From NCBI GenBank assembly GCA_011605725.1, contig JAAOZP010000011.1, positions 96,001 to 160,000 on the forward strand: a stretch of DNA of 64,000 nucleotides. The letters are read 5' to 3'. The notes under the pieces were generated by a model that was not told the DNA's origin, did not search any database, and saw only the letters and a list, made by a program, of their open reading frames with translations. The DNA comes from Nitrososphaerota archaeon. Lineage in GTDB: Archaea; Thermoproteota; EX4484-205; JAAOZP01. A program made the position numbers and the translations under genes. Shown piece after piece: positions 1-64,000 of this stretch; position 1 is the first letter of the stretch, and each line of letters starts with the position of its first letter.

Positions 1-1
1 C

Positions 2-283
2 TTCGCCTTCGGAGAGGCAATTCTAAACGGGGAGGATGCAATCGTCTCGCTGCACAGGCTTAGGCCAGAGTTCTACGGGGAGCCTCCTAACAGGAGGCTT
101 TTCGAGGCGAGGGTTCTAAAGGAGGCTGTTCACGAGCTCGGCCACACCTTCGGCCTAACACACTGCGTGAACCCTGAGTGCGTGATGAGCTTCAGCAACT
201 CCATAATAGACGTTGACTTTAAGAAGGCTCAGCCATGCTTAAAATGCCAGGTTAAACTCTTCAAGGTTTTCAGAAACATTTAA
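2..283 (+). CDS. amzA: Archaemetzincin Zn-metalloprotease (M54), 3' part only
   Basis: Manual translation, not in the ORF track: ...LKEAVHELGHTFGLTHCVNPECVMSFSNSIIDVDFKKAQPCLKC; HExxHxxGxxH plus the Cys cluster of archaemetzincins; TAA at 281-283. Confidence 0.92.
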   Translation, partial: FAFGEAILNGEDAIVSLHRLRPEFYGEPPNRRLFEARVLKEAVHELGHTFGLTHCVNPECVMSFSNSIIDVDFKKAQPCLKCQVKLFKVFRNI

Positions 284-310
284 TAGCGCGTGCACTACAG
301 GAACACGCAG

Positions 311-1525
311 ATGGGGAGGGTTTCCACCTATATTTGTGGAGACGCCGGCCCAGGAGACAAGTATAACCCTTTTAAAGTAACTCAGCAAGAACATGTGCCA
401 GAAATCCTGTTCCTGTTAAACCTTGAGCCTCTTACAGTAGATGAGCTTTCAAAAAGGCTGGGCGTAAGCGTTGAGACCGTAAGCAAACTGCTTCAAGACC
501 TCTTTAGGATTAACGCCGTTTTCGAGAGGGATGAGAAATGGCAAGTCTCATTCCCAATCTTTACTAAACAGGATATTCGCCTTGTATCTGAGAAAACAAG
601 GAAACCCGCTTTGAGGCTTGCCGAAGAGATAATGAGGATGGGGTCTAGGCTAAAGGAACATTTAGCTAGGCTTTCCTGTGCTAAGCAAGTTGAAAACGAT
701 AAGATAATGCTGGCTATTGTGGGCTGCTTCATCCTCGACTGGAAAGCCCTGGAAGTCCTGAACGAGAAGGACCTGACACTCTGTGGCAGGAAACAGCAAC
801 CAGGCGGCCGTAAATACGTCTTGTTAGGGAGGGAAGAGGGTGCGGGAGAGGGCCTTTACGATAGGATGTATTGGGGTAGCCATAGTAATAAATTCGGCAG
901 AATTATCTTCACAAGCTTCGGCGACCACACTGGTTGCCGATACGCCTTCCCAGACTTAGCATGGAATCTCTACGCGTTGACAAGAAGGAGGGAAAGCAGG
1001 ATGCCCGACTGGTTCTGGGTTAGGATAACGGAGACGCTTAACGTTTTCCAGACAAACTGTATGCTTGAACTCGGAAGAATTCTTTTACTTCTAAATAGTG
1101 AAGGACCAGTGAGCACTTCACTCTTGAGGGAGAAACTTATGATGGAGAGGGAGCAGGCCGAGAGCCTAGTCAAATTGTTGGCTAGCATGAAATACGTCTT
1201 TCTCAATGGAGAGAAAGTAAGGCTGAACTATCCTGTTTTCACAGCTGAGGATAAGAGGGTTATCGAGGATGTTTGGAAAACCGTGTCCGGTATAGTTGAG
1301 AAGGAGGCTTGCGAATACTTTAACTCTCTACAAACCGAGTTGGCCGAAATAACTCCAATCCGCAAGGGAATCGACCCGAGGGAGATCTACACAGATGTGT
1401 GGCACTGGGTCTTCGGATGTGCTAACCGGATCATGGCTGAGAGGGGATTCTTCTTCGACCCGCCTAAAGAAAGAGAGGGTGAGGGAAGGTATATCGCTTG
1501 GATAGAGGAGGATGCATCTCACTAG
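311..1525 (+). CDS. Hypothetical protein with two winged-HTH-like segments (putative regulator)
   Basis: PLTVDELSKRLGVSVETVSKLL..FPIFT and PVSTSLLREKL..AESLVKLL..YPVFT; ATG 311 preferred over GTG 290. Confidence 0.55.
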   Translation: MGRVSTYICGDAGPGDKYNPFKVTQQEHVPEILFLLNLEPLTVDELSKRLGVSVETVSKLLQDLFRINAVFERDEKWQVSFPIFTKQDIRLVSEKTRKPALRLAEEIMRMGSRLKEHLARLSCAKQVENDKIMLAIVGCFILDWKALEVLNEKDLTLCGRKQQPGGRKYVLLGREEGAGEGLYDRMYWGSHSNKFGRIIFTSFGDHTGCRYAFPDLAWNLYALTRRRESRMPDWFWVRITETLNVFQTNCMLELGRILLLLNSEGPVSTSLLREKLMMEREQAESLVKLLASMKYVFLNGEKVRLNYPVFTAEDKRVIEDVWKTVSGIVEKEACEYFNSLQTELAEITPIRKGIDPREIYTDVWHWVFGCANRIMAERGFFFDPPKEREGEGRYIAWIEEDASH

Positions 1526-2124
1526 CTTGAAAGAGATTTCCATGCTTGTTGTTGCCGAGTAATCCGGCTAAGGGCTTCATCATACTTTCCCCTGTATGCT
1601 TGAACGAGAAAATAAGTCGATAGCGCTATCCAGGGTATTGGCCAAGCCATGAAAAGCGCTATGAGAATCGCTTGGGTAACAATGTCCGGAGGAGGCTCAG
1701 CGCTTAAAAACACGAATGAGAAAAATAGCCCCCAAGAGAGCAAGAGCGTTAGGAGAGCTGAGAAAAGCATTATCCTCCGCCTAACCCTGAACTGCACGAT
1801 TAAAACCCCTAGGAAGTAATGGATCGAGGTTAACAGCAGGCTGCTGAGGAGCAGTATGCTGCTTAAAGTAGGACGCCCCAAGCATAGTCCTAGGGAAACA
1901 AGGGGAAACACTATGCTAACCCCTACGTACCAGGATGACAACATATACCCTCCATAAGGAAACCAGTAGCCTTTGTAAAGATTGCTAGACCTTCTTATAA
2001 TCCGTTTCTCAAACTCGGTGTAGCGGATGGTAGAACTTTTCTCAGGCTCCTCGTTCCCCCACATCCGAGAAGAAGATACTGTGCAGCTTAAAAATTTTTC
2101 CAAGTTAGCATACACTATAGGCAT
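1522..2124 (-). CDS. Hypothetical membrane protein (about 4 TM helices)
   Basis: Four long hydrophobic stretches; the real start may be ATG 2064. Confidence 0.55.
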   Translation of the reverse strand: MPIVYANLEKFLSCTVSSSRMWGNEEPEKSSTIRYTEFEKRIIRRSSNLYKGYWFPYGGYMLSSWYVGVSIVFPLVSLGLCLGRPTLSSILLLSSLLLTSIHYFLGVLIVQFRVRRRIMLFSALLTLLLSWGLFFSFVFLSAEPPPDIVTQAILIALFMAWPIPWIALSTYFLVQAYRGKYDEALSRITRQQQAWKSLSS

Positions 2125-2510
2125 TCTAAAGGCTCTTTTCTTTTCACGTCCAAGTTGTCGAAATGTTTATCGTAGCTCACTATTGCCTCGGCCCCCAGTT
2201 TTTTAGCCAGATAGTATTGGATAGCGTCATCGAAATCAAGATTTATTTTATTCATAAGCATGGAAGCAGCCATCTCGTCCTCAATGCTTGTCTCATACAC
2301 GTTAAGCCCCAGCGAGCCTTGAACGTTTCTCAGGAAAGCAAGGATCAGCTCAGAGTTGTTGAGGATGGCTTCGATAGCGTGAATCGTGAATCTGGAGACA
2401 ACTGCTCTAAGCTCCCCGTCGGAGATTTTCTGCAGGAATTTTTCGCATTCCTCGGCCTTCTCCTGCCCGAGGAACAGTTCGAGAAAAATGTTAGTGTCCA
2501 CCAGAAGCAT
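2115..2510 (-). CDS. vapC: PIN-domain toxin (VapC family)
   Basis: LVDTNIFLE, LDFDDAIQY and IVSYDKHFD PIN motifs; 131 aa. Confidence 0.92.
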   Translation of the reverse strand: MLLVDTNIFLELFLGQEKAEECEKFLQKISDGELRAVVSRFTIHAIEAILNNSELILAFLRNVQGSLGLNVYETSIEDEMAASMLMNKINLDFDDAIQYYLAKKLGAEAIVSYDKHFDNLDVKRKEPLECL

Positions 2511-2741
2511 TTAGTCCATGTTCCTCCAAGCCTTATGCTGAAGTTCTACTGATGTGGATTCTGACCTTATGCAACCCCTCAAAACTTTCCAGTCAACGTT
2601 GCTGGAAGAGATGAAACGTTTCATCGCATCCTCGAGAGCTGCTTTTACCGCACCCTTTTTGTAACCGTAGGTTTCCATAGCCTTTTTCCTGAATTTTTTG
2701 GCTAAGGCCTCTGGTATCTCGGCTTTGATAACTTCGGACAT
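2511..2741 (-). CDS. Cognate antitoxin (ribbon-helix-helix-like)
   Basis: 76 aa, abuts the vapC start; N-terminal strand-helix-helix pattern; C-terminal SVELQH typical of archaeal VapB. Confidence 0.75.
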   Translation of the reverse strand: MSEVIKAEIPEALAKKFRKKAMETYGYKKGAVKAALEDAMKRFISSSNVDWKVLRGCIRSESTSVELQHKAWRNMD

Positions 2742-2999
2742 AAGTACATATGGTAAATAAGTCTCTTATAAACTTTTTATGCTGATAGTAAAATCCCTTC
2801 AAATCCGTAGAGCATGCTATAACCCTGTGTTCAAATGAAGCGTACGCAGATAATCTTTAGGCTAAATTTAGGCCCGTAGTCTCTGGAGAGCCATGCCTGG
2901 TGTATCAAGCCCCGCTTCTAGCCAAGCGTTAATCCGGGGTAAGAGCTCGAAGCCAGCTTACACGATAAAAGAGTTTTTAAACTCCAGGGTTTTAAGAGG

Positions 3000-3917
3000 T
3001 TGATGATGAAGATACTGATTACTGGTGGAGCAGGGTTTATAGGTCACAACCTCGCTATCCGTCTAAAGAATAACGGTTTTGAAGTCAGTGTTTTGGACTC
3101 TCTTGAGAGGTCAACCGGGTTCGCTTTTGAAAGACTGAAGGAGGAAAACATCCCGGTAGTCAGAGCAGGAGTGGAAAACACGGACGTTGTTAAGAATGCT
3201 TTGAAGGGTGTTGACGCTGTTGTTCACGCCGCGGCCTATACGGATGTTGCGGAGTCGATGGAGAACCCTGTGCTCTACCTGGATAACAATGCTCTGGGAA
3301 CAGCACTGGTTGCAGAGGCTTCTTTAAAAACAGGGGTTAAGCTACTCATATACTTGAGCTCGGCGGCTGTCTACGGGGATCCCGTCAGGCTACCCATAGA
3401 TGAGAACCATCCAACCAACCCATTGTCCCCATACGGTTTGAGCAAGCTTATGGGCGAGGATGTTGTCAGGTTTTTCTCGAGGCTTGGACTTAATTATATT
3501 GTCCTCAGGCTTTTCAACGTTTACGGTCCCGGTCAGAATGCTGCATATGCTGGCGTAATAACGAGGTTCATGGAAAGAGTGCGCAAAGGGCTTCCTCCAG
3601 TAGTCTACGGGGATGGCGAGCAGACGCGTGACTTTATTCATGTCGAAGATGTTTCTCAGGCTGTTGAGCTCGCTGTTTCAGCACAATGTTTAAACCAAGT
3701 TTTCAACATAGGTGCAGGTAAACCCGTGAGGATCAGGGACCTCGCCATCCTGGTCATGAGGCTCCACGGGGTTTATGGCGAGCCTGTTTACGCTGAGAAG
3801 AGGCCGGGTGACATAAAGCATAGTTACGCGGATGTTTCCAAGGCGATGAGCCTTCTGGGGTTCAAGCCGAGGATAGGGCTGGATGAAGGGTTGAAGAAGC
3901 TTATGCAGGAGCCTTGA
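3000..3917 (+). CDS. NAD-dependent nucleotide-sugar epimerase/dehydratase (UDP-glucose 4-epimerase-like)
   Basis: TGGAGFIG, SSAAVYG, YGLSK, RLFNVYGP, GDGEQTRDF. Confidence 0.92.
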   Translation: MMMKILITGGAGFIGHNLAIRLKNNGFEVSVLDSLERSTGFAFERLKEENIPVVRAGVENTDVVKNALKGVDAVVHAAAYTDVAESMENPVLYLDNNALGTALVAEASLKTGVKLLIYLSSAAVYGDPVRLPIDENHPTNPLSPYGLSKLMGEDVVRFFSRLGLNYIVLRLFNVYGPGQNAAYAGVITRFMERVRKGLPPVVYGDGEQTRDFIHVEDVSQAVELAVSAQCLNQVFNIGAGKPVRIRDLAILVMRLHGVYGEPVYAEKRPGDIKHSYADVSKAMSLLGFKPRIGLDEGLKKLMQEP

Positions 3918-3991
3918 AGCTTCCGAAGCGTTTGAAGGCGCTTCTGCTTTTCAGCTTAAAATTTTAAAAACCCGGTTTCTCCTGAAACCTC

Positions 3992-5791
3992 ATGGGCCCG
4001 GCTGCTCGCACCGCAGCCTGTTTAACGCTGCTAGCCTGTTTAACACTGATGGTGGTAAAGGTTTATCCTGAGAAGACTCTTCAGACGAGCCTGCAGATAA
4101 TCGGTGGAGAGGATGACTACGTGGTTTTCAACGACCTGGTTGTTCTCGGCAACGCTGTCTACATCGGAGGCTGCTCAGGAAGCTTTGAAAACCATGTTTG
4201 GACGGTTTGGAAGATTAGTTTAGACGGCAAGCTGGTTTCATACGTTAGCGGGGAAAAAGGCTATGTTATGAGCATTGCTTCCGACGGCTTAAGAATATAT
4301 GTTGCAGGCCTACTGGAGCATGATGATTTTCCGAAGACGACAGGCTTCTTAGCAGCGTTTAACATGGATCTTGAAAAAACATGGGTGAAAGAATGGGTAG
4401 GGTCATCCCTTTTCAGCCATTTCGAAAGCATCGTTGCGCAGGATGGTGTGATCTATGTTGCCGGGGAGGCTCAATACTTTGGCGAGCGGGCTACTGACGT
4501 TGTCCTCCATAAATATAATGCTGATGGTTCACTCCTCTGGGAGAAAACTTTCGTTGAAGCCGGGTATCAGAAAGCGGATTCGATGGCTATGCGAAATGGG
4601 AAAATATTCATCGTGGGCACTACTACCCAATACGGTTCAAGCGTGAACGTGGACGGGCTGCTACTGGTGGTTGACGAGAATGGGAGCAAGGTTAACCGTG
4701 TCGGCTGGGACGGTGGGAAACGCGACTTCTTCTCAAGCGTCAAAGTGTGGGATGGAGTATACGTTTGCGGATACACGGATTCTTACGGCGAGGGGAACCT
4801 GGATGGGCTACTGCTTAAAATAGACTTTTCCGGCACGGTTTTATGGTGGAGAACATTCGGAGGACCTGGTGACGATTCTCTCGTAAGCCTCTGCATAGAT
4901 AACGGGAAGATACATGCGGTTGGCCACGTGACTAGCACCGTAGGGATGCTGCCCTTATACTTGCAGTACGGGTTAAACGGAACTCTTATCGGCAACTGGA
5001 CGCTTTCAATAGACTTACTATCATCCTGGACAGGGGTTTACCCTGCTGACGGCGTTATCCACATGGTTGGGAATAACGTGAGAAGCCTGTTTCGGAACAG
5101 AGGCATCTACGCTAAGTATGTAACATTCTACAGGTTAACCGTGAACTTTCCGGATGATGGTTTCTGGGCTTCTTTAGACGGTGAAAACAAGACTGGGAGA
5201 AGCGTCAGCTTTGAGGCCACTGGTGTGGAGCACAGGCTTGAAGCATCCCTTTACAAGACTATTGGGGAAACCAGAATGGCTTTCAGCATGTGGAGCGACG
5301 GTGCTGCCGATAATCCCCGCTTTATAAGGTTGAACAAGGATATTGCTCTCGAAGCCTTCTACAGGGTTGAGCATCATGTGGATGTGTCGAGCGAGCTTGG
5401 AGAAGCCTCTGGAGAAGGATGGTATGCCGAGGGCTCTACTGCAACAGTAACAGTAACGCCCAGCGTAATTCCTAAGGATTTTTTCACAAACCATGTTTTC
5501 GACGGATGGGTTGAGAACGGGAGGAAGGTATCGTCTTCAGCCGTTTACTCGTTCATCGTTACGAAGCCTGTTCGCCTCAAAGCAAGCTGGAGAACAGAGC
5601 CGAACCCAGTCATGCTAATCTTTATAGGACTAATAGCGGTTCTTCTCGCTGTTGCTTTTCTGCTGGCTTTTTTGACAAGTAGGAGGAGGAGAGTACCTAT
5701 CCCGCCTCCGCCACCTCCCCCACCAGATGCGCATTCGATAGGGTTCACATGGCTTGAAGCGCGCGCTCACAGGTGGCTAAAGCATGTTTAG
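3992..5791 (+). CDS. Membrane-anchored surface protein: beta-propeller, InlB-B-like repeats, TM helix and poly-Pro tail
   Basis: Signal-like N-terminus; YVAG/YVCG blade repeats; GEGWYAEG module; TM helix then RRRR and PPPPPPPP. Confidence 0.7.
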   Translation: MGPAARTAACLTLLACLTLMVVKVYPEKTLQTSLQIIGGEDDYVVFNDLVVLGNAVYIGGCSGSFENHVWTVWKISLDGKLVSYVSGEKGYVMSIASDGLRIYVAGLLEHDDFPKTTGFLAAFNMDLEKTWVKEWVGSSLFSHFESIVAQDGVIYVAGEAQYFGERATDVVLHKYNADGSLLWEKTFVEAGYQKADSMAMRNGKIFIVGTTTQYGSSVNVDGLLLVVDENGSKVNRVGWDGGKRDFFSSVKVWDGVYVCGYTDSYGEGNLDGLLLKIDFSGTVLWWRTFGGPGDDSLVSLCIDNGKIHAVGHVTSTVGMLPLYLQYGLNGTLIGNWTLSIDLLSSWTGVYPADGVIHMVGNNVRSLFRNRGIYAKYVTFYRLTVNFPDDGFWASLDGENKTGRSVSFEATGVEHRLEASLYKTIGETRMAFSMWSDGAADNPRFIRLNKDIALEAFYRVEHHVDVSSELGEASGEGWYAEGSTATVTVTPSVIPKDFFTNHVFDGWVENGRKVSSSAVYSFIVTKPVRLKASWRTEPNPVMLIFIGLIAVLLAVAFLLAFLTSRRRRVPIPPPPPPPPDAHSIGFTWLEARAHRWLKHV

Positions 5792-5896
5792 AGAGCAGGG
5801 TTGACGCTGCTGTACTATTTCTCTACGGCTCCACGCCGCCTGGAGTCTTGAAAAACACCAGTCTCAGGCTTTTTTTTAAAAAACTCGTGTAAACTC

Positions 5897-6274
5897 CTAT
5901 TCTATACCCCATTTAGCGGTGACTTTCATCATCAGGAAGATTACGAAGGCCACGGTCAGGAAAGTTATCAACGTTCCTGCGAAATGTCCTATTCTGAAGG
6001 GACCAGCCGTAATCTGCTCCCATGCAACGTCAGGCGTGGCAAACTCGATAATCGGCATTATCAGGTCGTTGACAAGTGCCTGCACTAATGCTCCGAGATA
6101 TAGGCCGAGTATGAAGGCGACAGCCATCCCCATAATCTTGTATTTCGAGATGAAGGCTTTAAACTCCTGCAGTAATCCTTTCGGCGCTGGCGGCGCGGGA
6201 GGAGCCGGTTTAGGCTCTAAAAGCTGTCTAATCTTCCTCAACTCCTCCACTATCTCATCCTCTCTAGACGTCAT
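5897..6274 (-). CDS. mscL: Large-conductance mechanosensitive channel MscL
   Basis: EFKAFI..MAVAFILG..LVQALVNDLIMP, GHF..LITFL..AFVIF. Confidence 0.9.
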   Translation of the reverse strand: MTSREDEIVEELRKIRQLLEPKPAPPAPPAPKGLLQEFKAFISKYKIMGMAVAFILGLYLGALVQALVNDLIMPIIEFATPDVAWEQITAGPFRIGHFAGTLITFLTVAFVIFLMMKVTAKWGIE

Positions 6275-6375
6275 ACAGCATTATTGACTATTAAGAGTCC
6301 ATATAAGAATTTCCCGGGGATTATGGTTAAAGACGTTGAAACGCTTAAAAACAGATTCGGAGCCATGGTGACGGG

Positions 6376-7044
6376 TTGAAGATTGACCTGCATGTTCACA
6401 CTGTCTACTCAGATGGAAACGGAACTGTCAGGCAGGTTCTTGAGACTGCTAAAGCAAAGGGCTTAGACGGCTTAGCCATAACTGACCACGCTACTCTCCA
6501 AGGCTATTTTGAAGCTAAGAAATATTGTGGGGAAATACTTGTCCTACCGGGGTTTGAACTGAGCACGGATGCTGGCCACGTGCTGGTCATAGGCCTTGAA
6601 CATCTTCCACCTAGCAAGGATCGTTTAAACTACGAGTGGCTCGTTGAATGGGCTAGGGGTGAGGGTGGGTTAACTATTCTGGCTCATCCTGCTTTAAACA
6701 TAGGTAAGCTGGGAAGATGGGTTGATTGCAAAACTGATGCTGTTGAGGCTCTGAACGCTTCCTACCCTTTAAGCTTCTTCGTGAACAGGGGAGTGAAGAT
6801 CGCTAGTCGCCTTGGCATCCCAACAGTCGGAGGCAGCGACGCCCATTTTTCCATAAGCGTCGGAGACGCGCACACGGTTGTTGAAGCAGACAGCTTATGC
6901 TTCGAAGGTTTTTCAAGAGCTATTAGAAAAGGAAAAGTTGCTTTCGACGGCAGGCTTTCGCCATTCTCCTCCAGGGTAAGAATAGGGTTTAGATACTTGG
7001 CTTCGAGAACGTTTTTTAAAACCCTTTTTGAAAACAATCCTTAA
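6376..7044 (+). CDS. PHP-domain metal-dependent phosphoesterase
   Basis: DLHVHT..SDG, AITDH, AHP, GGSDAH. Confidence 0.9.
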   Translation: MKIDLHVHTVYSDGNGTVRQVLETAKAKGLDGLAITDHATLQGYFEAKKYCGEILVLPGFELSTDAGHVLVIGLEHLPPSKDRLNYEWLVEWARGEGGLTILAHPALNIGKLGRWVDCKTDAVEALNASYPLSFFVNRGVKIASRLGIPTVGGSDAHFSISVGDAHTVVEADSLCFEGFSRAIRKGKVAFDGRLSPFSSRVRIGFRYLASRTFFKTLFENNP

Positions 7045-7106
7045 CCGTATTTTCGCATTGGTTAATGCTTAATATGCTTCAGCAAGCTCTAATATGGAGC
7101 GTGACG

Positions 7107-8702
7107 ATGAAGGGTTTCGCCCTGGTTAACGGATGCATATATGTTTCGTTCAAGCCTACTTTAAGAGTTGAAGCTGCCCTTATACTTGGGAACAGGGTTG
7201 CACACGTGGGGAGTGAAACCGAGGTTCTGAGCAGGTCTAGGATGCTTGGGCTTGATACTTTAGACCTGAGGGGGAAGATTGTTCTCCCAGGCTTCATAGA
7301 TGCACACATGCATCTTGACTCTCTAGGTTCCTTTTTAAACAATCTTGACCTCAGGGGGGTTAGAAGCATAAGGGAGCTTAAGACTAGGCTTAGAAACTAT
7401 GCTGAAAAATGTGTAGCGCATTGGATCTTGGGGCGGGGCTGGGATCAGGAAATGCTGGAGGAAAAGCGCTACCCAACTAGGTGGGATGTTGACGAGGCTG
7501 TGGATGACAAGCCTGTGGTTCTCAACAGGATATGCGGCCATGTTGCAGTGGTTAACTCTAAGGCTCTCGAGTTAACAGGATTGATAGGGGGAGGAGTAAC
7601 CGGTGTTTTGAAGGATGAGGCTGGTTCTCCAACCGGGGTCTTGGTTGGAGAAGCCTTGGAGATTGTCAGAAGCATGGTTGAAGAGCAGACGGGTTTCGAA
7701 GAGCGGAGAAAACGCTTGACGGATGCGCTTCTATACTCTGCTTCACAAGGCGTGACCACGGTAGGCTTCGTATCCTGTAGTCAAGAGAGCTTCAACACTC
7801 TAAGGGAGCTTGAGGCTGAGCTTGGACGCTTACCGGTTAGAGTAAGAGTATATTTGAATCCTATGGAGGCGAGGGGAAGGAGGTTTCAAGCTTTTAAACA
7901 TTTTTCACCATTCTTAAGGATTAACGGTTTCAAGCTTTTCGCCGACGGGTCCCTCGGGGCTAGGAGCGCGCTGCTTTCAAAACCGTACTCTGATTCTCCA
8001 GAAACCTCTGGCTGTGCAAGCATGGATGAGGCTTCGCTACGAATAATCGTTGAAGAAGCATGTGAAACAGGCATGCAAATTGTTGTTCACGCGATAGGCG
8101 ATAAGGCTGTGGAGAACACTCTTAATGCTTTTGAAGCAGTTGCCGAGTGCTCCAGGCGTCTGAGGCATCGGATTGACCATGCTTCAGTCTTGAGAAGCGA
8201 CCTTATAGAGAGGATGAGGAGGACAGGCGTAACAGTTGTTGTCCAGCCCCATTTCGTGATGACTGACTGGTGGGTTGTTAACAGGGTGGGAAGTGAAAGA
8301 GCAAGGTTTGTCTATCCTTTCAAGACCTTGGCTGAAAACGTTAAGCTTGGTTTAAGCACCGATTCTCCCGTGGAACCCCTAAACCCTTGGGAGACGGTTT
8401 ATGCTGCAATTACAAGAGGCAAGCATGAGGAGATTCCTCTCTACCAGCATACTGTCGACGAATGTTTAACGCTGGAGGATGCCCTCCACCTGTATACAGA
8501 GGGCTCTGCCTACGCTTTGCTTGAGGAGGGTGAATTGGGTTCTTTGAGGGAAGGCATGTTGGCTGACTTGATAATTGTTGATGAAGACCCTTTTAATGTT
8601 CCGCCGGAAGAGGTTAAGAAAATAAGGGTTCTTGCTACATTCGTCGACGGCTGCTGCGTGTTTAACGCTGGGGGCCTGAATCAGAAGGCTTTGAGGGAAT
8701 GA
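7107..8702 (+). CDS. Amidohydrolase (YtcJ/Amidohydro_3 family)
   Basis: PGFIDAHMH, KLFADGSLG, HAIGD, RIDHA, STDSP, GMLADLI; start refined from 7065. Confidence 0.9.
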   Translation: MKGFALVNGCIYVSFKPTLRVEAALILGNRVAHVGSETEVLSRSRMLGLDTLDLRGKIVLPGFIDAHMHLDSLGSFLNNLDLRGVRSIRELKTRLRNYAEKCVAHWILGRGWDQEMLEEKRYPTRWDVDEAVDDKPVVLNRICGHVAVVNSKALELTGLIGGGVTGVLKDEAGSPTGVLVGEALEIVRSMVEEQTGFEERRKRLTDALLYSASQGVTTVGFVSCSQESFNTLRELEAELGRLPVRVRVYLNPMEARGRRFQAFKHFSPFLRINGFKLFADGSLGARSALLSKPYSDSPETSGCASMDEASLRIIVEEACETGMQIVVHAIGDKAVENTLNAFEAVAECSRRLRHRIDHASVLRSDLIERMRRTGVTVVVQPHFVMTDWWVVNRVGSERARFVYPFKTLAENVKLGLSTDSPVEPLNPWETVYAAITRGKHEEIPLYQHTVDECLTLEDALHLYTEGSAYALLEEGELGSLREGMLADLIIVDEDPFNVPPEEVKKIRVLATFVDGCCVFNAGGLNQKALRE

Positions 8703-8811
8703 GTTTGGAAAAGCTTTGAACATTTTTAAAAAAAAATCGTTTAGTTAGGCATGAGCGAAAATTTTTTAAGAAAACCGTGGTGAACAATGTTAAACTTAAG
8801 GAAGGTTTAAA

Positions 8812-8829
8812 AAACACCTTATGGTGTTT
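8812..8829. promoter_or_regulatory. Palindromic operator-like site just downstream of a TATA box
   Basis: AAACACC-ttat-GGTGTTT after tttaaa, 18 nt before the ATG at 8847. Confidence 0.45.
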
Positions 8830-8846
8830 CAACGTGTGAGATACTG

Positions 8847-9098
8847 ATGAAACTGGTACAAGTGAAAATCTACAGGGGGGAAAGATACTATATTGCTGAA
8901 TGCGTTGATCTCCCACTATTTACTTACGGTAGGACTTTAGACGAGGTTGTCGAGAAAATGAGGGAGGCAGTGACCCCGCGCTTGAAAAACGATGGCTTGA
9001 ATGAGTGGGAGATGCCCCCTGACTTTTCAATACTGTTGAACCTGGAAATTCCATCTCCGGTTGAGAAACGGAGCACTGACCAGGCTCGGTTCAGCTAA
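8847..9098 (+). CDS. HicB-like (UPF0150) antitoxin, orphan
   Basis: YYIAECVDLPLFTYGRTLDEVVEKMREAV; no hicA adjacent. Confidence 0.8.
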   Translation: MKLVQVKIYRGERYYIAECVDLPLFTYGRTLDEVVEKMREAVTPRLKNDGLNEWEMPPDFSILLNLEIPSPVEKRSTDQARFS

Positions 9099-9165
9099 AC
9101 TACCCGGGGATTTGGCTGTTTAAAAGTTTCCGATAAAACTATTTAAGGTTTTAAGAGTGTGATGC

Positions 9166-9852
9166 CTAGCCTTGATTCGAAAGCCTCATCCTTACTTCTT
9201 CAAGATCCTTAAGCGTGTCTACAGACTTCCAGTACGCATCAGCCTCAAAATATCTCCTTAACAATCCTTCCTCAGCCAGCTTTGGAAAAACCAGTTTCTC
9301 CACATCGCCCTCATTATGCTCCAGAAACCTGTGTTTAAGCCCCGCGTCAATCAGGTAGATGCCTGCGTTAATATAGTGTGGCAGCATGGGCTTCTCCTCG
9401 AAACCGGTTATCGTCTCCCCAGAGACCTGGACAATGCCGTATGGCGACCTGAGAAGCGTTAAGGCTATGCTTACTGTACCAGGCTTCCATTCAGAAATCA
9501 TCCTGGAAATATTTATGTCCGTGACGATGTCGCCGTTCATCACAAGATACAGGTCTGAATCAACATTTTTCAAAAGACTGTTTATAGCGTAGAGCGTACC
9601 TCTAGGCTTATCCTCAATAATATAATGGATATGAATATCCTGCCAGTTCTCACCATATCTTTTAACCAGCTTTTCATGCTGGTATCCCGCCAACAGGTAG
9701 ACTTCGAAGATTTTAGCGTGCTTCATCTGCATTATAAGCCTGTCCAGAATCGTGAAGTTTCTACCTATCTCCAGCAGCGGCTTCGGAACACTGTCCGTCA
9801 GAGGCCTAAGCCTCTTTCCAAGGCCTCCGCAGAGCACTCCGCCCACTATCAT
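9166..9852 (-). CDS. Sugar-phosphate nucleotidyltransferase
   Basis: LCGGLGKRLRPLTDSVPKPL, NGDIVTD, FEEKP, INAGIY. Confidence 0.9.
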   Translation of the reverse strand: MIVGGVLCGGLGKRLRPLTDSVPKPLLEIGRNFTILDRLIMQMKHAKIFEVYLLAGYQHEKLVKRYGENWQDIHIHYIIEDKPRGTLYAINSLLKNVDSDLYLVMNGDIVTDINISRMISEWKPGTVSIALTLLRSPYGIVQVSGETITGFEEKPMLPHYINAGIYLIDAGLKHRFLEHNEGDVEKLVFPKLAEEGLLRRYFEADAYWKSVDTLKDLEEVRMRLSNQG

Positions 9853-10089
9853 TCTGAAGATTTGAGAGTGGGCGTGTGGTTAAAAACTTCTCTCCCCCGG
9901 ATTCTTGAAACCAGTGTTAGCTTCAGGCGAGCTGGACTCGCGTTCCGCGTTCTTAAAACCATATGTTTATAAGGATTCTGGATTTTAGAAACACATGCGT
10001 GGAGTGAGGGAAAACAGGAAGACAAGAATACTCTGCAACCATTTTGCTCGAAAGCAGGCTTACCCGGAGGATTCTCCTCCTGATCCCCT

Positions 10090-11508
10090 TTGACGAGCAC
10101 AGGGCCTGCTTTTAAACCTGGCTACGCTCTCCCAAGTGAGGTTTTGGAGAAGCTCAGGAATCTGCTTGGCGAGAGGTTTTCAACGGGAGATGCTGACCTT
10201 CTCTCCTACAGTCACGATTACTGGCCAATATCTCTGCAATGGGTGCTTAAAGGGAGCTTCCCCTGGGTGCCCAGCGCTGTCGCTTGGCCGGAGAACACGT
10301 TTGAAGTCCAAGAAATCGTTAAGACTGCTTACGGGAACAGTATTCCGGTCTACGCCTTCGGCGGGGGCTCAGGGGTTCTGGGCGGGACTGTTCCCGAGAA
10401 GGGAGGAATAGTTGTAGACTTGAAGAGGATGCGCTCAATCCGGCTCAACGAGGAAGACATGGTTGTCGAGGCCGAGGCTGGGGTTAACGGTTACTACTTG
10501 GAGAAGTATTTGAACAGCAAGGGTTACACGCTCGGCCATATTCCTCAATCCATCTATGTTTCAACCCTGGGAGGGTGGATTGCTACTAAAGCGACTGGAC
10601 AGTTCTCAACCAAGTACGGCGGCATAGAGGATATGGTTCTGGGGCTTGAGGCAGTCCTGCCTTGGGGGAGTGCAGTAACACTGCCGCCACATCCTAGAAC
10701 ATCAACCGGTCCGGATTTGAGAAGACTCTTCATAGGAAGTGAGGGTGTTCTAGGTATAGTTACCAGGGCCTGGCTTAAAACATGCATACTCCCGGAGGAA
10801 AGGGTTCTCCTCTCCTATGTTTCAGAAACCTTTGAAGAGGCTCTTGAATCCGTCAGGAGAATACTCAAGAGGGGTGCTAAGCCAGCTGTAGTGAGGGTTT
10901 ACGACGAGGCTGAGACTAAAAGACACTTCTACATGTTTGAAGAAGCATACGGCAGGATCATGACCGTGATCGTGGTGGAGGGGGACTCTGGAATTGCTGG
11001 GGCTGAGCGCAGGATTGTGGAGGAGGAGTTCAGAGGAAGGATGCTTGGAGAGGAGCCTGTGAAACACTGGCTTGAAACAAGGTTCATGGTTAAAGAGGCT
11101 TCCGAGTTTGCTCCGCTAGGGGTTGTTTTCGACACTATAGAGGTTTCAGTAGGCTGGAGCAGGGCTATGAGCCTCTACCGGAGCCTTGTTGAAGCGGTGC
11201 GGGCTGTTAAGGGGACGCTCTTCGCATCCGCGCATGCTTCACACTTCTATCCTCAGGGCGTCTGCTTCTACTTTACTTTCGCCGGAGTGCCTAGGGGCAA
11301 CCCGGAGAAGTATTACAACGACGTGTGGGAAGCCGCGATGAAGACTACTCTTGAAAACGGCGGGTCGATAAGCCACCACCACGGCGTCGGCAGGCAGAGG
11401 AGAAGCTGGCTTAAGAATGAGCTTGGACCTGCCTTCAACCTTCTCAAAAAGGTTAAGACTGCTCTAGACGATAAGGGTGTGATGAACCCGGGGAACATGG
11501 GGTTGTAA
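10090..11508 (+). CDS. Alkyl-dihydroxyacetonephosphate synthase-like FAD oxidoreductase (VAO/PCMH fold)
   Basis: GHIPQS..STLGGWIAT, KYGGIEDM, PRTSTGPDL, GSEGVLG, ISHHHGVG, MNPG. Confidence 0.85.
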   Translation: MTSTGPAFKPGYALPSEVLEKLRNLLGERFSTGDADLLSYSHDYWPISLQWVLKGSFPWVPSAVAWPENTFEVQEIVKTAYGNSIPVYAFGGGSGVLGGTVPEKGGIVVDLKRMRSIRLNEEDMVVEAEAGVNGYYLEKYLNSKGYTLGHIPQSIYVSTLGGWIATKATGQFSTKYGGIEDMVLGLEAVLPWGSAVTLPPHPRTSTGPDLRRLFIGSEGVLGIVTRAWLKTCILPEERVLLSYVSETFEEALESVRRILKRGAKPAVVRVYDEAETKRHFYMFEEAYGRIMTVIVVEGDSGIAGAERRIVEEEFRGRMLGEEPVKHWLETRFMVKEASEFAPLGVVFDTIEVSVGWSRAMSLYRSLVEAVRAVKGTLFASAHASHFYPQGVCFYFTFAGVPRGNPEKYYNDVWEAAMKTTLENGGSISHHHGVGRQRRSWLKNELGPAFNLLKKVKTALDDKGVMNPGNMGL

Positions 11509-11509
11509 A

Positions 11510-12655
11510 ATGCCTGGGAAATGGGACTGGCTTAAGGATGAGCTGCGCGCATCCGGATTGGCTGGAGCCACCCCCCTCGTCATCAGGTTTATCAGCGGGA
11601 GGCTACGGGGGCCTGACGACCTTGTGAAGTGTGCCCTATGTCCAAACATGTGTCGCCACGCCTGTCCAGTGGGCATAGTTGACGGGAGGGAGACGACCTC
11701 GCCGGCTGGAAAGACTAGGGCGGCTCTCCTCCTGAGGCAGGGGAGGCTGCAGCCGACGCTGGAGAACGTTTCTCCGCTTTACACCTGCCTCTCGTGCAAC
11801 GCGTGCAGCGTCTGGTGTCCTTTCGGTTTTTCAGTCGCAGACCTTGTTAGGCCAGTTAAGGAGAAGGCTGCCGGCGGCGGAAGCATCTTCAAAGAGTTTA
11901 GAGAGGTTTTTGAAAACCTTGAGAAACACGGGTATGTATATGGAGAGCCTAAGCGTGAGGATTCAGGCTTGCACGGCGACCTGCTCTACTTAAGAGGCTG
12001 CACGCTGAGGGAGAAGCAGCCGGGCGTAGCTGAGAAGGCTGAGCATGTTTTAGAGGAGCTTGGCTACAGGCCTTTCACGATTGACGAGGCGTGCTGCGGC
12101 ATACCTGCCTACAACCTTGGGAACACTAGGCTCTTCAAGAGGGTTGCGGAGAAGCAGGCTGAGAAGATAAACTCTAGCGGCGCTGGAATAATCGTAGCCT
12201 CATGCCCATCCTGCGTATACGCTTACCGAGTCCTCTACCCTAAGCACGGGGTTAAGATTAATGCTGAAGTCAATCATATTGCAGAGTTCCTAGAGGACAG
12301 GCTGAAGGGTTTTAAAGGAGAAGGCAGGGTTGTTATCCACAACCCTTGTAAGCTAGCCTTTGCACTAGGGAAGCCCAAGGCCCTTTACAACACGCTCTCC
12401 AGCGTCGAGGGGCTCACCGTCAGGGAGCCGAGGAGAAGCGGAGGCGAAACATTCTGCTGCGGGTACGGTGGGAGTGCTGTTCCTCGTCTCAACCCTCAGC
12501 TGGCCCGCAGAATAGCCTTGGAGAGGGGGGTTGAGCTTACGGAGGAGGCTGAAACCATTGTCACAGCGTGCCCAACATGCAAGCTAGCTTTAGAGTCAAA
12601 CGGTTTCAAGGTTCTCGACGTAATGGAGCTTCTCCACTCTTTCACCAGTGGTTAA
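11510..12655 (+). CDS. GlpC/HdrD-like Fe-S protein (two ferredoxin-type motifs plus CCG domains)
   Basis: CALCPNMCRHACP, CLSCNACSVWCP, CCG twice, CPSC and CPTC. Confidence 0.88.
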   Translation: MPGKWDWLKDELRASGLAGATPLVIRFISGRLRGPDDLVKCALCPNMCRHACPVGIVDGRETTSPAGKTRAALLLRQGRLQPTLENVSPLYTCLSCNACSVWCPFGFSVADLVRPVKEKAAGGGSIFKEFREVFENLEKHGYVYGEPKREDSGLHGDLLYLRGCTLREKQPGVAEKAEHVLEELGYRPFTIDEACCGIPAYNLGNTRLFKRVAEKQAEKINSSGAGIIVASCPSCVYAYRVLYPKHGVKINAEVNHIAEFLEDRLKGFKGEGRVVIHNPCKLAFALGKPKALYNTLSSVEGLTVREPRRSGGETFCCGYGGSAVPRLNPQLARRIALERGVELTEEAETIVTACPTCKLALESNGFKVLDVMELLHSFTSG

Positions 12656-12657
12656 CA

Positions 12658-14415
12658 ATGTTCACGCTAGACGATAAAGTAGCAAGCGTTTTAAAAAAGT
12701 ATCCTTACAATATTTCCTTCAGAGTAAGGGATAACATTGTTTTCCTCCAGGGAGAGGTTGACAGCCACATGGAGTGGGTTGAAATAGGGCTTTCCATAGG
12801 CAGGATAAGAGGGGTTGAGGGGGTTGTGAATAAGATAACGTGGAGAGGCGCCTCAGGGAAGGAGGCTAGAGAGGAGTGGAGAAGAAGGGTTTTCGAAGAA
12901 AAGAGGAACGCTGTGGTCGGAGAGTACGACGTGGTCATAATAGGCGGGGGAGTCGTCGGAGCAGCCCTAGCTAGAGAGCTCTCGAAATACGAGCTTAAAA
13001 CAGCTCTCCTGGAGAAGTCTACGGATATTGCTGCCGGAACCACTAAGGCGAACAACGGCATGATTCACGCGGGCGTGGAGCCCTCCAGGGGTACTCTGAA
13101 AAGAATGCTTAACGTAAGGGGGAACGCTATGTACGGTAAGCTTGCTGAGGAACTGGGTTTCAGGTTTAACCGGCTGGGCAGCCTCTGGCTGGTCACTCCA
13201 AGGACGCTGGCGTCGTACAGGAAGTATCTGCCGGGTCTGCTTTACAACCTGGTGTTGAAACACGTTTTTCCCTGGGTGGTTAAGATTAAAGGCTTGGTGA
13301 ACGGGGTTAGGAGCATTAAAATCATAAGGGGCCGAAGGATTTTCGAGCTCGAGCCGTTCGCAACCAGGGATGCTGTGGCTGCAGTCTACATTCCTTCCAC
13401 GGCTGTAGTCGACCCGTATGAGGTGGCTGTTGCCCTCGCGGAAAACGCTGAGGCTAACGGTGTTGAGATTCATCTAGAGACTGAGGCCGTCGGCTTCATC
13501 AAGGATGGTAGTGTCATCAGGGGAGTCGTAACCAATAAGGGGGTTTTCCTATGCAGATACGTCGTAAACTCCGCAGGGCTTTACGCTGACGAGGTTGCTG
13601 CACTAGCCGGCTCAGAGGAGTACACTATCCACCCGAGGAAAGGAGTACTCCTGGTTTTTCACAGGGACACCGGGGTTTTCACCCGCCACTGTCTGGCTGA
13701 GATCATTCTCCCTCAGGATCCATACACCAAGGGTGGGGGTATAAACCCTACTGTCCACGGGAACGTGCTCTGGGGGCCGACGGCGGTCGAGGTCCCGGAT
13801 AAGGAGGACACGTCCGTTACAAGGGAGGAGATAGAGCATGTCTTGAACAAGTACTCAGGCATAGTTCCCGGGTTTCCGAGGGACAAGGTGATAAGGTATT
13901 TCGCAGGCGTAAGGGCGGCGACATTCACAGAGGACTTCGTCATAAGGCCTGCCAAATGGGTTAGGAACCTCCTACACGTAGCCGGAATACAGTCGCCCGG
14001 GCTCGCCGCCTCACCAGCCATAGCGGAATACGCTGTCGAGAAGCTGAGGGGAATGGGGCTGAGGCTCAAGCCGAAGACGGGCTTCAACCCCAGAAGGAGG
14101 CCAATGCCGAGGGCAGCCGACATGAGCCTTGAGGAGCTTGAGGAGAAGATAAGGATGGACCCCGCGTGGGGCAGGATCGTGTGCACCTGCGAATTCGTCT
14201 CAGAAGCTGAGATCGTGGAGGCTGTTCGAAGAGGCGCTAAGACCCTCGACGCTGTGAAGAGGCGTACTAGGGCAGGGATGGGGGAGTGTCAAGGGAGCTT
14301 CTGCACGCTTGAAACAGCTCTCATCCTGTCTAGGGAGACAGGCGTGCCTTTGGACATGCTTCTTAAGGAGGAGGGTAGGCTGTTCAACGGCTACGTCAGG
14401 GGTGAGCAGCCGTGA
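12658..14415 (+). CDS. GlpA-like FAD glycerol-3-phosphate dehydrogenase with N-terminal BON and C-terminal BFD-like [2Fe-2S] domains
   Basis: IIGGGVVG, TKANNGMIHAG, GIQSPGL, CTCE..RAGMGECQGSFC; BON pattern VFLQGEV..GVEGVVNKI; ATG 12658 follows the upstream stop. Confidence 0.85.
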   Translation: MFTLDDKVASVLKKYPYNISFRVRDNIVFLQGEVDSHMEWVEIGLSIGRIRGVEGVVNKITWRGASGKEAREEWRRRVFEEKRNAVVGEYDVVIIGGGVVGAALARELSKYELKTALLEKSTDIAAGTTKANNGMIHAGVEPSRGTLKRMLNVRGNAMYGKLAEELGFRFNRLGSLWLVTPRTLASYRKYLPGLLYNLVLKHVFPWVVKIKGLVNGVRSIKIIRGRRIFELEPFATRDAVAAVYIPSTAVVDPYEVAVALAENAEANGVEIHLETEAVGFIKDGSVIRGVVTNKGVFLCRYVVNSAGLYADEVAALAGSEEYTIHPRKGVLLVFHRDTGVFTRHCLAEIILPQDPYTKGGGINPTVHGNVLWGPTAVEVPDKEDTSVTREEIEHVLNKYSGIVPGFPRDKVIRYFAGVRAATFTEDFVIRPAKWVRNLLHVAGIQSPGLAASPAIAEYAVEKLRGMGLRLKPKTGFNPRRRPMPRAADMSLEELEEKIRMDPAWGRIVCTCEFVSEAEIVEAVRRGAKTLDAVKRRTRAGMGECQGSFCTLETALILSRETGVPLDMLLKEEGRLFNGYVRGEQP

Positions 14416-15653
14416 GGGACGCCACGGTGATAGGAGGGGGGCCTTCAGGTCTGGCTGCAGCCGTATGGCTTGCGGAGAAGGGTTACGACGTAGCGGTCGT
14501 CGAAGTGATGGGGGAGCTCGGCGGGATGTTGACGCAGTGCATTCACGATGGCTTTGGAACAAGGGTTTTCGGAGAAGCCCTTTCGGGGCCAGAGTTTTCA
14601 GAAAGGCTTGTGAAAAAGGCCCGGTTGCTCGGGCTCAGGACGTTTCTGAATACCTACGTGAAGGAGGTTAGGATCGGGAAGGAGTTTAAAGAGGTTGTTG
14701 CAGTCAGCCCGGCGGGGGTTCAGAGGCTTCAGACTAGGGTGATAGTCTACGCGATAGGCTGCAGAGAGAGGAACGGTTTTGAAATAAGGCTTGGCGGAGC
14801 AAGGCCGGCAGGGGTCTACACGGCTGGAATGGTTCAGAGGCTCGTAAACCTGTACGGGGTTCTCCCGGGGAGGAGGATCGTGATAATGGGCGGCGGCGAC
14901 GTCGGCATGATTGTAGCTAGACACCTCCACCTGGAGGGTGTGGAGAGCATCCTGATGGTTTTCCCAGAGGCTGGCTTCGCAGGGCTTCCGAGGAATGTTC
15001 AACAATGCATTCTAGACTTCGGAATCCCGTTCAGGCCCAGGACGGTTGTGAAAAAGGTAATCGGGAAAGAGAGGGTGGAAGGAGTCGTCTTAACCAGGGT
15101 TGATGAAAAGTGGAACCCTGTTGAGGGGACTGAGGAATTCCATGCTTGCGACACTGTTGTCCTCGCCCTAGGCTTAGTGCCCTACACCGGGGAGCTTAAG
15201 CTCGGGGTTAGAATGGATCCTGCAACCAGAGGCCCTGAGGTGAACGAGTTTTTCGAAACCAGTGTGCAAGGGGTTTTCGCCGTGGGGAACCTCGTCCAGG
15301 TTTTCGACTATGTTGACGACGCTTTTGAAACCGCATGCATAGCTGCCAGGGGTGTGGAAAAGTATTTGAACAGCGGGTTGAAGACGGCTCCGATAAGGCT
15401 TTCCCCAGGGGAAAACGTTAGGATGCTTACACCCCAGAGGGTTGAATGGGTTGACGATGCGGACGTGCCGGTGTTCCTGAGACCGGCTGTTGAGAAGGCT
15501 AATGTACGCATAGTGGTGAGGAACAGGGAGGGAAGGGTCCTCGGAGGATTCTTCAAGAGGTATGTTAGGCCTTCTACGCTTGAGAGAATAGAGGTTCCCA
15601 GAAGCATGCTAAGCAACCTGCAGGAGGTTTCGATAGATATTGCAGAGGATTGA
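14412..15653 (+). CDS. Pyridine nucleotide-disulfide oxidoreductase (partner of GlpA-like G3PDH)
   Basis: IGGGPSG, QCIHDGFG, GCRER, GGGDVG, TSVQGVFAVGN; GTGA overlap. Confidence 0.88.
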   Translation: MRDATVIGGGPSGLAAAVWLAEKGYDVAVVEVMGELGGMLTQCIHDGFGTRVFGEALSGPEFSERLVKKARLLGLRTFLNTYVKEVRIGKEFKEVVAVSPAGVQRLQTRVIVYAIGCRERNGFEIRLGGARPAGVYTAGMVQRLVNLYGVLPGRRIVIMGGGDVGMIVARHLHLEGVESILMVFPEAGFAGLPRNVQQCILDFGIPFRPRTVVKKVIGKERVEGVVLTRVDEKWNPVEGTEEFHACDTVVLALGLVPYTGELKLGVRMDPATRGPEVNEFFETSVQGVFAVGNLVQVFDYVDDAFETACIAARGVEKYLNSGLKTAPIRLSPGENVRMLTPQRVEWVDDADVPVFLRPAVEKANVRIVVRNREGRVLGGFFKRYVRPSTLERIEVPRSMLSNLQEVSIDIAED

Positions 15654-16002
15654 GCTTCTCTGCACCCGGTGCCCCAGGGGCTGCCTTCTAAGGGTTACTG
15701 CAACAGGGAGCAGAGTGGCTGTGGAGGGTAACGAGTGTCCAGTTGGCGAGAAGCACGGGGCCGAGGAGGCTTTGAACCCTAGGCGGACCGTCTCGACAAC
15801 TGTTAGGATAATTGGCGCGAGGCTTCCACGCCTTCCAGTAAGGACTTCTGAGCCGGTGTTGAAGAATAGGGTGAGGGATGTTGTTGCTGCGCTTAAGAAC
15901 ATTGCAGTAGAGGCCCCGGTTAAGGCGGGTCAGGTAATTCTTAAAAACGTTGCTGACACTGGAGTAGACATCATAGCTGAGAGGGATATGGAGAGGGCTT
16001 AG
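15640..16002 (+). CDS. DUF1667 family metal-binding subunit
   Basis: CTRCPRGC..GNECP..NPRRTVSTTV..LPVRT..APVKAG. Confidence 0.9.
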   Translation: MQRIELLCTRCPRGCLLRVTATGSRVAVEGNECPVGEKHGAEEALNPRRTVSTTVRIIGARLPRLPVRTSEPVLKNRVRDVVAALKNIAVEAPVKAGQVILKNVADTGVDIIAERDMERA

Positions 16003-16003
16003 C

Positions 16004-17506
16004 ATGAGCTATTTTCTCATACTGGATGTCGGAACCACCAACGTGAAGGCGCATGCTTTTTCGATTAATGGTGAAAACCTGCTTGAACTAGCGGAGAGGC
16101 TTCGGCCAAGCTATCCTAGGCCTGGATGGGTTGAAGAAGACCCGATGGACTTCATCATCAGGATTAGCAGACTCGTCGACATGTTTTTCGAAAAGCTTGG
16201 GAAACCGCTTGGAATAGGCTTGACAAACCAGCGGAGCAGCACCGTCTTATGGAGCAAGAAGTCTGGGGAGCCTCTTTACAACGCGATCACGTGGCAGGAC
16301 ACTAGGACCAAGGATATTGTAGAAGAGTTTTCCTCAAGGTTTCTAGTAAGCATGGGGAGGACACTGGGCAAGGCTTTCAACCTTCTCTCTAAGGCTTTTC
16401 CACCTTTAAAGGAGACAAGCAGGGGAGCCTACTTTGTTACACTTGCATACGTGTCGTTCGGAACAACACATTCCTCCATGCACCTAAGATGGCTCATCGA
16501 CAATGTTCCAGATGCGAGGCGCGCCGTTGAAAACGGTGAGGCTGTTTTCGGAACGATAGATTCATGGATCGCTTGGAACCTTACTGGCAGACATGTAACC
16601 GACTATACTAACGCGAGTGCCACAGGCCTGTTCGACTCTTTCAGCATGAAATGGAGCAGGAACATTTTAAGCATCGTAGGGGTTCCGAGAAGCATTCTTC
16701 CAACAATAGTTCCTAACGATGCTGCAATAGGCAGGGTTAAGGATTACGATGTTCCTCTTCTCACAATGATAGCTGACCAGCAGGCCTCACTTTACATGGC
16801 GGGTGTTTCCAAGGGTGTTGTGAAGATGACGAGCGGCACCGGAACATTCATAGATATGAATGTTGGGGAGAAGTGTATGGCTGGAGCGAGAGGACTCTAC
16901 CCGTTGATTGCACTCGCCACCAAGCGTAGAAACCTTTACCTGCTGGAGGGGAATGTTCTAACCTCAGGCTCAACGCTAGACTGGCTTATTGAAGTAGGGC
17001 TTATGAAAGACTATTCTGAGATACGTGAAGCCTTCGAGAAAACGGGGGAGGGCGGAATAGTGTTCATCCCCGCTCTCTCCGGGCTCGGAACACCCTATGT
17101 GAAGCCTGATGCAACAGGCATGATCCTTGGGATCACGAGGGGAACCAGGAGGGAAGACCTGATCCGAGGGGCTGTTGAGGGCGTGGCTATGCGCTGCGTG
17201 GAGATACTCGAGTATCTTGAGAAAACAACTGGAATAAGGGTACAGCGCGTAGTAGCCGACGGCGGGCTCTCTAAGAGCGACGACTTCCTCCGGACTGTTG
17301 CAAACTATTCTTCAAAGCTTGTCTTGAGACCAGTACACCTGAATGGCTCCGCCTACGGGACCTACATGCTGTGTAAGAACATATTGCTCGGAAAGGATCC
17401 TGTGGAAGCATGGGAAGAGCCTGCTGTCGAGAAGGCTTTCACCCCGGTTGAACCCAGGGGGGAGCTTATGGCACGCTGGACCAGAGCTTTGAGGAGGCTT
17501 CTTTAA
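16004..17506 (+). CDS. glpK: FGGY-family glycerol kinase (GK5-like, with insertion)
   Basis: LDVGTT, TNQR, WQDTR, GTIDSW, TDYTNASATG, DQQA, GTGTF, DGG. Confidence 0.85.
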   Translation: MSYFLILDVGTTNVKAHAFSINGENLLELAERLRPSYPRPGWVEEDPMDFIIRISRLVDMFFEKLGKPLGIGLTNQRSSTVLWSKKSGEPLYNAITWQDTRTKDIVEEFSSRFLVSMGRTLGKAFNLLSKAFPPLKETSRGAYFVTLAYVSFGTTHSSMHLRWLIDNVPDARRAVENGEAVFGTIDSWIAWNLTGRHVTDYTNASATGLFDSFSMKWSRNILSIVGVPRSILPTIVPNDAAIGRVKDYDVPLLTMIADQQASLYMAGVSKGVVKMTSGTGTFIDMNVGEKCMAGARGLYPLIALATKRRNLYLLEGNVLTSGSTLDWLIEVGLMKDYSEIREAFEKTGEGGIVFIPALSGLGTPYVKPDATGMILGITRGTRREDLIRGAVEGVAMRCVEILEYLEKTTGIRVQRVVADGGLSKSDDFLRTVANYSSKLVLRPVHLNGSAYGTYMLCKNILLGKDPVEAWEEPAVEKAFTPVEPRGELMARWTRALRRLL

Positions 17507-17507
17507 A

Positions 17508-18916
17508 TCAGTTTTCAGCATGTTTAAAGTAGACAGGGTTCGTCAAAGCGAAGACGGTGTCGTCCTCCCCAAGTTTGACGGAATACGGGTCTGAGTACCA
17601 GCCCAGCTCAGCCCTTATAAACATGCAGTTCTGCTTAACCCTGAGCTTCTTCACATGCTTGAAGGCTTTTCCATCAATACGGATTGTTTCCTCCACTCCT
17701 TGAGAAGTTATCAGTCTCAGCACGGCTCCTTCCCCGTCCTGGGCTTCAGCCGTGATTTCCACCTCCTCTTCACCGTTCACGTTAACCACGTCACCGGTTT
17801 CAAAGACTCGTGGACCAGAGTAAGCCTTCAACTCTAGAAGCGGCCCGTTTAGAGAATGAGATATGAATACCCTGCCCTGTTTAACGGAGCTTAATACACT
17901 CCTTATAGAGAGAGAGTTTACCCGTATCCACGTAGTCGGTTCGCTAAGCCTGATGAAAGAATTCTCCGCACCATGATAGTCGCTACCGCCTACGCTGTCA
18001 CCTTAAGACCCTCGCTCAGCAAGCTATGCCACCATGCAAGAGATTCCCAGTTCTTCAAAAACCATGGGCCGTTCCAAACTTCCACAGCGTCGAAACCCCT
18101 TACTTCTTTAAACTGGAAGTCGCAACCTATGCAGAGCTCTCCGAGGTCCCTAGGGTGGTCAACCGATACTAAGAGGCCTCTGCTGTGAGCCTCGTTGATC
18201 AGAGAAACAAAGTCCTCCCGCCTCCTCCTTCTGAAGTCAAACCAATCTCCTCCCCATATGTTTAAGTGCCCGCGGTACGTGGTTACTTCCACTCCAGGTA
18301 TTAAAAGGACAGGCGGGTCCTTGATTCCCAGAACCTCGTAAAACTGGCTTCGCGTATTGTGGTCAGTTATAGCTATGTAGTTCAGGTTCTGTTCAAGAGC
18401 CATGTCAACCAGTTCAGGGATACTCTGCTTCCCATCGCTATGATGGCTGTGAACATGTAAATCCCCCTTTATCCATCCTGAGGCTAAGGCTTGCTTCCGC
18501 TTGGGCCACTTTAGAGAGTGCTCTTCAAAACCGTGACCCGTGGAAACAGCTTCTCCAAGCCTAAAAGCACTCGCTAAAACCCTGTACTTGCATCCGTCGG
18601 GCGGTATTTTAGCCAGACCTAGGATTATTGACCATGCTCCAGGAGGGATCTCGCCGGCAACATACCCTGGGGTAGCTGCCTCAACGGATATTGTGAACTT
18701 AGGCTTGTTCGAGCCACTCCAACCCCTGAACAATCCTTTCGGGTCTATTATGCCTATGTCTAGGACACACTTCGGTCCTCCCTGGTATTCGTACGAGACC
18801 TCTATGGCGTCGCAGGCCTGGGGAAGGTTGAACGTTAAGTACTTGTAGTCATCTTCATCCTTGTCTCTGGGGGTTAACACTCCTTGAAACTCCCATCTTA
18901 GAACTTCCTTCCTCAA
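17508..18916 (-). pseudogene. CehA/McbA-family PHP metallohydrolase with a 1-nt frameshift at about 17993
   Basis: GDLHVHSHHSDG, ITDHN, DHP; a frame shift restores VGGSDYH...PTTW and runs into ORF 17508..17831, which ends ALTNPVY. Confidence 0.8.
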
Positions 18917-19000
18917 GCTACTTAATTCCTGATGCAGGCTGGATTTAAACCCGCCTCCGCAAAAAACATTGTTAAATAGCTGGCAAAATTTCCCTGCTGG

Positions 19001-19789
19001 CTAATAAAGCTTGTTGAAGAGCCTCATGCTCTTCTCATGGGCTTCGACGGCAAGCCTTAAACCTTCCTCCGAGCAACCCAGCCTAAGCTTTGCTTCAGCC
19101 TCCTCCACTAAGCGTGCGAGTTCAACCGTCTGGTCGGCCGCTCCTTTTCTGAGCAATGCTTCAAGCGCAGACCTTGCGAGGTAGAGGATTTCATCCGTAA
19201 GCGTGTAACCCATGTACGGCAGCCTGCCGTATTCTAAAAGCCTAGTGTAAAGATCGCTCCGTCCCACGCTGAGTGTTTTCTCAACAAGCATCTCACCCCA
19301 GTGTCTAGCCCACTCCATGACTATGTCAAGATTATACCTTGTAACGGGCTCGGCCACAACAGGGTTGAAGCCTACCAGCATCATCCACCTACAGATCTCT
19401 TGAAGCGCTGTTACGCATCCCTTGCCTGTACCGCCTGCAACAGCCACTGCGACAGAAGGTCTAGCATCTTCACGATAGTTTCTCATCCTATCTATGAAGT
19501 TTTTCGCAAGACCGTTAACAGAGAGAAAGTAAACGGGTGCCGCGAAAACAAGCGCGTCGCACTCGTTGAAAAGCCGTCTCAACTCAAGCCCGTCATCCAC
19601 AACTATGCATTTCATGCTTTCCCAGCATTCGGCTTTTGCACATGCCAAGCAGGGTTGTAGCGTTTTACTGGACAGGTCGACAAGCTCTACGCTACCACCC
19701 TTGTCCTCAACCCCTTTGATTATTCTGTTTAAAATTTTTTTGCAAATCCCCTCCTTATGCGGAGAACCGTTAACAGCCAGGACTCGCAT
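19001..19789 (-). CDS. Iron-sulfur flavoprotein / flavodoxin-like FMN reductase with helical C-terminal extension
   Basis: NGSPH, CLAC..EC....C, APVYF, KNFIDR. Confidence 0.85.
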   Translation of the reverse strand: MRVLAVNGSPHKEGICKKILNRIIKGVEDKGGSVELVDLSSKTLQPCLACAKAECWESMKCIVVDDGLELRRLFNECDALVFAAPVYFLSVNGLAKNFIDRMRNYREDARPSVAVAVAGGTGKGCVTALQEICRWMMLVGFNPVVAEPVTRYNLDIVMEWARHWGEMLVEKTLSVGRSDLYTRLLEYGRLPYMGYTLTDEILYLARSALEALLRKGAADQTVELARLVEEAEAKLRLGCSEEGLRLAVEAHEKSMRLFNKLY

Positions 19790-20015
19790 GATTAAGGCTC
19801 GTGAAGCCTTCTATTAAATATTATTGAATTTCTCCCTGACTGATGATATGCATGGACGCGCGCCACTGTAGCTCGAGTTTTTATTTTGATATTCGCGCGC
19901 TGCCCTCTCTAGGAGGTGTTGTTTTAAAAGACGAAAAATGGGTTAAAAATTTTTCATTAAAAGCTTCTATTATGCATTTTTTTAAAAAATGAGTTTAGGA
20001 ACTGTTATTTTTCGT

Positions 20016-20050
20016 GAAAAGTTTAAATGTTGAACTGTTTGTAACATTTA
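20016..20050 (+). promoter_or_regulatory. BRE/TATA promoter overlapped by an inverted repeat
   Basis: gaaaag-tttaaa; TAAATGTT-N11-AACATTTA (20024-20050); ATG at 20060. Confidence 0.5.
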
Positions 20051-20059
20051 GAACAGACA

Positions 20060-23000
20060 ATGATGATATTAAACACATGCCGCATATTCGTTAGGCGTTT
20101 TGGAAAAACATGGGCAGGAGTACTGCTCGTAAGCATGATGCTCCTAGTCGTGCTCTCAATGTTGCCAACATCCCTGCATACTAGTGCAGTACCCCCCAGC
20201 AGACAACCCCCCAGTATTACGATTAATACTGTTACTCAGGACGGTAATCTTTTTACCGTCAAAGGGGTTGCTAGCTTCAGCGTCCCTGCTGGCCAGACGA
20301 GTCAATACCATGTTCAAGTGGTCTGGGAGCATAACGGTAGTGTTGTCTTTCAAAACGATTATGCAGAGATCCCCCCGTTGAAAGACCTGGGTGAAGAAAG
20401 ATACGAGTATGATTTTGCTGATTCTAGAACGCTGAATACTGGCGGGGAATGGACAATCAGGGCTAGACTCTACCATGTGAAACCTCCCGGGAACGATAAT
20501 CAGGCAGATGCTTCTACGAAGATCATTTTCACAACTTTTATGGTGACCATTACCACTAAGCCGGAAGGATTAAAAATAGCTGTGGACGGGGAAGTCTACA
20601 CGTCTCCGCAAACCTTTGCTTGGCTAAACGGCTCTAAGCACACTATCGGCACCTTCTCCCCGCAGTCTGAAGGAGACACGATTTACACGTGGGTTTCTTG
20701 GAGCGACGGCGGTGAAATAAGCCACATGGTGACAGCAGTAGGCGACGCCATCTACACAGCATTCTTCAAGAAGCAGTATCTTGTGTGCTTCAACCAAACG
20801 GGTCTTGACAGTTCTGCAACCGGGGTTATTGTAACGGTTAATGGTTCATCTAAAAGCTATGACAAACTGCCTTTCAGCAACTGGTATGATGAGAACGATT
20901 GGATCAGCTATAGTTATGCTGAAACAGTGAATAGCTCTCAAACAGGGAAAAGGTTCAAGCTTAACTATGTCACTGGACCAGCCTCGCCTTTCCAAGTCTC
21001 TTCATTCACGCTAGTGATTGGCAGCTACACGCCTCAATACCTTCTGACTGTTGAAACCGAGCCTGACGGCTTAACAATTATTCCTGGTGGCGGATGGTAT
21101 GATGCAAACTCGTTAATCATTTTAACAGCGCCGGGAACAATACCGGTTTCACAAGGAATCCAATACAGGTTCAGCCACTGGAGCATAGACGGGGTTTCTC
21201 AAGGCATGGGGGTCAACCCTATTACGGTGAGCATGAACACGACTCATACTGCAACAGCCCACTATGTTCTTCAATACTATCTGACGGTGGAATCTCCATA
21301 CGGGGCACCAAGCCCGGGCAGCGGATGGTTTGACGCTGGAACAAGTATAACAGCATCAGTCACCTCACCCTGGCCTCCTGACTCTGCAGACACCCGGAGT
21401 GTTTGCACAGGATGGGTAGGCACAGGAAGTGCCCCGTCCTCTGGAACCAATACTGAAGTGTCTTTCACTATTAATGCGCCCTCAAGCATAACCTGGAGCT
21501 GGAAAACCCAGTACCGCGTCGCTTTCATCCAGACAGGTGTTGACGTCGACTTCACCGGGGTAGTGATGACTATTGACGGTATCGGCCACGGTAGGGAGGG
21601 TCACGCCGCCTGGTATGATGTTGGAGCAAGCATCGACTTCAACTTCACGGGACTCCTGGTTGTTGCAGTCAACCAGAAACGATACGTGTTGACTAGCGTC
21701 AACGCTTCCACACCCTTGATTGTTACAGGCCCGCTTACCGTCATGGGCAGCTATAGGACACAGTATTACTTGACGATGATCACGAGCCACGGTACAGTAA
21801 GCCCCGGCGACGGGTGGTTTGACGCTGGTTCAACCGTGGAGATAACCGCTGCCCTGCCTCCGGTTGTCCAGGGTGAACGCTATGTTTGGATGGGATGGAC
21901 AGGGACAGGAAGCGGGTCATACACCGGTATGCAGAACCCGGCTCAAATAACCGTTAACAGCCCGATTAAAGAGTCAGCCTCATGGAAGCATCAATACTAT
22001 CTGGCTGTGAACACGCCATACGGCACTGCTGGCGGCGAAGACTGGTATGATGAGGGTTCAGCCGCTTACGCTACAGTAGCCCCGCTAACGGTTGACGGGC
22101 CGGATGGCGTAAGGTATGTCTTTTCACACTGGAGTGGAGATGCTTCAGGGACTGCTTCAACTTCAGACCCGATTACGATGAATGCGCCGAAGACGGCGAT
22201 TGCCATCTGGAAGACTCAGTACCGAGTTGTGTTCAACCAGAACGGTTTAGATGAAACAGCTGTTGGAACCGTTGTCACTGTCAACGGCTCAGAACATATG
22301 CAGAGCAACCTGCCTTTCACAACATGGGTGGACAGCGGTGCTTCAATCAACTATGGCTTTGAAAGCATTGTTTTAACCAGCGACCCCGGTAAGAGGTTTA
22401 GGCTAAACAATGTGACTGGGCCTGAAACACCGTTTACTGTTACTGGTCCCGTAACGGTTGCTGGAAACTATGTCACTCAATGGCGGGTCGTGTTCACTGT
22501 AGATCCACCCGGTTCAGGAACAACCGTGCCCTCTGGAGCCGGCTGGTATGACGCAGGGATACGGTTCAGCATATCTGCTGAGGCTAATCCTGGGTTCTCG
22601 TTTTCAGAGTGGACTGTGAACACCTCATCCATAAATATCGCCGACACTTCGTCGCAGCAGACCAGTGTGACAGTAAATGGTCAAGGAACCGTCACAGCAT
22701 GCTTCACCATTTTCTACACCGTCTCTTTCACTCAAATAGGCTTGCCAACCGGGGTTGAGTGGAGCGTTACTTTCAACGGGGTGACGAAATCCTCTACGTC
22801 GAACACTATTGTTTTCAGCAATGTTCAAACCGGAGACTACGCTTGGAGCACGCTAACGCTTATTCAATTAGATTCTGGAACAAGATACTTAGCGTCACCC
22901 TCATTCGGAACACTAAGCGTGCCGTCGCAGCTGACGCAAACGATAAGCTACACTGCCCAGTATAGGGTTGAAATATCATGGTCTGGGCTTGATGCTGAAG

Positions 23001-26000
23001 CCAGCGGCGGGAAAGTGGTCATCATCACGGTAGGCGGCACGGTTTTCAGCAGGAATGTGGAAGACGCTTTCTACGAGGAGTGGGTTAATGCTGGAGCAAC
23101 AGTAAGCTATGCTTTCGAGGAAACCTTGTCTACAGCAATGTCGGGGAAAAGGTTTAGCCTCCACCATGTATCAGGCACTTCGGCAAGCTTCTCCAACGAC
23201 TTCGGTCCCATTTCAGGACCAGTATATGAAACAGCATACTATAAAGCTCAATACTATATTACTGTAATCAGTGACTACGGCAGCCCAACTTCCTCAACAT
23301 GGGTTGACGAGGGGACCAGTTTCACCGCCTCGGTGACAAGCCCGGCTGAAACCATGGTCAACCAGCACCAATGGGTCTGCACAGGCTTCAAGGTAGATGA
23401 GAATCCTGTTCAAGAGGGTTCGAGCTACACGTTTGTAAACGTGCAGACGCCGCACACCATAGTGTTTTACTGGAAGAAACAGTTCTGGATCCAGGTTAAC
23501 AGCAACCATGGTTCTCCAACACCCTCCCAATGGGTGGATCAGGGTGGAAGCCTTATGGTGAGCGTAACCTCTCCAACCGACGAGTCTGAAGGAGTAAGGT
23601 ATAGGTGTAAAGGCTACACTATAGATAGCAACCCGCCTGTTGAAGACGGGAGCACAAGCCACTTTTTCAGTGACGTTCAGAGTGCTCACACGATTACTTT
23701 CAACTGGATCGCCCAGTACAAGGTTACTTTCTACACTAATCCTGTTCAGGGGACTGTAACGGTTCGGGGAGTAGTTAAGAATAATGGTGAAAGCGAGTTT
23801 TACGATGATGGGGAATCAATCCCGATTACTGCGAACCCTCCCTCTGGCTACTGGTTCTCACGCTGGACAGTAACCGGCGGAGTCGCTGTAGACAACTATG
23901 GGAGTCAAACGGCAATTATGATGGTGAGCAGACCAGGCAGTCTTTCAGCAATATTCGTCATAAACGCTGTCTCAATAACAATCACTTCCAGCCCTGTTAC
24001 TGGAGTAGGCTTCATCAAGGTTGACGGCGTGCCCTACAATACTCCGGTAACTTTCACATGGGTAACTGGGACGACCCACGTGCTGGAGGCGGTTTCAATC
24101 GTGCCTGGGGCAACAGGCATTAGGTATGTATGGAAAAGCTGGAGTGACAGCGGGGCTCAGATGCATGTCTACACTGTCCCCAGCATGTCTGAGACAGTGA
24201 CAGCATGCTTCTCAACCCAGTATTATCTGACGGTGATTTCACCGCACGATACTCCAGGAGGCTCAGGATGGTATGAGGAGGGCTCAATCGCGTATGCAAC
24301 GCTTGAGACCAGAATTGTTGTCGAGAACGGTGTGCAATACGTGTTTACAGGCTGGAGTGGAGACGCTTCCGGAACAAGCCTTACGAGTAACCCGATAATG
24401 ATGAACGGTCCGAAAACCGCTGTGGCGAACTGGGCAACTTCAGCATACACGGTGACTCTCGACAAGAGCCCGAGGCAAGGAGTGATCACAGTTGACGGTG
24501 TTGTTTACACGAGTCTTCCGGTAGTGCTCAACTGGGTTCCAGGATCTTCTCACACGGTTATGGTTCCCAGTATTGAAGAGGCGGGAGGCACAAGGTATGT
24601 TTTCAGAGAATGGTCAGACGGCTCGACACAGGCTAGTAGAATAATCGTCGCTGAGAAAACTGGAGCAGTCTATGTCGCCTACTACAACGTGCAGCATAGG
24701 CTAACGGTCTACTCTGACCACGGGCTGACCACGGGCTCAGGATGGTATGACGAGGGTGTTGAAGCAGTTTTCTCCGTAACACCAACCATAGTGAGAGACG
24801 AGACAGAGGGAGTGGAGTACACGTTTAAAGGCTGGGTTGGAAGCGGGGCTGGAAAACACTACACCGGGCCGGATAATCCTGCGCGAGTCATAATGACTGG
24901 GCCTGTTGAGGAGAAAGCAGAATGGGAGCCTTCAATGTACTGTTTAAAAGTTGTCAGCGAGTATGGAGACCCGTATGGAAGCGGCTGGTATCCTGTAAAC
25001 TCTGAAGCACGGTTCGGAGTAAACACGCCTGTTAACCATGGTAACGGCACGATGAGAGTCTTCTTAAACTGGTTTGGAGACATAAGTCTCAGGGAGCCTG
25101 TTGGAACCCTGATTATGGTTAGGCCGTATACTGTAATAGCCAACTGGGACACTCAATACTTAGTGGTTTACAATACGACTGCTCCAAACGGTGTTTTACT
25201 ATCTGTGCCAGGAGTGCCTCAAACATTGGCACCGGGCTTCAACGTTTACGCGCAGTATTACTCAGCAGGAAGCAGGGTTAAAATCGGGCCGGCGCCCGGA
25301 ACCGTGTACGCGACTGAGGATACAAGGTATTGTTTCGAAGGCTGGATGATAAATGGGGAACCGGTCTCTTCCGATTCGAACCTAGACTTTACTGTGAATA
25401 AGCCTCTGCACATATCCATGACATATGGAACCGAGATACTCTTGACTGTAAACGTGGTAGGGGCGAATCGCAACTTCACTGTGAAACTTACGGTGGAGAA
25501 GAGCCCAGCCTACGTGCTTGACATCACGCCCTTATCTCCCTTTAAAGAATGGGTGAAGAAAGACACTGGCTTAACCCTCACCGTTTCCAGCCCGAACAAG
25601 ATAGGCCGTGGAGAGTGGGCTGTTTTCAGAGAATGGTCTGGAGACGCTCAGGGAAGTCAGAGAATAATCTCGTTGAAAGCTTCGAGACCAATAACGGTGA
25701 ACGCAGTGTTCTTCGCGGTCAACCCGGTTGCAGAATCAATACCCTACTCGCTGTTAACGGGCATAGTGTCGATAGTTCTTTCACGTTTAATACGGAGAAA
25801 ACGTGCAGAAGAACCCTTGGAACACCGGAGCTATTCGCCAACCCTGGGAATAGTGTCGCTGACTGCTGTGTTAACCGTATCAATAATAGTGAGCATCAGC
25901 GTAGCCATGGGCTACGGGATAAACGTTGCTGAGCTTCCAGACTTAGAAAACTGGGCCGTATTGTTCACCGGGGTTGAGGCAATCTTCTTCCTGGTCGCGA

Positions 26001-26077
26001 CACTGCTTGTTACAAGGCGTTCTTACCCGAGGAAGATGGAGATCCCAGTCATCTATCCGAACCCCTACGGGATTTAA
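20060..26077 (+). CDS. Giant cell-surface protein with about 20 beta-rich repeats (divergent InlB B-repeat-like) and about 3 C-terminal TM helices
   Basis: Signal peptide; recurrent GxGWYDxG..RYVFxxWxG..AxWxxQY units; many NxS/T sequons. Confidence 0.8.
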   Translation: MMILNTCRIFVRRFGKTWAGVLLVSMMLLVVLSMLPTSLHTSAVPPSRQPPSITINTVTQDGNLFTVKGVASFSVPAGQTSQYHVQVVWEHNGSVVFQNDYAEIPPLKDLGEERYEYDFADSRTLNTGGEWTIRARLYHVKPPGNDNQADASTKIIFTTFMVTITTKPEGLKIAVDGEVYTSPQTFAWLNGSKHTIGTFSPQSEGDTIYTWVSWSDGGEISHMVTAVGDAIYTAFFKKQYLVCFNQTGLDSSATGVIVTVNGSSKSYDKLPFSNWYDENDWISYSYAETVNSSQTGKRFKLNYVTGPASPFQVSSFTLVIGSYTPQYLLTVETEPDGLTIIPGGGWYDANSLIILTAPGTIPVSQGIQYRFSHWSIDGVSQGMGVNPITVSMNTTHTATAHYVLQYYLTVESPYGAPSPGSGWFDAGTSITASVTSPWPPDSADTRSVCTGWVGTGSAPSSGTNTEVSFTINAPSSITWSWKTQYRVAFIQTGVDVDFTGVVMTIDGIGHGREGHAAWYDVGASIDFNFTGLLVVAVNQKRYVLTSVNASTPLIVTGPLTVMGSYRTQYYLTMITSHGTVSPGDGWFDAGSTVEITAALPPVVQGERYVWMGWTGTGSGSYTGMQNPAQITVNSPIKESASWKHQYYLAVNTPYGTAGGEDWYDEGSAAYATVAPLTVDGPDGVRYVFSHWSGDASGTASTSDPITMNAPKTAIAIWKTQYRVVFNQNGLDETAVGTVVTVNGSEHMQSNLPFTTWVDSGASINYGFESIVLTSDPGKRFRLNNVTGPETPFTVTGPVTVAGNYVTQWRVVFTVDPPGSGTTVPSGAGWYDAGIRFSISAEANPGFSFSEWTVNTSSINIADTSSQQTSVTVNGQGTVTACFTIFYTVSFTQIGLPTGVEWSVTFNGVTKSSTSNTIVFSNVQTGDYAWSTLTLIQLDSGTRYLASPSFGTLSVPSQLTQTISYTAQYRVEISWSGLDAEASGGKVVIITVGGTVFSRNVEDAFYEEWVNAGATVSYAFEETLSTAMSGKRFSLHHVSGTSASFSNDFGPISGPVYETAYYKAQYYITVISDYGSPTSSTWVDEGTSFTASVTSPAETMVNQHQWVCTGFKVDENPVQEGSSYTFVNVQTPHTIVFYWKKQFWIQVNSNHGSPTPSQWVDQGGSLMVSVTSPTDESEGVRYRCKGYTIDSNPPVEDGSTSHFFSDVQSAHTITFNWIAQYKVTFYTNPVQGTVTVRGVVKNNGESEFYDDGESIPITANPPSGYWFSRWTVTGGVAVDNYGSQTAIMMVSRPGSLSAIFVINAVSITITSSPVTGVGFIKVDGVPYNTPVTFTWVTGTTHVLEAVSIVPGATGIRYVWKSWSDSGAQMHVYTVPSMSETVTACFSTQYYLTVISPHDTPGGSGWYEEGSIAYATLETRIVVENGVQYVFTGWSGDASGTSLTSNPIMMNGPKTAVANWATSAYTVTLDKSPRQGVITVDGVVYTSLPVVLNWVPGSSHTVMVPSIEEAGGTRYVFREWSDGSTQASRIIVAEKTGAVYVAYYNVQHRLTVYSDHGLTTGSGWYDEGVEAVFSVTPTIVRDETEGVEYTFKGWVGSGAGKHYTGPDNPARVIMTGPVEEKAEWEPSMYCLKVVSEYGDPYGSGWYPVNSEARFGVNTPVNHGNGTMRVFLNWFGDISLREPVGTLIMVRPYTVIANWDTQYLVVYNTTAPNGVLLSVPGVPQTLAPGFNVYAQYYSAGSRVKIGPAPGTVYATEDTRYCFEGWMINGEPVSSDSNLDFTVNKPLHISMTYGTEILLTVNVVGANRNFTVKLTVEKSPAYVLDITPLSPFKEWVKKDTGLTLTVSSPNKIGRGEWAVFREWSGDAQGSQRIISLKASRPITVNAVFFAVNPVAESIPYSLLTGIVSIVLSRLIRRKRAEEPLEHRSYSPTLGIVSLTAVLTVSIIVSISVAMGYGINVAELPDLENWAVLFTGVEAIFFLVATLLVTRRSYPRKMEIPVIYPNPYGI

Positions 26078-26154
26078 GATGGGAGTTAGACAACTTATGA
26101 ACAAACAATGTCTTTATAGCTTCGTTGAAAATATTTTAAAGGAATGATGGTAAA

Positions 26155-27258
26155 ATGAAAGAGTTGAAAGAATTGAGGGAGGAGCATGTTCATCTTCTAA
26201 GACAACCTTACGGCTCGTTCTACTCGATGGACAGCCTCGACTTGAAAATCATCGAGGAAGTCCGCAAGCGTGGTCCAAGTAACATTTCTGAAATATCAAG
26301 AGTTTTAAACGTTGCTCCATCAACAGTATCCAGAAGGCTGGAGAAAATGGCTGCGACTCTTAAGCTTAGAATATTGACGAACCTGGCTTACCATAAGATT
26401 GGCATTAGAAGAGCAATTGTTGAAATAGAGCCTGAAGCCGGGGCTGAGGCAGAGCTGATGGAGAAAATCCTATCCTTAAGCTACTGGTTTCAATCCTACA
26501 GGATTCTTGGGAGCTTCGGCTACCTTGTTGGCTTTAAAATACCTTATGCCTTCTACAATGCTTACGAGTCAATGCTCAACAGTCTTAAGGAAGAATATAG
26601 GGTGAAGCATCTCGCTATCCACCCTCTTGGCGAAATAGTTGGCGTCGGACCCTGTTTCCGAAACTATGACGCAGAGGTTAAAAGATGGAGGATTGACTGG
26701 AGCGATATAAGAAGAAGCTTGACGGAGTCTAGCCCAATAATTCTTGAAGACCCTCCCGGATACAGCATGGAGGCAGATCCTCTGGATGTTCGAATAATGC
26801 TTATTCTTGAGAGTGATGCGCAGACCTCAATGTCTGATATAGCAAAGATTACAGGTGTCTCGGTTCCAACAGTGTCGAACAGGATTAAGAAGCTGACGGC
26901 GAACGGATTAATCCTCGGCTACGTTGCAAACATTCTTCCATTTCCATTGGAGGATTCTCGGCTCCTCCAGCTGATGGTGGAGTTTCCAGGGAAAACAGAG
27001 ATGCAGACATTCGCCTCAGGCCTATTGCAAACACCTTTTCTCCTGAGTTTTCAGAAAGAAATTGTGAAGCCGACGCTCTTCGCAAGGCTGTACCTGCCAA
27101 ACCGGGAGTATCCCTCGCTATCTGATCTTCTGAGAAGCCTGGTGAGAGAGGGGTTCGTGAAAGGATTCTCCGTGGTTGAACTAGACATTACTAGTGAACA
27201 GTCTAGAAAAATATCCGTTGGATTACTGGATTCGAAGGGCCAGTGGCAATTCGGATGA
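26155..27258 (+). CDS. Tandem Lrp/AsnC-type wHTH regulator
   Basis: Two HTH units: DSLDLKII..ISEISRVLNVAPSTVSRRL and DPLDVRIM..MSDIAKITGVSVPTVSNRI. Confidence 0.85.
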   Translation: MKELKELREEHVHLLRQPYGSFYSMDSLDLKIIEEVRKRGPSNISEISRVLNVAPSTVSRRLEKMAATLKLRILTNLAYHKIGIRRAIVEIEPEAGAEAELMEKILSLSYWFQSYRILGSFGYLVGFKIPYAFYNAYESMLNSLKEEYRVKHLAIHPLGEIVGVGPCFRNYDAEVKRWRIDWSDIRRSLTESSPIILEDPPGYSMEADPLDVRIMLILESDAQTSMSDIAKITGVSVPTVSNRIKKLTANGLILGYVANILPFPLEDSRLLQLMVEFPGKTEMQTFASGLLQTPFLLSFQKEIVKPTLFARLYLPNREYPSLSDLLRSLVREGFVKGFSVVELDITSEQSRKISVGLLDSKGQWQFG

Positions 27259-27443
27259 TCCGAGAATAACCGTTTAAACCACAGCCTTGATTCGCTTACT
27301 CTCACCAACATAGGCGCCTTCTTCAGATAAAAGCAGGGCCTCGATTTTTCGAGGCTTGTCTGTATTTTTCAGTGCAGACAATAAATGTTTGTATTTTTTG
27401 AATCAAACTGAGCCATAAGTATAGACAGTTCTTCATTTTCCTT

Positions 27444-28772
27444 GTGGCGAATTCCAGCAGAGCGGGTAAAAACCTTGTGCTTATCCTATTGATGGTTATG
27501 ATCCTTTTCACAGGATGCTCGCATTTTAATCAAGCTATAGGAGAGGCATCTGGGGAGTATGATCTGCTCGTCATCGGGCCAGAATCCTATCGGAGAATCC
27601 TGCAATGTTTTCTAGACTTTAAGGCAACACAGGGTATTAAGGCCAAGTTTCACCCGATCGAGCTGATCAGCATGAACATAACAGAGCCAAGTATTATTGC
27701 TGAAAAACTCCACGAGTTCATTGCTGGAGAATACTTTAAGTCAAGCATTAAATATCTGATTCTAGTAGGAACATATGAGCATGTGCCCACGAAATACGTT
27801 TACTCGCCGGGCGACGAGCTTGGGATGGCTGACTTCAACTATAAACCGTCTGACTGGTATTACGGTGTTCCAGACTGGAATGACTCTGAAATCGGCCTCT
27901 TGGGCGGAAACATTCCGAGGATTGCTGTCGGAAGACTGCCTGTGAAGAATGAAGAGGAGCTGGACCGTTTGATCAAGAAGATTATCCGTGTGGAAGCAGG
28001 TTTTCAACCAGGCCTGTTTCTCATACTGAGGGATCAATCTGTTAACGTTGATCAGCTGCTTAACGTGCTGCACTTCTCCAGTCCAATACGTGTAAACACG
28101 ACTCCCAGCACCCTGGATTCCTCCTTCTTTAAAAACGTAACCTTCTTGGTGACGATAACTCACGGCAGTTGGAATACGCTTTTCACGAGAACGCCGGAGG
28201 GAGAGTTAAAACCGCTAGTAACCTCTAATGAGGTTAGCAGGATAACGGAGAACTATGCTCTTCACTACATGGCTGCCTGCTTCGCGGGGGCACTTGACTC
28301 GGAGGGTGAATGCCTAGCACGTGTCCTTATTACTTCAGCCGGAGGGCCAGCTCTAGTGATCGCAAGTTCTAGAACAGAATGGTCTGAAAACCCTATTCTG
28401 CCAGTGTTCTGGAAGCGTTTTCTCGCCACGGGGGACGTGGGCGGATCATTCATAGAGGCTGTTGAAACATACCTTCTGGACGCAAATGTTTTCTCAGCGT
28501 CTAAGCCATCGTTCAGCCAGTATAATTTCTACCTTACCAAAGTAATATATGGAGACGTGTCTTGGAGAGTTGAAAACCCTGTGGGCAGCATGATGAATAG
28601 AGACGCATCGCCTAATTCAAGCAGCCGTATGGAAAACAGTTTAAAAGGTCTTTTAAACACGAATATTGTCGAGAAGGAGGCTAAACCCGCCTGGATCATC
28701 ATCCTGCTGCTTGCAACAGTTTTTCCAAGCTGTATTCTCGTTTTTCAAAAACAGTGGAAGAGTTTTCGCTGA
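27444..28772 (+). CDS. Peptidase C25 (gingipain-like) cysteine protease, membrane-anchored
   Basis: YLILVG..HVP, SDWYY, IAVGRLP, THG (His), AACFAG (Cys), YGD; N- and C-terminal hydrophobic helices. Confidence 0.8.
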   Translation: MANSSRAGKNLVLILLMVMILFTGCSHFNQAIGEASGEYDLLVIGPESYRRILQCFLDFKATQGIKAKFHPIELISMNITEPSIIAEKLHEFIAGEYFKSSIKYLILVGTYEHVPTKYVYSPGDELGMADFNYKPSDWYYGVPDWNDSEIGLLGGNIPRIAVGRLPVKNEEELDRLIKKIIRVEAGFQPGLFLILRDQSVNVDQLLNVLHFSSPIRVNTTPSTLDSSFFKNVTFLVTITHGSWNTLFTRTPEGELKPLVTSNEVSRITENYALHYMAACFAGALDSEGECLARVLITSAGGPALVIASSRTEWSENPILPVFWKRFLATGDVGGSFIEAVETYLLDANVFSASKPSFSQYNFYLTKVIYGDVSWRVENPVGSMMNRDASPNSSSRMENSLKGLLNTNIVEKEAKPAWIIILLLATVFPSCILVFQKQWKSFR

Positions 28773-28807
28773 AAGTTTAAAAACGACGATTATCCTTTTG
28801 AATCGGC

Positions 28808-29842
28808 TTGCCTGATGCTAAGCTTATCGTAGGAATGGTTTTAACCCTGATCGGAGCCAGCCTAGTATTGGGCTTCCTGCCTGTTAAAACAGAGTATTCC
28901 CAGGAAGACCATGGCGGTGCTTCGAGAGAGGTTCGGGTGGAGTATGTGGAGAAACACAACTACACCTATTTTCTGAGCCAATGCTTTCTACTTAGAAACC
29001 CTTCCAACAATACTGTAGTGGATCTGGTTTACATGTGGCTTCCAGTTAACGCGAGCAACCAGTTAGTGAGGCTCTTGGAGACAAACCGTGAACCATTATA
29101 CAGGAAAAACAGTGAAGACGGTGCTGTAATACTTGTCTACAACTTGAGCCTAATGGGTGGAGAAACCACGTGGATCAACGCCACGCTTCAAGTGACTGTT
29201 GAAAAATACAGGCTCATCATGGAGAACCTTCCCTGGATGAATTATTCTCAGGTTGAGAAGAACACGGGTGGTAAAAGATACTGGGCGGTTGAAAACCAGA
29301 CGTACGTTTCAATAGCTCAGAGCATAGGTCTAGATGCTAGGGATCCTGTTGAAGCCTGCAGCAGGATCGGGAAATGGATACTTGCCAGGCTCAACTACCA
29401 GCCAACTTGGAGAAGAGGTGCGGAACACGCGTTGATTCTGAAAGACGGTAAGCTGGCTGTCTCAGGGGACTGCGAAGAGGTTGCCGACGTTTTCGTAACG
29501 CTTGCAAGAATACTTGGAATACGTTCAAGAGTAGCGCACGGCATCTACCTGCTTGAGGATAAGGATGTCGTAACAATGTGGATGAGGAGGACTGAAACTG
29601 GCTACGATCTTTCAGACAACTGGGGTGGGCACGCTTGGCCGCAGATATATGTCCCGCAAGCAGGATGGGTTGATGTTGAGCTGCTTGAAGGAGGAACTGT
29701 TAAAATAGGCGACTTCTCCCAGTACCATATTAAATACGGCTTTGAAGAAAAAAGCTTCATGGGTTCGACAATGCTCTACTGTCAGGCGATGTATTTGGAG
29801 ACAGATTTTTTCCACTTCACTTTCAGGAGGGTTCAGCCATGA
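28808..29842 (+). CDS. Transglutaminase-like domain protein, exported
   Basis: GDCEEVADVFVTLARILGIRSR, GHAW, GWVDVE; N-terminal TM helix. Confidence 0.85.
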   Translation: MPDAKLIVGMVLTLIGASLVLGFLPVKTEYSQEDHGGASREVRVEYVEKHNYTYFLSQCFLLRNPSNNTVVDLVYMWLPVNASNQLVRLLETNREPLYRKNSEDGAVILVYNLSLMGGETTWINATLQVTVEKYRLIMENLPWMNYSQVEKNTGGKRYWAVENQTYVSIAQSIGLDARDPVEACSRIGKWILARLNYQPTWRRGAEHALILKDGKLAVSGDCEEVADVFVTLARILGIRSRVAHGIYLLEDKDVVTMWMRRTETGYDLSDNWGGHAWPQIYVPQAGWVDVELLEGGTVKIGDFSQYHIKYGFEEKSFMGSTMLYCQAMYLETDFFHFTFRRVQP

Positions 29843-30933
29843 GGCTTTCAAGGATAGCATTAACAATCCTGGTTGTTATCGTTTTAACGAAACTCGTAGC
29901 AATTCCTGCTAAACCTCAGCTAAACTATCTGATTGGTCTCAACATGGAGGTGGAGATCATGGATAACGGGGTTGCAAGAGTAACTTTAAAACAGCACCCG
30001 TTCGACGCAGCCGGTAGAAGCCTGATCTCGAATAAAGAGGTTGTGGAAAGAATTATCAGCGATCAGGATTCGACTTTAAGCCTAATCCTGCTCTTTTTCA
30101 CGACAAACCCTTCTAAAACACTCTATCTGATTCACTCGCCGTCAAAGCTGGATCTTGATGAACAAGTTTTTTGCAACACAGGCATACCGGGAGTTATGGA
30201 AACACTTAATGGTGCAGTGACACTTGTCGTCGACATATTCTTGAACACTACGAGCAGTCTCATACCGCTCGGCGGGGACATTTACCAAGTTGTCGTCACA
30301 GACTACTTCACGTTAACGGATCCACGCAGCTGGATAGACGTTATGGACTTCAGGTTTAAAGGTGGGGTTAAGCTGCTTAATTTCACAGTAGACCCTACTT
30401 GGGCTAAGCCACCTTCAATTGCAAACACCACCAGGTTGCAATGGTTGAACATGAATGAGGCGGATGCTCCGGACAACTATGTTTTCACACTCAAGATACC
30501 GGGAGTCGTATTCTCCAGCACACCGATCCGACTTAAGGCGGAAGTTTCTGCAGCAAGGTTTTCCAGCGCAACCTCGTCTCTCCAAGTAAGCGTTAGAAAC
30601 ATTGGAGATAGGGAGGGAGTTTTCACTGTCGTTTTGACGGAGAAGGTGTTTGAACAAGCCAGGAAGGTAAGCGTTAAACCTGGTGAAGAAGCATCAGTAT
30701 TGTTTCCGGTGCATGCTGGAAACGGGGAGGACCTGGTGGTGAAGATTTTTGGAGGAGGAGAGCAGCTTGATGAGCATAGGCTAACCGTTAGTGTCGACGA
30801 GACTGTGAACAACCGGCTGTTAATGCTTAGCGCAGTAGGGCTGATCCTAATGGTTATTGGGAGCTTACTGATACTTTTTTACATCGACGAGAAGCTTATG
30901 AAGCACCATCCGCCTTCTGAAGAGAAGGCTTGA
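29839..30933 (+). CDS. Exported membrane-anchored protein with CARDB/Ig-like domain
   Basis: Signal peptide; VSVRNIG..VKPGEE..F pattern; C-terminal TM helix; ATGA overlap. Confidence 0.6.
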   Translation: MRLSRIALTILVVIVLTKLVAIPAKPQLNYLIGLNMEVEIMDNGVARVTLKQHPFDAAGRSLISNKEVVERIISDQDSTLSLILLFFTTNPSKTLYLIHSPSKLDLDEQVFCNTGIPGVMETLNGAVTLVVDIFLNTTSSLIPLGGDIYQVVVTDYFTLTDPRSWIDVMDFRFKGGVKLLNFTVDPTWAKPPSIANTTRLQWLNMNEADAPDNYVFTLKIPGVVFSSTPIRLKAEVSAARFSSATSSLQVSVRNIGDREGVFTVVLTEKVFEQARKVSVKPGEEASVLFPVHAGNGEDLVVKIFGGGEQLDEHRLTVSVDETVNNRLLMLSAVGLILMVIGSLLILFYIDEKLMKHHPPSEEKA

Positions 30934-31143
30934 CAGTAAGCCTGTTACAACGTGCTCGCAGCACTATTCAAACAAGGGTTAGCCCGAATTCCTCATGCAG
31001 GCACAATCCATATGTAAACGTGAAGCTGAAGCATTCCGCTTCAACCATTAGAAGCTTTTGCTGAAACCCGGATATGAACGGCAGAATAATCGCACGTTTG
31101 GAGTAAAAAATATAACTTTGCGAATGGTTAAAGCAGTTGAGAA

Positions 31144-32208
31144 ATGTGCTACGAGAGAGGCCTTGCCGCTGTAAAACTGGAGGAGACAGATCGAGTGGCT
31201 CAAGTAGAGTTCATCTCTCACACGGGTTTTATCAGGAAAGTCTCAGGAATAGACCCTTTGAAACAGCCTGATGAAGCCCTTAGAAAAACCTATGATGCTC
31301 TCGACTTAGACATGATTTGGGCAACCTGGGACCCGGTGCACCCATGGGACATTCTTGGAAGAAATGGAGAATCCTTCAAGACTAGAGCCGACTCTTGGTC
31401 AGAAGCATATCCTACGACTTGGAGAACAGTTTTCAACGTTGAAACAGTTGAAGATGTGCTTGATTTCAACCCGATGGAGGAGTGGAGAATACCAAGTAGG
31501 GAGGAACTTGTAACATTCTTCAGAAGAGAACATTCGGCGAAACAGGAGTTCTTCAGGAGTCAGTTGGTTCCAGGTGGGAAATACCAGACTTGTTTCATGT
31601 GGCTCATCATGACGTTCGGGTTGGAGTGGACGGTTAAAGCAGCATACCGCGACCCGAAAAGGTTTGAGAAACTCTTGGAAAGGTTCCACAGGATCTCGAG
31701 ACTCGAGTTTGAAGCATGGGCCGAGACAGGTATTAAGGTTTTCATAAGCCATGATGACATATGTTCCACGAGGGGACCATTCTTTCCGCCTGAGTGGCTA
31801 AGGAAACACGTTTTCCCACGTTACGAAGAGCTCTGGAGCATTTTAAAGTCGAGAGGGATAAGAGTCCTCTTCTGCTCAGACGGCGACGTGACGATGATAG
31901 TTGACGACATTGCTAGGGCAGGGGCGGATGGGTTCATACTGGAGGAATGCAGCGACCTAGGAAAAATAGTTGAGAAATACGGCTCCAACAAGGTTATAGT
32001 CGGAGGCGTTGACATAGGCGTGCTGACCTACGGGAGTGTTAGAGACGTGGTTGAAGAGGTAAAGAGGTGTTTGAGAATAGCCGGTAAGTACCCAGGCTAC
32101 TTCATAAACGTCTCCGGCTCAATTCCTGACAACGTTCCCATGGAGAACCTTAAGGCCTACTTCAAGGCCTGCAGAAAATACGGGAGAAGACCGGTTGAAT
32201 TAGGGTGA
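31144..32208 (+). CDS. Uroporphyrinogen decarboxylase/MtaA-family protein
   Basis: HDDI...GPFF.PEW, FCSDG, GGVD, GS..DV.EEV, IPDNVP.EN. Confidence 0.82.
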   Translation: MCYERGLAAVKLEETDRVAQVEFISHTGFIRKVSGIDPLKQPDEALRKTYDALDLDMIWATWDPVHPWDILGRNGESFKTRADSWSEAYPTTWRTVFNVETVEDVLDFNPMEEWRIPSREELVTFFRREHSAKQEFFRSQLVPGGKYQTCFMWLIMTFGLEWTVKAAYRDPKRFEKLLERFHRISRLEFEAWAETGIKVFISHDDICSTRGPFFPPEWLRKHVFPRYEELWSILKSRGIRVLFCSDGDVTMIVDDIARAGADGFILEECSDLGKIVEKYGSNKVIVGGVDIGVLTYGSVRDVVEEVKRCLRIAGKYPGYFINVSGSIPDNVPMENLKAYFKACRKYGRRPVELG

Positions 32209-32319
32209 GTTTCGATCGGTTGAATACAAGGGTTTCTTAAAGCTGCACTTTCACGAAGGTTCTAACATACGTGTGAAAGAGCAAGTCTTAATAATCAGGA
32301 GGGTTCTTTTCAAAATGGT

Positions 32320-32715
32320 TTGAGAGACGAGGCTTTAAGATGGTTAAAGGAGGGGGTTTGGGACCTGGAGACAGCGAAGATACTGCATAACGCGGGACGA
32401 TATAATGCAGCCGCTTACTATTCGCACCAGGCTGCTGAGAAGGCCGCTAAGGCCCTTCTCTACCTTGTTAACGAGGCTGCCTGGGGTCACAGCGTGAGAA
32501 TACTGTTGGAAAGGTTTGCGGAGAAGAAGATGCTGATGGTCAACGAGCTTCTCCAATACGCTAGGGAGCTAGACAGACATTACATACCTTCAAGATATCC
32601 TAATGCGCATCCTGCAGGAACACCTCATGAAGCATATGACGAGAAAACGTCTTTGAAAGCCGTCGAAGCCGCGGAACGTTTAATCAGCTTCGCGAAGAGA
32701 TTCATCGAAACGTGA
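32320..32715 (+). CDS. HEPN-domain protein
   Basis: HQAAEKAAKA, GHS, LDRHYIPSRYP. Confidence 0.9.
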   Translation: MRDEALRWLKEGVWDLETAKILHNAGRYNAAAYYSHQAAEKAAKALLYLVNEAAWGHSVRILLERFAEKKMLMVNELLQYARELDRHYIPSRYPNAHPAGTPHEAYDEKTSLKAVEAAERLISFAKRFIET

Positions 32716-32727
32716 GGATGCGTACTC

Positions 32728-33132
32728 TTGCACGGCGTTGAGGATGTTGTGAAAAAGCTGGCTTCAAGATACAGGCTTACAGCAGTAATACTCTTCGGCT
32801 CTCATGCCAGGGGAGACTGGGGGCCCTGGAGCGACTACGACCTGCTAATAATAGGTGATTTTGAGGAAAAATATGTTGATAGAATAGGCGAGATTCTGGA
32901 CCTCCTCTCAGACATAAGGATTCCTGTGGAACCGCACCCCTATACTCTTCAAGAGGCTTTGCAGATGCTGGGTGAGGGAAACCCGCTTATAGTTGACGCT
33001 ATTGAGGAAGGCAGAGTGCTTTACAGGAGCGAGGACTACGATAGGCTGCTCGAAGCCTTCCGGAGGCTCAGGGAAAAAGGCATGCGGAGAAGCAACACAT
33101 CTATAATTCTGCCTGAGACAGGGGACGCTTAG
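32728..33132 (+). CDS. Minimal nucleotidyltransferase (MNT), HEPN partner
   Basis: LFGSHARGD....SDYDLLI. Confidence 0.9.
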   Translation: MHGVEDVVKKLASRYRLTAVILFGSHARGDWGPWSDYDLLIIGDFEEKYVDRIGEILDLLSDIRIPVEPHPYTLQEALQMLGEGNPLIVDAIEEGRVLYRSEDYDRLLEAFRRLREKGMRRSNTSIILPETGDA

Positions 33133-33324
33133 CCGCTTCTAACGCGTGCTGGAAGTGCTTTCGAAGCAAACCGATTCCAGTATGCTAAGAAGCGCGCTAG
33201 GCAGCAATACGTGCTTGAAACATGTTTGAAAAACAGGTTAGCACGCGCATGAACACATGTTAGTAACATTTAGCATGGTCTCTCGCATGCATAATTAGTT
33301 TTTTTAAAAAAATAGGCTAAGGGG

Positions 33325-33552
33325 TTAGGCTGCTTCCAGGAGAGTTTCAGTGCTTCTAACTCCTTTCAAAGATAGTATTTTTAAAGCTGTTTTCTTCAAA
33401 CCCTTAACATCCTCAGCCTTGATGAAGATCACAACGTCGAATCTTCCGAATACTGGATAAGCATCCACAACACCCTTAATCTTCAAAGCTGCCTGACAGA
33501 TTTCCAGTGCAGCCGCGTAACCTGCTTTAACAAGCATAACTCCCCTAATCAT
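33325..33552 (-). CDS. Stand-alone Lrp/AsnC ligand-binding (RAM) domain
   Basis: 75 aa, KGV..AYPVFGRFDVV..GVRSTETL, no HTH. Confidence 0.85.
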   Translation of the reverse strand: MIRGVMLVKAGYAAALEICQAALKIKGVVDAYPVFGRFDVVIFIKAEDVKGLKKTALKILSLKGVRSTETLLEAA

Positions 33553-33556
33553 GACT

Positions 33557-33784
33557 CTACACCTCCAGCGCTATCAGCGTCTCTGTTGCAAGCACGCCCC
33601 TGATCCTGCTGATCCTCGACAAGAGTGACGCAAGCTCTTTGAAATCATTAACCTGCGCGTTCACAACAACATCAGTCCTCCCGAAAGTTGGGAAAACCGT
33701 TTTAACGCCCTTCATACCGTTTATTTTCATAGAAACATCCTTATGCTTCCCAGAACTAGTTTTAACCAGAATGCATGCTTTCAT
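33557..33784 (-). CDS. Stand-alone Lrp/AsnC ligand-binding (RAM) domain
   Basis: 75 aa, KGV..FPTFGRTDVV..GVLATETL, no HTH. Confidence 0.85.
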   Translation of the reverse strand: MKACILVKTSSGKHKDVSMKINGMKGVKTVFPTFGRTDVVVNAQVNDFKELASLLSRISRIRGVLATETLIALEV

Positions 33785-33917
33785 TTCTACGCTTGTTTTA
33801 GGCCGGAGGTTTTATATATTCTTTTTCCCCTTCAAAAATAACCCCTACCTCTCGACATGCTTATTCCCGGTTGCCTTGCAACGCACGCTTGATAGGGAGG
33901 TCTGAACGTAATTGACA

Positions 33918-34140
33918 CTATATGAGTCCGAGGGTTATCTTCTTCTCCATACCCGTCTTGTCGAAATGCTTATCTTGACTCGCTATCGCTTCAGCCCCCA
34001 GTTTCTTAGCTAGGTAATCTTTGTCACTATTATCGGAATCAAGATTTACGTAGCGCGCCATGTTGCTTCATACTTGGGTCCCAGAGAACCTTGAACATTT
34101 CTCAGGAAAGCCTAGAATCCTCCAGCTGAATCGCTTGACG
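33918..34140 (-). pseudogene. vapC: Decayed vapC paralog
   Basis: Fragments AFLRNVQGSLG and YLAKKLGAEAIASQDKHFD closely match VapC 2115..2510; internal deletions and a frameshift. Confidence 0.8.
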
Positions 34141-34221
34141 GGGGAGTGTCCGCCTAACGATTATTTGAAAAGCCGAACAGGACTTGAGAAAGCCGGAAAT
34201 AAGGGGTATTTAAGATGCTTT

Positions 34222-35556
34222 TTATACCCATCCCCTGGCCTTCATAGCTTCAACAACTCTTCTAACAGCAACAACATAGGCAGCCGTTCTAGGGTCAATA
34301 TTCTTATCCTTAAACTCCTTCAAGGCTTCAACAACCTCCCAGAAGGCTCTAGTCATCTTAGCGTCAAGCCTCCTGTAAACCTCCTCATAATCCCAATAAT
34401 ACCTTGAAAGATTCTGGACCCATTCGAAGTATGAGACAGTCACGCCACCAGCGTTAGCCAGGAAATCCGGGACTACGAAAATCCCCTTACTATGGAGAAT
34501 ATCATCGGCCTCAGGTGTCGTCGGACCGTTCGCGAGCTCCAGAACCAGTTTAGCCTTAATCCTGCTAGCATTTTTTCCAGTTATCTGGTTTTCAAGAGCA
34601 GCCGGGATCAGAATGTCAACCGGAAGCTCCAAAACCTCTTCGCTACTAATCTTCATGGAAGACTCATAATTGACAACACTCCCGGTTTCCGCCTTAACCC
34701 TGCTAACCCTGCTATAGGGTAGCCCGTCCTCGTTGAAAATTCCTCCCTTTGAATCGCTCACGGCAACAACCCTCACGTTTTTAAAAAGCCTCGTCGCCAG
34801 AAAATGCGCCAGCGAGCCAGCGTTACCATAGCCCTGAATCGCAACATTCACCACATCATCCCCGGGGGAAGCATCAGGAATATTCGAAAGCACGTGAGGA
34901 GGCATGTAAAGCCTGGACTCGTCAACCATAAGACCGAGCTCGAGAAACCTGGCAGCCTCCCTCAAGACAAACATGCCGCCTCTCGCAGTAGCATCCTCCC
35001 TACCCTTAGAACCCCCCGCGACAAGCAGCTTACCCGTAATAACCTCAGGCACATTATACCCAGTAATCACTGAAAACTCATCCATCATCCAAGTCATCAC
35101 CTGAGGATCAGTATAAACATCCGGAGCAGGAATATCCTTCAACGGACCCAGAAAGCCAGCTAGAGCCCTAACATAAGCCCTAGCAAGTCTTTCCTTCTCG
35201 CTTGCACTCAGCTTTTTCGGATCGCAGATAACTCCACCCTTCCCACCACCATAAGGTAAATTCAGAAGAGCACACTTCCAAGTCATCAAGGCAGCTAAGG
35301 CTTTAATTGCATCCAGGTTCTCATCGGGGTGCCATCTAATTCCACCCTTAGTTGGACCTAAAGCATCATTATACTGAACACGGAAACCCGTGAAGATCCT
35401 GACTGTTCCATCATCCATTTTGACAGGCATGTTTACTATGAGCGTTCTAATCGGTTCCTTGAGTAACGCGAGCGTCGCCCCGTCGAGCCCCAGAATCTTG
35501 GCGCATTTATCGATTTGTTTCTGAATATTCTTGAAAGTGCTGTACTTCCCAGTCAT
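34222..35556 (-). CDS. gdhA: Glutamate dehydrogenase
   Basis: GPTKGGIR, MTWK, GGGKGG, DIPAPD, QGYGNAG, ELANGP, PDFLANAGGV..SYFEW. Confidence 0.95.
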   Translation of the reverse strand: MTGKYSTFKNIQKQIDKCAKILGLDGATLALLKEPIRTLIVNMPVKMDDGTVRIFTGFRVQYNDALGPTKGGIRWHPDENLDAIKALAALMTWKCALLNLPYGGGKGGVICDPKKLSASEKERLARAYVRALAGFLGPLKDIPAPDVYTDPQVMTWMMDEFSVITGYNVPEVITGKLLVAGGSKGREDATARGGMFVLREAARFLELGLMVDESRLYMPPHVLSNIPDASPGDDVVNVAIQGYGNAGSLAHFLATRLFKNVRVVAVSDSKGGIFNEDGLPYSRVSRVKAETGSVVNYESSMKISSEEVLELPVDILIPAALENQITGKNASRIKAKLVLELANGPTTPEADDILHSKGIFVVPDFLANAGGVTVSYFEWVQNLSRYYWDYEEVYRRLDAKMTRAFWEVVEALKEFKDKNIDPRTAAYVVAVRRVVEAMKARGWV

Positions 35557-35631
35557 GTCTTCTTCAGCTTATTAAGCATCTTTTAAATCTATATTCGTCT
35601 TTTTATTATAGAGCGCGCTAAGGTAAAAATG

Positions 35632-35756
35632 TATCGGAAAATTTTTCCAATGTATTCTCGCCCAGCATCTAGGGGTAGCATCTTTTGATAATGCCTTAAG
35701 AATAATTAAAGCGAAAAAGATAAAAATAGGATATTTTTTTCCGATAAACTTATATA
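35632..35756. promoter_or_regulatory. Divergent gdhA/glutamate synthase promoter with two operator-like sites
   Basis: GGAA-N5-TTCC (35636-35648) and GGAT-N6-TTCC (35729-35742); TATCGGAAAA/TTTTCCGATA inverted pair; TATA ttatata 35750-35756. Confidence 0.55.
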
Positions 35757-35788
35757 GATCCAATTTCTCAAGACTGGGGTTCCGAGCG

Positions 35789-37201
35789 ATGAATACCGGT
35801 GTAAATAGGCTTAACTCCACATTCATGCGGTATCATATAGAAACTAGAGAGGCTCAATGGAGATTCAAGCTTCCTCCGAAGTTCAGGGTTAAGATATACA
35901 ATAACTGCGTAAACGTCCAGGAATGCGTTCAAGCCTGCGTCTACAATGTTCACAGGGTCGGGGAAGACGGGAGGGTCGCGGAGCCTGTCGAAGAATTATG
36001 CCGGGGGTGCCACCGGTGCACGCTCTCATGTCCGAAGGGGGCAATATGCGTAGAATTGAACCCTGCATTTGAGAGGCTTGGAGACTCGTACTTTACACCC
36101 GAGAGAATTGAGAACATTTTCTTTGAGGCTGAGACAGGCAGGGTTCCAGTTTCAGGAGCAGGGTACGGTGGGGCTTTCAGCGGAAGAGGGTTTGACAGCT
36201 TTTGGTTTGACTTCTCGGAGATAGTTAGGCCTACTAGAGATGGTATACATGGCAGGGAGTATATTTCGACCTCTGTAGACTTAGGTAGGAAGCCGCACAA
36301 CCTATTTTTCGACGACTCGGGCAACCTCGTTTCAAAGGTTCCGGAAAATATTGAGATTCCTATTCCAATCATTCTTGATGCCCCCCTATCCTCCTCTTCG
36401 AAAAGTAATCTTAATCTAGCTTTGGCAAAATCCGCCAGTATCCTCAATACTTTTGCAATAGTTAGTGCAGACGATTATTCGGATGATTTATCCGACTATG
36501 GTTCCAACCTAATTCTAAGGATTGGTCCAAATGAAGCGAGGAAAGTTGCTGGGCTGATTAAAACATCCCCGATCGTCGAGCTGGATTACGCGGATAATGC
36601 CCTGGATGAGAACAGAATTACAGATGATTTGAGGTTTGTGAGGAAGGTTAACCCCGCAGCATTGGTTTCAGCCAGATTCCTCGGTGAAGACAGCGTAACG
36701 GAAAAATCTGAGGCATCAGTTAAGGTTGGCGTCGACATGATACATCTCCATGTTGAAGACGAGACTGTGGTGCATGATCCTGATGTTGTGAAGAGAATTA
36801 TTCGGGGTACGCATACGCGTCTTGTCGAGAGAGGCATTAGAGACCAAGTTTCAATAGTTTTCAGCGGCGGGATCGCTGAGGCCGCGCATGTTCCAAAATC
36901 AATAATTCTCGGAGCCGATGCTGTTGCAATAGGCCTTGCCTACGAGATTGCATTAGGATGCAAGGTCTGCCACGGGAGCAAGCATGAAGCCGGTTGTCCA
37001 TTGAAAGTTGAAGAAGGCGATGTGGAGCTTGCTTCCCAAAGGATTGTAAACCTTGTTGGGTCTTGGAGAGACCAGTTGCTGGAGGTCTTAGGAGGGATGG
37101 GCTTGCGGGAAGTTAGAAGGTTGAGAGGCGAGCTTGGAAGGGCAATTTTCTTTGAGGAGCTTGAGATGAAAATATTTGGTGATGAAGATGATTCAGAGTA
37201 G
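35789..37201 (+). CDS. Glutamate synthase FMN-domain paralog with ferredoxin domain, degenerate
   Basis: CRGCHRCTLSCP, SEIVRPTRDG, IRDQVSIVFSGGI, LGADAV; lacks the QGAKPG motif; start may be ATG 35825. Confidence 0.8.
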   Translation: MNTGVNRLNSTFMRYHIETREAQWRFKLPPKFRVKIYNNCVNVQECVQACVYNVHRVGEDGRVAEPVEELCRGCHRCTLSCPKGAICVELNPAFERLGDSYFTPERIENIFFEAETGRVPVSGAGYGGAFSGRGFDSFWFDFSEIVRPTRDGIHGREYISTSVDLGRKPHNLFFDDSGNLVSKVPENIEIPIPIILDAPLSSSSKSNLNLALAKSASILNTFAIVSADDYSDDLSDYGSNLILRIGPNEARKVAGLIKTSPIVELDYADNALDENRITDDLRFVRKVNPAALVSARFLGEDSVTEKSEASVKVGVDMIHLHVEDETVVHDPDVVKRIIRGTHTRLVERGIRDQVSIVFSGGIAEAAHVPKSIILGADAVAIGLAYEIALGCKVCHGSKHEAGCPLKVEEGDVELASQRIVNLVGSWRDQLLEVLGGMGLREVRRLRGELGRAIFFEELEMKIFGDEDDSE

Positions 37202-38735
37202 GCTGGCTTTTAAAGTTCCGGAAGTAAAGCCTGCAGTCTCAAAGGAGCCCTTCAGGATAGGGAAGTTCGAGGTGCTCTTAGATAGGTCTAAATGCACAGC
37301 CTGCGGTCTCTGTGCTCAAGTGTGCCCCACATACATAGGGTCAGCGATCGTCGAATACGAGGCGTTCAAAAAACCCAGCGGTATCCTACGTGTAACGAAC
37401 GCGAGGGCGATGTGCGAGGGCTTAGTTTGTCGGAAGTGTGTAGAATCATGCCCTACAAAGGCTTTAACGGTTAGGATTAACCCTCAATACCTTATTCTTG
37501 GAGATAAGCGTTGGACGGCAGACCTGATTCTTTCGACATGGGAGCAAGCAGAATCCGGAAAGCCTTCCGGAAGATACGAGTATAGAGTGGGTGACTCGGG
37601 AGGGGGCTTCGACAAGATAAGATTCGATTTCGAGCTTGAGGAAGAAGTCAGTATTAATGAGATTTTTGAGGCAGAAGATCGCGATACTTCAATAGTCCTG
37701 AACCGGAGGAGGGATGGGAGGCCTGAGATAAGTATTCCTATCCCTGTTTACAGTGCAGACATGTCCTTCGGCTCAATAAGTCTGAGGGTTATGGTTGCGA
37801 GAGCAATTGCAGCCAAGGCTTGGAATACTTTCACGAGCACTGGTGAAGGAGGGTATCCTAATGAGCTTATACCATTTAAAGACCATGTGATAACGCAGGT
37901 TGCTACCGGCCACTTTGGCGTAAACGCCGAGACTGTTAAGAGGGCCAGGATCGTCTGCTTGAAGTATGCTCAGGGGGCTAAGCCAGGTTTAGGAGGGCAT
38001 CTTCTCGCTGACAAGGTTACTCCAAAGGTTGCGGAGATTAGGGAGGTCGTGCCTTACATAAGCCTTTTCTCTCCATTCCCATTCCACAACGTTTACTCTG
38101 TCGAGGACCACTACAGGCATGTCCAGCTGATCAAGGATATTAATCCCAAGGCACTGGTCTCCGTAAAGGTCTCCACCCCGATAGACGTTGACATGGTTGC
38201 CATAGGAAGCTACTATGCGGGAGCAAATATTCTTCAGGTAGATGGAGGCTTCGGTGGAACAGGGGCTGCTCCAGACATAGCAAAGAAGAATATTGCGATG
38301 CCTATTGAGTACGCTATTCCAATGGTTCATAACTATCTGGTCAGAGAAGGCGTTAGGGATGAGATGGTGATCATGGCGAGCGGCGGGATAAGGACAGCTT
38401 TCGACGTAGCTAAGATAATCGCTCTTGGGGCTGACGGGGCAGTAATTGGTACAAGCGAGCTCGTAGCTCTTGGGTGTAAGAGATGTGGGAACTGCGAGAG
38501 GGGAAGAGGATGCCCATCGGGAATAGCTACCACTGACCCTGCTTTAAGCCTCTTAATTGATCCGGAGTGGGGGGCTCAAAGGATAATCAACATGTATTGC
38601 TCTTGGAAGAAGCAGTGGAACTATATTCTTTCAAAGCTTGGCTTAAGCAGCATTAGGGAGCTCCGTCCAAAGAATGAGGTGAAGTTCAGAAAAGGTCGTT
38701 TCAACCACCTTGTTCACCTAGACCACTTAAGGTGA
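37176..38735 (+). CDS. Glutamate synthase FMN-binding subunit (GltB2-like) with ferredoxin domain
   Basis: MSFGSIS, TGEGG, QVATGHFG, KYAQGAKPGLGGHL, DGGFGGTGAA, CKRCGNC..CP.GIAT. Confidence 0.92.
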   Translation: MVMKMIQSRLAFKVPEVKPAVSKEPFRIGKFEVLLDRSKCTACGLCAQVCPTYIGSAIVEYEAFKKPSGILRVTNARAMCEGLVCRKCVESCPTKALTVRINPQYLILGDKRWTADLILSTWEQAESGKPSGRYEYRVGDSGGGFDKIRFDFELEEEVSINEIFEAEDRDTSIVLNRRRDGRPEISIPIPVYSADMSFGSISLRVMVARAIAAKAWNTFTSTGEGGYPNELIPFKDHVITQVATGHFGVNAETVKRARIVCLKYAQGAKPGLGGHLLADKVTPKVAEIREVVPYISLFSPFPFHNVYSVEDHYRHVQLIKDINPKALVSVKVSTPIDVDMVAIGSYYAGANILQVDGGFGGTGAAPDIAKKNIAMPIEYAIPMVHNYLVREGVRDEMVIMASGGIRTAFDVAKIIALGADGAVIGTSELVALGCKRCGNCERGRGCPSGIATTDPALSLLIDPEWGAQRIINMYCSWKKQWNYILSKLGLSSIRELRPKNEVKFRKGRFNHLVHLDHLR

Positions 38736-41233
38736 TGACTATGAATAGTTTTGAAAGGGTTGCAGAGGGCGGGTGCGGCGTAATTGGTGTAGCTTCATCA
38801 ATCCCGATAAAAGGCAGGTTCCTATTAAGGCCTCTTGTACAGACGCATAACAGGGGTAATGGCAAGGGCGGTGGCATAGCTGCAGTAGGTCTTTCAGCAG
38901 AGCAGCTCGGCGTCTCCAAGAGAGTTTTAGAGGAATGCTACCTGGTTCAAATAGCCTACCTAGATTCAAACGTGAGGGAAGACGTGGAAGCAAGTTTCAT
39001 CAAACCCTTCATGAGGGTTGAGTACTTTGAGAAGCTCCCAACGTTAGGGGACTACAGGAGTATTGGCTTGGAGGTGAAGCCTCCGGAAGTCTGGCGCTAT
39101 TTCCTCAGGGTTGACGAGGACGTGTTGAAAAAGTTTGCCGAGGACAACGGTATGCAGGCGCTTGACCCGAGGGATGTGGAGGATGAGTTCATATATAGGA
39201 ACAGTTTCGCTCTGAACAGGAAGCATTATTCTTCAACAGGCTTGAAAAAGGCTTTTGTCCTCTCTCATGGGAGAAACATGATTGTCCTAAAAATAGTAGG
39301 CTATGCTGAGCAGGTCATAAAATACTACATGCTTGAAGATCTTGAGGCCCACATCTGGATTGGTCACCAGAGGTATCCTACTAAGGGGAAGGTTTGGCAT
39401 CCTGGAGGGTCTCACCCGTTCATAGGGTTGAATGACGCCCTTGTTCACAACGGCGACTTTGCAAACTACTACTCTATAACGGAATATCTTAGGCAGAGGA
39501 ATATTTACCCGCTTTTCCTGACTGACACGGAGGTCGCTGCCCTATACTGGGACCTCTTGACAAGAATATACCGATACCCGTTGGAATACGCTATTGAGGC
39601 GCTTGCCCCAACGACTGAAAGAGACTTTGCAATGCTGCCGGATGAGAAGAAAAAGATTTACAAGGTTATTCAGGCCACACATATCCACGGCTCTCCTGAC
39701 GGCCCATGGTTCTTCATAATTGCGAGGAACGATGTTAGAAACAGGGTTTTCCAGCTTATCGGCATAACGGACACGTCTATGCTCAGGCCGCAGGTCTTTG
39801 CGCTTCACGACGGTGATGTTAAAATCGGGATAATCGCCTCTGAAAGGCAAGCGATAGACGCTATGCTTGAAGAGCTGTCTAAGCATGACGAAAGGATTCA
39901 TCCAATGGCTGATGCTTACTGGTATGCGAGGGGAGGAAGCTATACTGACGGCGGAGCATTTATTTATACGGTGGATGAGTATGGAGGCCTTGTTTGCACA
40001 AATAAGTTTGGCAAGAGAGTAGCTGTTGAGGCAAGCACCCCTAGAGTTGAGTTTAACGGCGGAGGATGGAGACCCGAGATTGATGAGAAAACCATTAAGA
40101 GGCTTGGCCCTGAGGAACTTTTTAAACTGGTTTCAAAGAGTATTGGAGACTGGTCTATTCGCGAGGTTGTTTCCTTAATAGAGGCCCTTGAGGAACATGG
40201 TATGAAAGGGAGTGAGGAAATGCTGAAGGCAATAAGCGTGTTAACACTGCTAATCGACAGAAGGTACCCGTCTAGGGTGAGTAGGAACCGTCTAATCCCG
40301 CTTTTCGAGAAGGCTGTTTCCAAGATACTTAGCAGTGTGCCGTTAATAGAGGCTAATTTTCAGGGCAGGCTTCAACGGGTCGACTGGGATTCTAGAAGAA
40401 TGCTTGTAAAGCCGTCTGCAGCCAATAGTGTTTTAGTGATAGATGCTCATGATTTTCCACCTGAGGGTGATGAGGGTGTTTGCAATCTTCTTGAGAACGC
40501 TTACCGGTTGGGATGGAGAAGGCTCATTGCGTATAACTTCATAGGGCAGAGGAATTTCGGCGCGGGCCTCGTTGCCAGGGATGGTGTTAGAATAGACGTG
40601 TACGGCAGGCCTGGCGATTGTCTCGCAGCCTTCGCAGACGGGCCGGAGTTCCATGTTCACGGGAGTGTGCAGGATTCGGTTGCATACTGCTTCAGGTCTG
40701 GAAGGATCGTTGTGTATGGGGATGCAGGCAAGGCTTTCGAGTACGGCGCTAAAGGCGGTGTCGCTTTCATCCTAGGGGATCTTGTAGACAGACCTTTGAT
40801 AAACGCTGTAGGAAGCGCTACTGCTGTGATAAACGGCTCATGCATGGACTACATGGGTGAATCGTTCATGGCTGCCAAGGGCTTCATAATACTGAACGGC
40901 ATCAGGTTTGACGGAAAGGGCAGGCTCGTGGAGAAGGAAACGCCCTATCACGGTGGAAACCTCCTTCCCCTAGCGGCGGCTGGCGCAGTGTACATTAGGG
41001 ATCCTAGGGGGACTGTTGGTGAAGACCAGCTTAATGGTGGTAGGATTGAAAGTATAACGGGCAAGGATTGGGAGAAGATATTACCGCTGTTAAGGGAGAA
41101 CGAGAAGCTGTTCGGCATAAGGGTTGAAGACCTTCTGAGGGTCAACGGGGTGTTGAGAATGCCGGAGGAAGTTTACAGGAAGGTGGTGCCCGTTCAGGTT
41201 GCTGCGCTAACCAGATATGAAAGGGGTGATTAA
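38732..41233 (+). CDS. Glutamate synthase Ntn-amidotransferase plus GXGXG domain fusion (GltB1+GltB3-like)
   Basis: EGGCGVIG (Ntn Cys after a short propeptide), HQRYPT, HPF, HNGD, TDTE; C-terminal beta-helix GXGXG repeats. Confidence 0.9.
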   Translation: MMTMNSFERVAEGGCGVIGVASSIPIKGRFLLRPLVQTHNRGNGKGGGIAAVGLSAEQLGVSKRVLEECYLVQIAYLDSNVREDVEASFIKPFMRVEYFEKLPTLGDYRSIGLEVKPPEVWRYFLRVDEDVLKKFAEDNGMQALDPRDVEDEFIYRNSFALNRKHYSSTGLKKAFVLSHGRNMIVLKIVGYAEQVIKYYMLEDLEAHIWIGHQRYPTKGKVWHPGGSHPFIGLNDALVHNGDFANYYSITEYLRQRNIYPLFLTDTEVAALYWDLLTRIYRYPLEYAIEALAPTTERDFAMLPDEKKKIYKVIQATHIHGSPDGPWFFIIARNDVRNRVFQLIGITDTSMLRPQVFALHDGDVKIGIIASERQAIDAMLEELSKHDERIHPMADAYWYARGGSYTDGGAFIYTVDEYGGLVCTNKFGKRVAVEASTPRVEFNGGGWRPEIDEKTIKRLGPEELFKLVSKSIGDWSIREVVSLIEALEEHGMKGSEEMLKAISVLTLLIDRRYPSRVSRNRLIPLFEKAVSKILSSVPLIEANFQGRLQRVDWDSRRMLVKPSAANSVLVIDAHDFPPEGDEGVCNLLENAYRLGWRRLIAYNFIGQRNFGAGLVARDGVRIDVYGRPGDCLAAFADGPEFHVHGSVQDSVAYCFRSGRIVVYGDAGKAFEYGAKGGVAFILGDLVDRPLINAVGSATAVINGSCMDYMGESFMAAKGFIILNGIRFDGKGRLVEKETPYHGGNLLPLAAAGAVYIRDPRGTVGEDQLNGGRIESITGKDWEKILPLLRENEKLFGIRVEDLLRVNGVLRMPEEVYRKVVPVQVAALTRYERGD

Positions 41234-41234
41234 C

Positions 41235-42032
41235 ATGCACATCATAGTTTTAATAAAGCAGGTTCCAGACTCCAGAGAATATGTCCGCATAAGGGAGGAC
41301 GGAACTCTAGACAGGGAGAGGGTAAGAGCAGTAATAAACGATTGTGATAAAAACGCATTGGAGGCAGCGCTCCAGCTTAAGGAAAAATTCGGGTCGAAAA
41401 TAACTGTGGTCTCCATGGGACCGCCTAAGGCAGAGGATGCTCTCAAGGAGGCTTTAGCCATGGGTGCTGATGAGGCAATCCTAATCTCCGACAGGAGGCT
41501 TCGAGGATCAGACACGTTGGCAACATCCTACGTACTTTACAAGGCGATCGAAAGACTTGGCCACTATGATCTAATCATATGCGGAATAGAGTCGAGCGAC
41601 GGCGGTACTGCCCAAGTAGGCCCTGAGCTTGCCGAGTTTCTCGGAATACCTCAAGCAACATTTGTAGATGAGTTTAAGGTTATTGGCGGATACGTTGAAG
41701 CCAAGAGACTGGTAGAAGGAGGCTACGAGAAGCTCAGGATAAAGATGCCAGTGCTCCTGACGATCATGAAGAACGCTAACAATCCAAGGGTCACAACTTT
41801 TTCAGGGATTCTAAAGGCTGTTAAGAAGCAGGTTGTGACGTGGACGATTGACGATGTTGGGGCTGAGGAAAAGAAGGTAGGATTAGCAGGCTCCCCCACT
41901 AAGATAATGAAGGTTGAGAAGTTGAGTTTTCAGAGGAAAAGGCTTATGATTGAAGGAGAAACAGCTGATGAAGTCGTTGATAATCTTTTGAAGAGGCTGG
42001 TCGAGGACGGGGTGATTCGTGGAGGATACTGA
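41235..42032 (+). CDS. etfB: Electron transfer flavoprotein beta subunit
   Basis: KQVPD, NALEAAL, SMGPP, GSDTLATS, DGGTAQVGP, GLAGSPT. Confidence 0.93.
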   Translation: MHIIVLIKQVPDSREYVRIREDGTLDRERVRAVINDCDKNALEAALQLKEKFGSKITVVSMGPPKAEDALKEALAMGADEAILISDRRLRGSDTLATSYVLYKAIERLGHYDLIICGIESSDGGTAQVGPELAEFLGIPQATFVDEFKVIGGYVEAKRLVEGGYEKLRIKMPVLLTIMKNANNPRVTTFSGILKAVKKQVVTWTIDDVGAEEKKVGLAGSPTKIMKVEKLSFQRKRLMIEGETADEVVDNLLKRLVEDGVIRGGY

Positions 42033-42035
42033 AAG

Positions 42036-43061
42036 ATGACCGGATATTCAGGAGTCTGGGTTTATGCGGAGCATCGGAATGGCGTCATCAGCAAGAATAC
42101 CCTTGAGATACTTGGCAAAGGGAGAGAGCTGGCTGACAAGCTTTGCGTTGAACTGTCAGCAGTATTATTCGGCTGCAATGTTAGCTCGTCTGCAAACGTG
42201 TTAACGATTTACGGTGCTGACAAGGTTTATGTCACGGATGATGAAAAGCTTAGAAACTATAAGACTCGTACATATGCAAGGCTGATGACAGAGCTTATTT
42301 TAAAGCATAAGCCGGAGATAGTGCTGTTCACCGCCAGCACTACAGGCAGAGACTTGGCTCCGAGAGTGGCGGCAAGGCTTAGAACAGGATTAACTGCAAA
42401 CTGCATTGATCTAGACATTGGGGACTTTGAAGACAAGGAGACCGGCAGGAGATACGAAAAGATCCTTTACCAAATCGTTCCAGCATTCGGTGGAAACGTT
42501 GTCGCAACAATAGTTACGCCCTTCAATCGACCTCAAATGGCTACTGTCAGGCCGGGAGTGTTCCCACCTCCGGAAAAAATATTTAGGAAAGGGGAGATTG
42601 TTCTCTTTAAGCCTGAGGCAATAGATGTGGATGAGGAGGTGGAAGTCTTGGAGGTCAACAGGAGTCAGGAGGAATCTAGTCTTGAGAATGCGAAAATAGT
42701 TGTTGGAGGAGGGTTGGGCGTAGGCGGCCCAGAGGGTTTCAAACTCTTAAAGGAGCTTGCCGACTCCTTGGGGGGATGCGTCGGGGTTACCCGTCCAGTA
42801 ACAGATGCCGGGTGGATGCCGTATGATTCCATGATAGGTGAGAGCGGTAGAACAATAAGGCCAGACCTCTACATAGCGTGCGGCATTTCTGGAGCGTTGC
42901 ACCATATGATTGGCGTCAGGGGAAGCAGGAAAATAGTCGCGATCAATAATGATCCTAAGGCACCCATATTTGAGGCTGCGGACTATATTGTAATAGGAGA
43001 CTTATTTCAAATAGTCCCGAAGCTAACTGAGAAAGTGAAGAAGTATGTCGGAGCTTTATGA
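42036..43061 (+). CDS. etfA: Electron transfer flavoprotein alpha subunit
   Basis: [52 protein letters not shown]. Confidence 0.93.
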
Positions 43062-44595
43062 TGCAATTATTGTTCTAGACTACGGGGGACAATATTGCCA
43101 TCTGATAGGAAGAAGGATAAGAGAGCAGGGAGTATACTCGGAAATAGTCCCCTGGGAAATAAAAGCCGAAGAAATCAGGCTTATAAGCGAAAAAATGAAT
43201 GTTAAAGGCTTAATATTGTCAGGAGGACCAGCGAGCGTTTTCGATGCGGAGGCTCCGAAACTTGATGCAAACATTCTGAATTTAGGGTTGCCTGTTCTAG
43301 GCCTCTGCTACGGCCATCAGCTCTTGGCCCACATTGTTGGTGGAAAGGTCAGACCTGCTGAAAGAAGGGAATATGGTGCAACTTATGTTACCATAGACAG
43401 GCCTGTCGGCGTGTTAAAGGGGCTGGGTAGAAAGGAAAGAGTGTGGATGAGCCATAGTGATGCTGTTTTCTCAGTCCCGGAAGAATATGAGGTGCTGGCG
43501 CATTCTGAAAACTGTCCCGTAGCAGCCTTCGGGCACAGGGAGAAACCGGTCTACGGTTTGCAATGGCACCCTGAAGTAGTCCACACGGAGAATGGAGTCC
43601 TAATGCTCAGAAACTTCCTGTTTGAAGTATGCGGCTGCAAAGCCAATTGGAAGGTTGAGAACCTCGTGAATAAGATTATTGAGGAAATCAGGTTTGAGAC
43701 AGGCGGTAGCAAGGCCATAATTGCCCTAAGCGGCGGCGTGGATTCAAGCGTCACAACGGCGCTAGCAGCCAAGGCTATTGGAAACAGGCTTACAGCGGTT
43801 TTCGTCGACCACGGGTTTATGCGAGAGAACGAGCCTGAGTCCGTGGAGAATTTTTTCAAAGGCATGGGGATAAACCTTATGGTGATAGATGCGAAAGACC
43901 GTTTTCTGAAGAAGCTTCGAGGTATAATTGACCCTGAGATGAAGAGGAAGATTATAGGTGAAGAATTCATAAGGGTTTTCGAAGAAGTTGCTGAAAAAAT
44001 CGGGGCGGAATGTTTAATCCAGGGAACCATTTACCCGGATAGGATTGAATCGGGATTTCGAAGGTTTTCAGACAAGATAAAAACGCATCACAATGTAGCT
44101 GGGCTTCCGGCACGTGTAAAGTTTAGAAAGATAGTTGAACCCCTGCGGGACCTATACAAGGATGAGGTTAGAAGAATTGGGGAAGCCCTTGGGCTGCCGA
44201 GGGAGCTGGTTTACAGACAGCCCTTCCCGGGCCCGGGTCTTGCTGTAAGGATTACCGGTGAGGTAACCAGGGAGAAGGTTGAGGTAGTGAGGAAAGCAGA
44301 CAGGATTGTTAGGGAGGAGGTTGAGAGAAGCGGTTTGAAGGAAAGACTCTGGCAATATTTCGCAGTCCTGACTAACACGATGGCTACGGGCGTTAAGGGT
44401 GATGCCCGGGCCTACGGCTATGTTGTCGCAGTCAGGATCGTCGAAAGCAGTGAAGCCATGACTGCAAGCTTCGCTAAAATACCCTACGAAGTGTTGGAGA
44501 GTATCTCTACAAGGATAACCAACGAGATACCTGAGGTTGCAAGGGTTGTTTACGACATTACTCACAAGCCGCCTGCAACAATAGAGTGGGAGTGA
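43045..44595 (+). CDS. guaA: GMP synthase (glutamine-hydrolysing), fused GATase and ATPPase
   Basis: [41 protein letters not shown]. Confidence 0.96.
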
Positions 44596-44801
44596 ACCCT
44601 AGTGTTTAAAAATAGATTATCCTTCCACTTGTTGACGATAGGCGTTTTCCAACCTATGCCGAACGCTTTGGCGTGGTTTTCAGGCATAGAGGTGCCTGAC
44701 ACCTTTTATACTCGGCACTTCTGATATTCGTATAGGTGTCCCAGCGCGCTATGCTTATTGCGGTTGTTTTGAAAAAAGAATAAGGATTTATATAGAGATT
44801 A

Positions 44802-45866
<1,065 letters not shown>

Positions 45867-45931
45867 TTAACGCGATTCACGTACTGCCAAGTAAACCCTT
45901 TAAAATCTTTAATCCGTATGAATACCCCGTT

Positions 45932-46789
45932 ATGAAAAGTTTGACTGAGGAGATAGTGAAGAGACGTGTTTTAACTGAGGTAGAGAAGTACCCGTTTTTC
46001 CAGAAGGCAGTTATCGCTCTCTCGGGTGGGAAAGACAGTGGGAGTCTCCTACATGTTTTCATGGAGGTCTATCCAGATAAGGAAGTTATTCCCGTTCATC
46101 TGAACCTTGGTATAGGAGGCTTCTCAGAGGCTTCGGAGCGTTTTGCAAGAATGCAGGCTGAGAAGGCGGGTCTTCAACTTGTGGTTTTCAACCTTGAGAA
46201 AGAGCTTGGTTTCTCGATCATGGATGCTAAGAAACTCTATCCGAAGGTTTGTAGCGTCTGCGGTGGTTTCAAGAGGTATCTTTTGAACAGGATTTCCTTC
46301 GAGCTTGACGCTGACATCATTCTTACAGCTCACCATCTTGAGGATTTCCTGGTTAGAATGTTGAAGTCTGTTTTAAACGCCGGGTTTGAAGAGCTCGCTA
46401 GGTTTAAAACATATCTTCCAAGGAAGGGAAATCTTGTTGCTAAAGGTAGGCCTTTCTGCAGGGTTTCGGAGAATCTCATAGCGGAGTATGCTTTTCTCAA
46501 GGGTATTCCGTTTCTATCTGAGAAATGCCCTATCGGGAGGAAAGAGAACGTTGAAAGATTCAGGAGGACTGTTGAAATTTTGGCTAGGAGGCAGAGCCAG
46601 AAGCTTCTTTATTTCTCGTCCTTAACGAAGCTGGCTGAGAAGCTTCACAGCTGCGGAGCTATACCCATGCCGGAGTTGAAACCTTGCTCATCATGCGGCT
46701 TTCTCGCTTCAAGTGAAACATGCTCCTTCTGTGCGAGGGTGAGGAAGATCAAGGCTTTCCTAGACAGGGAGAAGGCAGCATCGTTTTAG
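45932..46789 (+). CDS. TtuA/Ncs6-family PP-loop tRNA thiolation ATPase
   Basis: SGGKDS, CSVC..KR, CP, C-terminal CSSC..CSFC. Confidence 0.75.
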   Translation: MKSLTEEIVKRRVLTEVEKYPFFQKAVIALSGGKDSGSLLHVFMEVYPDKEVIPVHLNLGIGGFSEASERFARMQAEKAGLQLVVFNLEKELGFSIMDAKKLYPKVCSVCGGFKRYLLNRISFELDADIILTAHHLEDFLVRMLKSVLNAGFEELARFKTYLPRKGNLVAKGRPFCRVSENLIAEYAFLKGIPFLSEKCPIGRKENVERFRRTVEILARRQSQKLLYFSSLTKLAEKLHSCGAIPMPELKPCSSCGFLASSETCSFCARVRKIKAFLDREKAASF

Positions 46790-46870
46790 TCGAATACTCT
46801 GCGAAGCTTTTTAAGCAAACCCTTTTAAACATCTTGCCTTCTTACACACTTTAAGAAGCGGGAGGCCGGC

Positions 46871-47971
46871 ATGAGAATCGCCTTCGTTTATGACGCCGTG
46901 TACCCATGGGTTAAAGGGGGAGTGGAAAGAAGAATATACGAACTCGGGCGCAGACTGTCCCGTCGACATGAAGTCTACTGGTTCGGGTTAAAATGGTGGA
47001 GTAGTGGAGAGAGGAATCTTGACGGTATTATGCTTCACGGCGTTGGAGAAGGAAGGCCTCTTTACGTTAATGGGAAGCGTTCGATAAGCGAAGCCTTATA
47101 TTTCGGCCTTAAACTGCTTTCCGGCTTAAAGCATGATATAGACTTTATGGATGTTCAAGCTTTCCCATATTTTTCCTGCTTCTCTTCTAAAGTTCGTTCA
47201 ATGACTGCTGGAGTATGCATGGCGGTGACTTGGCACGAGCTCTGGAACAGCTACTGGTTTGAATACATGGGTCTAAAGGGGCTTGCGGGCTGGGTTGTTG
47301 AGAGAGCAGTCTTAAAACTTACGCCTATGCATATTGCCGTGTCAGATGTAACGAGAAGGAGTCTGGAGAAGGTTGGTGTTCACGCCGAGGTAATCCCGAA
47401 CGGGATAGACTTCGAACATATAGCGGGAGTACGTGGAAGCGGTGAAGAGTCTGACATGGTTTTCGCAGGAAGGCTGGTGAAAGAGAAGAATGTTGACTTG
47501 ATTATTAAGGCGGTGAGAATTCTGAAGGACAGTATTCCAGACGTTAAATGCATGATAATAGGCGACGGACCTGAGAAACAGGCTCTTGTAAGCCTTTCGG
47601 AGCAGCTTGGAGTAAGGGAGAACGTTGTTTTTAAAGGTTTTCTTGAGGATCATGACGATGTAATAGCCTTCATGAAGTCTTCAAAAGTATTTATACTTCC
47701 TTCAACAAGGGAGGGGTTCGGAATCGTTGTTTTAGAGGCGAACGCGTGCGGCCTGCCTGTTATCACAGTCAGGCATGAGAGAAATGCTGCCTGCAGCCTG
47801 GTTGAAGAAGGTTTAAACGGTTTCACATGTCCTGTTTCACCTGAGAAAATTGCGGAAAAAACCTTGGAAGCAATGGGGAGGAACATGAGGCAAACGTGTG
47901 TTAACAATGCCTCAAAATATGACTGGAGCAGCATCATAAGACTTTACGAGGATTTTCTAAAAAAGGTCTGA
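46871..47971 (+). CDS. GT4 glycosyltransferase
   Basis: GGVERR, IPNGID, GRLVKEK, REGFGIVVLEA. Confidence 0.92.
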   Translation: MRIAFVYDAVYPWVKGGVERRIYELGRRLSRRHEVYWFGLKWWSSGERNLDGIMLHGVGEGRPLYVNGKRSISEALYFGLKLLSGLKHDIDFMDVQAFPYFSCFSSKVRSMTAGVCMAVTWHELWNSYWFEYMGLKGLAGWVVERAVLKLTPMHIAVSDVTRRSLEKVGVHAEVIPNGIDFEHIAGVRGSGEESDMVFAGRLVKEKNVDLIIKAVRILKDSIPDVKCMIIGDGPEKQALVSLSEQLGVRENVVFKGFLEDHDDVIAFMKSSKVFILPSTREGFGIVVLEANACGLPVITVRHERNAACSLVEEGLNGFTCPVSPEKIAEKTLEAMGRNMRQTCVNNASKYDWSSIIRLYEDFLKKV

Positions 47972-47987
47972 ACGCTATGGTGACCAG

Positions 47988-48410
47988 TTATTCCTGCTGA
48001 TGCTTTGCACTACACATCCTTAACACGCCGCGTGTGTTAATATATGGCGGAACACTGCCGGTTTCTAGCATGGAGCAGACCTCTGGACCAAGTCCTTTCG
48101 AAACAATCCTTTTGAACGCTCTCCATGTTAAAACAGATACTGCAAGCATTCTTCTAGTATCTATAAGAAGGATCCTCCACTTTCTGCAAAAACTCGCAGC
48201 ACTCTTAGAAACCTCTACTCTGCCATAATGCGTTGCCCTCGCATACATTCCTCGTCTGGACTTTACTCTCGCTCTTGACAATGCTACAACACATATGAAT
48301 TCCCTGTGGGAAGGACTGATCTTCCAGTACTTGTTGTGCTTAACTGCGTTTACAAGGTCTTCTGCTTCCTTCTTAGACAGCCTTTTAAAAACACTATCCT
48401 TGAACATCAT
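47988..48410 (-). CDS. Hypothetical basic protein
   Basis: 140-aa ORF filling the gap after the TrmB gene; no motif recognised. Confidence 0.55.
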   Translation of the reverse strand: MMFKDSVFKRLSKKEAEDLVNAVKHNKYWKISPSHREFICVVALSRARVKSRRGMYARATHYGRVEVSKSAASFCRKWRILLIDTRRMLAVSVLTWRAFKRIVSKGLGPEVCSMLETGSVPPYINTRGVLRMCSAKHQQE

Positions 48411-48453
48411 GCTTCGCGGAGCCTAACAGAGTAAGGAGCCTGCCTAACAATCC

Positions 48454-49668
48454 TCAAGAAGGCTGAAGCTCAACCACCCTGATCCCGTAGAAGGTGGCCA
48501 ACTGCTTCGCGTCCTCGCTCAGCCTCGGCTTCACTATTAGAGTCGACCCGTTAATCATGTCTTCAACATCATTCTTCTTGGTGTAGAAACCGATTATGGA
48601 TGTGACAGGAACATCAGTCACATCGAAAACAATATCGCAGACGATCGGCTTATCCCCGTTTAAAACACCCATGTCAAACACATGCGTAATTCCGGATTTA
48701 CCGGTTATTCTTATACCTTCCTTAACCTGCAGCCCAACCATTGAGAGGTATTGTGAAAGCTGCTCCTTAAAAGAAGCGTACTCCTCCTCCTTCATTTTCA
48801 ACTCCTGTTCAGCGGGAAGCATTCTTACCGATACTTCCTCAGGCTGCATCATGCTTGTAAACAGCTTTTTGAGAGACTGTACCAGGGCATCGCTATTAGT
48901 CCAGATCGCTGTAGCCTCTTTTCTCTCAGCCCGGCTTACACCTGGTGGTTTAGTAAACATGAGGAGCTGCTTATTGTCAACTATTACGAACCACGGTGAT
49001 GAAATACTCATCGTCTTAACCTCTATGACCTCAGCATGCTTCTTAAGAAACGACGTTATGCTTGACGTCCCTAAAATACCATGTGTAAGTATTTGGATAT
49101 GGATGTTGTCTTTGCTCAGGTTTCGAAGCTTCTGCAGGATTCCAGCGTTATATGCTCTAACAAGTTCCGTCCTAGAAGCTACGATGTTAACCTCCTCTTT
49201 AGCCTCATCCAGCATGTCTGAAAGCCTTGCGTAAATCTGCTCTATGCCCTTCAAAAGCTGAATCTTCTCCTGCTCCTCTACCTTAGAAGGAACACGGACC
49301 TTTTTCCATATTTCCATCAACTCCTCTTTACTCTTCTCCATCGTCATTATTCTTCTCTTCTCAGCCTCAATCAGGATTTCAAGCGCTTTTTCAAAGCCTA
49401 TTGCTGAGAATTTAGCGGGACGATCTAGACTCGCTTCTATAATACCCTTATTCTGAAGGCTAGTCAGTATGTTGTACACTTCTGTCCTCGAAATACCCAG
49501 TGATAATCCTATTTCACTAGCCTTCATCGGCCCTAGTTTTAAAAGATGTATGAAAACCTTGGCCTCATTATCAGTTAAACCATATTCGCCGAGCTCCTCC
49601 CGGAGTTTTTCAAACTCTTCAGATTCCCCGCCTAAAGCAATACGGCTCTCTTCCTCTATAGAAGCCAT
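48454..49668 (-). CDS. TrmB-family regulator with C-terminal restriction-endonuclease-like domain
   Basis: GLTDNEAKVF..SRTEVY..L..KG wHTH; effector domain (IVDNKQ, IWTNS); GKSGITHVFD domain. Confidence 0.82.
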   Translation of the reverse strand: MASIEEESRIALGGESEEFEKLREELGEYGLTDNEAKVFIHLLKLGPMKASEIGLSLGISRTEVYNILTSLQNKGIIEASLDRPAKFSAIGFEKALEILIEAEKRRIMTMEKSKEELMEIWKKVRVPSKVEEQEKIQLLKGIEQIYARLSDMLDEAKEEVNIVASRTELVRAYNAGILQKLRNLSKDNIHIQILTHGILGTSSITSFLKKHAEVIEVKTMSISSPWFVIVDNKQLLMFTKPPGVSRAERKEATAIWTNSDALVQSLKKLFTSMMQPEEVSVRMLPAEQELKMKEEEYASFKEQLSQYLSMVGLQVKEGIRITGKSGITHVFDMGVLNGDKPIVCDIVFDVTDVPVTSIIGFYTKKNDVEDMINGSTLIVKPRLSEDAKQLATFYGIRVVELQPS

Positions 49669-49810
49669 CGCTGGATTTAAACATATGTATGTCAACGGTG
49701 CTAATTAAGCTTTTTTAAAAAGGACGGAAGTGCCTAGTGGTCTAAACCCCGTCGCGAGAAGCATTAAGGTTAACACAAAACCTTAAGTATTAAAACCTGT
49801 TTTCTGCTTA

Positions 49811-50605
49811 ATGATGATCGGGTTAATCCTGGCTGCCGGCAAGGGTACTAGGATGCGGCCTTACTCGAACGCAATAAACAAGGAGATGTCCCTAATCGGG
49901 GAAAGCCCCGTGATAGAGTATAACGTGAAGGCTCTTGCAGACGCCGGGGTTAGAAAAGCCTTCATAGTGCTTGGAGAAGGCAAGTGGCAGATATTTGAAT
50001 ACCTTAGAGACGGTTCCAGGTTTAACATCGCCCTTTCCTACATATATCAGGATCTAGGTGAAAAGGAGGAGAAAAAGGGTACTGCGAAGGCAATACAGGT
50101 TGCTGAGGAATGGGTTAACGATGATTTCATAGTGATTTATGGAGACTCGTTTTTCCACCCGTATGATTTCCTGAGAAGCGAGATTGAGCTACATGAGGAG
50201 AAAAAGGCTGACGTTACCATGGGGATCTACATGATGAAGGAGTATAAGGATTACGGTATTGTTAGAATCGAAGGTGAAAGAGTAGTCGACATACTGGAGA
50301 AAGCCACTCAAGAGGAGGCGGAGAAAACCAGGGTTGACGACATGTTTGCAGTCAATTCCGGTCCAATAGTTTTTACGCGCGAAGTCTTTTCCTACATAAA
50401 GAAGACCCCTGTTTCACCAGCGGGAGAATACTGGATAACCGACACTATCAGGCTAATGATTAAAGATGGTAAGAAAGTATTAGCATACAGGATACCTGAG
50501 GGAGTCTTCTGGAGGGACATTGGAAGGATGAAGCACAGGATGGAGGCTGAGGCATATTTCTTAAGCAAACATTATGAGTATACTGGGGTTTTAAACAGGA
50601 AATGA
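49811..50605 (+). CDS. Glucose-1-phosphate thymidylyltransferase-like nucleotidyltransferase
   Basis: LAAGKGTRMRP, GTAKAI, YGD, GEYWITD, WRDIG. Confidence 0.88.
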   Translation: MMIGLILAAGKGTRMRPYSNAINKEMSLIGESPVIEYNVKALADAGVRKAFIVLGEGKWQIFEYLRDGSRFNIALSYIYQDLGEKEEKKGTAKAIQVAEEWVNDDFIVIYGDSFFHPYDFLRSEIELHEEKKADVTMGIYMMKEYKDYGIVRIEGERVVDILEKATQEEAEKTRVDDMFAVNSGPIVFTREVFSYIKKTPVSPAGEYWITDTIRLMIKDGKKVLAYRIPEGVFWRDIGRMKHRMEAEAYFLSKHYEYTGVLNRK

Positions 50606-51556
50606 TCAGTCTTCTCGCTCCACAGCCATCCTGATAAGGTTTAACGCGTCTTCAAGCTTAATCTCTCGTTTAAACTGAATGCCGCCTATGTTTGCCCTAC
50701 CCCCTGCTTTCACACCATTATTTTTCAACAGTTCTGTGTAAACCCTGTTCAAGTCTGAACGGCGTGCGGCTATGGTTGCGGAAACCGGTTTACCCTTTTT
50801 TAAACCTAAGCAGACAACCACTTTCTCACTCTCTTCAAGTTCAAACATCAGCATTCTTCTCGCAGCAGCCTCAAGCTGGTCAGTAACATTATACGTGAAG
50901 TATGTAATGCTTCCTATTTTACCTATTGAGTTTCTCAGCTTTTCAATCTTGTCCTCTACAAGGCTCCATCTGGCTAGCTCGCTTTCAACCCATTTCAGAA
51001 TACTATTCCAGTCTGAATCGTAAACCATACGCGTTAAGCTGCTTCTAAAGTCTCCCCTCATACTGTTTAAAAGGAATGCTTTATTCATTTTTACGGCTAA
51101 CTCTGAAACAATGCTTCCAGAATCTATCTCGTCAACAGCCTCCAACATCTTGATACCGTCCTCGTTAAACTCCAGAAGACCTTTGAAAACGCTGAAAACA
51201 AGACTAGAAACACTTCTAATACTGCCGTTAAACAATATTTCCCTGGTTTTTCTATGTCCATTGTAAAGCGCTATTACAGGTGTTTGACCATGATGATCTA
51301 TCAAAACATTGCTACCAATATAAGTCAAGCCTTTGCTCAAAGGGAGCTCTATAAGTATGCTTCTTGAGGCTTTCACAGTGTCGATCTCACTTGGTTTAGG
51401 ATAGTGGATTCTGGAAACATCCGCGCCTAGAGCCCTCGCCGTTATTGAGGCAGCGAAAATCCCGTCTAGATCAGGATCGCTCAGTATCATGTACTCCGGG
51501 TTATCCTCGACGAAGCGGAAGAGTATTTGCCTCGCCTCCTCCTGATCAAAGCTCAA
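50606..51556 (-). CDS. DHH-family phosphoesterase
   Basis: DPDLDG, IDHH, C-terminal GGR..GG (DHHA1). Confidence 0.8.
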   Translation of the reverse strand: MSFDQEEARQILFRFVEDNPEYMILSDPDLDGIFAASITARALGADVSRIHYPKPSEIDTVKASRSILIELPLSKGLTYIGSNVLIDHHGQTPVIALYNGHRKTREILFNGSIRSVSSLVFSVFKGLLEFNEDGIKMLEAVDEIDSGSIVSELAVKMNKAFLLNSMRGDFRSSLTRMVYDSDWNSILKWVESELARWSLVEDKIEKLRNSIGKIGSITYFTYNVTDQLEAAARRMLMFELEESEKVVVCLGLKKGKPVSATIAARRSDLNRVYTELLKNNGVKAGGRANIGGIQFKREIKLEDALNLIRMAVERED

Positions 51557-51653
51557 GCCTCATTTTCCCTCTTTTTCAGAGTGCTGGCAGAGTTTTCCAG
51601 AACACCCTTATTTAAAACTATTTTTTAAGCGGACAAGACTCGACCATCCTTGG

Positions 51654-52556
51654 TCAAAAAATTTGAAGTATGCTTAGCAGGATGATGATTGTTCCGAGTG
51701 CCAGACAATAGTAGGAGAACTTGTGAAAGCTATGTTTAACAACGTAACTCCTAACCGTTCCTAGGGCAAGGTAGCCGACGACAGCGGTTACCAGAACCCC
51801 TAGGCTAATCATCCAAAACTCTTGCTCGAAACTAATTTCTTGAAGCTTGACGAGGCTTCCGCCTATTATGCTTGGGATTGATAAGAGCAGGGAAAACCGG
51901 TAGGCCTCCTCATACTCAACCCCTCTAAGCAGCCCGGTTGAAACAGTTATTCCTGTTCTGGATATCCCGGGTGTGATTGCAGCAGCCTGAGAAAACCCTA
52001 TCAGGAATGCGTCTAAAGCACTTAGTTTCCTAACCGGTTTAGCACGCCTCGTTGAATACAGGATTAAGCCGTTGAGAAACATCGCAACCCCTGTTGCGAA
52101 AAGGCTTTGAAACAAAGACTCGAAGAAGCTTTTAAGAAAAAAGCCTGCTAAGCCGATGGGAATTGTGCCAAGCGTAATGTATACGAGCATTCTGCCTTCT
52201 TCCCCTGAGAAATCGAGCCTAAAAACTGTCCTGACAATGGATTGTAAATCCTTTCTCAGAAACACTGCTACTCCAATGAGGGTTCCCAGATGAAGCACAA
52301 TGTCGAAAGCAACGGAGACTTTTATGTTAAACAGCTCCTGCACTATTACTAGGTGCCCAGTGCTTGAAACCGGAAACCATTCTGTTAAACCTTGAACGAG
52401 GCTTAGGCAAACCGTCTCCAAGATTCCCGTTAAGCCTATTCTTACCTGTTTGGAAAAATCAACGGTTAAAACTGCCTCGGCGAAAATAACTAGCGTTTGA
52501 ATAAACAGGCAAGTAGTGAGGATAAACGTTAGCGACCGGCGTTTTCTCGTGTCCAC
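51654..52556 (-). CDS. uppP: Polyprenyl-diphosphate phosphatase (UppP/BacA)
   Basis: VQGLTEWFPVSSTGH, LHLGT, PGISRTG, FSLLLSIP; GTG 52556 lies about 25 nt below a TATA-like box. Confidence 0.92.
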   Translation of the reverse strand: MDTRKRRSLTFILTTCLFIQTLVIFAEAVLTVDFSKQVRIGLTGILETVCLSLVQGLTEWFPVSSTGHLVIVQELFNIKVSVAFDIVLHLGTLIGVAVFLRKDLQSIVRTVFRLDFSGEEGRMLVYITLGTIPIGLAGFFLKSFFESLFQSLFATGVAMFLNGLILYSTRRAKPVRKLSALDAFLIGFSQAAAITPGISRTGITVSTGLLRGVEYEEAYRFSLLLSIPSIIGGSLVKLQEISFEQEFWMISLGVLVTAVVGYLALGTVRSYVVKHSFHKFSYYCLALGTIIILLSILQIF

Positions 52557-52593
52557 AGCCTTTCGTCGCAACCATCTTATAAAAGTTTTACAG

Positions 52594-55500
52594 TTAATAA
52601 TTTTCAACAAACTTTCTTGCCGATATCTCATACATCTTTCCCTCAGCGTCGAACGTTATAATGTTTTTGTTCAGCCGTATTGCTGCTATCGCGAGCGCTG
52701 AGCTTAACAGGCCGTCGTCTGAATCTAGACATACAGCGTCTATCGTGAGGATTTCTTCAGAAAGCCTTTCGACAAGCGTATTCATGTCTCTCGATTCAAC
52801 CCTCCTAACCTCGATCGTCGGAGGCCAGATGCCTTCAGACCTAACTTTCCTCCTCAATTCCTTCACCTTGCCGCTTACATCCGATCTCGAATAGATGATT
52901 AAAAATTGAGGGCGGTATTTTCTAACAACTGTTGCGGCATAATCCACTGACTCGCCCATTACTACAGCCACGTTAAATCTTAATGTAGACCATTCAAGGA
53001 CGAGTTTCCTAACATGAGTTATAACTTCATGCGCATTTGACTCGAGCATAACTGCGTAGAGGGATTTCGTATGAACGTAAGCCGAGTATTCTTCCCCGTC
53101 CTTCTTAACTTCGATCGTGGTTAAGGCTGTAAACGGCCTATTGCCTCCCTTTCCATACCTGAAACTCACCGAATACGAGACATTTCCATTCTCATCCAGT
53201 TTTTCCTCACGTGAAACATCTGAAATTACCAGTTCTAACGCTGTACTGCTTTGAGGCAATCTTTCGTAAAGATAGTTAACAAACGTTTCAACCTTCTCCG
53301 AAGGAATCCTCACCGGGATTCGAACCGTCCACACTCCTTCTTTAACTACTTTTTCTTCCATTCTCCATCTTCTTAAAAGCGAGGGAGTTGCTATTTTCGC
53401 AGCCTTTAAGGCAGGAATTGTCGAAGAAACCATGGCTGTCAGAAATGCCATAAGTATTAGGGAGAACATATCTAGAGGAGTAGTTTTCACGTCAATGGGT
53501 ATGATCATGTTAGAGACATCAAACACTTTGAATATGATCATGCTCAATATATAGCCAATACCACCACCGATGAAACCGAATACTCCTGCCTCCACTATGA
53601 ACAGGCTGGAAATATGAGTGGGGTTTAAGCCTACAGATGAAAAAATGAATATTTCATTCCTCCTTTCGTAAACCAGCGTGTAGAACAGCAGCGTAATGTT
53701 TAACACAGTAATGATAACTGGGATGAGAACCGATATGCCAAAGACCTCGACAGAACCTCCTCTGAAGTAGTAGGTTATGCCTTCTGAGCTCGGCATAGTT
53801 ATGACTGAATAGTTAGCGAGCAAAGCCAATCTTCTTGAAACCTCTCTCGCCTGCGCATTGTCTTCGAATGTGCAGTAGAGCGCGGAAACATAGCCGCCTA
53901 ATCTTTGAGCGGTGAAAGCATCCGTTATCAAGAGGTTGTCAGCAGGTACCGGCTGAGCGTTTTCAAAGCCTGGAAGAATATACATGGGCAGGAAATGGCT
54001 ACCATCAGGCTCTTTTATCACGTTAACCGGCTCGCCATCAAATATGCCGACTACCTTTAGCCTTACACCTTTGAAAACAATGGTCATGCCCACGTCCACG
54101 TCTGCTCTGTTTGCCAAATACCTGCTTATGAGAACAGCATTACTGTTGTTGAACAGGCTTTCTATTGCATGCTCCGGGTATGTAGCGCTCTTAATAAGGT
54201 CTAGAGATGGATCTCCGGGCGAAACTCCTCTAACCCCATAGATCGGTACCTCGCTAACATAGTCTAGAGCGCCGTACGCAACGGGGGTTATCACCTTATA
54301 GTCTATTCTTGAAACCTCTCTCTGCGCACCTATGAAGCTAAAATCTTCAAGCGCGAGTGGGCCGGAAGGCTTGATCACCATCGACACCGGAGGCTTATCG
54401 GCTGGCCACGTTTTCGCCACCATAACAGCGTTAGTCGTTAGGGATACCCTTATTGAAGTCAGCGTGGATATTGCTATGATCATTATTGTAATGGAGACAA
54501 GAGTAAGTGTAGTTCTTAGCTTCCTCTTTTTCAAGTTTCCAATAGAGTATGAAATAGCGATCAATAAGGCAGGTATCAGTGAAACTCCTCGCTCGCTCTT
54601 TATTTCAAGAAAGTAGGGAGCTATAAATACAATTAGAAACATGAATATAACAATATAGATTCCTGTCTGAAGCTCCAATACTGTGATTCTTGAAAGACCT
54701 GGGAACACCTGGTAAGCTATAGTCATTAAAACGATGAATGTAATCACCGTCAACATTGCGTATTGATCCTTCCTCTCTGCAATTATCGAGCCGATGCATA
54801 AGGATAGGATCGCAACAATCACAAATACTATAATCTGGTTGGTTCGCGTTTCCCTCAAAATATTTTGAATATTACTGATTATTAATATGCTGCTCATCAC
54901 GGCTTCTTGCTGATACGCCAGTATCTTAATTGGGTCAGTGGCATTTAAAATAGCTAAACGGAATCTTTCAATCTGCTCCAACCTGTAAAGCTCCAGGCCT
55001 ACGTAGAGCCCAATATTCCTAGTTTCTTCTACATGTCTTTCAGCGGATTCAACGGTTTTGTTGACGAGAGTTTGATAGGACTTTACTTGAAGTAAAGCAG
55101 GCTGGTCTAAGTAGGTTTTAGCATTTTTGCTTAACCTAATTGGCCGAGTACTATTCCCTATTTCCAATACTGTTCTTCTCCCACCGACAGTGATTGAAAC
55201 CAGTATCCATAAGTCTGTTTCAGAAGGAACTATTAGGGTGTTTCCAGTTATGTTTAGCAGACCAAGTAGCGGCAGATGGCTTGAATCATAATTCAGTATC
55301 AGTTGATTAAGCCGCGTCTCATTAAGAATGAGGACACGCATTTCCTGAGTTGGAATCAGCAGGTCGAAAGGGGAAGGAACAACAGCTAGGACCTTTGCAA
55401 CCGCTCCTGGACATAGGTTTATTTCCACGTTCTTGGTTTCTCCGACTGATAGTTTTCCTAGGCTTATTATTTGAGGCACATAAGTATCTTTTTCGTTTAG

Positions 55501-57969
55501 AGAAGGACCTATGATCCTTATTTCTGAGCCAGAGGGCACTGCTATCGTCGTTTCATTCCAAACTCTGGCGACCGTATACGTCTCGTTCATGAACACTAGG
55601 AAAAACTGGGGTTCCCTTGGCTTCGGGTTTAACGTTATTTTAAGCATTGATGATGGTTTTACGACGAAGCGTTTAGAATTTGTGTCGATTCTGGTGCCGT
55701 TTGCTAGGAGCAGCTCCGTTGAAACCTCCAGCACATGTTCAGAGTCAACATGGTGCGGCGCCTCGAAGACGCGTTTTACAGCGAGATAGGCGGGTGATGA
55801 TGAAGAGGGTATTTCAACGCTCATGTTCTCACTGACTAGAGTTTTATTGCAGGTTATGTCGTTCAACCTCCAGCTTAGCACTGCGTTGAAAGGCTCCTGA
55901 AACACGTCGTTCACAAGCCAGAGCCTAATCCTAACCGTTGAGCCGGGGAGAAAGAATAGGGATGTCAGATCATGCCTATAGTCTCCGTCAACCATTATTA
56001 CGGTATGCACAGGGTTGAAAGCATTCATAACCTCGTAGTAAGATTCTTTCTTAAATCCGTAGGAATCTACGATTGAGCCGCTGACGAGCAGGGGGTAGTC
56101 TGTAAGTGGAAGAACATTAACCCCTATGGAAATATTGTACCTAAGTATTCTTGCCCTGTCTATAGCATGCCTCAAAACTAGAGATTGATACTTCTGGCTT
56201 AGCTCAATTAAGCTGGAGAGGTTTTTAGCCAAATCTCTCCAGTAGGTGTTTAGGAAAACCGGGTCAAGCCCCTCTGCCTGAAGAAGCGTAAGAACCTGCT
56301 CATAGGGCAGGTTTTGAGCCTCTACCCAGAATGGAGAGTTTAAACTGGGTAAGCCCACTGGACTAACTATGTTTGGAAAGGACTCCTTGTAATGCAGATA
56401 GTCAACCCAGCTTCCCGTTCCCCAACCATAGTTCACGAACCTATCAACATAATCGTATGTCTCAACGTATGATAGAACCATGATTCTCTTATTCACCTCC
56501 TTAACCAGGACGTTCAGATCACGGTCAAGGTAGAAATTGGTTCCAGAACCATAGTATGGTGACTCCCTGTTCAGCCACGGCACGAGGGTGTGGGGACAGA
56601 CTATTGTTATTGAGGGATAGTTGTAAGTTAGCAGTAACAGTTCAACAAGCTGCATCTTCACGAGCCTAGCATAGTTTTCAGAGTAGTCTAGAGTAGGGTA
56701 GGCGCCTATCAGGGGGAAGTCCAGCTGGACGATGAAGCCTTTCAAAGAAGTTAACTCGTAGAACTCTTTCGGCTCAACATGCGCGAACGACCTTAAGAAA
56801 TTAACGTTGGCTTCTCTCAGCAGGCTGAGCGTCTCATTCATTTTAAAGCTACCGCTCGTATCAGTAAGCCATTCGAGCCTAGAGAAATAAGACCCACCCC
56901 TTAGAAAAACACTTCTACCGTTTACTTTAATGTAAGGATTCTTCCGGGTAATCGAACCCTCTAAGAAACGTACTCCAAATAATGTTTCAACCGACCCGGC
57001 GTACTCATCACCATGGTGCAGACTAATGTTGAGAAGGTAAACGTTTGGAACACCAATATCCCATGGGAACCAGTATGCTGGGTCCCGGAGGGAGATGCTT
57101 AAAGTTTCCCACCTTCTTTCCCAGGCAGAAAGCTTTATGCTGAACGACTGTTCTAAGCCGGCTGTGTTGTTGGGGCCAAAGCCCTTTATTCTTACGGATG
57201 CTACAAAGCTATCGTCAACATCCCCCTTGTTCTGAAGTAGAATACGCAGGTTTAAGGAGGCAGGGTTCGAGTACTGTGCAATATCAATCAAGACCAGGTT
57301 AATAACTGGGTTCAGTGTCCCGACGAGGGTAACGCCTCCAGATATCCCGATGTAACTGTTGCGGAGGTTTGGAAGAACCTCTGAGAAAGAGTATATGCCC
57401 ATCGGGTAAACTCTGGATTCATACGTTTCTTGGGTTGGAGCCTCTAAGTATAGGGTCAGTAAGTTGACACCGTCCCGAACAACAATTTCATCTATGTCGA
57501 AGAAGAATTGGGAAAAATAACCCACATGCTCCCCCAAATAGAAGCCGTTCAGCCAGACTTTAGCAGCAACCCAGACACCTGAGAAGACAAGCCTCAGCCT
57601 CTGCCCCCTCATTTCACTAGGCACTGTGAATAATTTTCTTACCCACAGCGAGCTGTTTGACCTGGTTGACTTAAAAAGGAAGGGTGCTTCAACCCTGCTC
57701 CATGAAGAATCATCATAACAAGGATCATAGTAGAGATTAATGTTTCCAGGGTCGAAAGCGTCAACCTTGTAACTCCACTTTCCAGTCAATTCATGTTTAG
57801 AAAGATAGAAGTAGTCAAATGGCGCGAGGTACGAGGAAACCTTATCCACCAGGTTTTCAGAGGGTTCTATGAAGAAATACCGTAAACCAGGAAGAATCAG
57901 AGCCACTATTAACATCGATACTGAGACTACTGTCAGAAGCGGCTCTGCAATTCTCCTGGCCACCATCAC
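52594..57969 (-). CDS. GH2-like domain / FtsX-MacB permease / CARF-like fusion protein (1791 aa)
   Basis: KVWLNG..G.H.GYF, YWFPWD.G.P, NGR.VFLRG, ANVNFLR (GH2); NLKKRKLRT.LT, ERRNEI...SSVGLNP..I...F..EA (FtsX); Rossmann-like C-terminal tail. Confidence 0.8.
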   Translation of the reverse strand: MMVARRIAEPLLTVVSVSMLIVALILPGLRYFFIEPSENLVDKVSSYLAPFDYFYLSKHELTGKWSYKVDAFDPGNINLYYDPCYDDSSWSRVEAPFLFKSTRSNSSLWVRKLFTVPSEMRGQRLRLVFSGVWVAAKVWLNGFYLGEHVGYFSQFFFDIDEIVVRDGVNLLTLYLEAPTQETYESRVYPMGIYSFSEVLPNLRNSYIGISGGVTLVGTLNPVINLVLIDIAQYSNPASLNLRILLQNKGDVDDSFVASVRIKGFGPNNTAGLEQSFSIKLSAWERRWETLSISLRDPAYWFPWDIGVPNVYLLNISLHHGDEYAGSVETLFGVRFLEGSITRKNPYIKVNGRSVFLRGGSYFSRLEWLTDTSGSFKMNETLSLLREANVNFLRSFAHVEPKEFYELTSLKGFIVQLDFPLIGAYPTLDYSENYARLVKMQLVELLLLTYNYPSITIVCPHTLVPWLNRESPYYGSGTNFYLDRDLNVLVKEVNKRIMVLSYVETYDYVDRFVNYGWGTGSWVDYLHYKESFPNIVSPVGLPSLNSPFWVEAQNLPYEQVLTLLQAEGLDPVFLNTYWRDLAKNLSSLIELSQKYQSLVLRHAIDRARILRYNISIGVNVLPLTDYPLLVSGSIVDSYGFKKESYYEVMNAFNPVHTVIMVDGDYRHDLTSLFFLPGSTVRIRLWLVNDVFQEPFNAVLSWRLNDITCNKTLVSENMSVEIPSSSSPAYLAVKRVFEAPHHVDSEHVLEVSTELLLANGTRIDTNSKRFVVKPSSMLKITLNPKPREPQFFLVFMNETYTVARVWNETTIAVPSGSEIRIIGPSLNEKDTYVPQIISLGKLSVGETKNVEINLCPGAVAKVLAVVPSPFDLLIPTQEMRVLILNETRLNQLILNYDSSHLPLLGLLNITGNTLIVPSETDLWILVSITVGGRRTVLEIGNSTRPIRLSKNAKTYLDQPALLQVKSYQTLVNKTVESAERHVEETRNIGLYVGLELYRLEQIERFRLAILNATDPIKILAYQQEAVMSSILIISNIQNILRETRTNQIIVFVIVAILSLCIGSIIAERKDQYAMLTVITFIVLMTIAYQVFPGLSRITVLELQTGIYIVIFMFLIVFIAPYFLEIKSERGVSLIPALLIAISYSIGNLKKRKLRTTLTLVSITIMIIAISTLTSIRVSLTTNAVMVAKTWPADKPPVSMVIKPSGPLALEDFSFIGAQREVSRIDYKVITPVAYGALDYVSEVPIYGVRGVSPGDPSLDLIKSATYPEHAIESLFNNSNAVLISRYLANRADVDVGMTIVFKGVRLKVVGIFDGEPVNVIKEPDGSHFLPMYILPGFENAQPVPADNLLITDAFTAQRLGGYVSALYCTFEDNAQAREVSRRLALLANYSVITMPSSEGITYYFRGGSVEVFGISVLIPVIITVLNITLLFYTLVYERRNEIFIFSSVGLNPTHISSLFIVEAGVFGFIGGGIGYILSMIIFKVFDVSNMIIPIDVKTTPLDMFSLILMAFLTAMVSSTIPALKAAKIATPSLLRRWRMEEKVVKEGVWTVRIPVRIPSEKVETFVNYLYERLPQSSTALELVISDVSREEKLDENGNVSYSVSFRYGKGGNRPFTALTTIEVKKDGEEYSAYVHTKSLYAVMLESNAHEVITHVRKLVLEWSTLRFNVAVVMGESVDYAATVVRKYRPQFLIIYSRSDVSGKVKELRRKVRSEGIWPPTIEVRRVESRDMNTLVERLSEEILTIDAVCLDSDDGLLSSALAIAAIRLNKNIITFDAEGKMYEISARKFVENY

Positions 57970-58067
57970 CGGATTGCTTTATTTCGAAGCACGATATAAG
58001 TTTTCACTTAGTGTTTAAGAGTTGAAGATAGGTTTATAAAAAGGTAGGGTTTCAAAATAGGTGAGAA

Positions 58068-60410
58068 ATGCCTGTGAAAACACCTGCCAAGGTTATAGAA
58101 ATATTTAAAAAACACTACTACATTCTGTCTCTGCTGCTGCTCTTCATATACGCATTACTTTCTGTGAAAACAATTTTTCTAGAAGGCATGATCCCGGGCT
58201 GGGATAACCCTGTGCACTACGTGAACTCCCATCTCACAGCGCTCTACATGTTTCCCAGGCTGGATATTCTAGGCTGGGATCCTTTCAACCAGTTCGGCTG
58301 GGTTTTCAACCTATACTACAACCCGGGCATGAGCATCTTCGTCTCCTCCATATACCACTCATTTCTAGGCTTCGTAGACACTCTGTTAGCGTACAAGATC
58401 GCTTTCTTCCTAGCGTATTTCCTACCGGCTCCCGCCACATTCATGTTCGTCCACGCTTTAACAGAGGATAAAATCGCATCCCTAGTTGCCTCACTGCTTT
58501 CAATAACAACCTTCACCGAGGAATCTGCGTGGTTTGACGCTGGTTTAAAGCAAATGTACTACATAGGCATGTGGCCAGAGAGACTGGGCCTAGTTTTCGT
58601 TTTTTTCAGCATAGCCCTCTTAGCCTACTCCTTTAAATCTAAATCCATAGGGAAAACCCTGTTCCTCACAGGACTAGGATCTCTGTTCTTCACAATGGCT
58701 GTTCTAACCCATGTAATGATGGGGATTTCAGCGGCTTTAATGGCATTATTACTATGGCTATTTGTTTTCCTAAAAACAGTAGTAGAGTTCCCAAGTTCTA
58801 CTAGTCAAGGACTCGTATCTCTCTTAAAAACAGAAGGCGTTGTCTTGGTGAAGTTCACATCCATAGGCTTGCTTTCCTTGGGAATGGCTGCTTTCTGGAT
58901 GGTCCCGCTTTTTCAAACACTAGAGACGTATCACAGTTTCCCAGCCGTCACGTGGTCCACTGGACCATATATTTTTGGAGAAACATTTGCCAGTTTACCA
59001 TGGTACCTCCTGGTTTTTTATTGCCTAGGTGCTTTCGCACCAGTTTACGCAGGAAGTAAAGTCTCCTATTCATCCTTAGCTGCATCCGCAGTCATCCTCA
59101 TTCTGCAGTTCCTGAACCTAGTTAACCTGTACGATGGCAACATTGGACTGAGGCTTATTTTCGCGTTCGCGGTGTCACTGGTTTTGCTGGTTTCCTCCAA
59201 GGACCTCTACGTGCCGTTCCTGCTTGCATCCATATCTATCCTTGGTTTTCTGGCAACAGGACCCGATACATACCTTGTGTGCTTCGGCCCGTTTAGACTC
59301 GACCTGCTTAGTCTAATACCGTTCGCAAGAAGCTTCGGCTACTCCAAGTTTAATGCTCCAGTCAGGATTCTAATACTCAGCTTAGCAGCCCTAGGTTTCT
59401 CGAAGATTTTAAGCAAGCTCTACACGCTCTCCAAAACAACAAGATTTCCAGCAGTTTTCTCGATAATAGCCGGATTGCTAGCGTTCTTGATCCTCAATTC
59501 TTCGCTTAGTGCCCAATTACAGAATACTGACCTCGCCTACCCTTTTTCCAAGGAGAAGGTTTTCAAACTAACCTCAGACTACCCGGGCTTCAAAAAAGTT
59601 GACGAGCTTACAGGCTGGGTTGAGAACAATGTTCCCGGAGACACTTACATACTGTTTCAGGATACTTTGGATTTCGGCGGCAGCGAGGATTTTCAGACAT
59701 CCCACTATGTCTATATTGCTTCAATAAGGCTAAAAAGGCCTATTATTGGCGGTTGTTTTGGGACTCGCTATATAACTAATCCTTATGCCCTTACCGAGGG
59801 AGGGTATCTTCTAAGCTTCCCCATTGAAAAGCTGATTAAGAACGATCTGATTAAGCGACTGATGGATGAGCTTGGAATCGGCTACATCGCTATCCATGAT
59901 TCGAGACTAATAAATTTCTTAAACTCCTCCACCGATTTTTGCCTCGAGTATTACAATGGCTTGTACGCAGTTTTTCGGAAAACTAATTCCTCAAAGATTG
60001 TTTTCATCCAGGGAGAGGGGAGAGTCGAATCAGTAGACTTCACCATAAACAAGATTGAAGCCACAGTATCCGGCGTGTCTGGAAATGCTTCATACCTGAT
60101 AGTTAGACAGGTTAACTTTCCAGGCTTCACCGCCGAAGCAGACGGGGAAATTATTTCTATAGACACATATTATCCTAAGCTGCCAAACGTAATAACGGGT
60201 TGGCAGGGAATCCAGCCGGTATTCAACTGGAGAATACCGTTCATCAAGGTGAAAATACCAGCCGGGTCTAACAGGGTAACATTAAGGTTCAGTATTCATA
60301 CCGTGGGAAGCGACATATCAAAAATAGCCTGGACAGTGTTCCTCTGTCTTCTGATCTCCGGCATAGTCCTGCCGACAGTAGGGAAGTTGCGCAAAAAATG
60401 GCGAAAGTAA
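58068..60410 (+). CDS. Polytopic GT-C-like glycosyltransferase (PTPS-related/YfhO-like membrane protein)
   Basis: GWDNPVH..WDP...G....YYNP first loop, more than 10 TM helices, C-terminal external domain (NFPGF). Confidence 0.7.
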   Translation: MPVKTPAKVIEIFKKHYYILSLLLLFIYALLSVKTIFLEGMIPGWDNPVHYVNSHLTALYMFPRLDILGWDPFNQFGWVFNLYYNPGMSIFVSSIYHSFLGFVDTLLAYKIAFFLAYFLPAPATFMFVHALTEDKIASLVASLLSITTFTEESAWFDAGLKQMYYIGMWPERLGLVFVFFSIALLAYSFKSKSIGKTLFLTGLGSLFFTMAVLTHVMMGISAALMALLLWLFVFLKTVVEFPSSTSQGLVSLLKTEGVVLVKFTSIGLLSLGMAAFWMVPLFQTLETYHSFPAVTWSTGPYIFGETFASLPWYLLVFYCLGAFAPVYAGSKVSYSSLAASAVILILQFLNLVNLYDGNIGLRLIFAFAVSLVLLVSSKDLYVPFLLASISILGFLATGPDTYLVCFGPFRLDLLSLIPFARSFGYSKFNAPVRILILSLAALGFSKILSKLYTLSKTTRFPAVFSIIAGLLAFLILNSSLSAQLQNTDLAYPFSKEKVFKLTSDYPGFKKVDELTGWVENNVPGDTYILFQDTLDFGGSEDFQTSHYVYIASIRLKRPIIGGCFGTRYITNPYALTEGGYLLSFPIEKLIKNDLIKRLMDELGIGYIAIHDSRLINFLNSSTDFCLEYYNGLYAVFRKTNSSKIVFIQGEGRVESVDFTINKIEATVSGVSGNASYLIVRQVNFPGFTAEADGEIISIDTYYPKLPNVITGWQGIQPVFNWRIPFIKVKIPAGSNRVTLRFSIHTVGSDISKIAWTVFLCLLISGIVLPTVGKLRKKWRK

Positions 60411-61258
60411 AGGATTTTTTAGTCGAAGCAAGGATTCTAGACTGGTATAAGAATCTACTTATACTCGTTGCACCATTCTTCGGCGGAAAGCTTCTGTACC
60501 CAGTCTATTATCCTAGCCTTTTATTGGGGTTTCTAGCCCTTTCAGCCACCTCCAGTGCCTGCTACGTGATTAATGATATTAAAGATGCCGCTCGGGATGC
60601 GTACCACCCTAGGAAAAAACATAGGCCTGTGGCTAGTGGGAAAATGAGTAGGGCTTCGGCGTTAATCTTCTCGATAACCCTACTGGGGTTTTCCCTCTTC
60701 ACCTCATACTGGGTAAGCATCATCTTTCTAGTACTGTGCATCTCCTTATTCCTAAACTCGATCATTTACACTTTTTTCCTAAGGGATGTAGCATGGTTAG
60801 ACTTACTTAGCATATCTCTTAATTATATCATTAGGTCACTAGCAGGAGCAGAAATAGTTAACGTCTATGTTTCGCCATGGCTGTTGATCAGCGTCTTCTA
60901 TACTTCAATGCTCCTTGCATTATCGAAAAGAAGAGAGGAATTAACCGCTTTGAATGAGGCTGAACATTATAGGAAGTCTTTCAAGCACTATGACGTGACT
61001 CTTATAGATCAAGCGATCACCGTCTTCTCAACCCTAATAATAATCTCTTATTCTCTCTATACTTTTCACTCGCCTTATGCAGATGGTCCTTTGCCTTTTA
61101 CGATTCCGATAATAACGCTAATAGTATTGCAGTTCATTTCTGTTTCGAAAAAAACCGGGGAAGCCGGAATAATAAGAAGACTCCTGTCCAGCAGGACCAT
61201 CGTTACAAGCCTCCTTATTTGGCTTGTAATAATGTTTTACCTAATATATTTAACATGA
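60398..61258 (+). CDS. UbiA-family polyprenyl-phosphate phosphoribosyltransferase (DPPR synthase-like)
   Basis: WYKNLL, YVINDIKD..D..HP.KK.RPVASG, KRREEL. Confidence 0.85.
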   Translation: MAKVKDFLVEARILDWYKNLLILVAPFFGGKLLYPVYYPSLLLGFLALSATSSACYVINDIKDAARDAYHPRKKHRPVASGKMSRASALIFSITLLGFSLFTSYWVSIIFLVLCISLFLNSIIYTFFLRDVAWLDLLSISLNYIIRSLAGAEIVNVYVSPWLLISVFYTSMLLALSKRREELTALNEAEHYRKSFKHYDVTLIDQAITVFSTLIIISYSLYTFHSPYADGPLPFTIPIITLIVLQFISVSKKTGEAGIIRRLLSSRTIVTSLLIWLVIMFYLIYLT

Positions 61259-61334
61259 GTCCTTCTAAATAATTGCCTGAAGCAAGATTTTAGAGAGTGA
61301 AGATTTATTAGTGGAGCGGGAGGAGTTTATCAGC

Positions 61335-62465
61335 ATGGTCTACCTTTATGAACAAGATTTGACGAGACACGATATTCTTAAACGAGTTGGCAGCATGGAG
61401 CAGATTGCCGGGGTGAAAATAGCAGAATTCTCCAATGGCTTTGAACGCGGTGTCAAAGCCGCAATAGTAAGAAATGGAGAACTAGGTTTTCTAGTGGCAA
61501 TAGACCGGGCTATGGATATAGTGAATGCAGAGTATAAAGGAGTACCGTTAAGCTGGATTAGCCCTACCGGGATAGTTGCACCCGGTTTCTATGAGCCAGA
61601 AGGACTCGGATGGCTTCGTGGCTTTCCAGGAGGACTAGTCACCACATGTGGTTTAACGTACATGGGAGCACCTACCTTTGACAACGGGGAGAGTCTTGGG
61701 CTACATGGACGCATATCCTATTCACCAGCCAATTTACTGCATGCAGACGCCTATTGGGATGGAGAAAATTACAGAATACTTTTGGAAGGCGAAATTAAAG
61801 AATCTAAAGTTTTTGAGCCCAATATCACGCTTAGGAGACGAATATCGACAACTCTTGGGGAAAGACGCATAGTGATACGTGATGTTGTAACAAACTGTGG
61901 ATGGAGGGCACAGCCCCTGATGATACTATATCACATCAACATAGGTTTCCCACTACTGGATAAGAATGCTAGATTCCTGTCGACGACCGGTTGCTTTACT
62001 CCGAGAGATCAGGAAGCCATGGAAGACGCGGAAGATTTTGCAAGCATTCATGAGCCAAGACCAGGTTATAGAGAAAAAGTATATTTTCACGACATGCTTG
62101 TTGACGATGATGGAAACGCTTATGCTGCGATAGTAAATGATAAGCTTCTCGGAGGTCTAGGGGTATACGTGAAATACAGCAAGCATGAGCTGCCCAGGTT
62201 CGTACAGTGGAAAATGCTCGGCGAGGGAACATACGTTATGGGAATGGAGCCTGCGAATAGCCTTGTAATGGGAAGGGGCAAGGAACGGGAATGGGGAACA
62301 TTACAATATATTATGCCTTGGGAAACAAAAGAATTCCATATTGAAATAGGTGTTCTTTCAAGCAATGAGATAACTGCGTTCGAAGAGAAAATAAGTAGAA
62401 TAGTGGGAGCTAAAAAACCCCGCATGTTTGAAAATGTTGAGGAATTCGTTAAAAATTTAAGATAA
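61335..62465 (+). CDS. Aldose 1-epimerase family protein (DUF4432)
   Basis: DRAMDI, GWLRGF.GGL.TTCG, LHGRIS, ILYHINIG, GMEP. Confidence 0.85.
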   Translation: MVYLYEQDLTRHDILKRVGSMEQIAGVKIAEFSNGFERGVKAAIVRNGELGFLVAIDRAMDIVNAEYKGVPLSWISPTGIVAPGFYEPEGLGWLRGFPGGLVTTCGLTYMGAPTFDNGESLGLHGRISYSPANLLHADAYWDGENYRILLEGEIKESKVFEPNITLRRRISTTLGERRIVIRDVVTNCGWRAQPLMILYHINIGFPLLDKNARFLSTTGCFTPRDQEAMEDAEDFASIHEPRPGYREKVYFHDMLVDDDGNAYAAIVNDKLLGGLGVYVKYSKHELPRFVQWKMLGEGTYVMGMEPANSLVMGRGKEREWGTLQYIMPWETKEFHIEIGVLSSNEITAFEEKISRIVGAKKPRMFENVEEFVKNLR

Positions 62466-62515
62466 CGGTACTTATTTAAAGTTTATAAGCTTCTAGGAAC
62501 TCTTAGGAGAATTGA

Positions 62516-63505
62516 ATGAATGAAATAAATGTTGCAATAATTGGTTGCGGAGGAATTGCATCAGTTCATGCGGAAAGATTAATTAAAATAGAAGGTGTTC
62601 GACTAAAAGCGTTCGTCGACATCGACGAGAAAAGAGCAAAATCTTTTTCGGAAAAATTCGGAGGCCATTACTATAACAGCATAGACCAGCTAGTTAAAAA
62701 CGAGCATATAGATGCACTGTTCATAACGACACCTCCTTTTGCAAGAGGTGATGAAGTGAAAGCCATAGAAAAGGGCATAGCAGTATTCTTTGAAAAACCA
62801 GTTGCTCTCAACATGCGCAAAGCCGAGGAAATCCTGGACTCTATAAGAAGGTATTCAGTCATAAACAGCGTGGGATACATGTGGCGATACCTGGATATTT
62901 CCTCCGTTGCCAAGGAAGAGGTTGTGAAGAACAGTCCCACTGCCATGGTTCTTGGTCAATACATAGATCCTTTCTGGTTTCCCCCTAAACACTGGTGGCT
63001 CTATAAGGATAAGGGGGGTGGACAGGTAGTGGAGCAAGCAACCCATGTCTTTGATTTAGCAAGGTATCTTGAGGGCGAGGTTTCCCGCGTATATGCGGAG
63101 ATAGACAACAGAATAGCTGGGAAATTTATATATTCTGACATGACGGCTGAAGATAGTTCGATTGTAAGCCTAAGGTTTAAGACGGGCGCTGTGGGAGTTA
63201 TAGTTAGCTCATGCGTCAGCCAAAATACTTTCACAGGGACTCTTCTCAGGTTAATAACTAGAAACATTGTTGTCGAGCATCTTGGTCATTCGAAAATCCT
63301 GAGGATTTATGAAAAGAACAGGATTCAGGAATTCAGGTCCCCTGTAGACCCATATTTCGAAGAGGATAAAGTATTCATAGAGGCCGTAAAAACAGGAGAT
63401 ACGAGTAAAATCAAGTCAAGCTTTGAAGACGCGGTAAAGACTTTGAAAATAACTCTGGCTGCTAACGAGTCTGCAAAAACAGGGAAAGCAATAAGCCTAG
63501 AGTAG
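62516..63505 (+). CDS. Gfo/Idh/MocA oxidoreductase
   Basis: IGCGGIA, EKPVA, VGYMWRY, GGG..EQATH..D. Confidence 0.92.
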   Translation: MNEINVAIIGCGGIASVHAERLIKIEGVRLKAFVDIDEKRAKSFSEKFGGHYYNSIDQLVKNEHIDALFITTPPFARGDEVKAIEKGIAVFFEKPVALNMRKAEEILDSIRRYSVINSVGYMWRYLDISSVAKEEVVKNSPTAMVLGQYIDPFWFPPKHWWLYKDKGGGQVVEQATHVFDLARYLEGEVSRVYAEIDNRIAGKFIYSDMTAEDSSIVSLRFKTGAVGVIVSSCVSQNTFTGTLLRLITRNIVVEHLGHSKILRIYEKNRIQEFRSPVDPYFEEDKVFIEAVKTGDTSKIKSSFEDAVKTLKITLAANESAKTGKAISLE

Positions 63506-63640
63506 AGCTAAAAGGCAAGCACCCTTATTTTCGCTCATGCGTCCGGTAGGTGGACATGTTTAACCGGTGGCTTGAAGATGTGAGAATAGACCGCTTAGAC
63601 AATAAAACATATAGAATAGTGATTCCTAACGTTTATTGGA

Positions 63641-64000
63641 TTGGCTACTGAGGAAAACGATCTGGCCAGCGAATCTCTAAGACTTCTTTCTCAACCGATT
63701 AGGGCAGTGATGAAACAAATCGGGATTGAAAAATTATTGGAGACTCAAGAAAAAGCCATTCCTCCTATAATGATGGGGAAGAATGTTCTCCTAATAGCTC
63801 CGACGGGAAGCGGGAAGACTGAAGCTGCACTTCTACCTGTTCTGTCTAAGCTTACCGCTATTGAGGATAGAAGGGGGATTTCGCTTCTCTACATTACTCC
63901 ATTGAGGGCGTTGAACAGAGATATGATGAAGAGGATCATGAAACTATGCGTCTCCCTAGGATTATCGGTGGATGTTAGACATGGAGATACTTCATCCTCC
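63641..64000 (+). CDS. lhr: Lhr-like SF2 helicase, 5' part only
   Basis: Manual translation, not in the ORF track: [42 protein letters not shown]; runs off the window. Confidence 0.88.

Follow-up and report, generated by a model that had tools for sequence, protein, structure and literature searches.

A six-gene archaeal operon with an AGPS-like flavoprotein, an FngABC-like trio and a GK5-like kinase may act on 1-substituted glycerols

Several described systems provide a frame for the locus analysed here. In its classical form, alkyl-DHAP synthase (AGPS; EC 2.5.1.26; PDB: 4bby, 2uuu) is a stand-alone, non-redox enzyme without an electron-transfer partner. FngABC of Pyrococcus furiosus (PF2005-2007) is a ferredoxin- and NAD-dependent, electron-bifurcating G3P oxidoreductase that runs oxidatively, and many of its homologues have sugar-kinase and polyol genes, not glycerol genes, as neighbours (PMC13689815). 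Its counterpart in Thermococcus kodakarensis is the GlpTk complex, and the three subunit genes lie adjacent to one of the glycerol-kinase family (PMC13689815; PMC11962113). AGMO, an O2- and tetrahydrobiopterin-dependent membrane enzyme, was named as the only known alkylglycerol-cleaving enzyme in a 2021 review (PMC7911779), and ACAD10, rather than GK5, has been assigned as the alkylglycerol kinase of mammals (bioRxiv 10.1101/2025.09.10.675409). For AGPS-like flavoproteins of the YgcU or Rv2251 type, our literature search found no functional paper.

The window, a 64,000-nucleotide stretch of a contig from a Nitrososphaerota archaeon, contains at positions 10090–17506 of the + strand six open reading frames, all confirmed, that abut or overlap one another with gaps of 1–2 nt and overlaps of 4–14 nt. 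They encode an AGPS/YgcU-type FAD flavoprotein (g1; 10090–11508; 472 aa; Pfam FAD_binding_4 and FAD-oxidase_C), an HdrD/GlpC-like Fe-S protein (g2; 11510–12655; 381 aa; Fer4_8 and two CCG domains), an FngA/GlpA-like dehydrogenase (g3; 12658–14415; 585 aa; DAO and the [2Fe-2S] domain Fer2_BFD, with an N-terminal BON domain), an FngB-like FAD/NAD oxidoreductase (g4; 14412–15653; 413 aa; Pyr_redox_2), an FngC-like protein (g5; 15640–16002; 120 aa; DUF1667), and a GK5-like FGGY kinase (g6; 16004–17506; 500 aa; FGGY_N and FGGY_C). The long g3 reading frame begins at 12568, but orthologues favour the ATG at 12658, 2 nt past the g2 stop. A candidate archaeal TATA box (TTTATAA; 9966–9972, + strand) can be read in the 237-nt intergenic region 5' of g1, and a convergent gene with its stop at 17508 sets the 3' limit of the block. 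All six proteins are soluble, no transmembrane segment being present in any of them; the operon includes no lipase, transporter, fatty-alcohol, fatty acyl-CoA reductase or acyltransferase gene. The initial annotation had recognised in this cluster an alkyl-DHAP-synthase-like flavoprotein, a CCG Fe-S protein, a GlpA-like/oxidoreductase/DUF1667 trio of the Thermococcus G3P dehydrogenase type and a GK5-like kinase. Strand, gene order and Pfam domains bear this out throughout, and the trio has the architecture since described for FngABC (PMC13689815).

The closest solved relatives of g1 are AGPS enzymes. In phmmer searches g1 matched 4bby at 7.6e-57 (196 bits) and a D-lactate dehydrogenase at 1e-34 (123 bits), and in Foldseek comparisons AGPS likewise ranked first (TM 0.84–0.87; E 7e-37), ahead of D-lactate dehydrogenase. 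AGPS and g1 share the two-domain FAD fold and the HHH loop; the PRTSTGPD and SHHHGVG motifs are intact in g1, and its R269, S384, Y394 and H429–431 align with AGPS R419, T568, Y578 and H615–617. These g1 residues are invariant across 13 family members, and the AGPS catalytic residues are also retained in bacterial g1 homologues. Among solved AGPS mutants, 4bc7 and 4bca are R419H and Y578F, respectively. At 472 aa, with an archaeal, anaerobic setting, g1 is shorter than AGPS (584–658 aa) and only about 28% identical to it: it lacks the N-terminal helical domain of eukaryotic AGPS (about 150–180 residues), and the alignment begins at residue 180 of the guinea pig enzyme and residue 132 of that from Dictyostelium, opposite g1 residues 35–55. 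Moreover, g1 and E. coli YgcU, which are 32% identical and share the HHHG, H-x-S-H-x-Y and PR..GPD signatures, have H-x-S-H where AGPS has R-x-T-Q, so that the active sites of these two proteins differ from that of AGPS. Assignment of g1 as a GlcD or D-lactate dehydrogenase is not borne out. The TIGR00387 GlcD model does match (E 1.7e-49), but its 168.8 bits are far below the family cut-off of 567.9, and g1 has HHHG and H-A-S-H in place of the GEHG motif and the HxGDGNxH metal site; E. coli GlcD and a GlcD-like protein encoded on another contig (C16) of the same genome carry both.

The g2 protein combines an HdrC-like part with two [4Fe-4S] sites and an HdrB-like part with two CCG motifs, the architecture also seen in GlcDEF, GlpC and HdrD. 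Its two ferredoxin-type four-cysteine motifs (41/44/48/52 and 93/96/99/103) are invariant, as are the CCG cysteines (164/195/196/232/235 and 280/316/317/354/357). The latter form two complete CX31-36CCX36-37CXXC motifs, within the pattern of HdrD/GlpC-type proteins (two CX31-39CCX35-37CXXC). A CCG Fe-S gene adjoining g1 is conserved among the archaeal loci. In structure prediction, g1 and g2 formed a complex with an ipSAE of 0.91 (best control, 0.00); among solved complexes 58 of 80 attain this mark, and among mismatched pairs 2 of 110 do. At least 91% of the contacts were common to three runs, partner pLDDT was at least 88, and the ferredoxin domain of g2 was placed on the FAD domain of g1. 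The plan recalls GlcD-GlcF, except that here the flavoprotein partner is AGPS-type, and the passing score may reflect resemblance to complexes of the GlcD/GlcF type. Quinones are not known from Thermococci. The predicted docking implies electron transfer, and such a subunit points to net redox chemistry, which an AGPS-type scheme does not require. The initial annotation likewise had the Fe-S protein handle electrons, a step for which classical AGPS chemistry has no need.

The window trio follows the FngABC order, its genes adjacent to one another and beside a glycerol-kinase-family gene. Compared with the P. furiosus type, the locus adds the AGPS-like and CCG genes, and g3 adds two elements of its own: the BON domain (nt 12667–12846), which is found in all five FngA orthologues examined and exceeds the Pfam cut-off in three, and an insertion of about 20 aa, hydrophobic/basic in character, with no counterpart in the canonical FngA of the same genome. 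The GlpA family model scores g3 at 156 against a cut-off of 553. Judged from sequence, these two additions suggest that the substrate of this FngABC variant has changed.

The kinase g6 has the FGGY fold, and its best solved matches are glycerol kinases. However, it scores 345.9 bits with the TIGR01311 GlpK model, under the cut-off of 590.35, whereas its paralogue on contig C1 scores 633.3. In E. coli GlpK numbering, g6 keeps R83, W103, D245 and F270, while Ser replaces E84 and Tyr135 is gone; its ligand signature is R-S-W-T-D-F instead of the canonical R-E-W-Y-D-F kept in 99 of about 150 top representatives. The two lost residues are those that hold the far hydroxyl of glycerol. Before the position of Tyr135 lies an insertion of about 26 aa (residues ~113–147; nt 16340–16444), predicted to be helical (pLDDT ~90), which contains the most amphipathic 18-mer of the kinase in three of four orthologues. 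Such helices, like the BON domain of g3, are no more than indirect signs of membrane contact. Although identity with metazoan GK5 is only about 30%, the insertion and the loss of Glu84 and Tyr135 are shared with insect proteins named glycerol kinase 5 (P0321, P0375). In a FastTree phylogeny the canonical GlpK clade has 99% support and includes no insertion-bearing sequence, and g6 and the GK5 proteins both fall on the other side of this split.

The same genome encodes a canonical GlpK (633 bits against the cut-off of 590) followed by FngABC on C1. The window kinase (346 bits) is 32% identical to this GlpK, and the window FngA, FngB and FngC subunits are 35%, 43% and 40% identical to their C1 counterparts. 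Since the genome has this canonical cluster as well, on another contig, the six-gene set is, by sequence comparison, a diverged paralogue of canonical GlpK-FngABC parts (32–43% identity). The co-occurrence of the six genes holds beyond this genome: the full set recurs in MAGs of Thermococci, Thermoplasmatota and Hadarchaeota, and in the cultured Thermococci Palaeococcus pacificus DY20341 and Thermococcus sp. EP1, with flanks that are unrelated between hosts. Within the order, g1 is found in 4 of 26 genomes, one copy being decayed. Such a patchy distribution marks the operon as accessory and differs from that of a core membrane pathway.

We also compared the neighbourhoods of g1 homologues at 70 loci outside the archaeal cluster, covering at least seven bacterial phyla and Nitrosopumilus. 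A GlpD-type gene (DAO and DAO_C) adjoins the homologue in 58 of the 70. A lipid kinase with DAGK_cat and YegS_C domains is present in 36 loci, an FGGY kinase takes its place in four, and the neighbouring regulators include TetR (37 loci) and FadR-type (three loci) proteins. The known substrates of DAGK_cat/YegS kinases are lipids. These loci, with GlpD, mostly the DAGK_cat kinase and no CCG partner, differ from the archaeal operon in their parts; the actinobacterial glpD1/TetR/Rv2251/Rv2252-type cluster, whose Rv numbers are M. tuberculosis gene names, similarly has a kinase and a homologue of G3P dehydrogenase as neighbours of the AGPS-like flavoprotein. A kinase, dehydrogenase and AGPS-like triad recurring over at least seven bacterial phyla is new, and it favours as substrate a glycerol with a (lipid) substituent at position 1. 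The E. coli ygcU gene has sugar-type neighbours (MFS transporters, an SDR and an ETF); thus, the AGPS-like family is not always lipid-linked.

With moderate confidence, we favour a three-step route for the six-gene set acting on a C1-substituted glycerol, most plausibly a bacterial-type monoradylglycerol (monoalkyl or monoacyl), which agrees with the altered kinase pocket, the BON domain of FngA and the retained AGPS residues. The GK5-like kinase would phosphorylate the free primary hydroxyl, its pocket being kept near the phosphorylated end and altered at the far end, where ligands are lost and the partly amphipathic helical insertion adjoins. By homology with P. furiosus FngABC, the BON-tagged variant would then oxidise the C2 hydroxyl to give 1-radyl-DHAP, with ferredoxin and NAD as partners. 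Finally, g1 would apply AGPS-type chemistry to C1 in the DHAP moiety, where enolisation and then a flavin N5 adduct would allow the substituent to be expelled or exchanged; attack by water would yield DHAP, which could enter glycolysis, and a fatty alcohol or fatty acid, and cleavage of an ether substituent would be O2-independent. The Fe-S subunit could hold the flavin in its oxidised state despite a very reducing cytoplasm or, should the reaction amount to a net oxidation, remove the electrons. Archaeal diethers could not enter this route because they have no free C2 hydroxyl. The order of kinase, C2 dehydrogenase and AGPS-type enzyme put forward in the initial annotation is strengthened by its recurrence in bacteria with non-homologous parts and by the features of the three enzymes listed above; this support does not extend to the alkyl ether identity of the substrate, the catabolic direction or the proposed erasure of G1P/G3P stereochemistry. 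As part of the same explanation, the operon would be self-contained and horizontally acquired, which we hold with equal, that is, middling, confidence.

A rather unlikely explanation is that the operon catabolises a soluble compound other than a lipid, either a polyol or a derivative of glycerol (such as a C4–C5 polyol or a small 1-substituted glycerol), the kinase and FngABC variant yielding a keto-polyol phosphate and g1/g2 serving as an ordinary two-subunit dehydrogenase on a further position. The sugar-kinase and polyol neighbours of many FngABC homologues (PMC13689815), the roughly nine FGGY kinases of this genome, the solubility of all six proteins and the company of YgcU would suit it, and the Fe-S partner predicted for g1 fits a net dehydrogenase. 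The glycerol-type residues kept by g6 speak against it, however, as do the BON domain on FngA, the retention in g1 of AGPS residues for the DHAP moiety rather than the GlcD metal site, and the bacterial counterparts with their DAGK_cat/YegS kinases and TetR and FadR-type regulators.

We consider it improbable that the operon serves ether-lipid synthesis or remodelling, in which monoacylglycerol or lysophosphatidate would be converted to acyl-DHAP, the AGPS-like enzyme would put an alcohol, fatty or isoprenoid, in place of the acyl group, and the dehydrogenase would reduce the alkyl-DHAP to give G3P-based ether lipids. AGPS is known to work in this direction; bacterial agps homologues, such as those of M. 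xanthus and Acidobacteriota SD4, are usually assigned to ether-lipid biosynthesis (bioRxiv 10.64898/2026.06.23.733905), and the triad occurs in Acidobacteriota and Chloroflexota. Yet a kinase for a free glycerol derivative is more in keeping with salvage or catabolism than with synthesis de novo, the FngABC of P. furiosus runs in the oxidative direction (PMC13689815), the acyl-CoA reductase and acyltransferase are missing from the archaeal operon, and its distribution is patchy. Very little weight falls on a redundant glycerol/G3P pathway joined to a GlcD/GlcF-type D-lactate or glycolate dehydrogenase, for instance for D-lactate formed from DHAP via methylglyoxal: the GlcD match of g1, the resemblance of g2 to GlcF, GlpC and LdhH and the two-subunit plan are set against scores far under the cut-offs (169 versus 568 for GlcD, 346 versus 590 for GlpK, 156 versus 553 for GlpA), the non-GlcD motifs of g1 and the canonical GlpK-FngABC cluster already present in the genome.

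Returning to the favoured route on 1-substituted glycerols, we propose, tentatively and as a doubtful extension, that the triad is a widespread, undescribed prokaryotic route from monoalkylglycerol through alkyl-DHAP to fatty alcohol and DHAP, in which the ether bond is broken without oxygen. If so, no anaerobic pathway for degrading ether lipids would have preceded it, and proteins of the YgcU/Rv2251 type, perhaps also kinases of the GK5 type, would gain a function. It would share its substrate class, monoalkylglycerols, with AGMO, but would be O2-free and has no homology to that enzyme. For the favoured three-step route itself, it is also relevant that thermophiles are known to contain alkyl glycerol ethers of bacterial origin (PMC5552659) and that the source habitat of this archaeon is hot springs.

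The six open reading frames of the candidate operon described in the initial annotation are all present on the plus strand, abut or overlap, and carry the expected Pfam domains. They comprise the AGPS/YgcU-type flavoprotein gene g1 (10090–11508; FAD_binding_4 and FAD-oxidase_C), the gene for the HdrD/GlpC-like CCG Fe-S protein, g2 (11510–12655; Fer4_8 and two CCG domains), the FngABC-like trio g3 (12658–14415; DAO and Fer2_BFD, with a BON match at the N-terminus), g4 (14412–15653; Pyr_redox_2) and g5 (15640–16002; DUF1667), and the GK5-like FGGY kinase gene g6 (16004–17506; FGGY_N and FGGY_C). Neighboring genes are separated by gaps of 1–2 nt or overlap by 4–14 nt. For g3, which has a longer open reading frame from 12568, the ATG at 12658, located 2 nt past the g2 stop codon, agrees with the orthologues. 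A TTTATAA box lies within the 237-nt intergenic region upstream of g1. None of the six proteins has transmembrane segments, and all of them fall short of the curated cut-off for any named NCBIfam equivalog (GlcD, 169 vs 568; GlpA, 156 vs 553; GlpK, 346 vs 590).

The source genome is an archaeal MAG (2.2 Mb, 93% complete; the window is part of its contig C3) whose proteins have Thermococcus sp. EP1 and Palaeococcus pacificus as closest named relatives. The window DNA is present in hot-spring metagenomes from at least nine studies, and the sequencing runs listed as containing it include no RNA dataset. The same genome harbors a canonical, P. furiosus-type cluster paralogous to the window genes (contig C1, 75750–80520), in which a GlpK scoring 633 bits, above the TIGR01311 cut-off, is followed by FngA, FngB and FngC; about nine FGGY-family kinases are encoded in the genome. 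Purification of FngABC from P. furiosus, in October 2026, showed it to be a G3P oxidoreductase that bifurcates electrons and depends on ferredoxin and NAD (PMC13689815; see also PMC11962113), and the authors of that work consider that many homologues probably act on other polyols (PMC13689815). Given this breadth, the presence of the canonical cluster and identities to it of only 32% (kinase), 35% (FngA), 43% (FngB) and 40% (FngC), the window cluster is a diverged second copy of the glycerol cluster that probably acts on another substrate.

The divergence of the kinase is visible around the positions equivalent to the E. coli GlpK active site. The g6 clade keeps R83, W103, D245 and F270, replaces E84 with Ser, lacks Y135, and contains about 26 extra residues just before the Y135 position. 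In the AlphaFold model of g6 (pLDDT 91), this insertion forms helices 113–131, 134–137 and 139–147, and in three of four orthologues the most amphipathic 18-mer of the kinase lies within it. About 99 of the best 150 cluster representatives, from 1.84 billion searched, have the REWYDF signature; the insertion-bearing minority among them includes insect proteins named glycerol kinase 5. A FastTree analysis of 66 sequences recovered a canonical GlpK clade (99% support) that excludes every insertion-bearing sequence. A 'Glycerol kinase 5' cluster was also among the matches of an Atlas search with the kinase. GK5 was not retained as a candidate for the orphan mammalian alkylglycerol kinase, since ACAD10 has been assigned that role. 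In FngA, a hydrophobic/basic insertion of ~20 residues is common to the orthologues and absent from the canonical copy, and a BON domain is present at the N-terminus of all five orthologues examined, scoring above the Pfam cut-off in three. Domains of the BON type are considered to bind membranes or phospholipids.

The flavoprotein g1 is closest to AGPS (alkyl-DHAP synthase) both by sequence (4bby, 7.6e-57, vs 1e-34 for D-LDH) and by predicted fold (TM 0.84–0.87, E 7e-37; model pLDDT 79). In the alignment, R269, S384, Y394 and H429–431 of g1 correspond to R419, T568, Y578 and H615–617 of AGPS, the roles of which are taken from PDB entry titles (4bc7, the R419H mutant; 4bca, the Y578F mutant) and general background on the enzyme. 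These g1 residues are invariant across 13 archaeal family members and are also kept in bacterial homologues and in E. coli YgcU (32% identical). In contrast, E. coli GlcD and the GlcD-like protein encoded on contig C16 of the source genome carry GEHG and H-x-GDGN-x-H motifs. The resemblance to AGPS is incomplete: the alignment begins at AGPS residue 180, so g1 lacks the AGPS N-terminal domain, and it has H-A-S-H where AGPS has R-V-T-Q.

In the g2 protein, two ferredoxin-type motifs are combined with a pair of complete HdrB-type CCG motifs, and every one of these is invariant. A model of the g1–g2 complex, in which the g2 ferredoxin domain (residues 39–105) docks on the FAD domain of g1, scored an ipSAE of 0.91 (best control, 0.00); among solved complexes 58 of 80 attain that mark, and among mismatched pairs 2 of 110. 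At least 91% of the contacts were common to three runs, with partner pLDDT of at least 88. The model supports a putative binding of g1 to g2, but its score may reflect likeness to GlcD/GlcF-type pairs.

Co-occurrence of the six genes, raised in the initial annotation, extends well beyond the source genome: the same order is found in Thermococci, Thermoplasmata and Thermoplasmatales MAGs, in Palaeococcus pacificus DY20341 (CP006019.1) and in Thermococcus sp. EP1. In a Hadarchaeota MAG the genes run FngABC-g1-g2-kinase, and Bathyarchaeota and Promethearchaeota loci contain g1-g2 only. The genes that flank the operon in other genomes have unrelated housekeeping roles (gyrase, PCNA, LarA, nitroreductase), and no conserved transporter or lipase was found among them. 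Within the order of the source genome, represented by only 26 species genomes, g1 is present in four, all of one genus, and one copy is decayed (G021:C13:23467–23937; 80% identity over residues 306–468, interrupted by one TAG and two TAA stops), so that the module appears to be undergoing loss in this sister species. The cluster has a G+C content of 53.7% against a genome mean of 46.5% (SD 2.6%); none of 1051 equal-size windows is as high, so that no other 7.4-kb stretch of the genome matches it. This composition, the patchy presence among relatives and the decayed copy make the cluster look like a horizontally acquired accessory module, and the first two suggest that its acquisition was recent.

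We compared 70 further loci with a g1 homologue, from at least seven bacterial phyla and Nitrosopumilus; many are from Streptomyces and the counts are hence not independent. A GlpD-type dehydrogenase (DAO and DAO_C) is adjacent in 58 loci and a soluble DAGK_cat and YegS_C lipid kinase in 36, the position of the latter being occupied by an FGGY kinase in four; a TetR regulator is adjacent in 37 and a FadR-type regulator in three. The unit of GlpD, DAGK_cat/YegS kinase, TetR or FadR-type regulator and AGPS-like protein occurs in Actinomycetota, Chloroflexota, Acidobacteriota, Bacteroidota, Spirochaetota and others (loci L023–L092), and one Oscillospiraceae locus combines FngABC, an FGGY kinase and g1. 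In a MAG of the aerobic ammonia oxidizer Nitrosopumilus (L026), GlpD, the AGPS-like protein and an FGGY kinase are encoded at 8382–12774, near a separate GlcD-like pair with a CCG protein (17521–21292). The bacterial cluster has the layout of the glpD1/TetR/Rv2251/Rv2252 locus of M. tuberculosis. The searched literature yielded no published function for the bacterial AGPS-like/GlpD/DAGK_cat cluster, no functional study of Rv2251, Rv2252 or glpD1, and nothing relevant on ygcU/ygcE. The triad, consisting of a kinase, a homologue of G3P dehydrogenase and an AGPS-like flavoprotein, thus recurs even though two of its three members are exchanged for non-homologous ones, a pattern that marks a conserved pathway. 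The presence of a lipid kinase where the archaeal operon has an FGGY kinase points to glycerol bearing a lipid as the substrate.

In the scheme that we consider best supported, the free primary hydroxyl would be phosphorylated, C2 would be oxidized, and AGPS-type flavin chemistry at C1 would expel or exchange the substituent, leaving DHAP. Because a G3P-type dehydrogenase requires a free C2 hydroxyl, the substrate would be a 1-monoradylglycerol, and archaeal diethers would be excluded from the route. The substrate of AGPS is 1-radyl-DHAP, exactly the product expected of C2 oxidation. For an ester any lipase would suffice, and AGPS-type chemistry at C1 thus makes most sense if the bond is an ether. 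Bacterial alkyl glycerol ethers occur in hot springs (PMC5552659), and a 2021 review names the O2-dependent alkylglycerol monooxygenase AGMO as the sole enzyme known to break down alkylglycerols (PMC7911779). The pathway could also run in the synthetic direction, the Fe-S partner g2 implies electron flow beyond what AGPS chemistry needs, and the sugar-type neighborhood of YgcU shows that the AGPS-like family is not uniformly lipid-linked. The interpretation put forward in the initial annotation is supported in part: the recurrent triad favors its sequence of kinase, C2 oxidation and AGPS-type chemistry, and the accompanying proposal that G1P/G3P stereochemistry is erased found no support.

The components of this route belong to known families; of their assembly as a pathway we found no description in the searched literature. 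Ether lipids in anoxic sediments and hot springs are considered to be persistent biomarkers; a conserved anaerobic alkyl-DHAP route, if true, would explain the recycling of ether-lipid glycerol and change the reading of lipid biomarkers. It would also bring lipids into the substrate range of the recently described FngABC bifurcating enzymes and provide a role for a large uncharacterized family of AGPS-like flavoproteins, including Streptomyces and mycobacterial members. As the full operon is present in two cultured strains, the idea is directly testable.

An Rfam scan of the window gave no RNA family above threshold, and repeats around the cluster were limited to short chance matches. Convergent with the operon is a minus-strand open reading frame of 107 aa without a family match (17508–17831, its stop end at 17508), directly preceded by a PHP-domain gene (17990–18916, minus strand). 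Another PHP-domain gene lies upstream of the operon (6376–7044); the two, distant paralogues with 35% identity over 74 aa, were rejected as boundaries of a duplication. The window further contains two giant open reading frames, one of 2005 aa (20060–26077, plus strand), followed by genes for an HTH regulator and exported proteins, and one of 1791 aa (52594–57969, minus strand).

What the first reader, a model, noticed from the sequence alone, without database searches (positions are those of the whole stretch)
35789..43061. Split glutamate synthase coupled to EtfBA: possible electron-bifurcating GOGAT
Seen: two ferredoxin-FMN subunits, a GATase-GXGXG fusion, etfB and etfA form one contiguous operon, with no gltD, acyl-CoA dehydrogenase or fixCX in the window. 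Established: GOGAT normally uses GltD/NAD(P)H or ferredoxin, and anaerobe ETFs (the DGxTAQVGP type) bifurcate NADH electrons to ferredoxin and a higher-potential acceptor. Glutamate formation is clearly more positive than NADH. Inference: ETF replaces GltD and may couple nitrogen assimilation to ferredoxin reduction. I do not know of a described complex like this.
Basis: partly seen in the sequence, partly recalled or inferred. Interest (0 to 1): 0.82.

Follow-up and report, generated by a model that had tools for sequence, protein, structure and literature searches.

The report
Flavoprotein-fed split glutamate synthase operon
A hot-spring archaeon pairs a three-piece nitrogen-assimilating enzyme (glutamate synthase) with its own electron-transfer flavoprotein, a pairing found in several archaeal lineages for which I found no paper; this copy has lost the one arginine known to be needed for energy-saving electron bifurcation, so it probably just feeds the enzyme electrons from NAD(P)H.

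Summary
Observation confirmed. Five abutting genes encode a pseudo-barrel/ferredoxin subunit, an intact FMN-synthase/ferredoxin subunit, a GATase-GXGXG subunit, EtfB and EtfA; guaA follows. The genome (93% complete, Brockarchaeota-like) shows no GltD, acyl-CoA dehydrogenase or FixCX, and its second ETF has its own Ldh-like partner. The linkage recurs in seven lineages outside the genus, including Asgard archaea. The linked ETFs form one clade (UFBoot 99) and are absent where relatives lack this synthase. Close synthases without an adjacent ETF also exist. The loss marks a nested subclade with co-varying changes at both flavin sites, while the deeper-branching members keep the Arg. Best reading: a dedicated, probably non-bifurcating two-FAD ETF that replaces GltD (0.45). 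Bifurcation in this copy is about 0.17, and more plausible in the Arg-keeping relatives. Complex prediction gave only weak support. The scan noted this operon before on other genomes; the Arg loss was not in the notes I saw.

The parts
35789..37201 (+). Subunit A: N-terminal ferredoxin-like domain (first motif lacks one Cys: C40/C46/C50; second complete: C71/74/77/81) plus a degenerate GltS barrel without the synthase motifs; reduced C-terminal Cys set (C391, C394, C403). Probable stand-in for the non-catalytic central domain and an electron relay.
   Evidence: Pfam PF01645 weak (49 bits), PF04898 hit and Fer4; 28% identical to subunit B with catalytic motifs deleted or replaced; TIM-barrel fold in a low-confidence model, pLDDT 56
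37176..38735 (+). Subunit B: 2x[4Fe-4S]-type ferredoxin domain plus an intact FMN/2-oxoglutarate synthase domain with a four-Cys cluster motif (C434/437/440/446)
   Evidence: PF01645 298 bits; MSFGS, TGEGG, KxAQGAKPG, VEDH, VKV and GGTG motifs align to solved GltS and are invariant or nearly so in 19 homologues
38732..41233 (+). Subunit C: class II glutamine amidotransferase (short propeptide, then Cys15 nucleophile; HNRG, HQRY, HNGD kept) fused to the GXGXG beta-helix
41235..42032 (+). EtfB, group-2-like: keeps D93, T94, D122, G123, T125, R87, G91 and SPT (A. fermentans numbering); changed: G90R, D124G, Y37C, P36D, Q119E, F89L
42036..43061 (+). EtfA: bifurcating-site Arg146 replaced by Val148; ET-FAD site keeps R253, S270, Y279, H290 but has Q266M, Q269E, Q289H
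43045..44595 (+). guaA, glutamine-dependent GMP synthase, overlapping etfA by 17 nt; probably co-transcribed; not part of the redox module
   Evidence: NF000848, 711 bits; also follows the synthase directly, with no etf between, in a Bathyarchaeia locus (L013)
34222..35556 (-). Glutamate dehydrogenase, divergently transcribed from the operon
   Evidence: same arrangement in L008, L009, L015, L016
35557..35788 (.). AT-rich divergent intergenic region; TTATATA at 35750-35756 is a candidate archaeal TATA box for the operon (inference, not tested)
   Evidence: sequence read

Best explanation
The three GltB-like genes form one glutamine-dependent glutamate synthase: subunit C hydrolyses glutamine, subunit B condenses ammonia with 2-oxoglutarate and reduces the imine at FMN, and subunit A supplies the central pseudo-barrel and an extra Fe-S relay. 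The co-encoded ETF is its dedicated electron input and takes the role of GltD. It accepts a hydride from NAD(P)H at the beta-FAD and passes single electrons through the shuttle alpha-FAD (or directly) to the ferredoxin domains and on to FMN. In this lineage the ETF has lost the Arg needed to make the very low-potential semiquinone and has remodelled both flavin pockets, so it most likely sends both electrons to the synthase without reducing ferredoxin, as the two-FAD ETF of C. propionicum acryloyl-CoA reductase appears to do. Shown: gene order, motifs, clade, co-occurrence, residue changes. Inferred: complex formation, flavin content, the pyridine nucleotide used, the electron path and the absence of bifurcation.
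For: Catalytic motifs are intact. glnA is in the genome, and ETF-less homologues sit beside glnA, amt or an AsnA-like gene. Direct B13-etfB adjacency is seen in five other species of the genus, in G002 and in L047/48, L049, L050, L051/59, L060, L061. Linked ETFs are monophyletic, UFBoot 99, with the Val-type nested at 100. In 26 genomes of the class, the orthologous EtfA (57% identity or more) occurs only in genomes that have this synthase, and G021 keeps only a decayed etfA remnant beside gdh. No ACAD, FixCX or GltD was found, and the second ETF has its own Ldh-like gene. G123, D93/T94, R87/G91 and SPT are kept, so beta-FAD and NADH binding are plausible (PMC12630350, PMC9232219). Arg146 to Val: R205A in Ldh-EtfAB loses bifurcation but keeps NADH:DCPIP activity (PMC9232219), and R140Q/M in EtfABCX reduce no ferredoxin (PMC10734219). 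Complex prediction: weak support, ipSAE 0.38 against best control 0.00; runs agree in at least 74% of contacts; partner pLDDT at least 71. The mark was reached by 58 of 80 solved complexes and 2 of 110 mismatches, but at 0.60 or under by only 7 solved complexes and both mismatches, so such a pass is more often wrong than right unless likely beforehand.
Against: Nine loci with close synthases (52-67% identical in subunit C) have no adjacent etf (L013, L014, L085-L089, L101, L102), and no EtfA was found in the L013 genome (completeness not given), so the enzyme type can run without ETF. Co-loss may be a single deletion of a contiguous block, and kin are not independent. In R. palustris ETF, neutral residues at this Arg lowered nucleotide binding and stability (PMC8958531), so beta-FAD occupancy is not certain. 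No expression or biochemical data exist.
Confidence: 0.45

Rival explanations
1. One reading: this ETF bifurcates NADH electrons, one to the synthase and one to ferredoxin. A new Arg at EtfB position 90, or other co-varying changes, would substitute for the lost EtfA Arg.
For: The overall reaction is exergonic for most assumed potentials, about 0 to -31 kJ per turnover at NADH -320 mV (potentials from my own knowledge). Group-2-like placement and G123 kept. Precedent: ET-FAD reduces a ferredoxin-like FixX cluster (PMC13761266), and Ldh-EtfAB bifurcates with pyruvate, a fairly low-potential acceptor (PMC9232219).
Against: The essential Arg is absent (PMC9232219, PMC10734219, PMC8958531). Position 90 lies in the NAD-binding loop (87RXFXG91, PMC9232219), and I could not show that it reaches flavin N5. 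The V/R co-variation may be a single ancestral event. GltS FMN is more than 130 mV below known ET-FAD SQ/HQ couples (PMC8097209, PMC13761266). Two FADs do not prove bifurcation (C. propionicum, PMC5861303).
Confidence: 0.17
2. The synthase takes electrons from free reduced ferredoxin through its own Fe-S domains, and etfBA is merely co-regulated or hitch-hiking in a glutamine/nitrogen gene block, serving some other acceptor.
For: Nine loci have the same three-gene synthase with no adjacent etf. guaA and other amidotransferases also join the block. Only a few synthase positions distinguish linked from unlinked copies.
Against: The linked ETF clade was found beside this synthase at every locus with enough upstream DNA to tell. 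Downstream genes vary (guaA, OCD-like, DAP-DH-like, NAD synthase) while etfBA stays fixed. No unassigned classical partner was found in the genome. ETF and subunit C distances track each other (Spearman 0.73-0.84; shared ancestry alone could give this).
Confidence: 0.2
3. The ETF has become a canonical-like one-FAD (plus AMP, or empty) shuttle that carries electrons from a flavoprotein dehydrogenase (the Ldh-like enzyme on contig C16, or the GlcD-like or glycerol-3-phosphate dehydrogenase in this window) to the synthase.
For: Arg loss impairs beta-site nucleotide binding in RpaETF (PMC8958531). A group-2-like ETF in F. nucleatum works canonically between Ldh and Bcd (PMC12630350). Candidate dehydrogenases are present.
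Against: G123 is kept, whereas the canonical-like F. nucleatum ETF has Phe there. The NADH-loop residues and SPT are conserved across the clade. Lactate-level electrons (about -190 mV, my knowledge) would run uphill to FMN.
Confidence: 0.1
4. The complex runs catabolically, oxidising glutamate to 2-oxoglutarate and ammonia with NAD+ by confurcation with reduced ferredoxin, as Ldh-EtfAB does for lactate.
For: Arg-keeping members share a QxGL(S/T)G ET-site variant with A. woodii LctC. Some loci have amino-acid catabolic neighbours (OCD-like in L050, DAP-DH-like in L049).
Against: The glutaminase site is fully conserved, gdh lies next door and already does this reaction, and confurcation also needs the lost Arg.
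Confidence: 0.05

Closest known systems
NADPH-glutamate synthase GltB/GltD (Azospirillum 1EA0, 2VDC, 6S6S; 7MFM) and ferredoxin-GltS (Synechocystis 1LLW)
   Same: Same four domain types (class II GATase, pseudo-barrel, FMN synthase, GXGXG); synthase motifs align
   Different: Split into three genes in a different order; two fused ferredoxin domains; four-Cys cluster motif beside FMN instead of the three-Cys [3Fe-4S] motif; no GltD; an ETF is co-encoded
Split archaeal-type GltS ORFs (noted in review PMC8097209); ETF-less three-gene versions in L013, L086-L089, L101, L102
   Same: Same three subunits; subunit C 60-67% identical
   Different: No adjacent etfBA; often beside glnA, amt or an AsnC regulator
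Bifurcating ETF complexes: Bcd-EtfAB (4KPU, 5OL2), CarCDE (6FAH), Ldh-EtfAB (7QH2), Fix/EtfABCX (7KOE)
   Same: Best PDB matches of both ETF subunits; G123, D93/T94, NADH loop, SPT, R253/S270/H290 kept; ET-FAD to ferredoxin-like domain to flavin has a precedent in FixX/FixC
   Different: Partner is a glutamate synthase; Arg146 to Val, D124G, G90R, Q266M, Q269E, Q289H
Acryloyl-CoA reductase-EtfAB of Clostridium propionicum (two FADs, apparently non-bifurcating; PMC5861303)
   Same: Group-2-like ETF proposed to work as a plain NADH input; NCBIfam AcrA/AcrB are among the top below-cut-off hits
   Different: Different partner; its loss of bifurcation was ascribed to an insertion blocking ferredoxin (PMC9232219), whereas here the Arg is lost

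Membership tests
Glutamate synthase (GltS) | Class II amidotransferase with N-terminal Cys nucleophile and Gln-binding motifs | tested here: met
   Cys15 after a short propeptide; HNRG, HQRY, HNGD invariant or nearly so
Glutamate synthase (GltS) | FMN/2-oxoglutarate synthase barrel with Fe-S Cys motif | tested here: met
   PF01645 298 bits; motifs align to 7MFM
Glutamate synthase (GltS) | Central pseudo-barrel and GXGXG domain | tested here: met
   GXGXG over cut-off; subunit A is a degenerate barrel with a PF04898 hit just under cut-off; its role as central domain is inferred
Glutamate synthase (GltS) | Gln + 2-OG to 2 Glu activity | not testable with these tools
   needs an assay
NAD(P)H-GltS (GltBD) | GltD subunit | tested here: not met
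   no PF14691 match over cut-off in the 93%-complete genome
Bifurcating (group 2) ETF | EtfB zipper DGDTAQ with small residue Gly123 | tested here: met
   D122, G123, T125, A126, Q127 kept; D124 is G (D or E in 95% of bifurcating ETFs, PMC8958531)
Bifurcating (group 2) ETF | NADH loop 87RXFXG91, D93/T94 and SPT | tested here: met
   R87, G91, D93, T94 and SPT kept; F89L and G90R are variants
Bifurcating (group 2) ETF | EtfA Arg at N5 of the bifurcating FAD (RPXFGG; 99% conserved; essential for bifurcation) | tested here: not met
   Val148 aligns to Arg146 of 4KPU and to the Arg of 7KOE, 6FAH, 5OL2, 7QH2; 17 of 120 homologues have Val, all in this subclade
Bifurcating (group 2) ETF | ET-FAD site Arg253, Ser/Thr270, His290 | tested here: met
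   all three kept; the flanking Gln266, Gln269 and Gln289 are replaced
Bifurcating (group 2) ETF | Phylogenetic placement with group 2 rather than canonical group 1 | tested here: met
   falls with Fix-, ACAD- and Ldh-linked anaerobe ETFs, apart from two canonical proteobacterial ETFs (UFBoot 93-97; 46 sequences, sparse references)
Bifurcating (group 2) ETF | Two FADs, and NADH-dependent ferredoxin reduction coupled to a high-potential acceptor | not testable with these tools
   needs purified protein
Canonical (group 1, AMP) ETF | Bulky or acidic residue at 123 (DDDxNQ type) | tested here: not met
   Gly123 present
FixABCX/EtfABCX, Bcd/Car-EtfAB, Ldh-EtfAB | Adjacent fixCX, acyl-CoA dehydrogenase or ldh gene | tested here: not met
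   the Ldh-like gene belongs to the other ETF on contig C16

The most novel reading that the evidence does not exclude
The ETF-glutamate synthase clade is an undescribed ETF-partner class. The deeper-branching, Arg-keeping members (Asgard and other archaea) are true electron-bifurcating glutamate synthases that couple nitrogen assimilation to ferredoxin reduction. The Val-type subclade of this window has either switched bifurcation off or rebuilt it with an Arg from the other subunit, which gives a natural matched pair for testing what makes a flavin bifurcate.
Probability: 0.25. Interest if true: 0.85.

Novelty: new variant of a known kind. Interest (0 to 1): 0.6.

Why it matters
The electron donors of split archaeal glutamate synthases are largely uncharacterised. 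An ETF input would be a third solution besides GltD and ferredoxin, and would add an amidotransferase to the short list of ETF partners. This ETF also lacks an Arg that is 99% conserved in bifurcating ETFs and present in 447 of 449 canonical ones, yet it is conserved as a lineage, with co-varying changes at both flavin sites. Comparing Val-type and Arg-type members on the same partner enzyme would directly test the role of that Arg in crossed flavin potentials. It also warns that annotating bifurcation from the DGxTAQVGP motif alone is unsafe.

Tried and rejected
Literature: four searches and the Brockarchaeota and Culexarchaeia papers gave no description of an ETF-glutamate synthase complex. 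The library lacks most subscription papers, and Garcia Costas 2017 was not held, so I could not check whether its ETF subgroups mention this linkage. RNA evidence: no RNA holder was listed; this is no evidence either way. The AlphaFold model of subunit A was low confidence (pLDDT 56) and matched generic TIM barrels, GltS among them; it is used only for fold class. The sigma-70 promoter and terminator scan was at chance level and does not suit an archaeon. A phylum-wide search found this subunit C type in only 7 of 401 sampled genomes, so it added little. The JGI records behind L086, L087 and L047 could not be searched as genomes, so 'no ETF' there means 'not adjacent'. Contig-length matching of protein hits is a proxy for linkage, not proof, and one length was ambiguous. 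The nearest EtfA outside the clade that I checked (P0049, L123) has no synthase nearby, and P0087 has an acyl-CoA dehydrogenase; these set the clade boundary, so about six of the 'top 50' EtfA lie outside it. In the subunit C tree ETF-linked copies are not one clade and the backbone is poorly supported, so I do not claim an order of gains and losses. Position 149 was off by one and was corrected to 148. N-methylglutamate synthase was considered from memory and not tested; the glnA/amt/gdh context favours GOGAT. The tools gave no coordinates, so whether EtfB Arg90 reaches the flavin N5 or an NADPH 2'-phosphate could not be checked.
Full report
Observation. The five ORFs are present as stated and abut or overlap. 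The chain continues into guaA, and glutamate dehydrogenase is divergent. The closest relatives are titled Ca. Brockarchaeota, Thermoproteota or Crenarchaeota MAGs, so I infer a Brockarchaeota-like archaeon. In the genome (2.2 Mb, 93% complete) I found no GltD-type Fe-S domain over cut-off, no acyl-CoA dehydrogenase and no FixC or FixX. There is one glnA. A second ETF on contig C16 lies directly upstream of an Ldh/GlcD-like gene and keeps the usual Arg and DGDT motif.

The synthase. Subunit B carries every synthase motif I checked, aligned to solved GltS, plus eight ferredoxin Cys and a four-Cys motif beside the FMN site. Subunit C has the class II amidotransferase nucleophile and binding motifs fused to GXGXG. 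Subunit A is a 28% paralogue of B in which the synthase motifs are deleted or replaced. It has a weak hit to the GltS central-domain model, and the central domain of full-length GltS is a truncated barrel possibly derived by duplication (PMC8097209). Its structural role is an inference; earlier scan notes reached the same idea. ETF-less homologues lie next to glnA, amt or an AsnA-like gene, which supports nitrogen assimilation.

Linkage. The order A-B-C-etfB-etfA is seen in five other species of the genus, in G002 of another family (etfB split over two contig ends) and in L047/48, L049, L050 (Ca. Heimdallarchaeota by the source's name), L051/59, L060 and L061 (L060 is cut off upstream of subunit B). 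The gene after etfA varies. Among 26 genomes of the class, the orthologous EtfA occurs only where this synthase occurs: seven genomes have both, and two incomplete genomes have the synthase at a contig end with no orthologous EtfA found. G021 retains only a frameshifted etfA remnant beside gdh. G025 has a different, two-gene synthase near gdh with no adjacent ETF. These genomes are kin, and a block deletion removes all the genes at once, so this is suggestive and not statistical. In a concatenated EtfA+EtfB tree of 46 pairs, the synthase-linked ETFs form one clade (UFBoot 99) among group-2-like ETFs, sister to an ACAD-linked group. Against an obligate role, nine loci have the same three-gene synthase with no adjacent etf, and one such genome gave no EtfA match.

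Does it bifurcate? I mapped residues onto A. fermentans ETF. EtfB keeps Gly123, which separates two-FAD from AMP-type ETFs (PMC12630350), along with D93/T94, the NADH-loop R87/G91 and SPT (PMC9232219). EtfA has Val148 in place of Arg146. That Arg is 99% conserved in bifurcating ETFs (PMC10279923). R205A in Ldh-EtfAB abolishes bifurcation and confurcation but keeps NADH:DCPIP activity (PMC9232219). R140Q and R140M in T. maritima EtfABCX reduce no ferredoxin (PMC10734219). Neutral residues in R. palustris ETF impair nucleotide binding (PMC8958531). Of 120 EtfA homologues, 17 have Val; all 17 also have Met266 and His289, and all 103 with Arg have Gln at both positions. The Val type is a nested clade (UFBoot 100), so this may be one ancestral remodelling, not repeated co-evolution. 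The deeper-branching linked ETFs (L047, L049, L050) keep the Arg and have DGNT.

Energetics. With assumed potentials from my own knowledge (Gln + 2-OG / 2 Glu about -60 to -140 mV), full bifurcation gives about 0 to -31 kJ per turnover at NADH -320 mV and is marginal at -280 mV. The cofactor ladder is less friendly: GltS FMN is about -270 mV with 2-OG bound (PMC8097209), while measured ET-FAD SQ/HQ couples are -36 to -136 mV, and +20 mV in AvFix (PMC13761266). Gln266 was calculated to stabilise the reduced ET flavin (PMC10279923). Its loss, and the added Glu269, would be expected to lower the ET-FAD potential, which suits a low-potential acceptor and leaves less driving force for bifurcation. 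This step is inference.

Binding. One prediction with EtfA domain II, EtfB, FAD and subunit B as partner gave weak support: ipSAE 0.38 against best control 0.00, runs agreeing in at least 74% of contacts, partner pLDDT at least 71. The mark was reached by 58 of 80 solved and 2 of 110 mismatched pairs, but at 0.60 or under by only 7 solved complexes and both mismatches. No interface was returned, EtfA domain I was left out, and the job differed from the calibration. It moves my odds only slightly. Four of nine subunit B positions conserved in linked but not unlinked copies lie in or at the edge of its ferredoxin domain; the numbers are small.

Verdict. The operon is real and conserved. A dedicated ETF input to a split glutamate synthase is likely (about 0.75 summed over mechanisms). 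For this copy a non-bifurcating NAD(P)H input is the best single reading (0.45), ahead of hitch-hiking (0.2), bifurcation (0.17), a one-FAD shuttle (0.1) and reverse confurcation (0.05). It works like GltD joined to GltB, built from a group-2 ETF. It fails one defining test for a bifurcating ETF, so I do not file it as one. I found no paper describing the pairing. The scan has noted the operon before on other genomes; those notes are not evidence, and the Arg loss and the two subtypes were not in the lines I was shown.

Noticed in passing
G021:C13:47966-48120 (L103:5973-6126): Frameshifted etfA remnant about 360 bp from the gdh start; the synthase genes and etfB are gone, which suggests a recent deletion of the block.
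   Followed up: partly
L120:2297-5346 (G025:C45): A different two-gene glutamate synthase (GATase; GXGXG-ferredoxin-FMN fusion) lies near gdh in a genus member that lacks the ETF-linked operon; matches of similar length occur in G005-G007.
   Followed up: partly
G000:C16:23285-26492 (L018:8286-11496): Second etfBA with intact Arg and DGDT motif, followed by an Ldh/GlcD-like FAD oxidoreductase: a candidate confurcating Ldh-EtfAB in an archaeon, widespread in the class.
   Followed up: partly
window 10090-17506: GlcD-like FAD oxidase, CCG/Fe-S protein, glycerol-3-phosphate dehydrogenase-like protein with BFD domain, Pyr_redox_2 protein and FGGY kinase in one cluster.
   Followed up: no
window 35789-37201, residues 40-50: The first ferredoxin motif of subunit A lacks its second Cys in all archaeal copies, with or without ETF, but is complete in the actinobacterial L014: possibly a [3Fe-4S] cluster.
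   Followed up: partly
L047:3080-3523, L049:2952-3407, L087:2116-2634, L101:2102-2566, L102:2451-2927: An AsnC/Lrp regulator is divergent from the synthase operon in many lineages; in this window gdh holds that position.
   Followed up: no
L049:11022-13595 and L050:7844-8923: Genes after etfA include a diaminopentanoate-dehydrogenase-like gene with a further PF01645 protein on the opposite strand, and an ornithine-cyclodeaminase-fold gene.
   Followed up: no
L123:3187-4998: Stand-alone group-2-like etfBA with no adjacent partner, in the group nearest the clade (one member named Nanoarchaeota); a dihydroorotate-dehydrogenase-like fusion lies 2.5 kb away on the other strand.
   Followed up: no
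window 32320-33132: HEPN-like and minimal nucleotidyltransferase-like pair (read from the translation) beyond gdh, conserved in relatives: a probable toxin-antitoxin module.
   Followed up: no
L013:6239-7941: Subunit B is split by a frameshift in its ferredoxin domain in this Bathyarchaeia assembly (assembly error or true break).
   Followed up: no

Follow-up and report, generated by a model that had tools for sequence, protein, structure and literature searches.

The giant fusion gene and its locus

The DNA analyzed here (the window, 64,000 nucleotides) carries on its minus strand a single uninterrupted ORF (52594 to 57969), without internal stop, that encodes a giant fusion protein of 1791 aa. 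From its N-terminus, this protein combines a pseudo-GH2 unit, Ig linkers, a stalk, three TM helices, a MacB/FtsX domain and two further domains, one KA1-like and one CARF-like (all features of this gene given below are on the minus strand). Hydropathy indicated a TM anchor or signal helix at the N-terminus (residues 11-29, 57883..57939) and three extra TM helices (residues 1046-1121, 54607..54834). Between them lie the beta-mannosidase-like GH2 unit (55645..57867) and a linker with a predicted helical stalk (residues 776-1045, 54835..55644), whose fold is suggested by the sequence pattern and in which weak matches to paralogue C1 start at residue 839. The MacB/FtsX-type membrane domain (53380..54507) was recognized by Pfam and by alignments. 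In it, TM1 is followed by an extracellular core domain and then by the three other TM helices (TM2-4); its coupling helix reads ERRNEI..SVGLNP (53614-53673). Pfam domains were GH2_N (residues 104-183), GH2 Ig (235-334), MacB_PCD (1154-1381; 27.2 bits for a cut-off of 27) and FtsX (1414-1526; 58 bits). The N-terminal and extra TM helices and the MacB-type permease had been proposed in the initial annotation of this DNA, and both hydropathy and Pfam agree with them; the two cytoplasmic domains were absent from it and are identified here.

The fusion gene shares a 98-bp intergenic region with a divergent gene, on the plus strand, for a polytopic protein of 780 aa (58068..60410). This conserved neighbour had no Pfam match; it is related to YfhO/PTPS and is a candidate GT-C-like glycosyltransferase. 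Also on the plus strand is a UbiA-family gene (60398..61258), whose best match, below the cut-off, is a decaprenyl-phosphate phosphoribosyltransferase. Immediately downstream of the fusion is a minus-strand gene for a BacA/UppP polyprenyl-diphosphate phosphatase (51654..52631), and this neighbour is kept within the genus. Near the locus, the region 46871-50605 contains genes for a GT4 protein, a TrmB-like regulator and a nucleotidyltransferase. Elsewhere in the window, a 2005-aa protein with divergent InlB B-repeats (20060-26077, plus strand) is followed by a C25 peptidase gene (27444-28772).

The fusion is genuine, because full-length homologues are present in many genomes and an independent contig covers the region. 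The homologues, named Candidatus Brockarchaeota or Thermoproteota, show 53-92% identity, and the full fusion profile has matches in 16 genomes from a Brockarchaeota-like order and in a few others of the phylum. The contig, 142 kb long and from a separate sequencing run, spans the fusion unbroken, with 30 SNPs and 0 gaps. These data rule out an assembly chimera, a concern raised in the initial annotation. A decaying pseudogene is ruled out by purifying selection, with dN/dS values of 0.16 for the GH2 barrel, 0.08 for the CARF part and 0.06 for the KA1 part, the last two being among the most constrained of the fusion. Two assemblies, G007 (C36/C15) and G009 (C50/C32), each have two copies of the fusion and of its GT-C-like neighbour; one of the two fusion copies is near-identical across both, which suggests duplication or binning contamination.

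A GH2 head that has lost its catalytic glutamates

The AlphaFold model of residues 35-790 had a mean pLDDT of 67, with poorly predicted barrel loops, and its best Foldseek matches were beta-mannosidases (5n6u, E 2.4e-37). Pfam and the model showed the order found in GH2 beta-mannosidases, namely jelly roll, Ig, TIM barrel (56005-56934) and Ig. Residues 35-775 thus have the same domain order and fold as the Dictyoglomus (5n6u) and Bacteroides Man2A (2je8) enzymes. The GH2 identity given in the initial annotation is borne out; its extent (about 56000-57800) was too short, as the unit continues to about 55645. By hydropathy and positive-inside charges, the GH2 unit is extracellular and the C-terminal tail cytoplasmic. 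In agreement with this, residues 30-1045 contain 16 sequons for 8.7 expected (p 0.013). The initial annotation is supported in its layout of a dead GH2 unit outside, a MacB-type domain in the membrane and a tail in the cytoplasm.

Since the modelled barrel loops were poor, catalytic residues were mapped by sequence alignment. Six full-length relatives that keep HNE and TE(L/F)G (P0029, P0045, P0046, P0048, P0050 and P0055) served as intact references, and P0029 was aligned to mannosidase 5n6u through both catalytic motifs. The acid/base Glu corresponds to L462, in H460-T461-L462 (56584..56592) instead of H-N-E, and the nucleophile Glu to I534, in N533-I534-V535-S536 (56362..56373) instead of T-E-(L/F)-G. 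The loss of both glutamates, already suspected in the initial annotation, is confirmed, although the nucleophile site had been read there as SPVG, three residues after the true register; the acid/base loss stands. Position 462 is Leu in all 27 dead-clade sequences and Glu in the six intact ones, while position 534 is I, L or V in all 27. Aromatic residues of the sugar pocket are also replaced in the alignment (W to G422, F/W to G631, DWD to FSE); G422 is found in 27 and G631 in 26 of the 27 dead sequences.

It could be argued that such a head is still enzymatic, through a non-canonical mechanism or another reaction. R393, H397, D417, H460 and W516 are invariant in the 27 dead sequences and D624 nearly so, and the substituted residues G422 and L462 are fixed too. 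However, both carboxylates are now aliphatic, the retained residues also occur in intact members and may be structural, and a relative from G022 has lost much of the barrel. An active head is therefore considered very improbable. The catalytic residues have been lost while the barrel stays under purifying selection, so the GH2 head appears to be maintained for a non-catalytic role.

Fusions from other lineages retain both GH2 glutamates, and P0049, with Asp at the nucleophile position, represents an in-between state. In the GH2 tree, a well-supported branch (100/98) separates the dead heads from the intact fusions and the free GH2 enzymes. This pattern fits a scenario in which the fusion came first and the catalytic loss later. 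The permease tree is a quick one with open deep nodes, which leaves it uncertain where G022b belongs and how many losses occurred. A GTDB pattern search with P0029 returned a free GH2 and nothing else, and a plasmid search gave partial matches only, all five matches listed being free GH2 genes. In P0025 and P0026, a GH43-like domain (E 1.4e-5, below the cut-off) lies inside the dead GH2 barrel, at about residues 600-880.

The cytoplasmic tail

Searches of Pfam gave no match for the C-terminal tail, and the Atlas gave no usable one. Its model (pLDDT 84) contains two domains. The first (residues 1538-1664, 52978..53358) resembles KA1 and adaptin-platform folds, with modest Z values of 9.1-9.6; a KA1-like tail after TM4 is common to all ten giant FtsX paralogues of the genome. 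The second (residues 1664-1790, 52600..52980) has a CARF Rossmann fold, with a Z of 15.0 to Csa3 (rmsd 2.2, 119 residues aligned) and 14.7 to Can2. In this genome the CARF domain is found on the fusion alone, the nine other giant paralogues being without it, and CARF tails also occur on family members that have no GH2 head.

An architecture search, one of the checks proposed with the initial annotation, showed that the fusion as a whole is already catalogued. It matches the PADLOC profile CARF_m8--CARF_Beta-galactosidase_LolE_TM (PDLC01990, length 1791) over residues 11-1788 with 1200 bits, and the profile fits intact members better (2449 bits for P0029). CARF_m8 reportedly corresponds to one of the minor clades in Makarova et al. 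2020. The entry consists of a name only, and is silent on the dead catalytic residues, on a motor in trans and on the OPT and GT-C links described below.

This match, together with cyclic oligoadenylate (cOA) sensors as best fold matches and a Cas10 with GGDD in the genome, could point to an antiviral CARF effector that senses cOA. In CARF-type cOA sensors, a TGGxK-type motif places a basic residue after strand 4. The corresponding position of the fusion, by sequence register, reads DSDDGL, an acidic stretch with no basic residue (DSDDG, 52711-52725). Distant relatives have TGG at the same position, supporting the register, and the basic residue in none. Compared with Csa3 and Can2, the tail shares the fold at 12-14% identity, with an acidic motif, no effector domain and no type III CRISPR link. 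Moreover, a Cas10 palm was found in only 2 of the 16 fusion carriers of the order, never adjacent to the fusion, and none of the loci examined showed defence genes. Because the motif lacks its basic residue and Cas10 is so rare among carriers, cOA sensing by the CARF-like tail is unlikely, and an antiviral cOA effector very unlikely indeed. The Cas10 gene of the genome was missed by TIGR02577 and found by PF22335; it is followed by a Csm3-like gene (G000 C15:7072-9480, L133).

A candidate motor encoded in trans

The genome (G000) encodes ten giant FtsX proteins, one mini-FtsX without ectodomain and four LolD-type ATPases. Five of the ten giants have M28-like heads and are flanked on both sides by DUF6785/6784-type OPT-like genes (C13, C2, C3, C5 and C7; L021, L023, L024, L025 and L027). 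The metal-binding motifs of these five heads look altered, and glycosidase-like genes are often close by. The mini-FtsX (231 aa; C10:57025-57720, plus strand) is single-copy in each of its 65 carrier genomes, and a LolD-type ATPase gene lies behind it (C10:57728-58462, plus strand; pair C10:57025-58462 = L064:5026-6463). Another ATPase gene is an orphan among housekeeping genes (C11:54087-54869, L059:8088-8870, minus strand), adjoining ABCE1/RLI, and has the same neighbour in distant families. The remaining two each have their own MacB operon.

The initial annotation had noted that no ABC ATPase gene lies nearby, and indeed no ABC ATPase match was found within the window, nor a LolD-type ATPase beside any of the ten giant FtsX genes of the genome. 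It had proposed a one-chain glycan-binding mechanotransducer that would link an outside polysaccharide to a cytoplasmic domain. Spelled out, this model is a receptor complete in itself and independent of ATP, presumably homodimeric, whose CARF-like domain inside would be rearranged when the head binds glycan. The presence of head, membrane domain and CARF fold on one chain, and the strong constraint on the CARF and KA1 parts, agree with such a receptor. However, a coupling-helix-like motif is kept in all ten giant FtsX. In 21 fusions, residues R1436, E1439, I1440, G1447 and E1460 of the coupling helix are invariant, and they agree with ordinary MacB permeases.

Further evidence came from gene clusters. 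The genes that flank the giant FtsX gene in bacterial operons encode ATPases, a small FtsX and OPT-like proteins. The ATPases of these operons best match those of C10 and C11 (48-62% identity), each time with higher scores, and a tree groups them together (SH-aLRT 85, an unstarred node); the bacterial small FtsX has the mini-FtsX as best match. A PqqD-like gene of the genome (C5:9371-9940) matches those of the bacterial operons and may be a scattered accessory part. In two complete archaeal genomes, G198 and G066, a giant FtsX, two OPT-like genes, both ATPases and the mini-FtsX occur in one cluster; these single-cluster forms (L126 and L127, respectively) also contain a GH57 gene and an unknown 183-aa gene. 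In G176, a CARF-tailed giant FtsX lies inside the motor-gene cluster.

The search for an ATPase partner was run as co-occurrence, counted over the giant-FtsX family as a whole, in genomes that are related to each other and with self-chosen score cut-offs: of 301 genomes of the phylum, 68 had the giant-FtsX tail, 68 the ATPase subfamily and 66 both. ATPase matches ended at 5e-93, well inside the cut-off of 1e-85. Incomplete assemblies (57-89%) account for three of the four mismatches, and the match persists inside mixed families (2/13 in f7, 5/6 in f19 and 2/8 in f28). The mini-FtsX was found in 65 of the 301 genomes (overlap 62), with a cut-off that overlooked true copies in G066 and G198. Complex prediction for the fusion with the mini-FtsX gave 0.41, against 0.00 for the best control; its runs had 74% or more of their contacts in common, and the pLDDT of the partner was 70 or higher. 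This is a weak signal that LolC/LolE likeness could explain. Among benchmark pairs, 58 of 80 solved ones and 2 of 110 mismatched ones reached the mark used for such predictions, but with values of 0.60 or below only 7 of the 80 did, together with both mismatched pairs, so that a pass in this range is often false.

Taken together, the intact coupling helix and the motor genes that co-occur and cluster with the family, CARF-tailed members included, rule out 'motorless' as the default reading. With a mini-FtsX and two ATPases elsewhere in the genome tracking the giant-FtsX family almost exactly, the motorless one-chain device is probably wrong. The sensor claim, in turn, would depend on a CARF fold that seems to lack the usual ligand motif, has no effector domain, is missing in the nine other giants of the genome and is found on members without GH2 head. 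The self-contained receptor is thus regarded as quite improbable.

Gene companions and possible client

The divergent pairing of the 780-aa GT-C-like gene with the fusion is preserved across distant lineages, whether the head is intact, half-decayed or dead. This GT-C-like family was found in 25 genomes only, all of them also with the genes of the proposed machine. Eight f12 genomes contain it with no GH2 fusion found, and in G021 and G022 it is not linked to the fusion. A PMT-like GT-C gene, distinct from the 780-aa family, flanks the CARF-tailed subunit of G176. P0068 (L145:2167-6771), known from one contig only, is a giant FtsX with a C-terminal PMT_2 glycosyltransferase fusion; its gene is downstream of a GT2-GtrA gene. 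The BacA, YfhO/PTPS-like and UbiA neighbours and the recurring GT-C links point to surface or lipid-linked glycan handling as the client of the fusion.

The same machine might instead serve nutrient uptake, the dead GH2 being a tethered head that captures oligosaccharides for OPT-like pairs encoded elsewhere, with incidental GT-C neighbours. The five paralogues located between two DUF6785/6784-type genes are in line with this, as are the intact GH2 fusions, which in three other lineages immediately follow DUF6785 genes, the most degraded GH2 fusion, which is accompanied by DUF6785 and GH35, and the GH57 of the G198 cluster. The host lineage is also rich in CAZymes (PMC8065059). On the other hand, no DUF6785/OPT-like gene adjoins the fusion at its locus, the divergent GT-C-like pairing is retained across distant lineages and the former sugar pocket is dismantled, so that uptake is considered the less probable reading, though a serious rival. 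G022 carries a second GH2 fusion, heavily degraded (L030:6660-11744), beside DUF6785, GH35 and an unknown 489-aa anchored protein.

A probable shared type VII ABC machine

On balance, the fusion is probably one of ten interchangeable large subunits of a heterodimeric type VII ABC machine, driven by the C10/C11 genes and with a glycan-related client; this reading is favoured with some reserve. Considering the coupling helix, the ATPase/mini-FtsX co-occurrence and the gene clusters together, a LolCDE-like assembly with a shared motor appears likeliest. The fusion would pair in the membrane with the single-copy mini-FtsX, and the pair would be powered by the two dedicated LolD-type ATPases, as in LolCDE. 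ATP binding may shift the extracellular core domain and the stalk, and hence the head. Relatives have an M28-like domain or an intact GH2 in this place, which would work beside OPT-like permeases, whereas in the fusion lineage the non-catalytic GH2 head may have been retained as a binding or scaffold surface. Since the fusion gene travels with genes for a GT-C-like glycosyltransferase, a putative UbiA-type polyprenyl-phosphoribose synthase and BacA, the likeliest client would be a glycan, either lipid-linked or at the cell surface, or else the glycosyltransferase. Motor use by the fusion paralogue is extrapolated from the family, its own locus having no motor or OPT gene. CARF folds are usually homodimeric, which fits poorly with a single large subunit per machine.

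LolCDE is a heterodimeric type VII ABC system, LolC-LolE-LolD2 (PMC8277102). The proposed machine would differ from it by one permease without ectodomain and another with about 1000 extracellular residues and cytoplasmic tails, by two different ATPases, by ten alternative large subunits and by its scattered genes. FtsEX, with EnvC-type partners, is a type VII ABC system that acts on an outside protein without solute transport (PMC8277102). Likewise, the proposed machine would move an outside protein rather than a solute, but here the outside module is covalently fused and catalytically dead, the host is an archaeon and the heterodimer is a predicted one. In contrast to the GH2 beta-mannosidases, the fusion lacks both catalytic glutamates and several aromatic residues of the pocket, and is membrane-fused. 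The giant M28-FtsX operons with DUF6785/OPT genes of bacteria and archaea share the membrane chassis, the KA1-like tail, the ATPase subfamily and the mini-FtsX; the fusion has a GH2 head in place of M28, a CARF tail, and a GT-C module instead of OPT genes at its locus. Literature searches, mostly outside subscription papers, found no paper on a giant-FtsX/OPT machine, on DUF6785/DUF6784, on FtsX with OPT, PqqD or M28, or on CARF with LolE.

The fusion architecture itself was known. New here are the assignment of candidate motor genes in trans to the archaeal family, the intact-to-dead GH2 series and the recurrent GT-C link. An orphan-looking giant protein can thus be assigned to a definite machine whose absent parts are named. 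In a more specific and rather doubtful version, the mini-FtsX and two ATPases would be common to up to about ten swappable giants, and the fusion would drive or proof-read the GT-C glycosyltransferase through its ex-glycosidase head, with the CARF-like tail as regulatory input, forming an ATP-powered surface-glycosylation machine of a previously undescribed type. The giant-FtsX family occurs in about a fifth of the searched genomes of the phylum and in bacteria, and its intact, half-decayed and dead GH2 heads on one chassis provide a natural enzyme-to-pseudoenzyme series. On such proteins, the labels 'beta-galactosidase', 'peptidase' and 'CARF defence' mislead metabolic and defence surveys of hot-spring archaea. 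If the proposed assembly is true, this family would follow a new organizing principle, in which one type VII ABC motor serves many large subunits whose exchangeable heads derive from enzymes.
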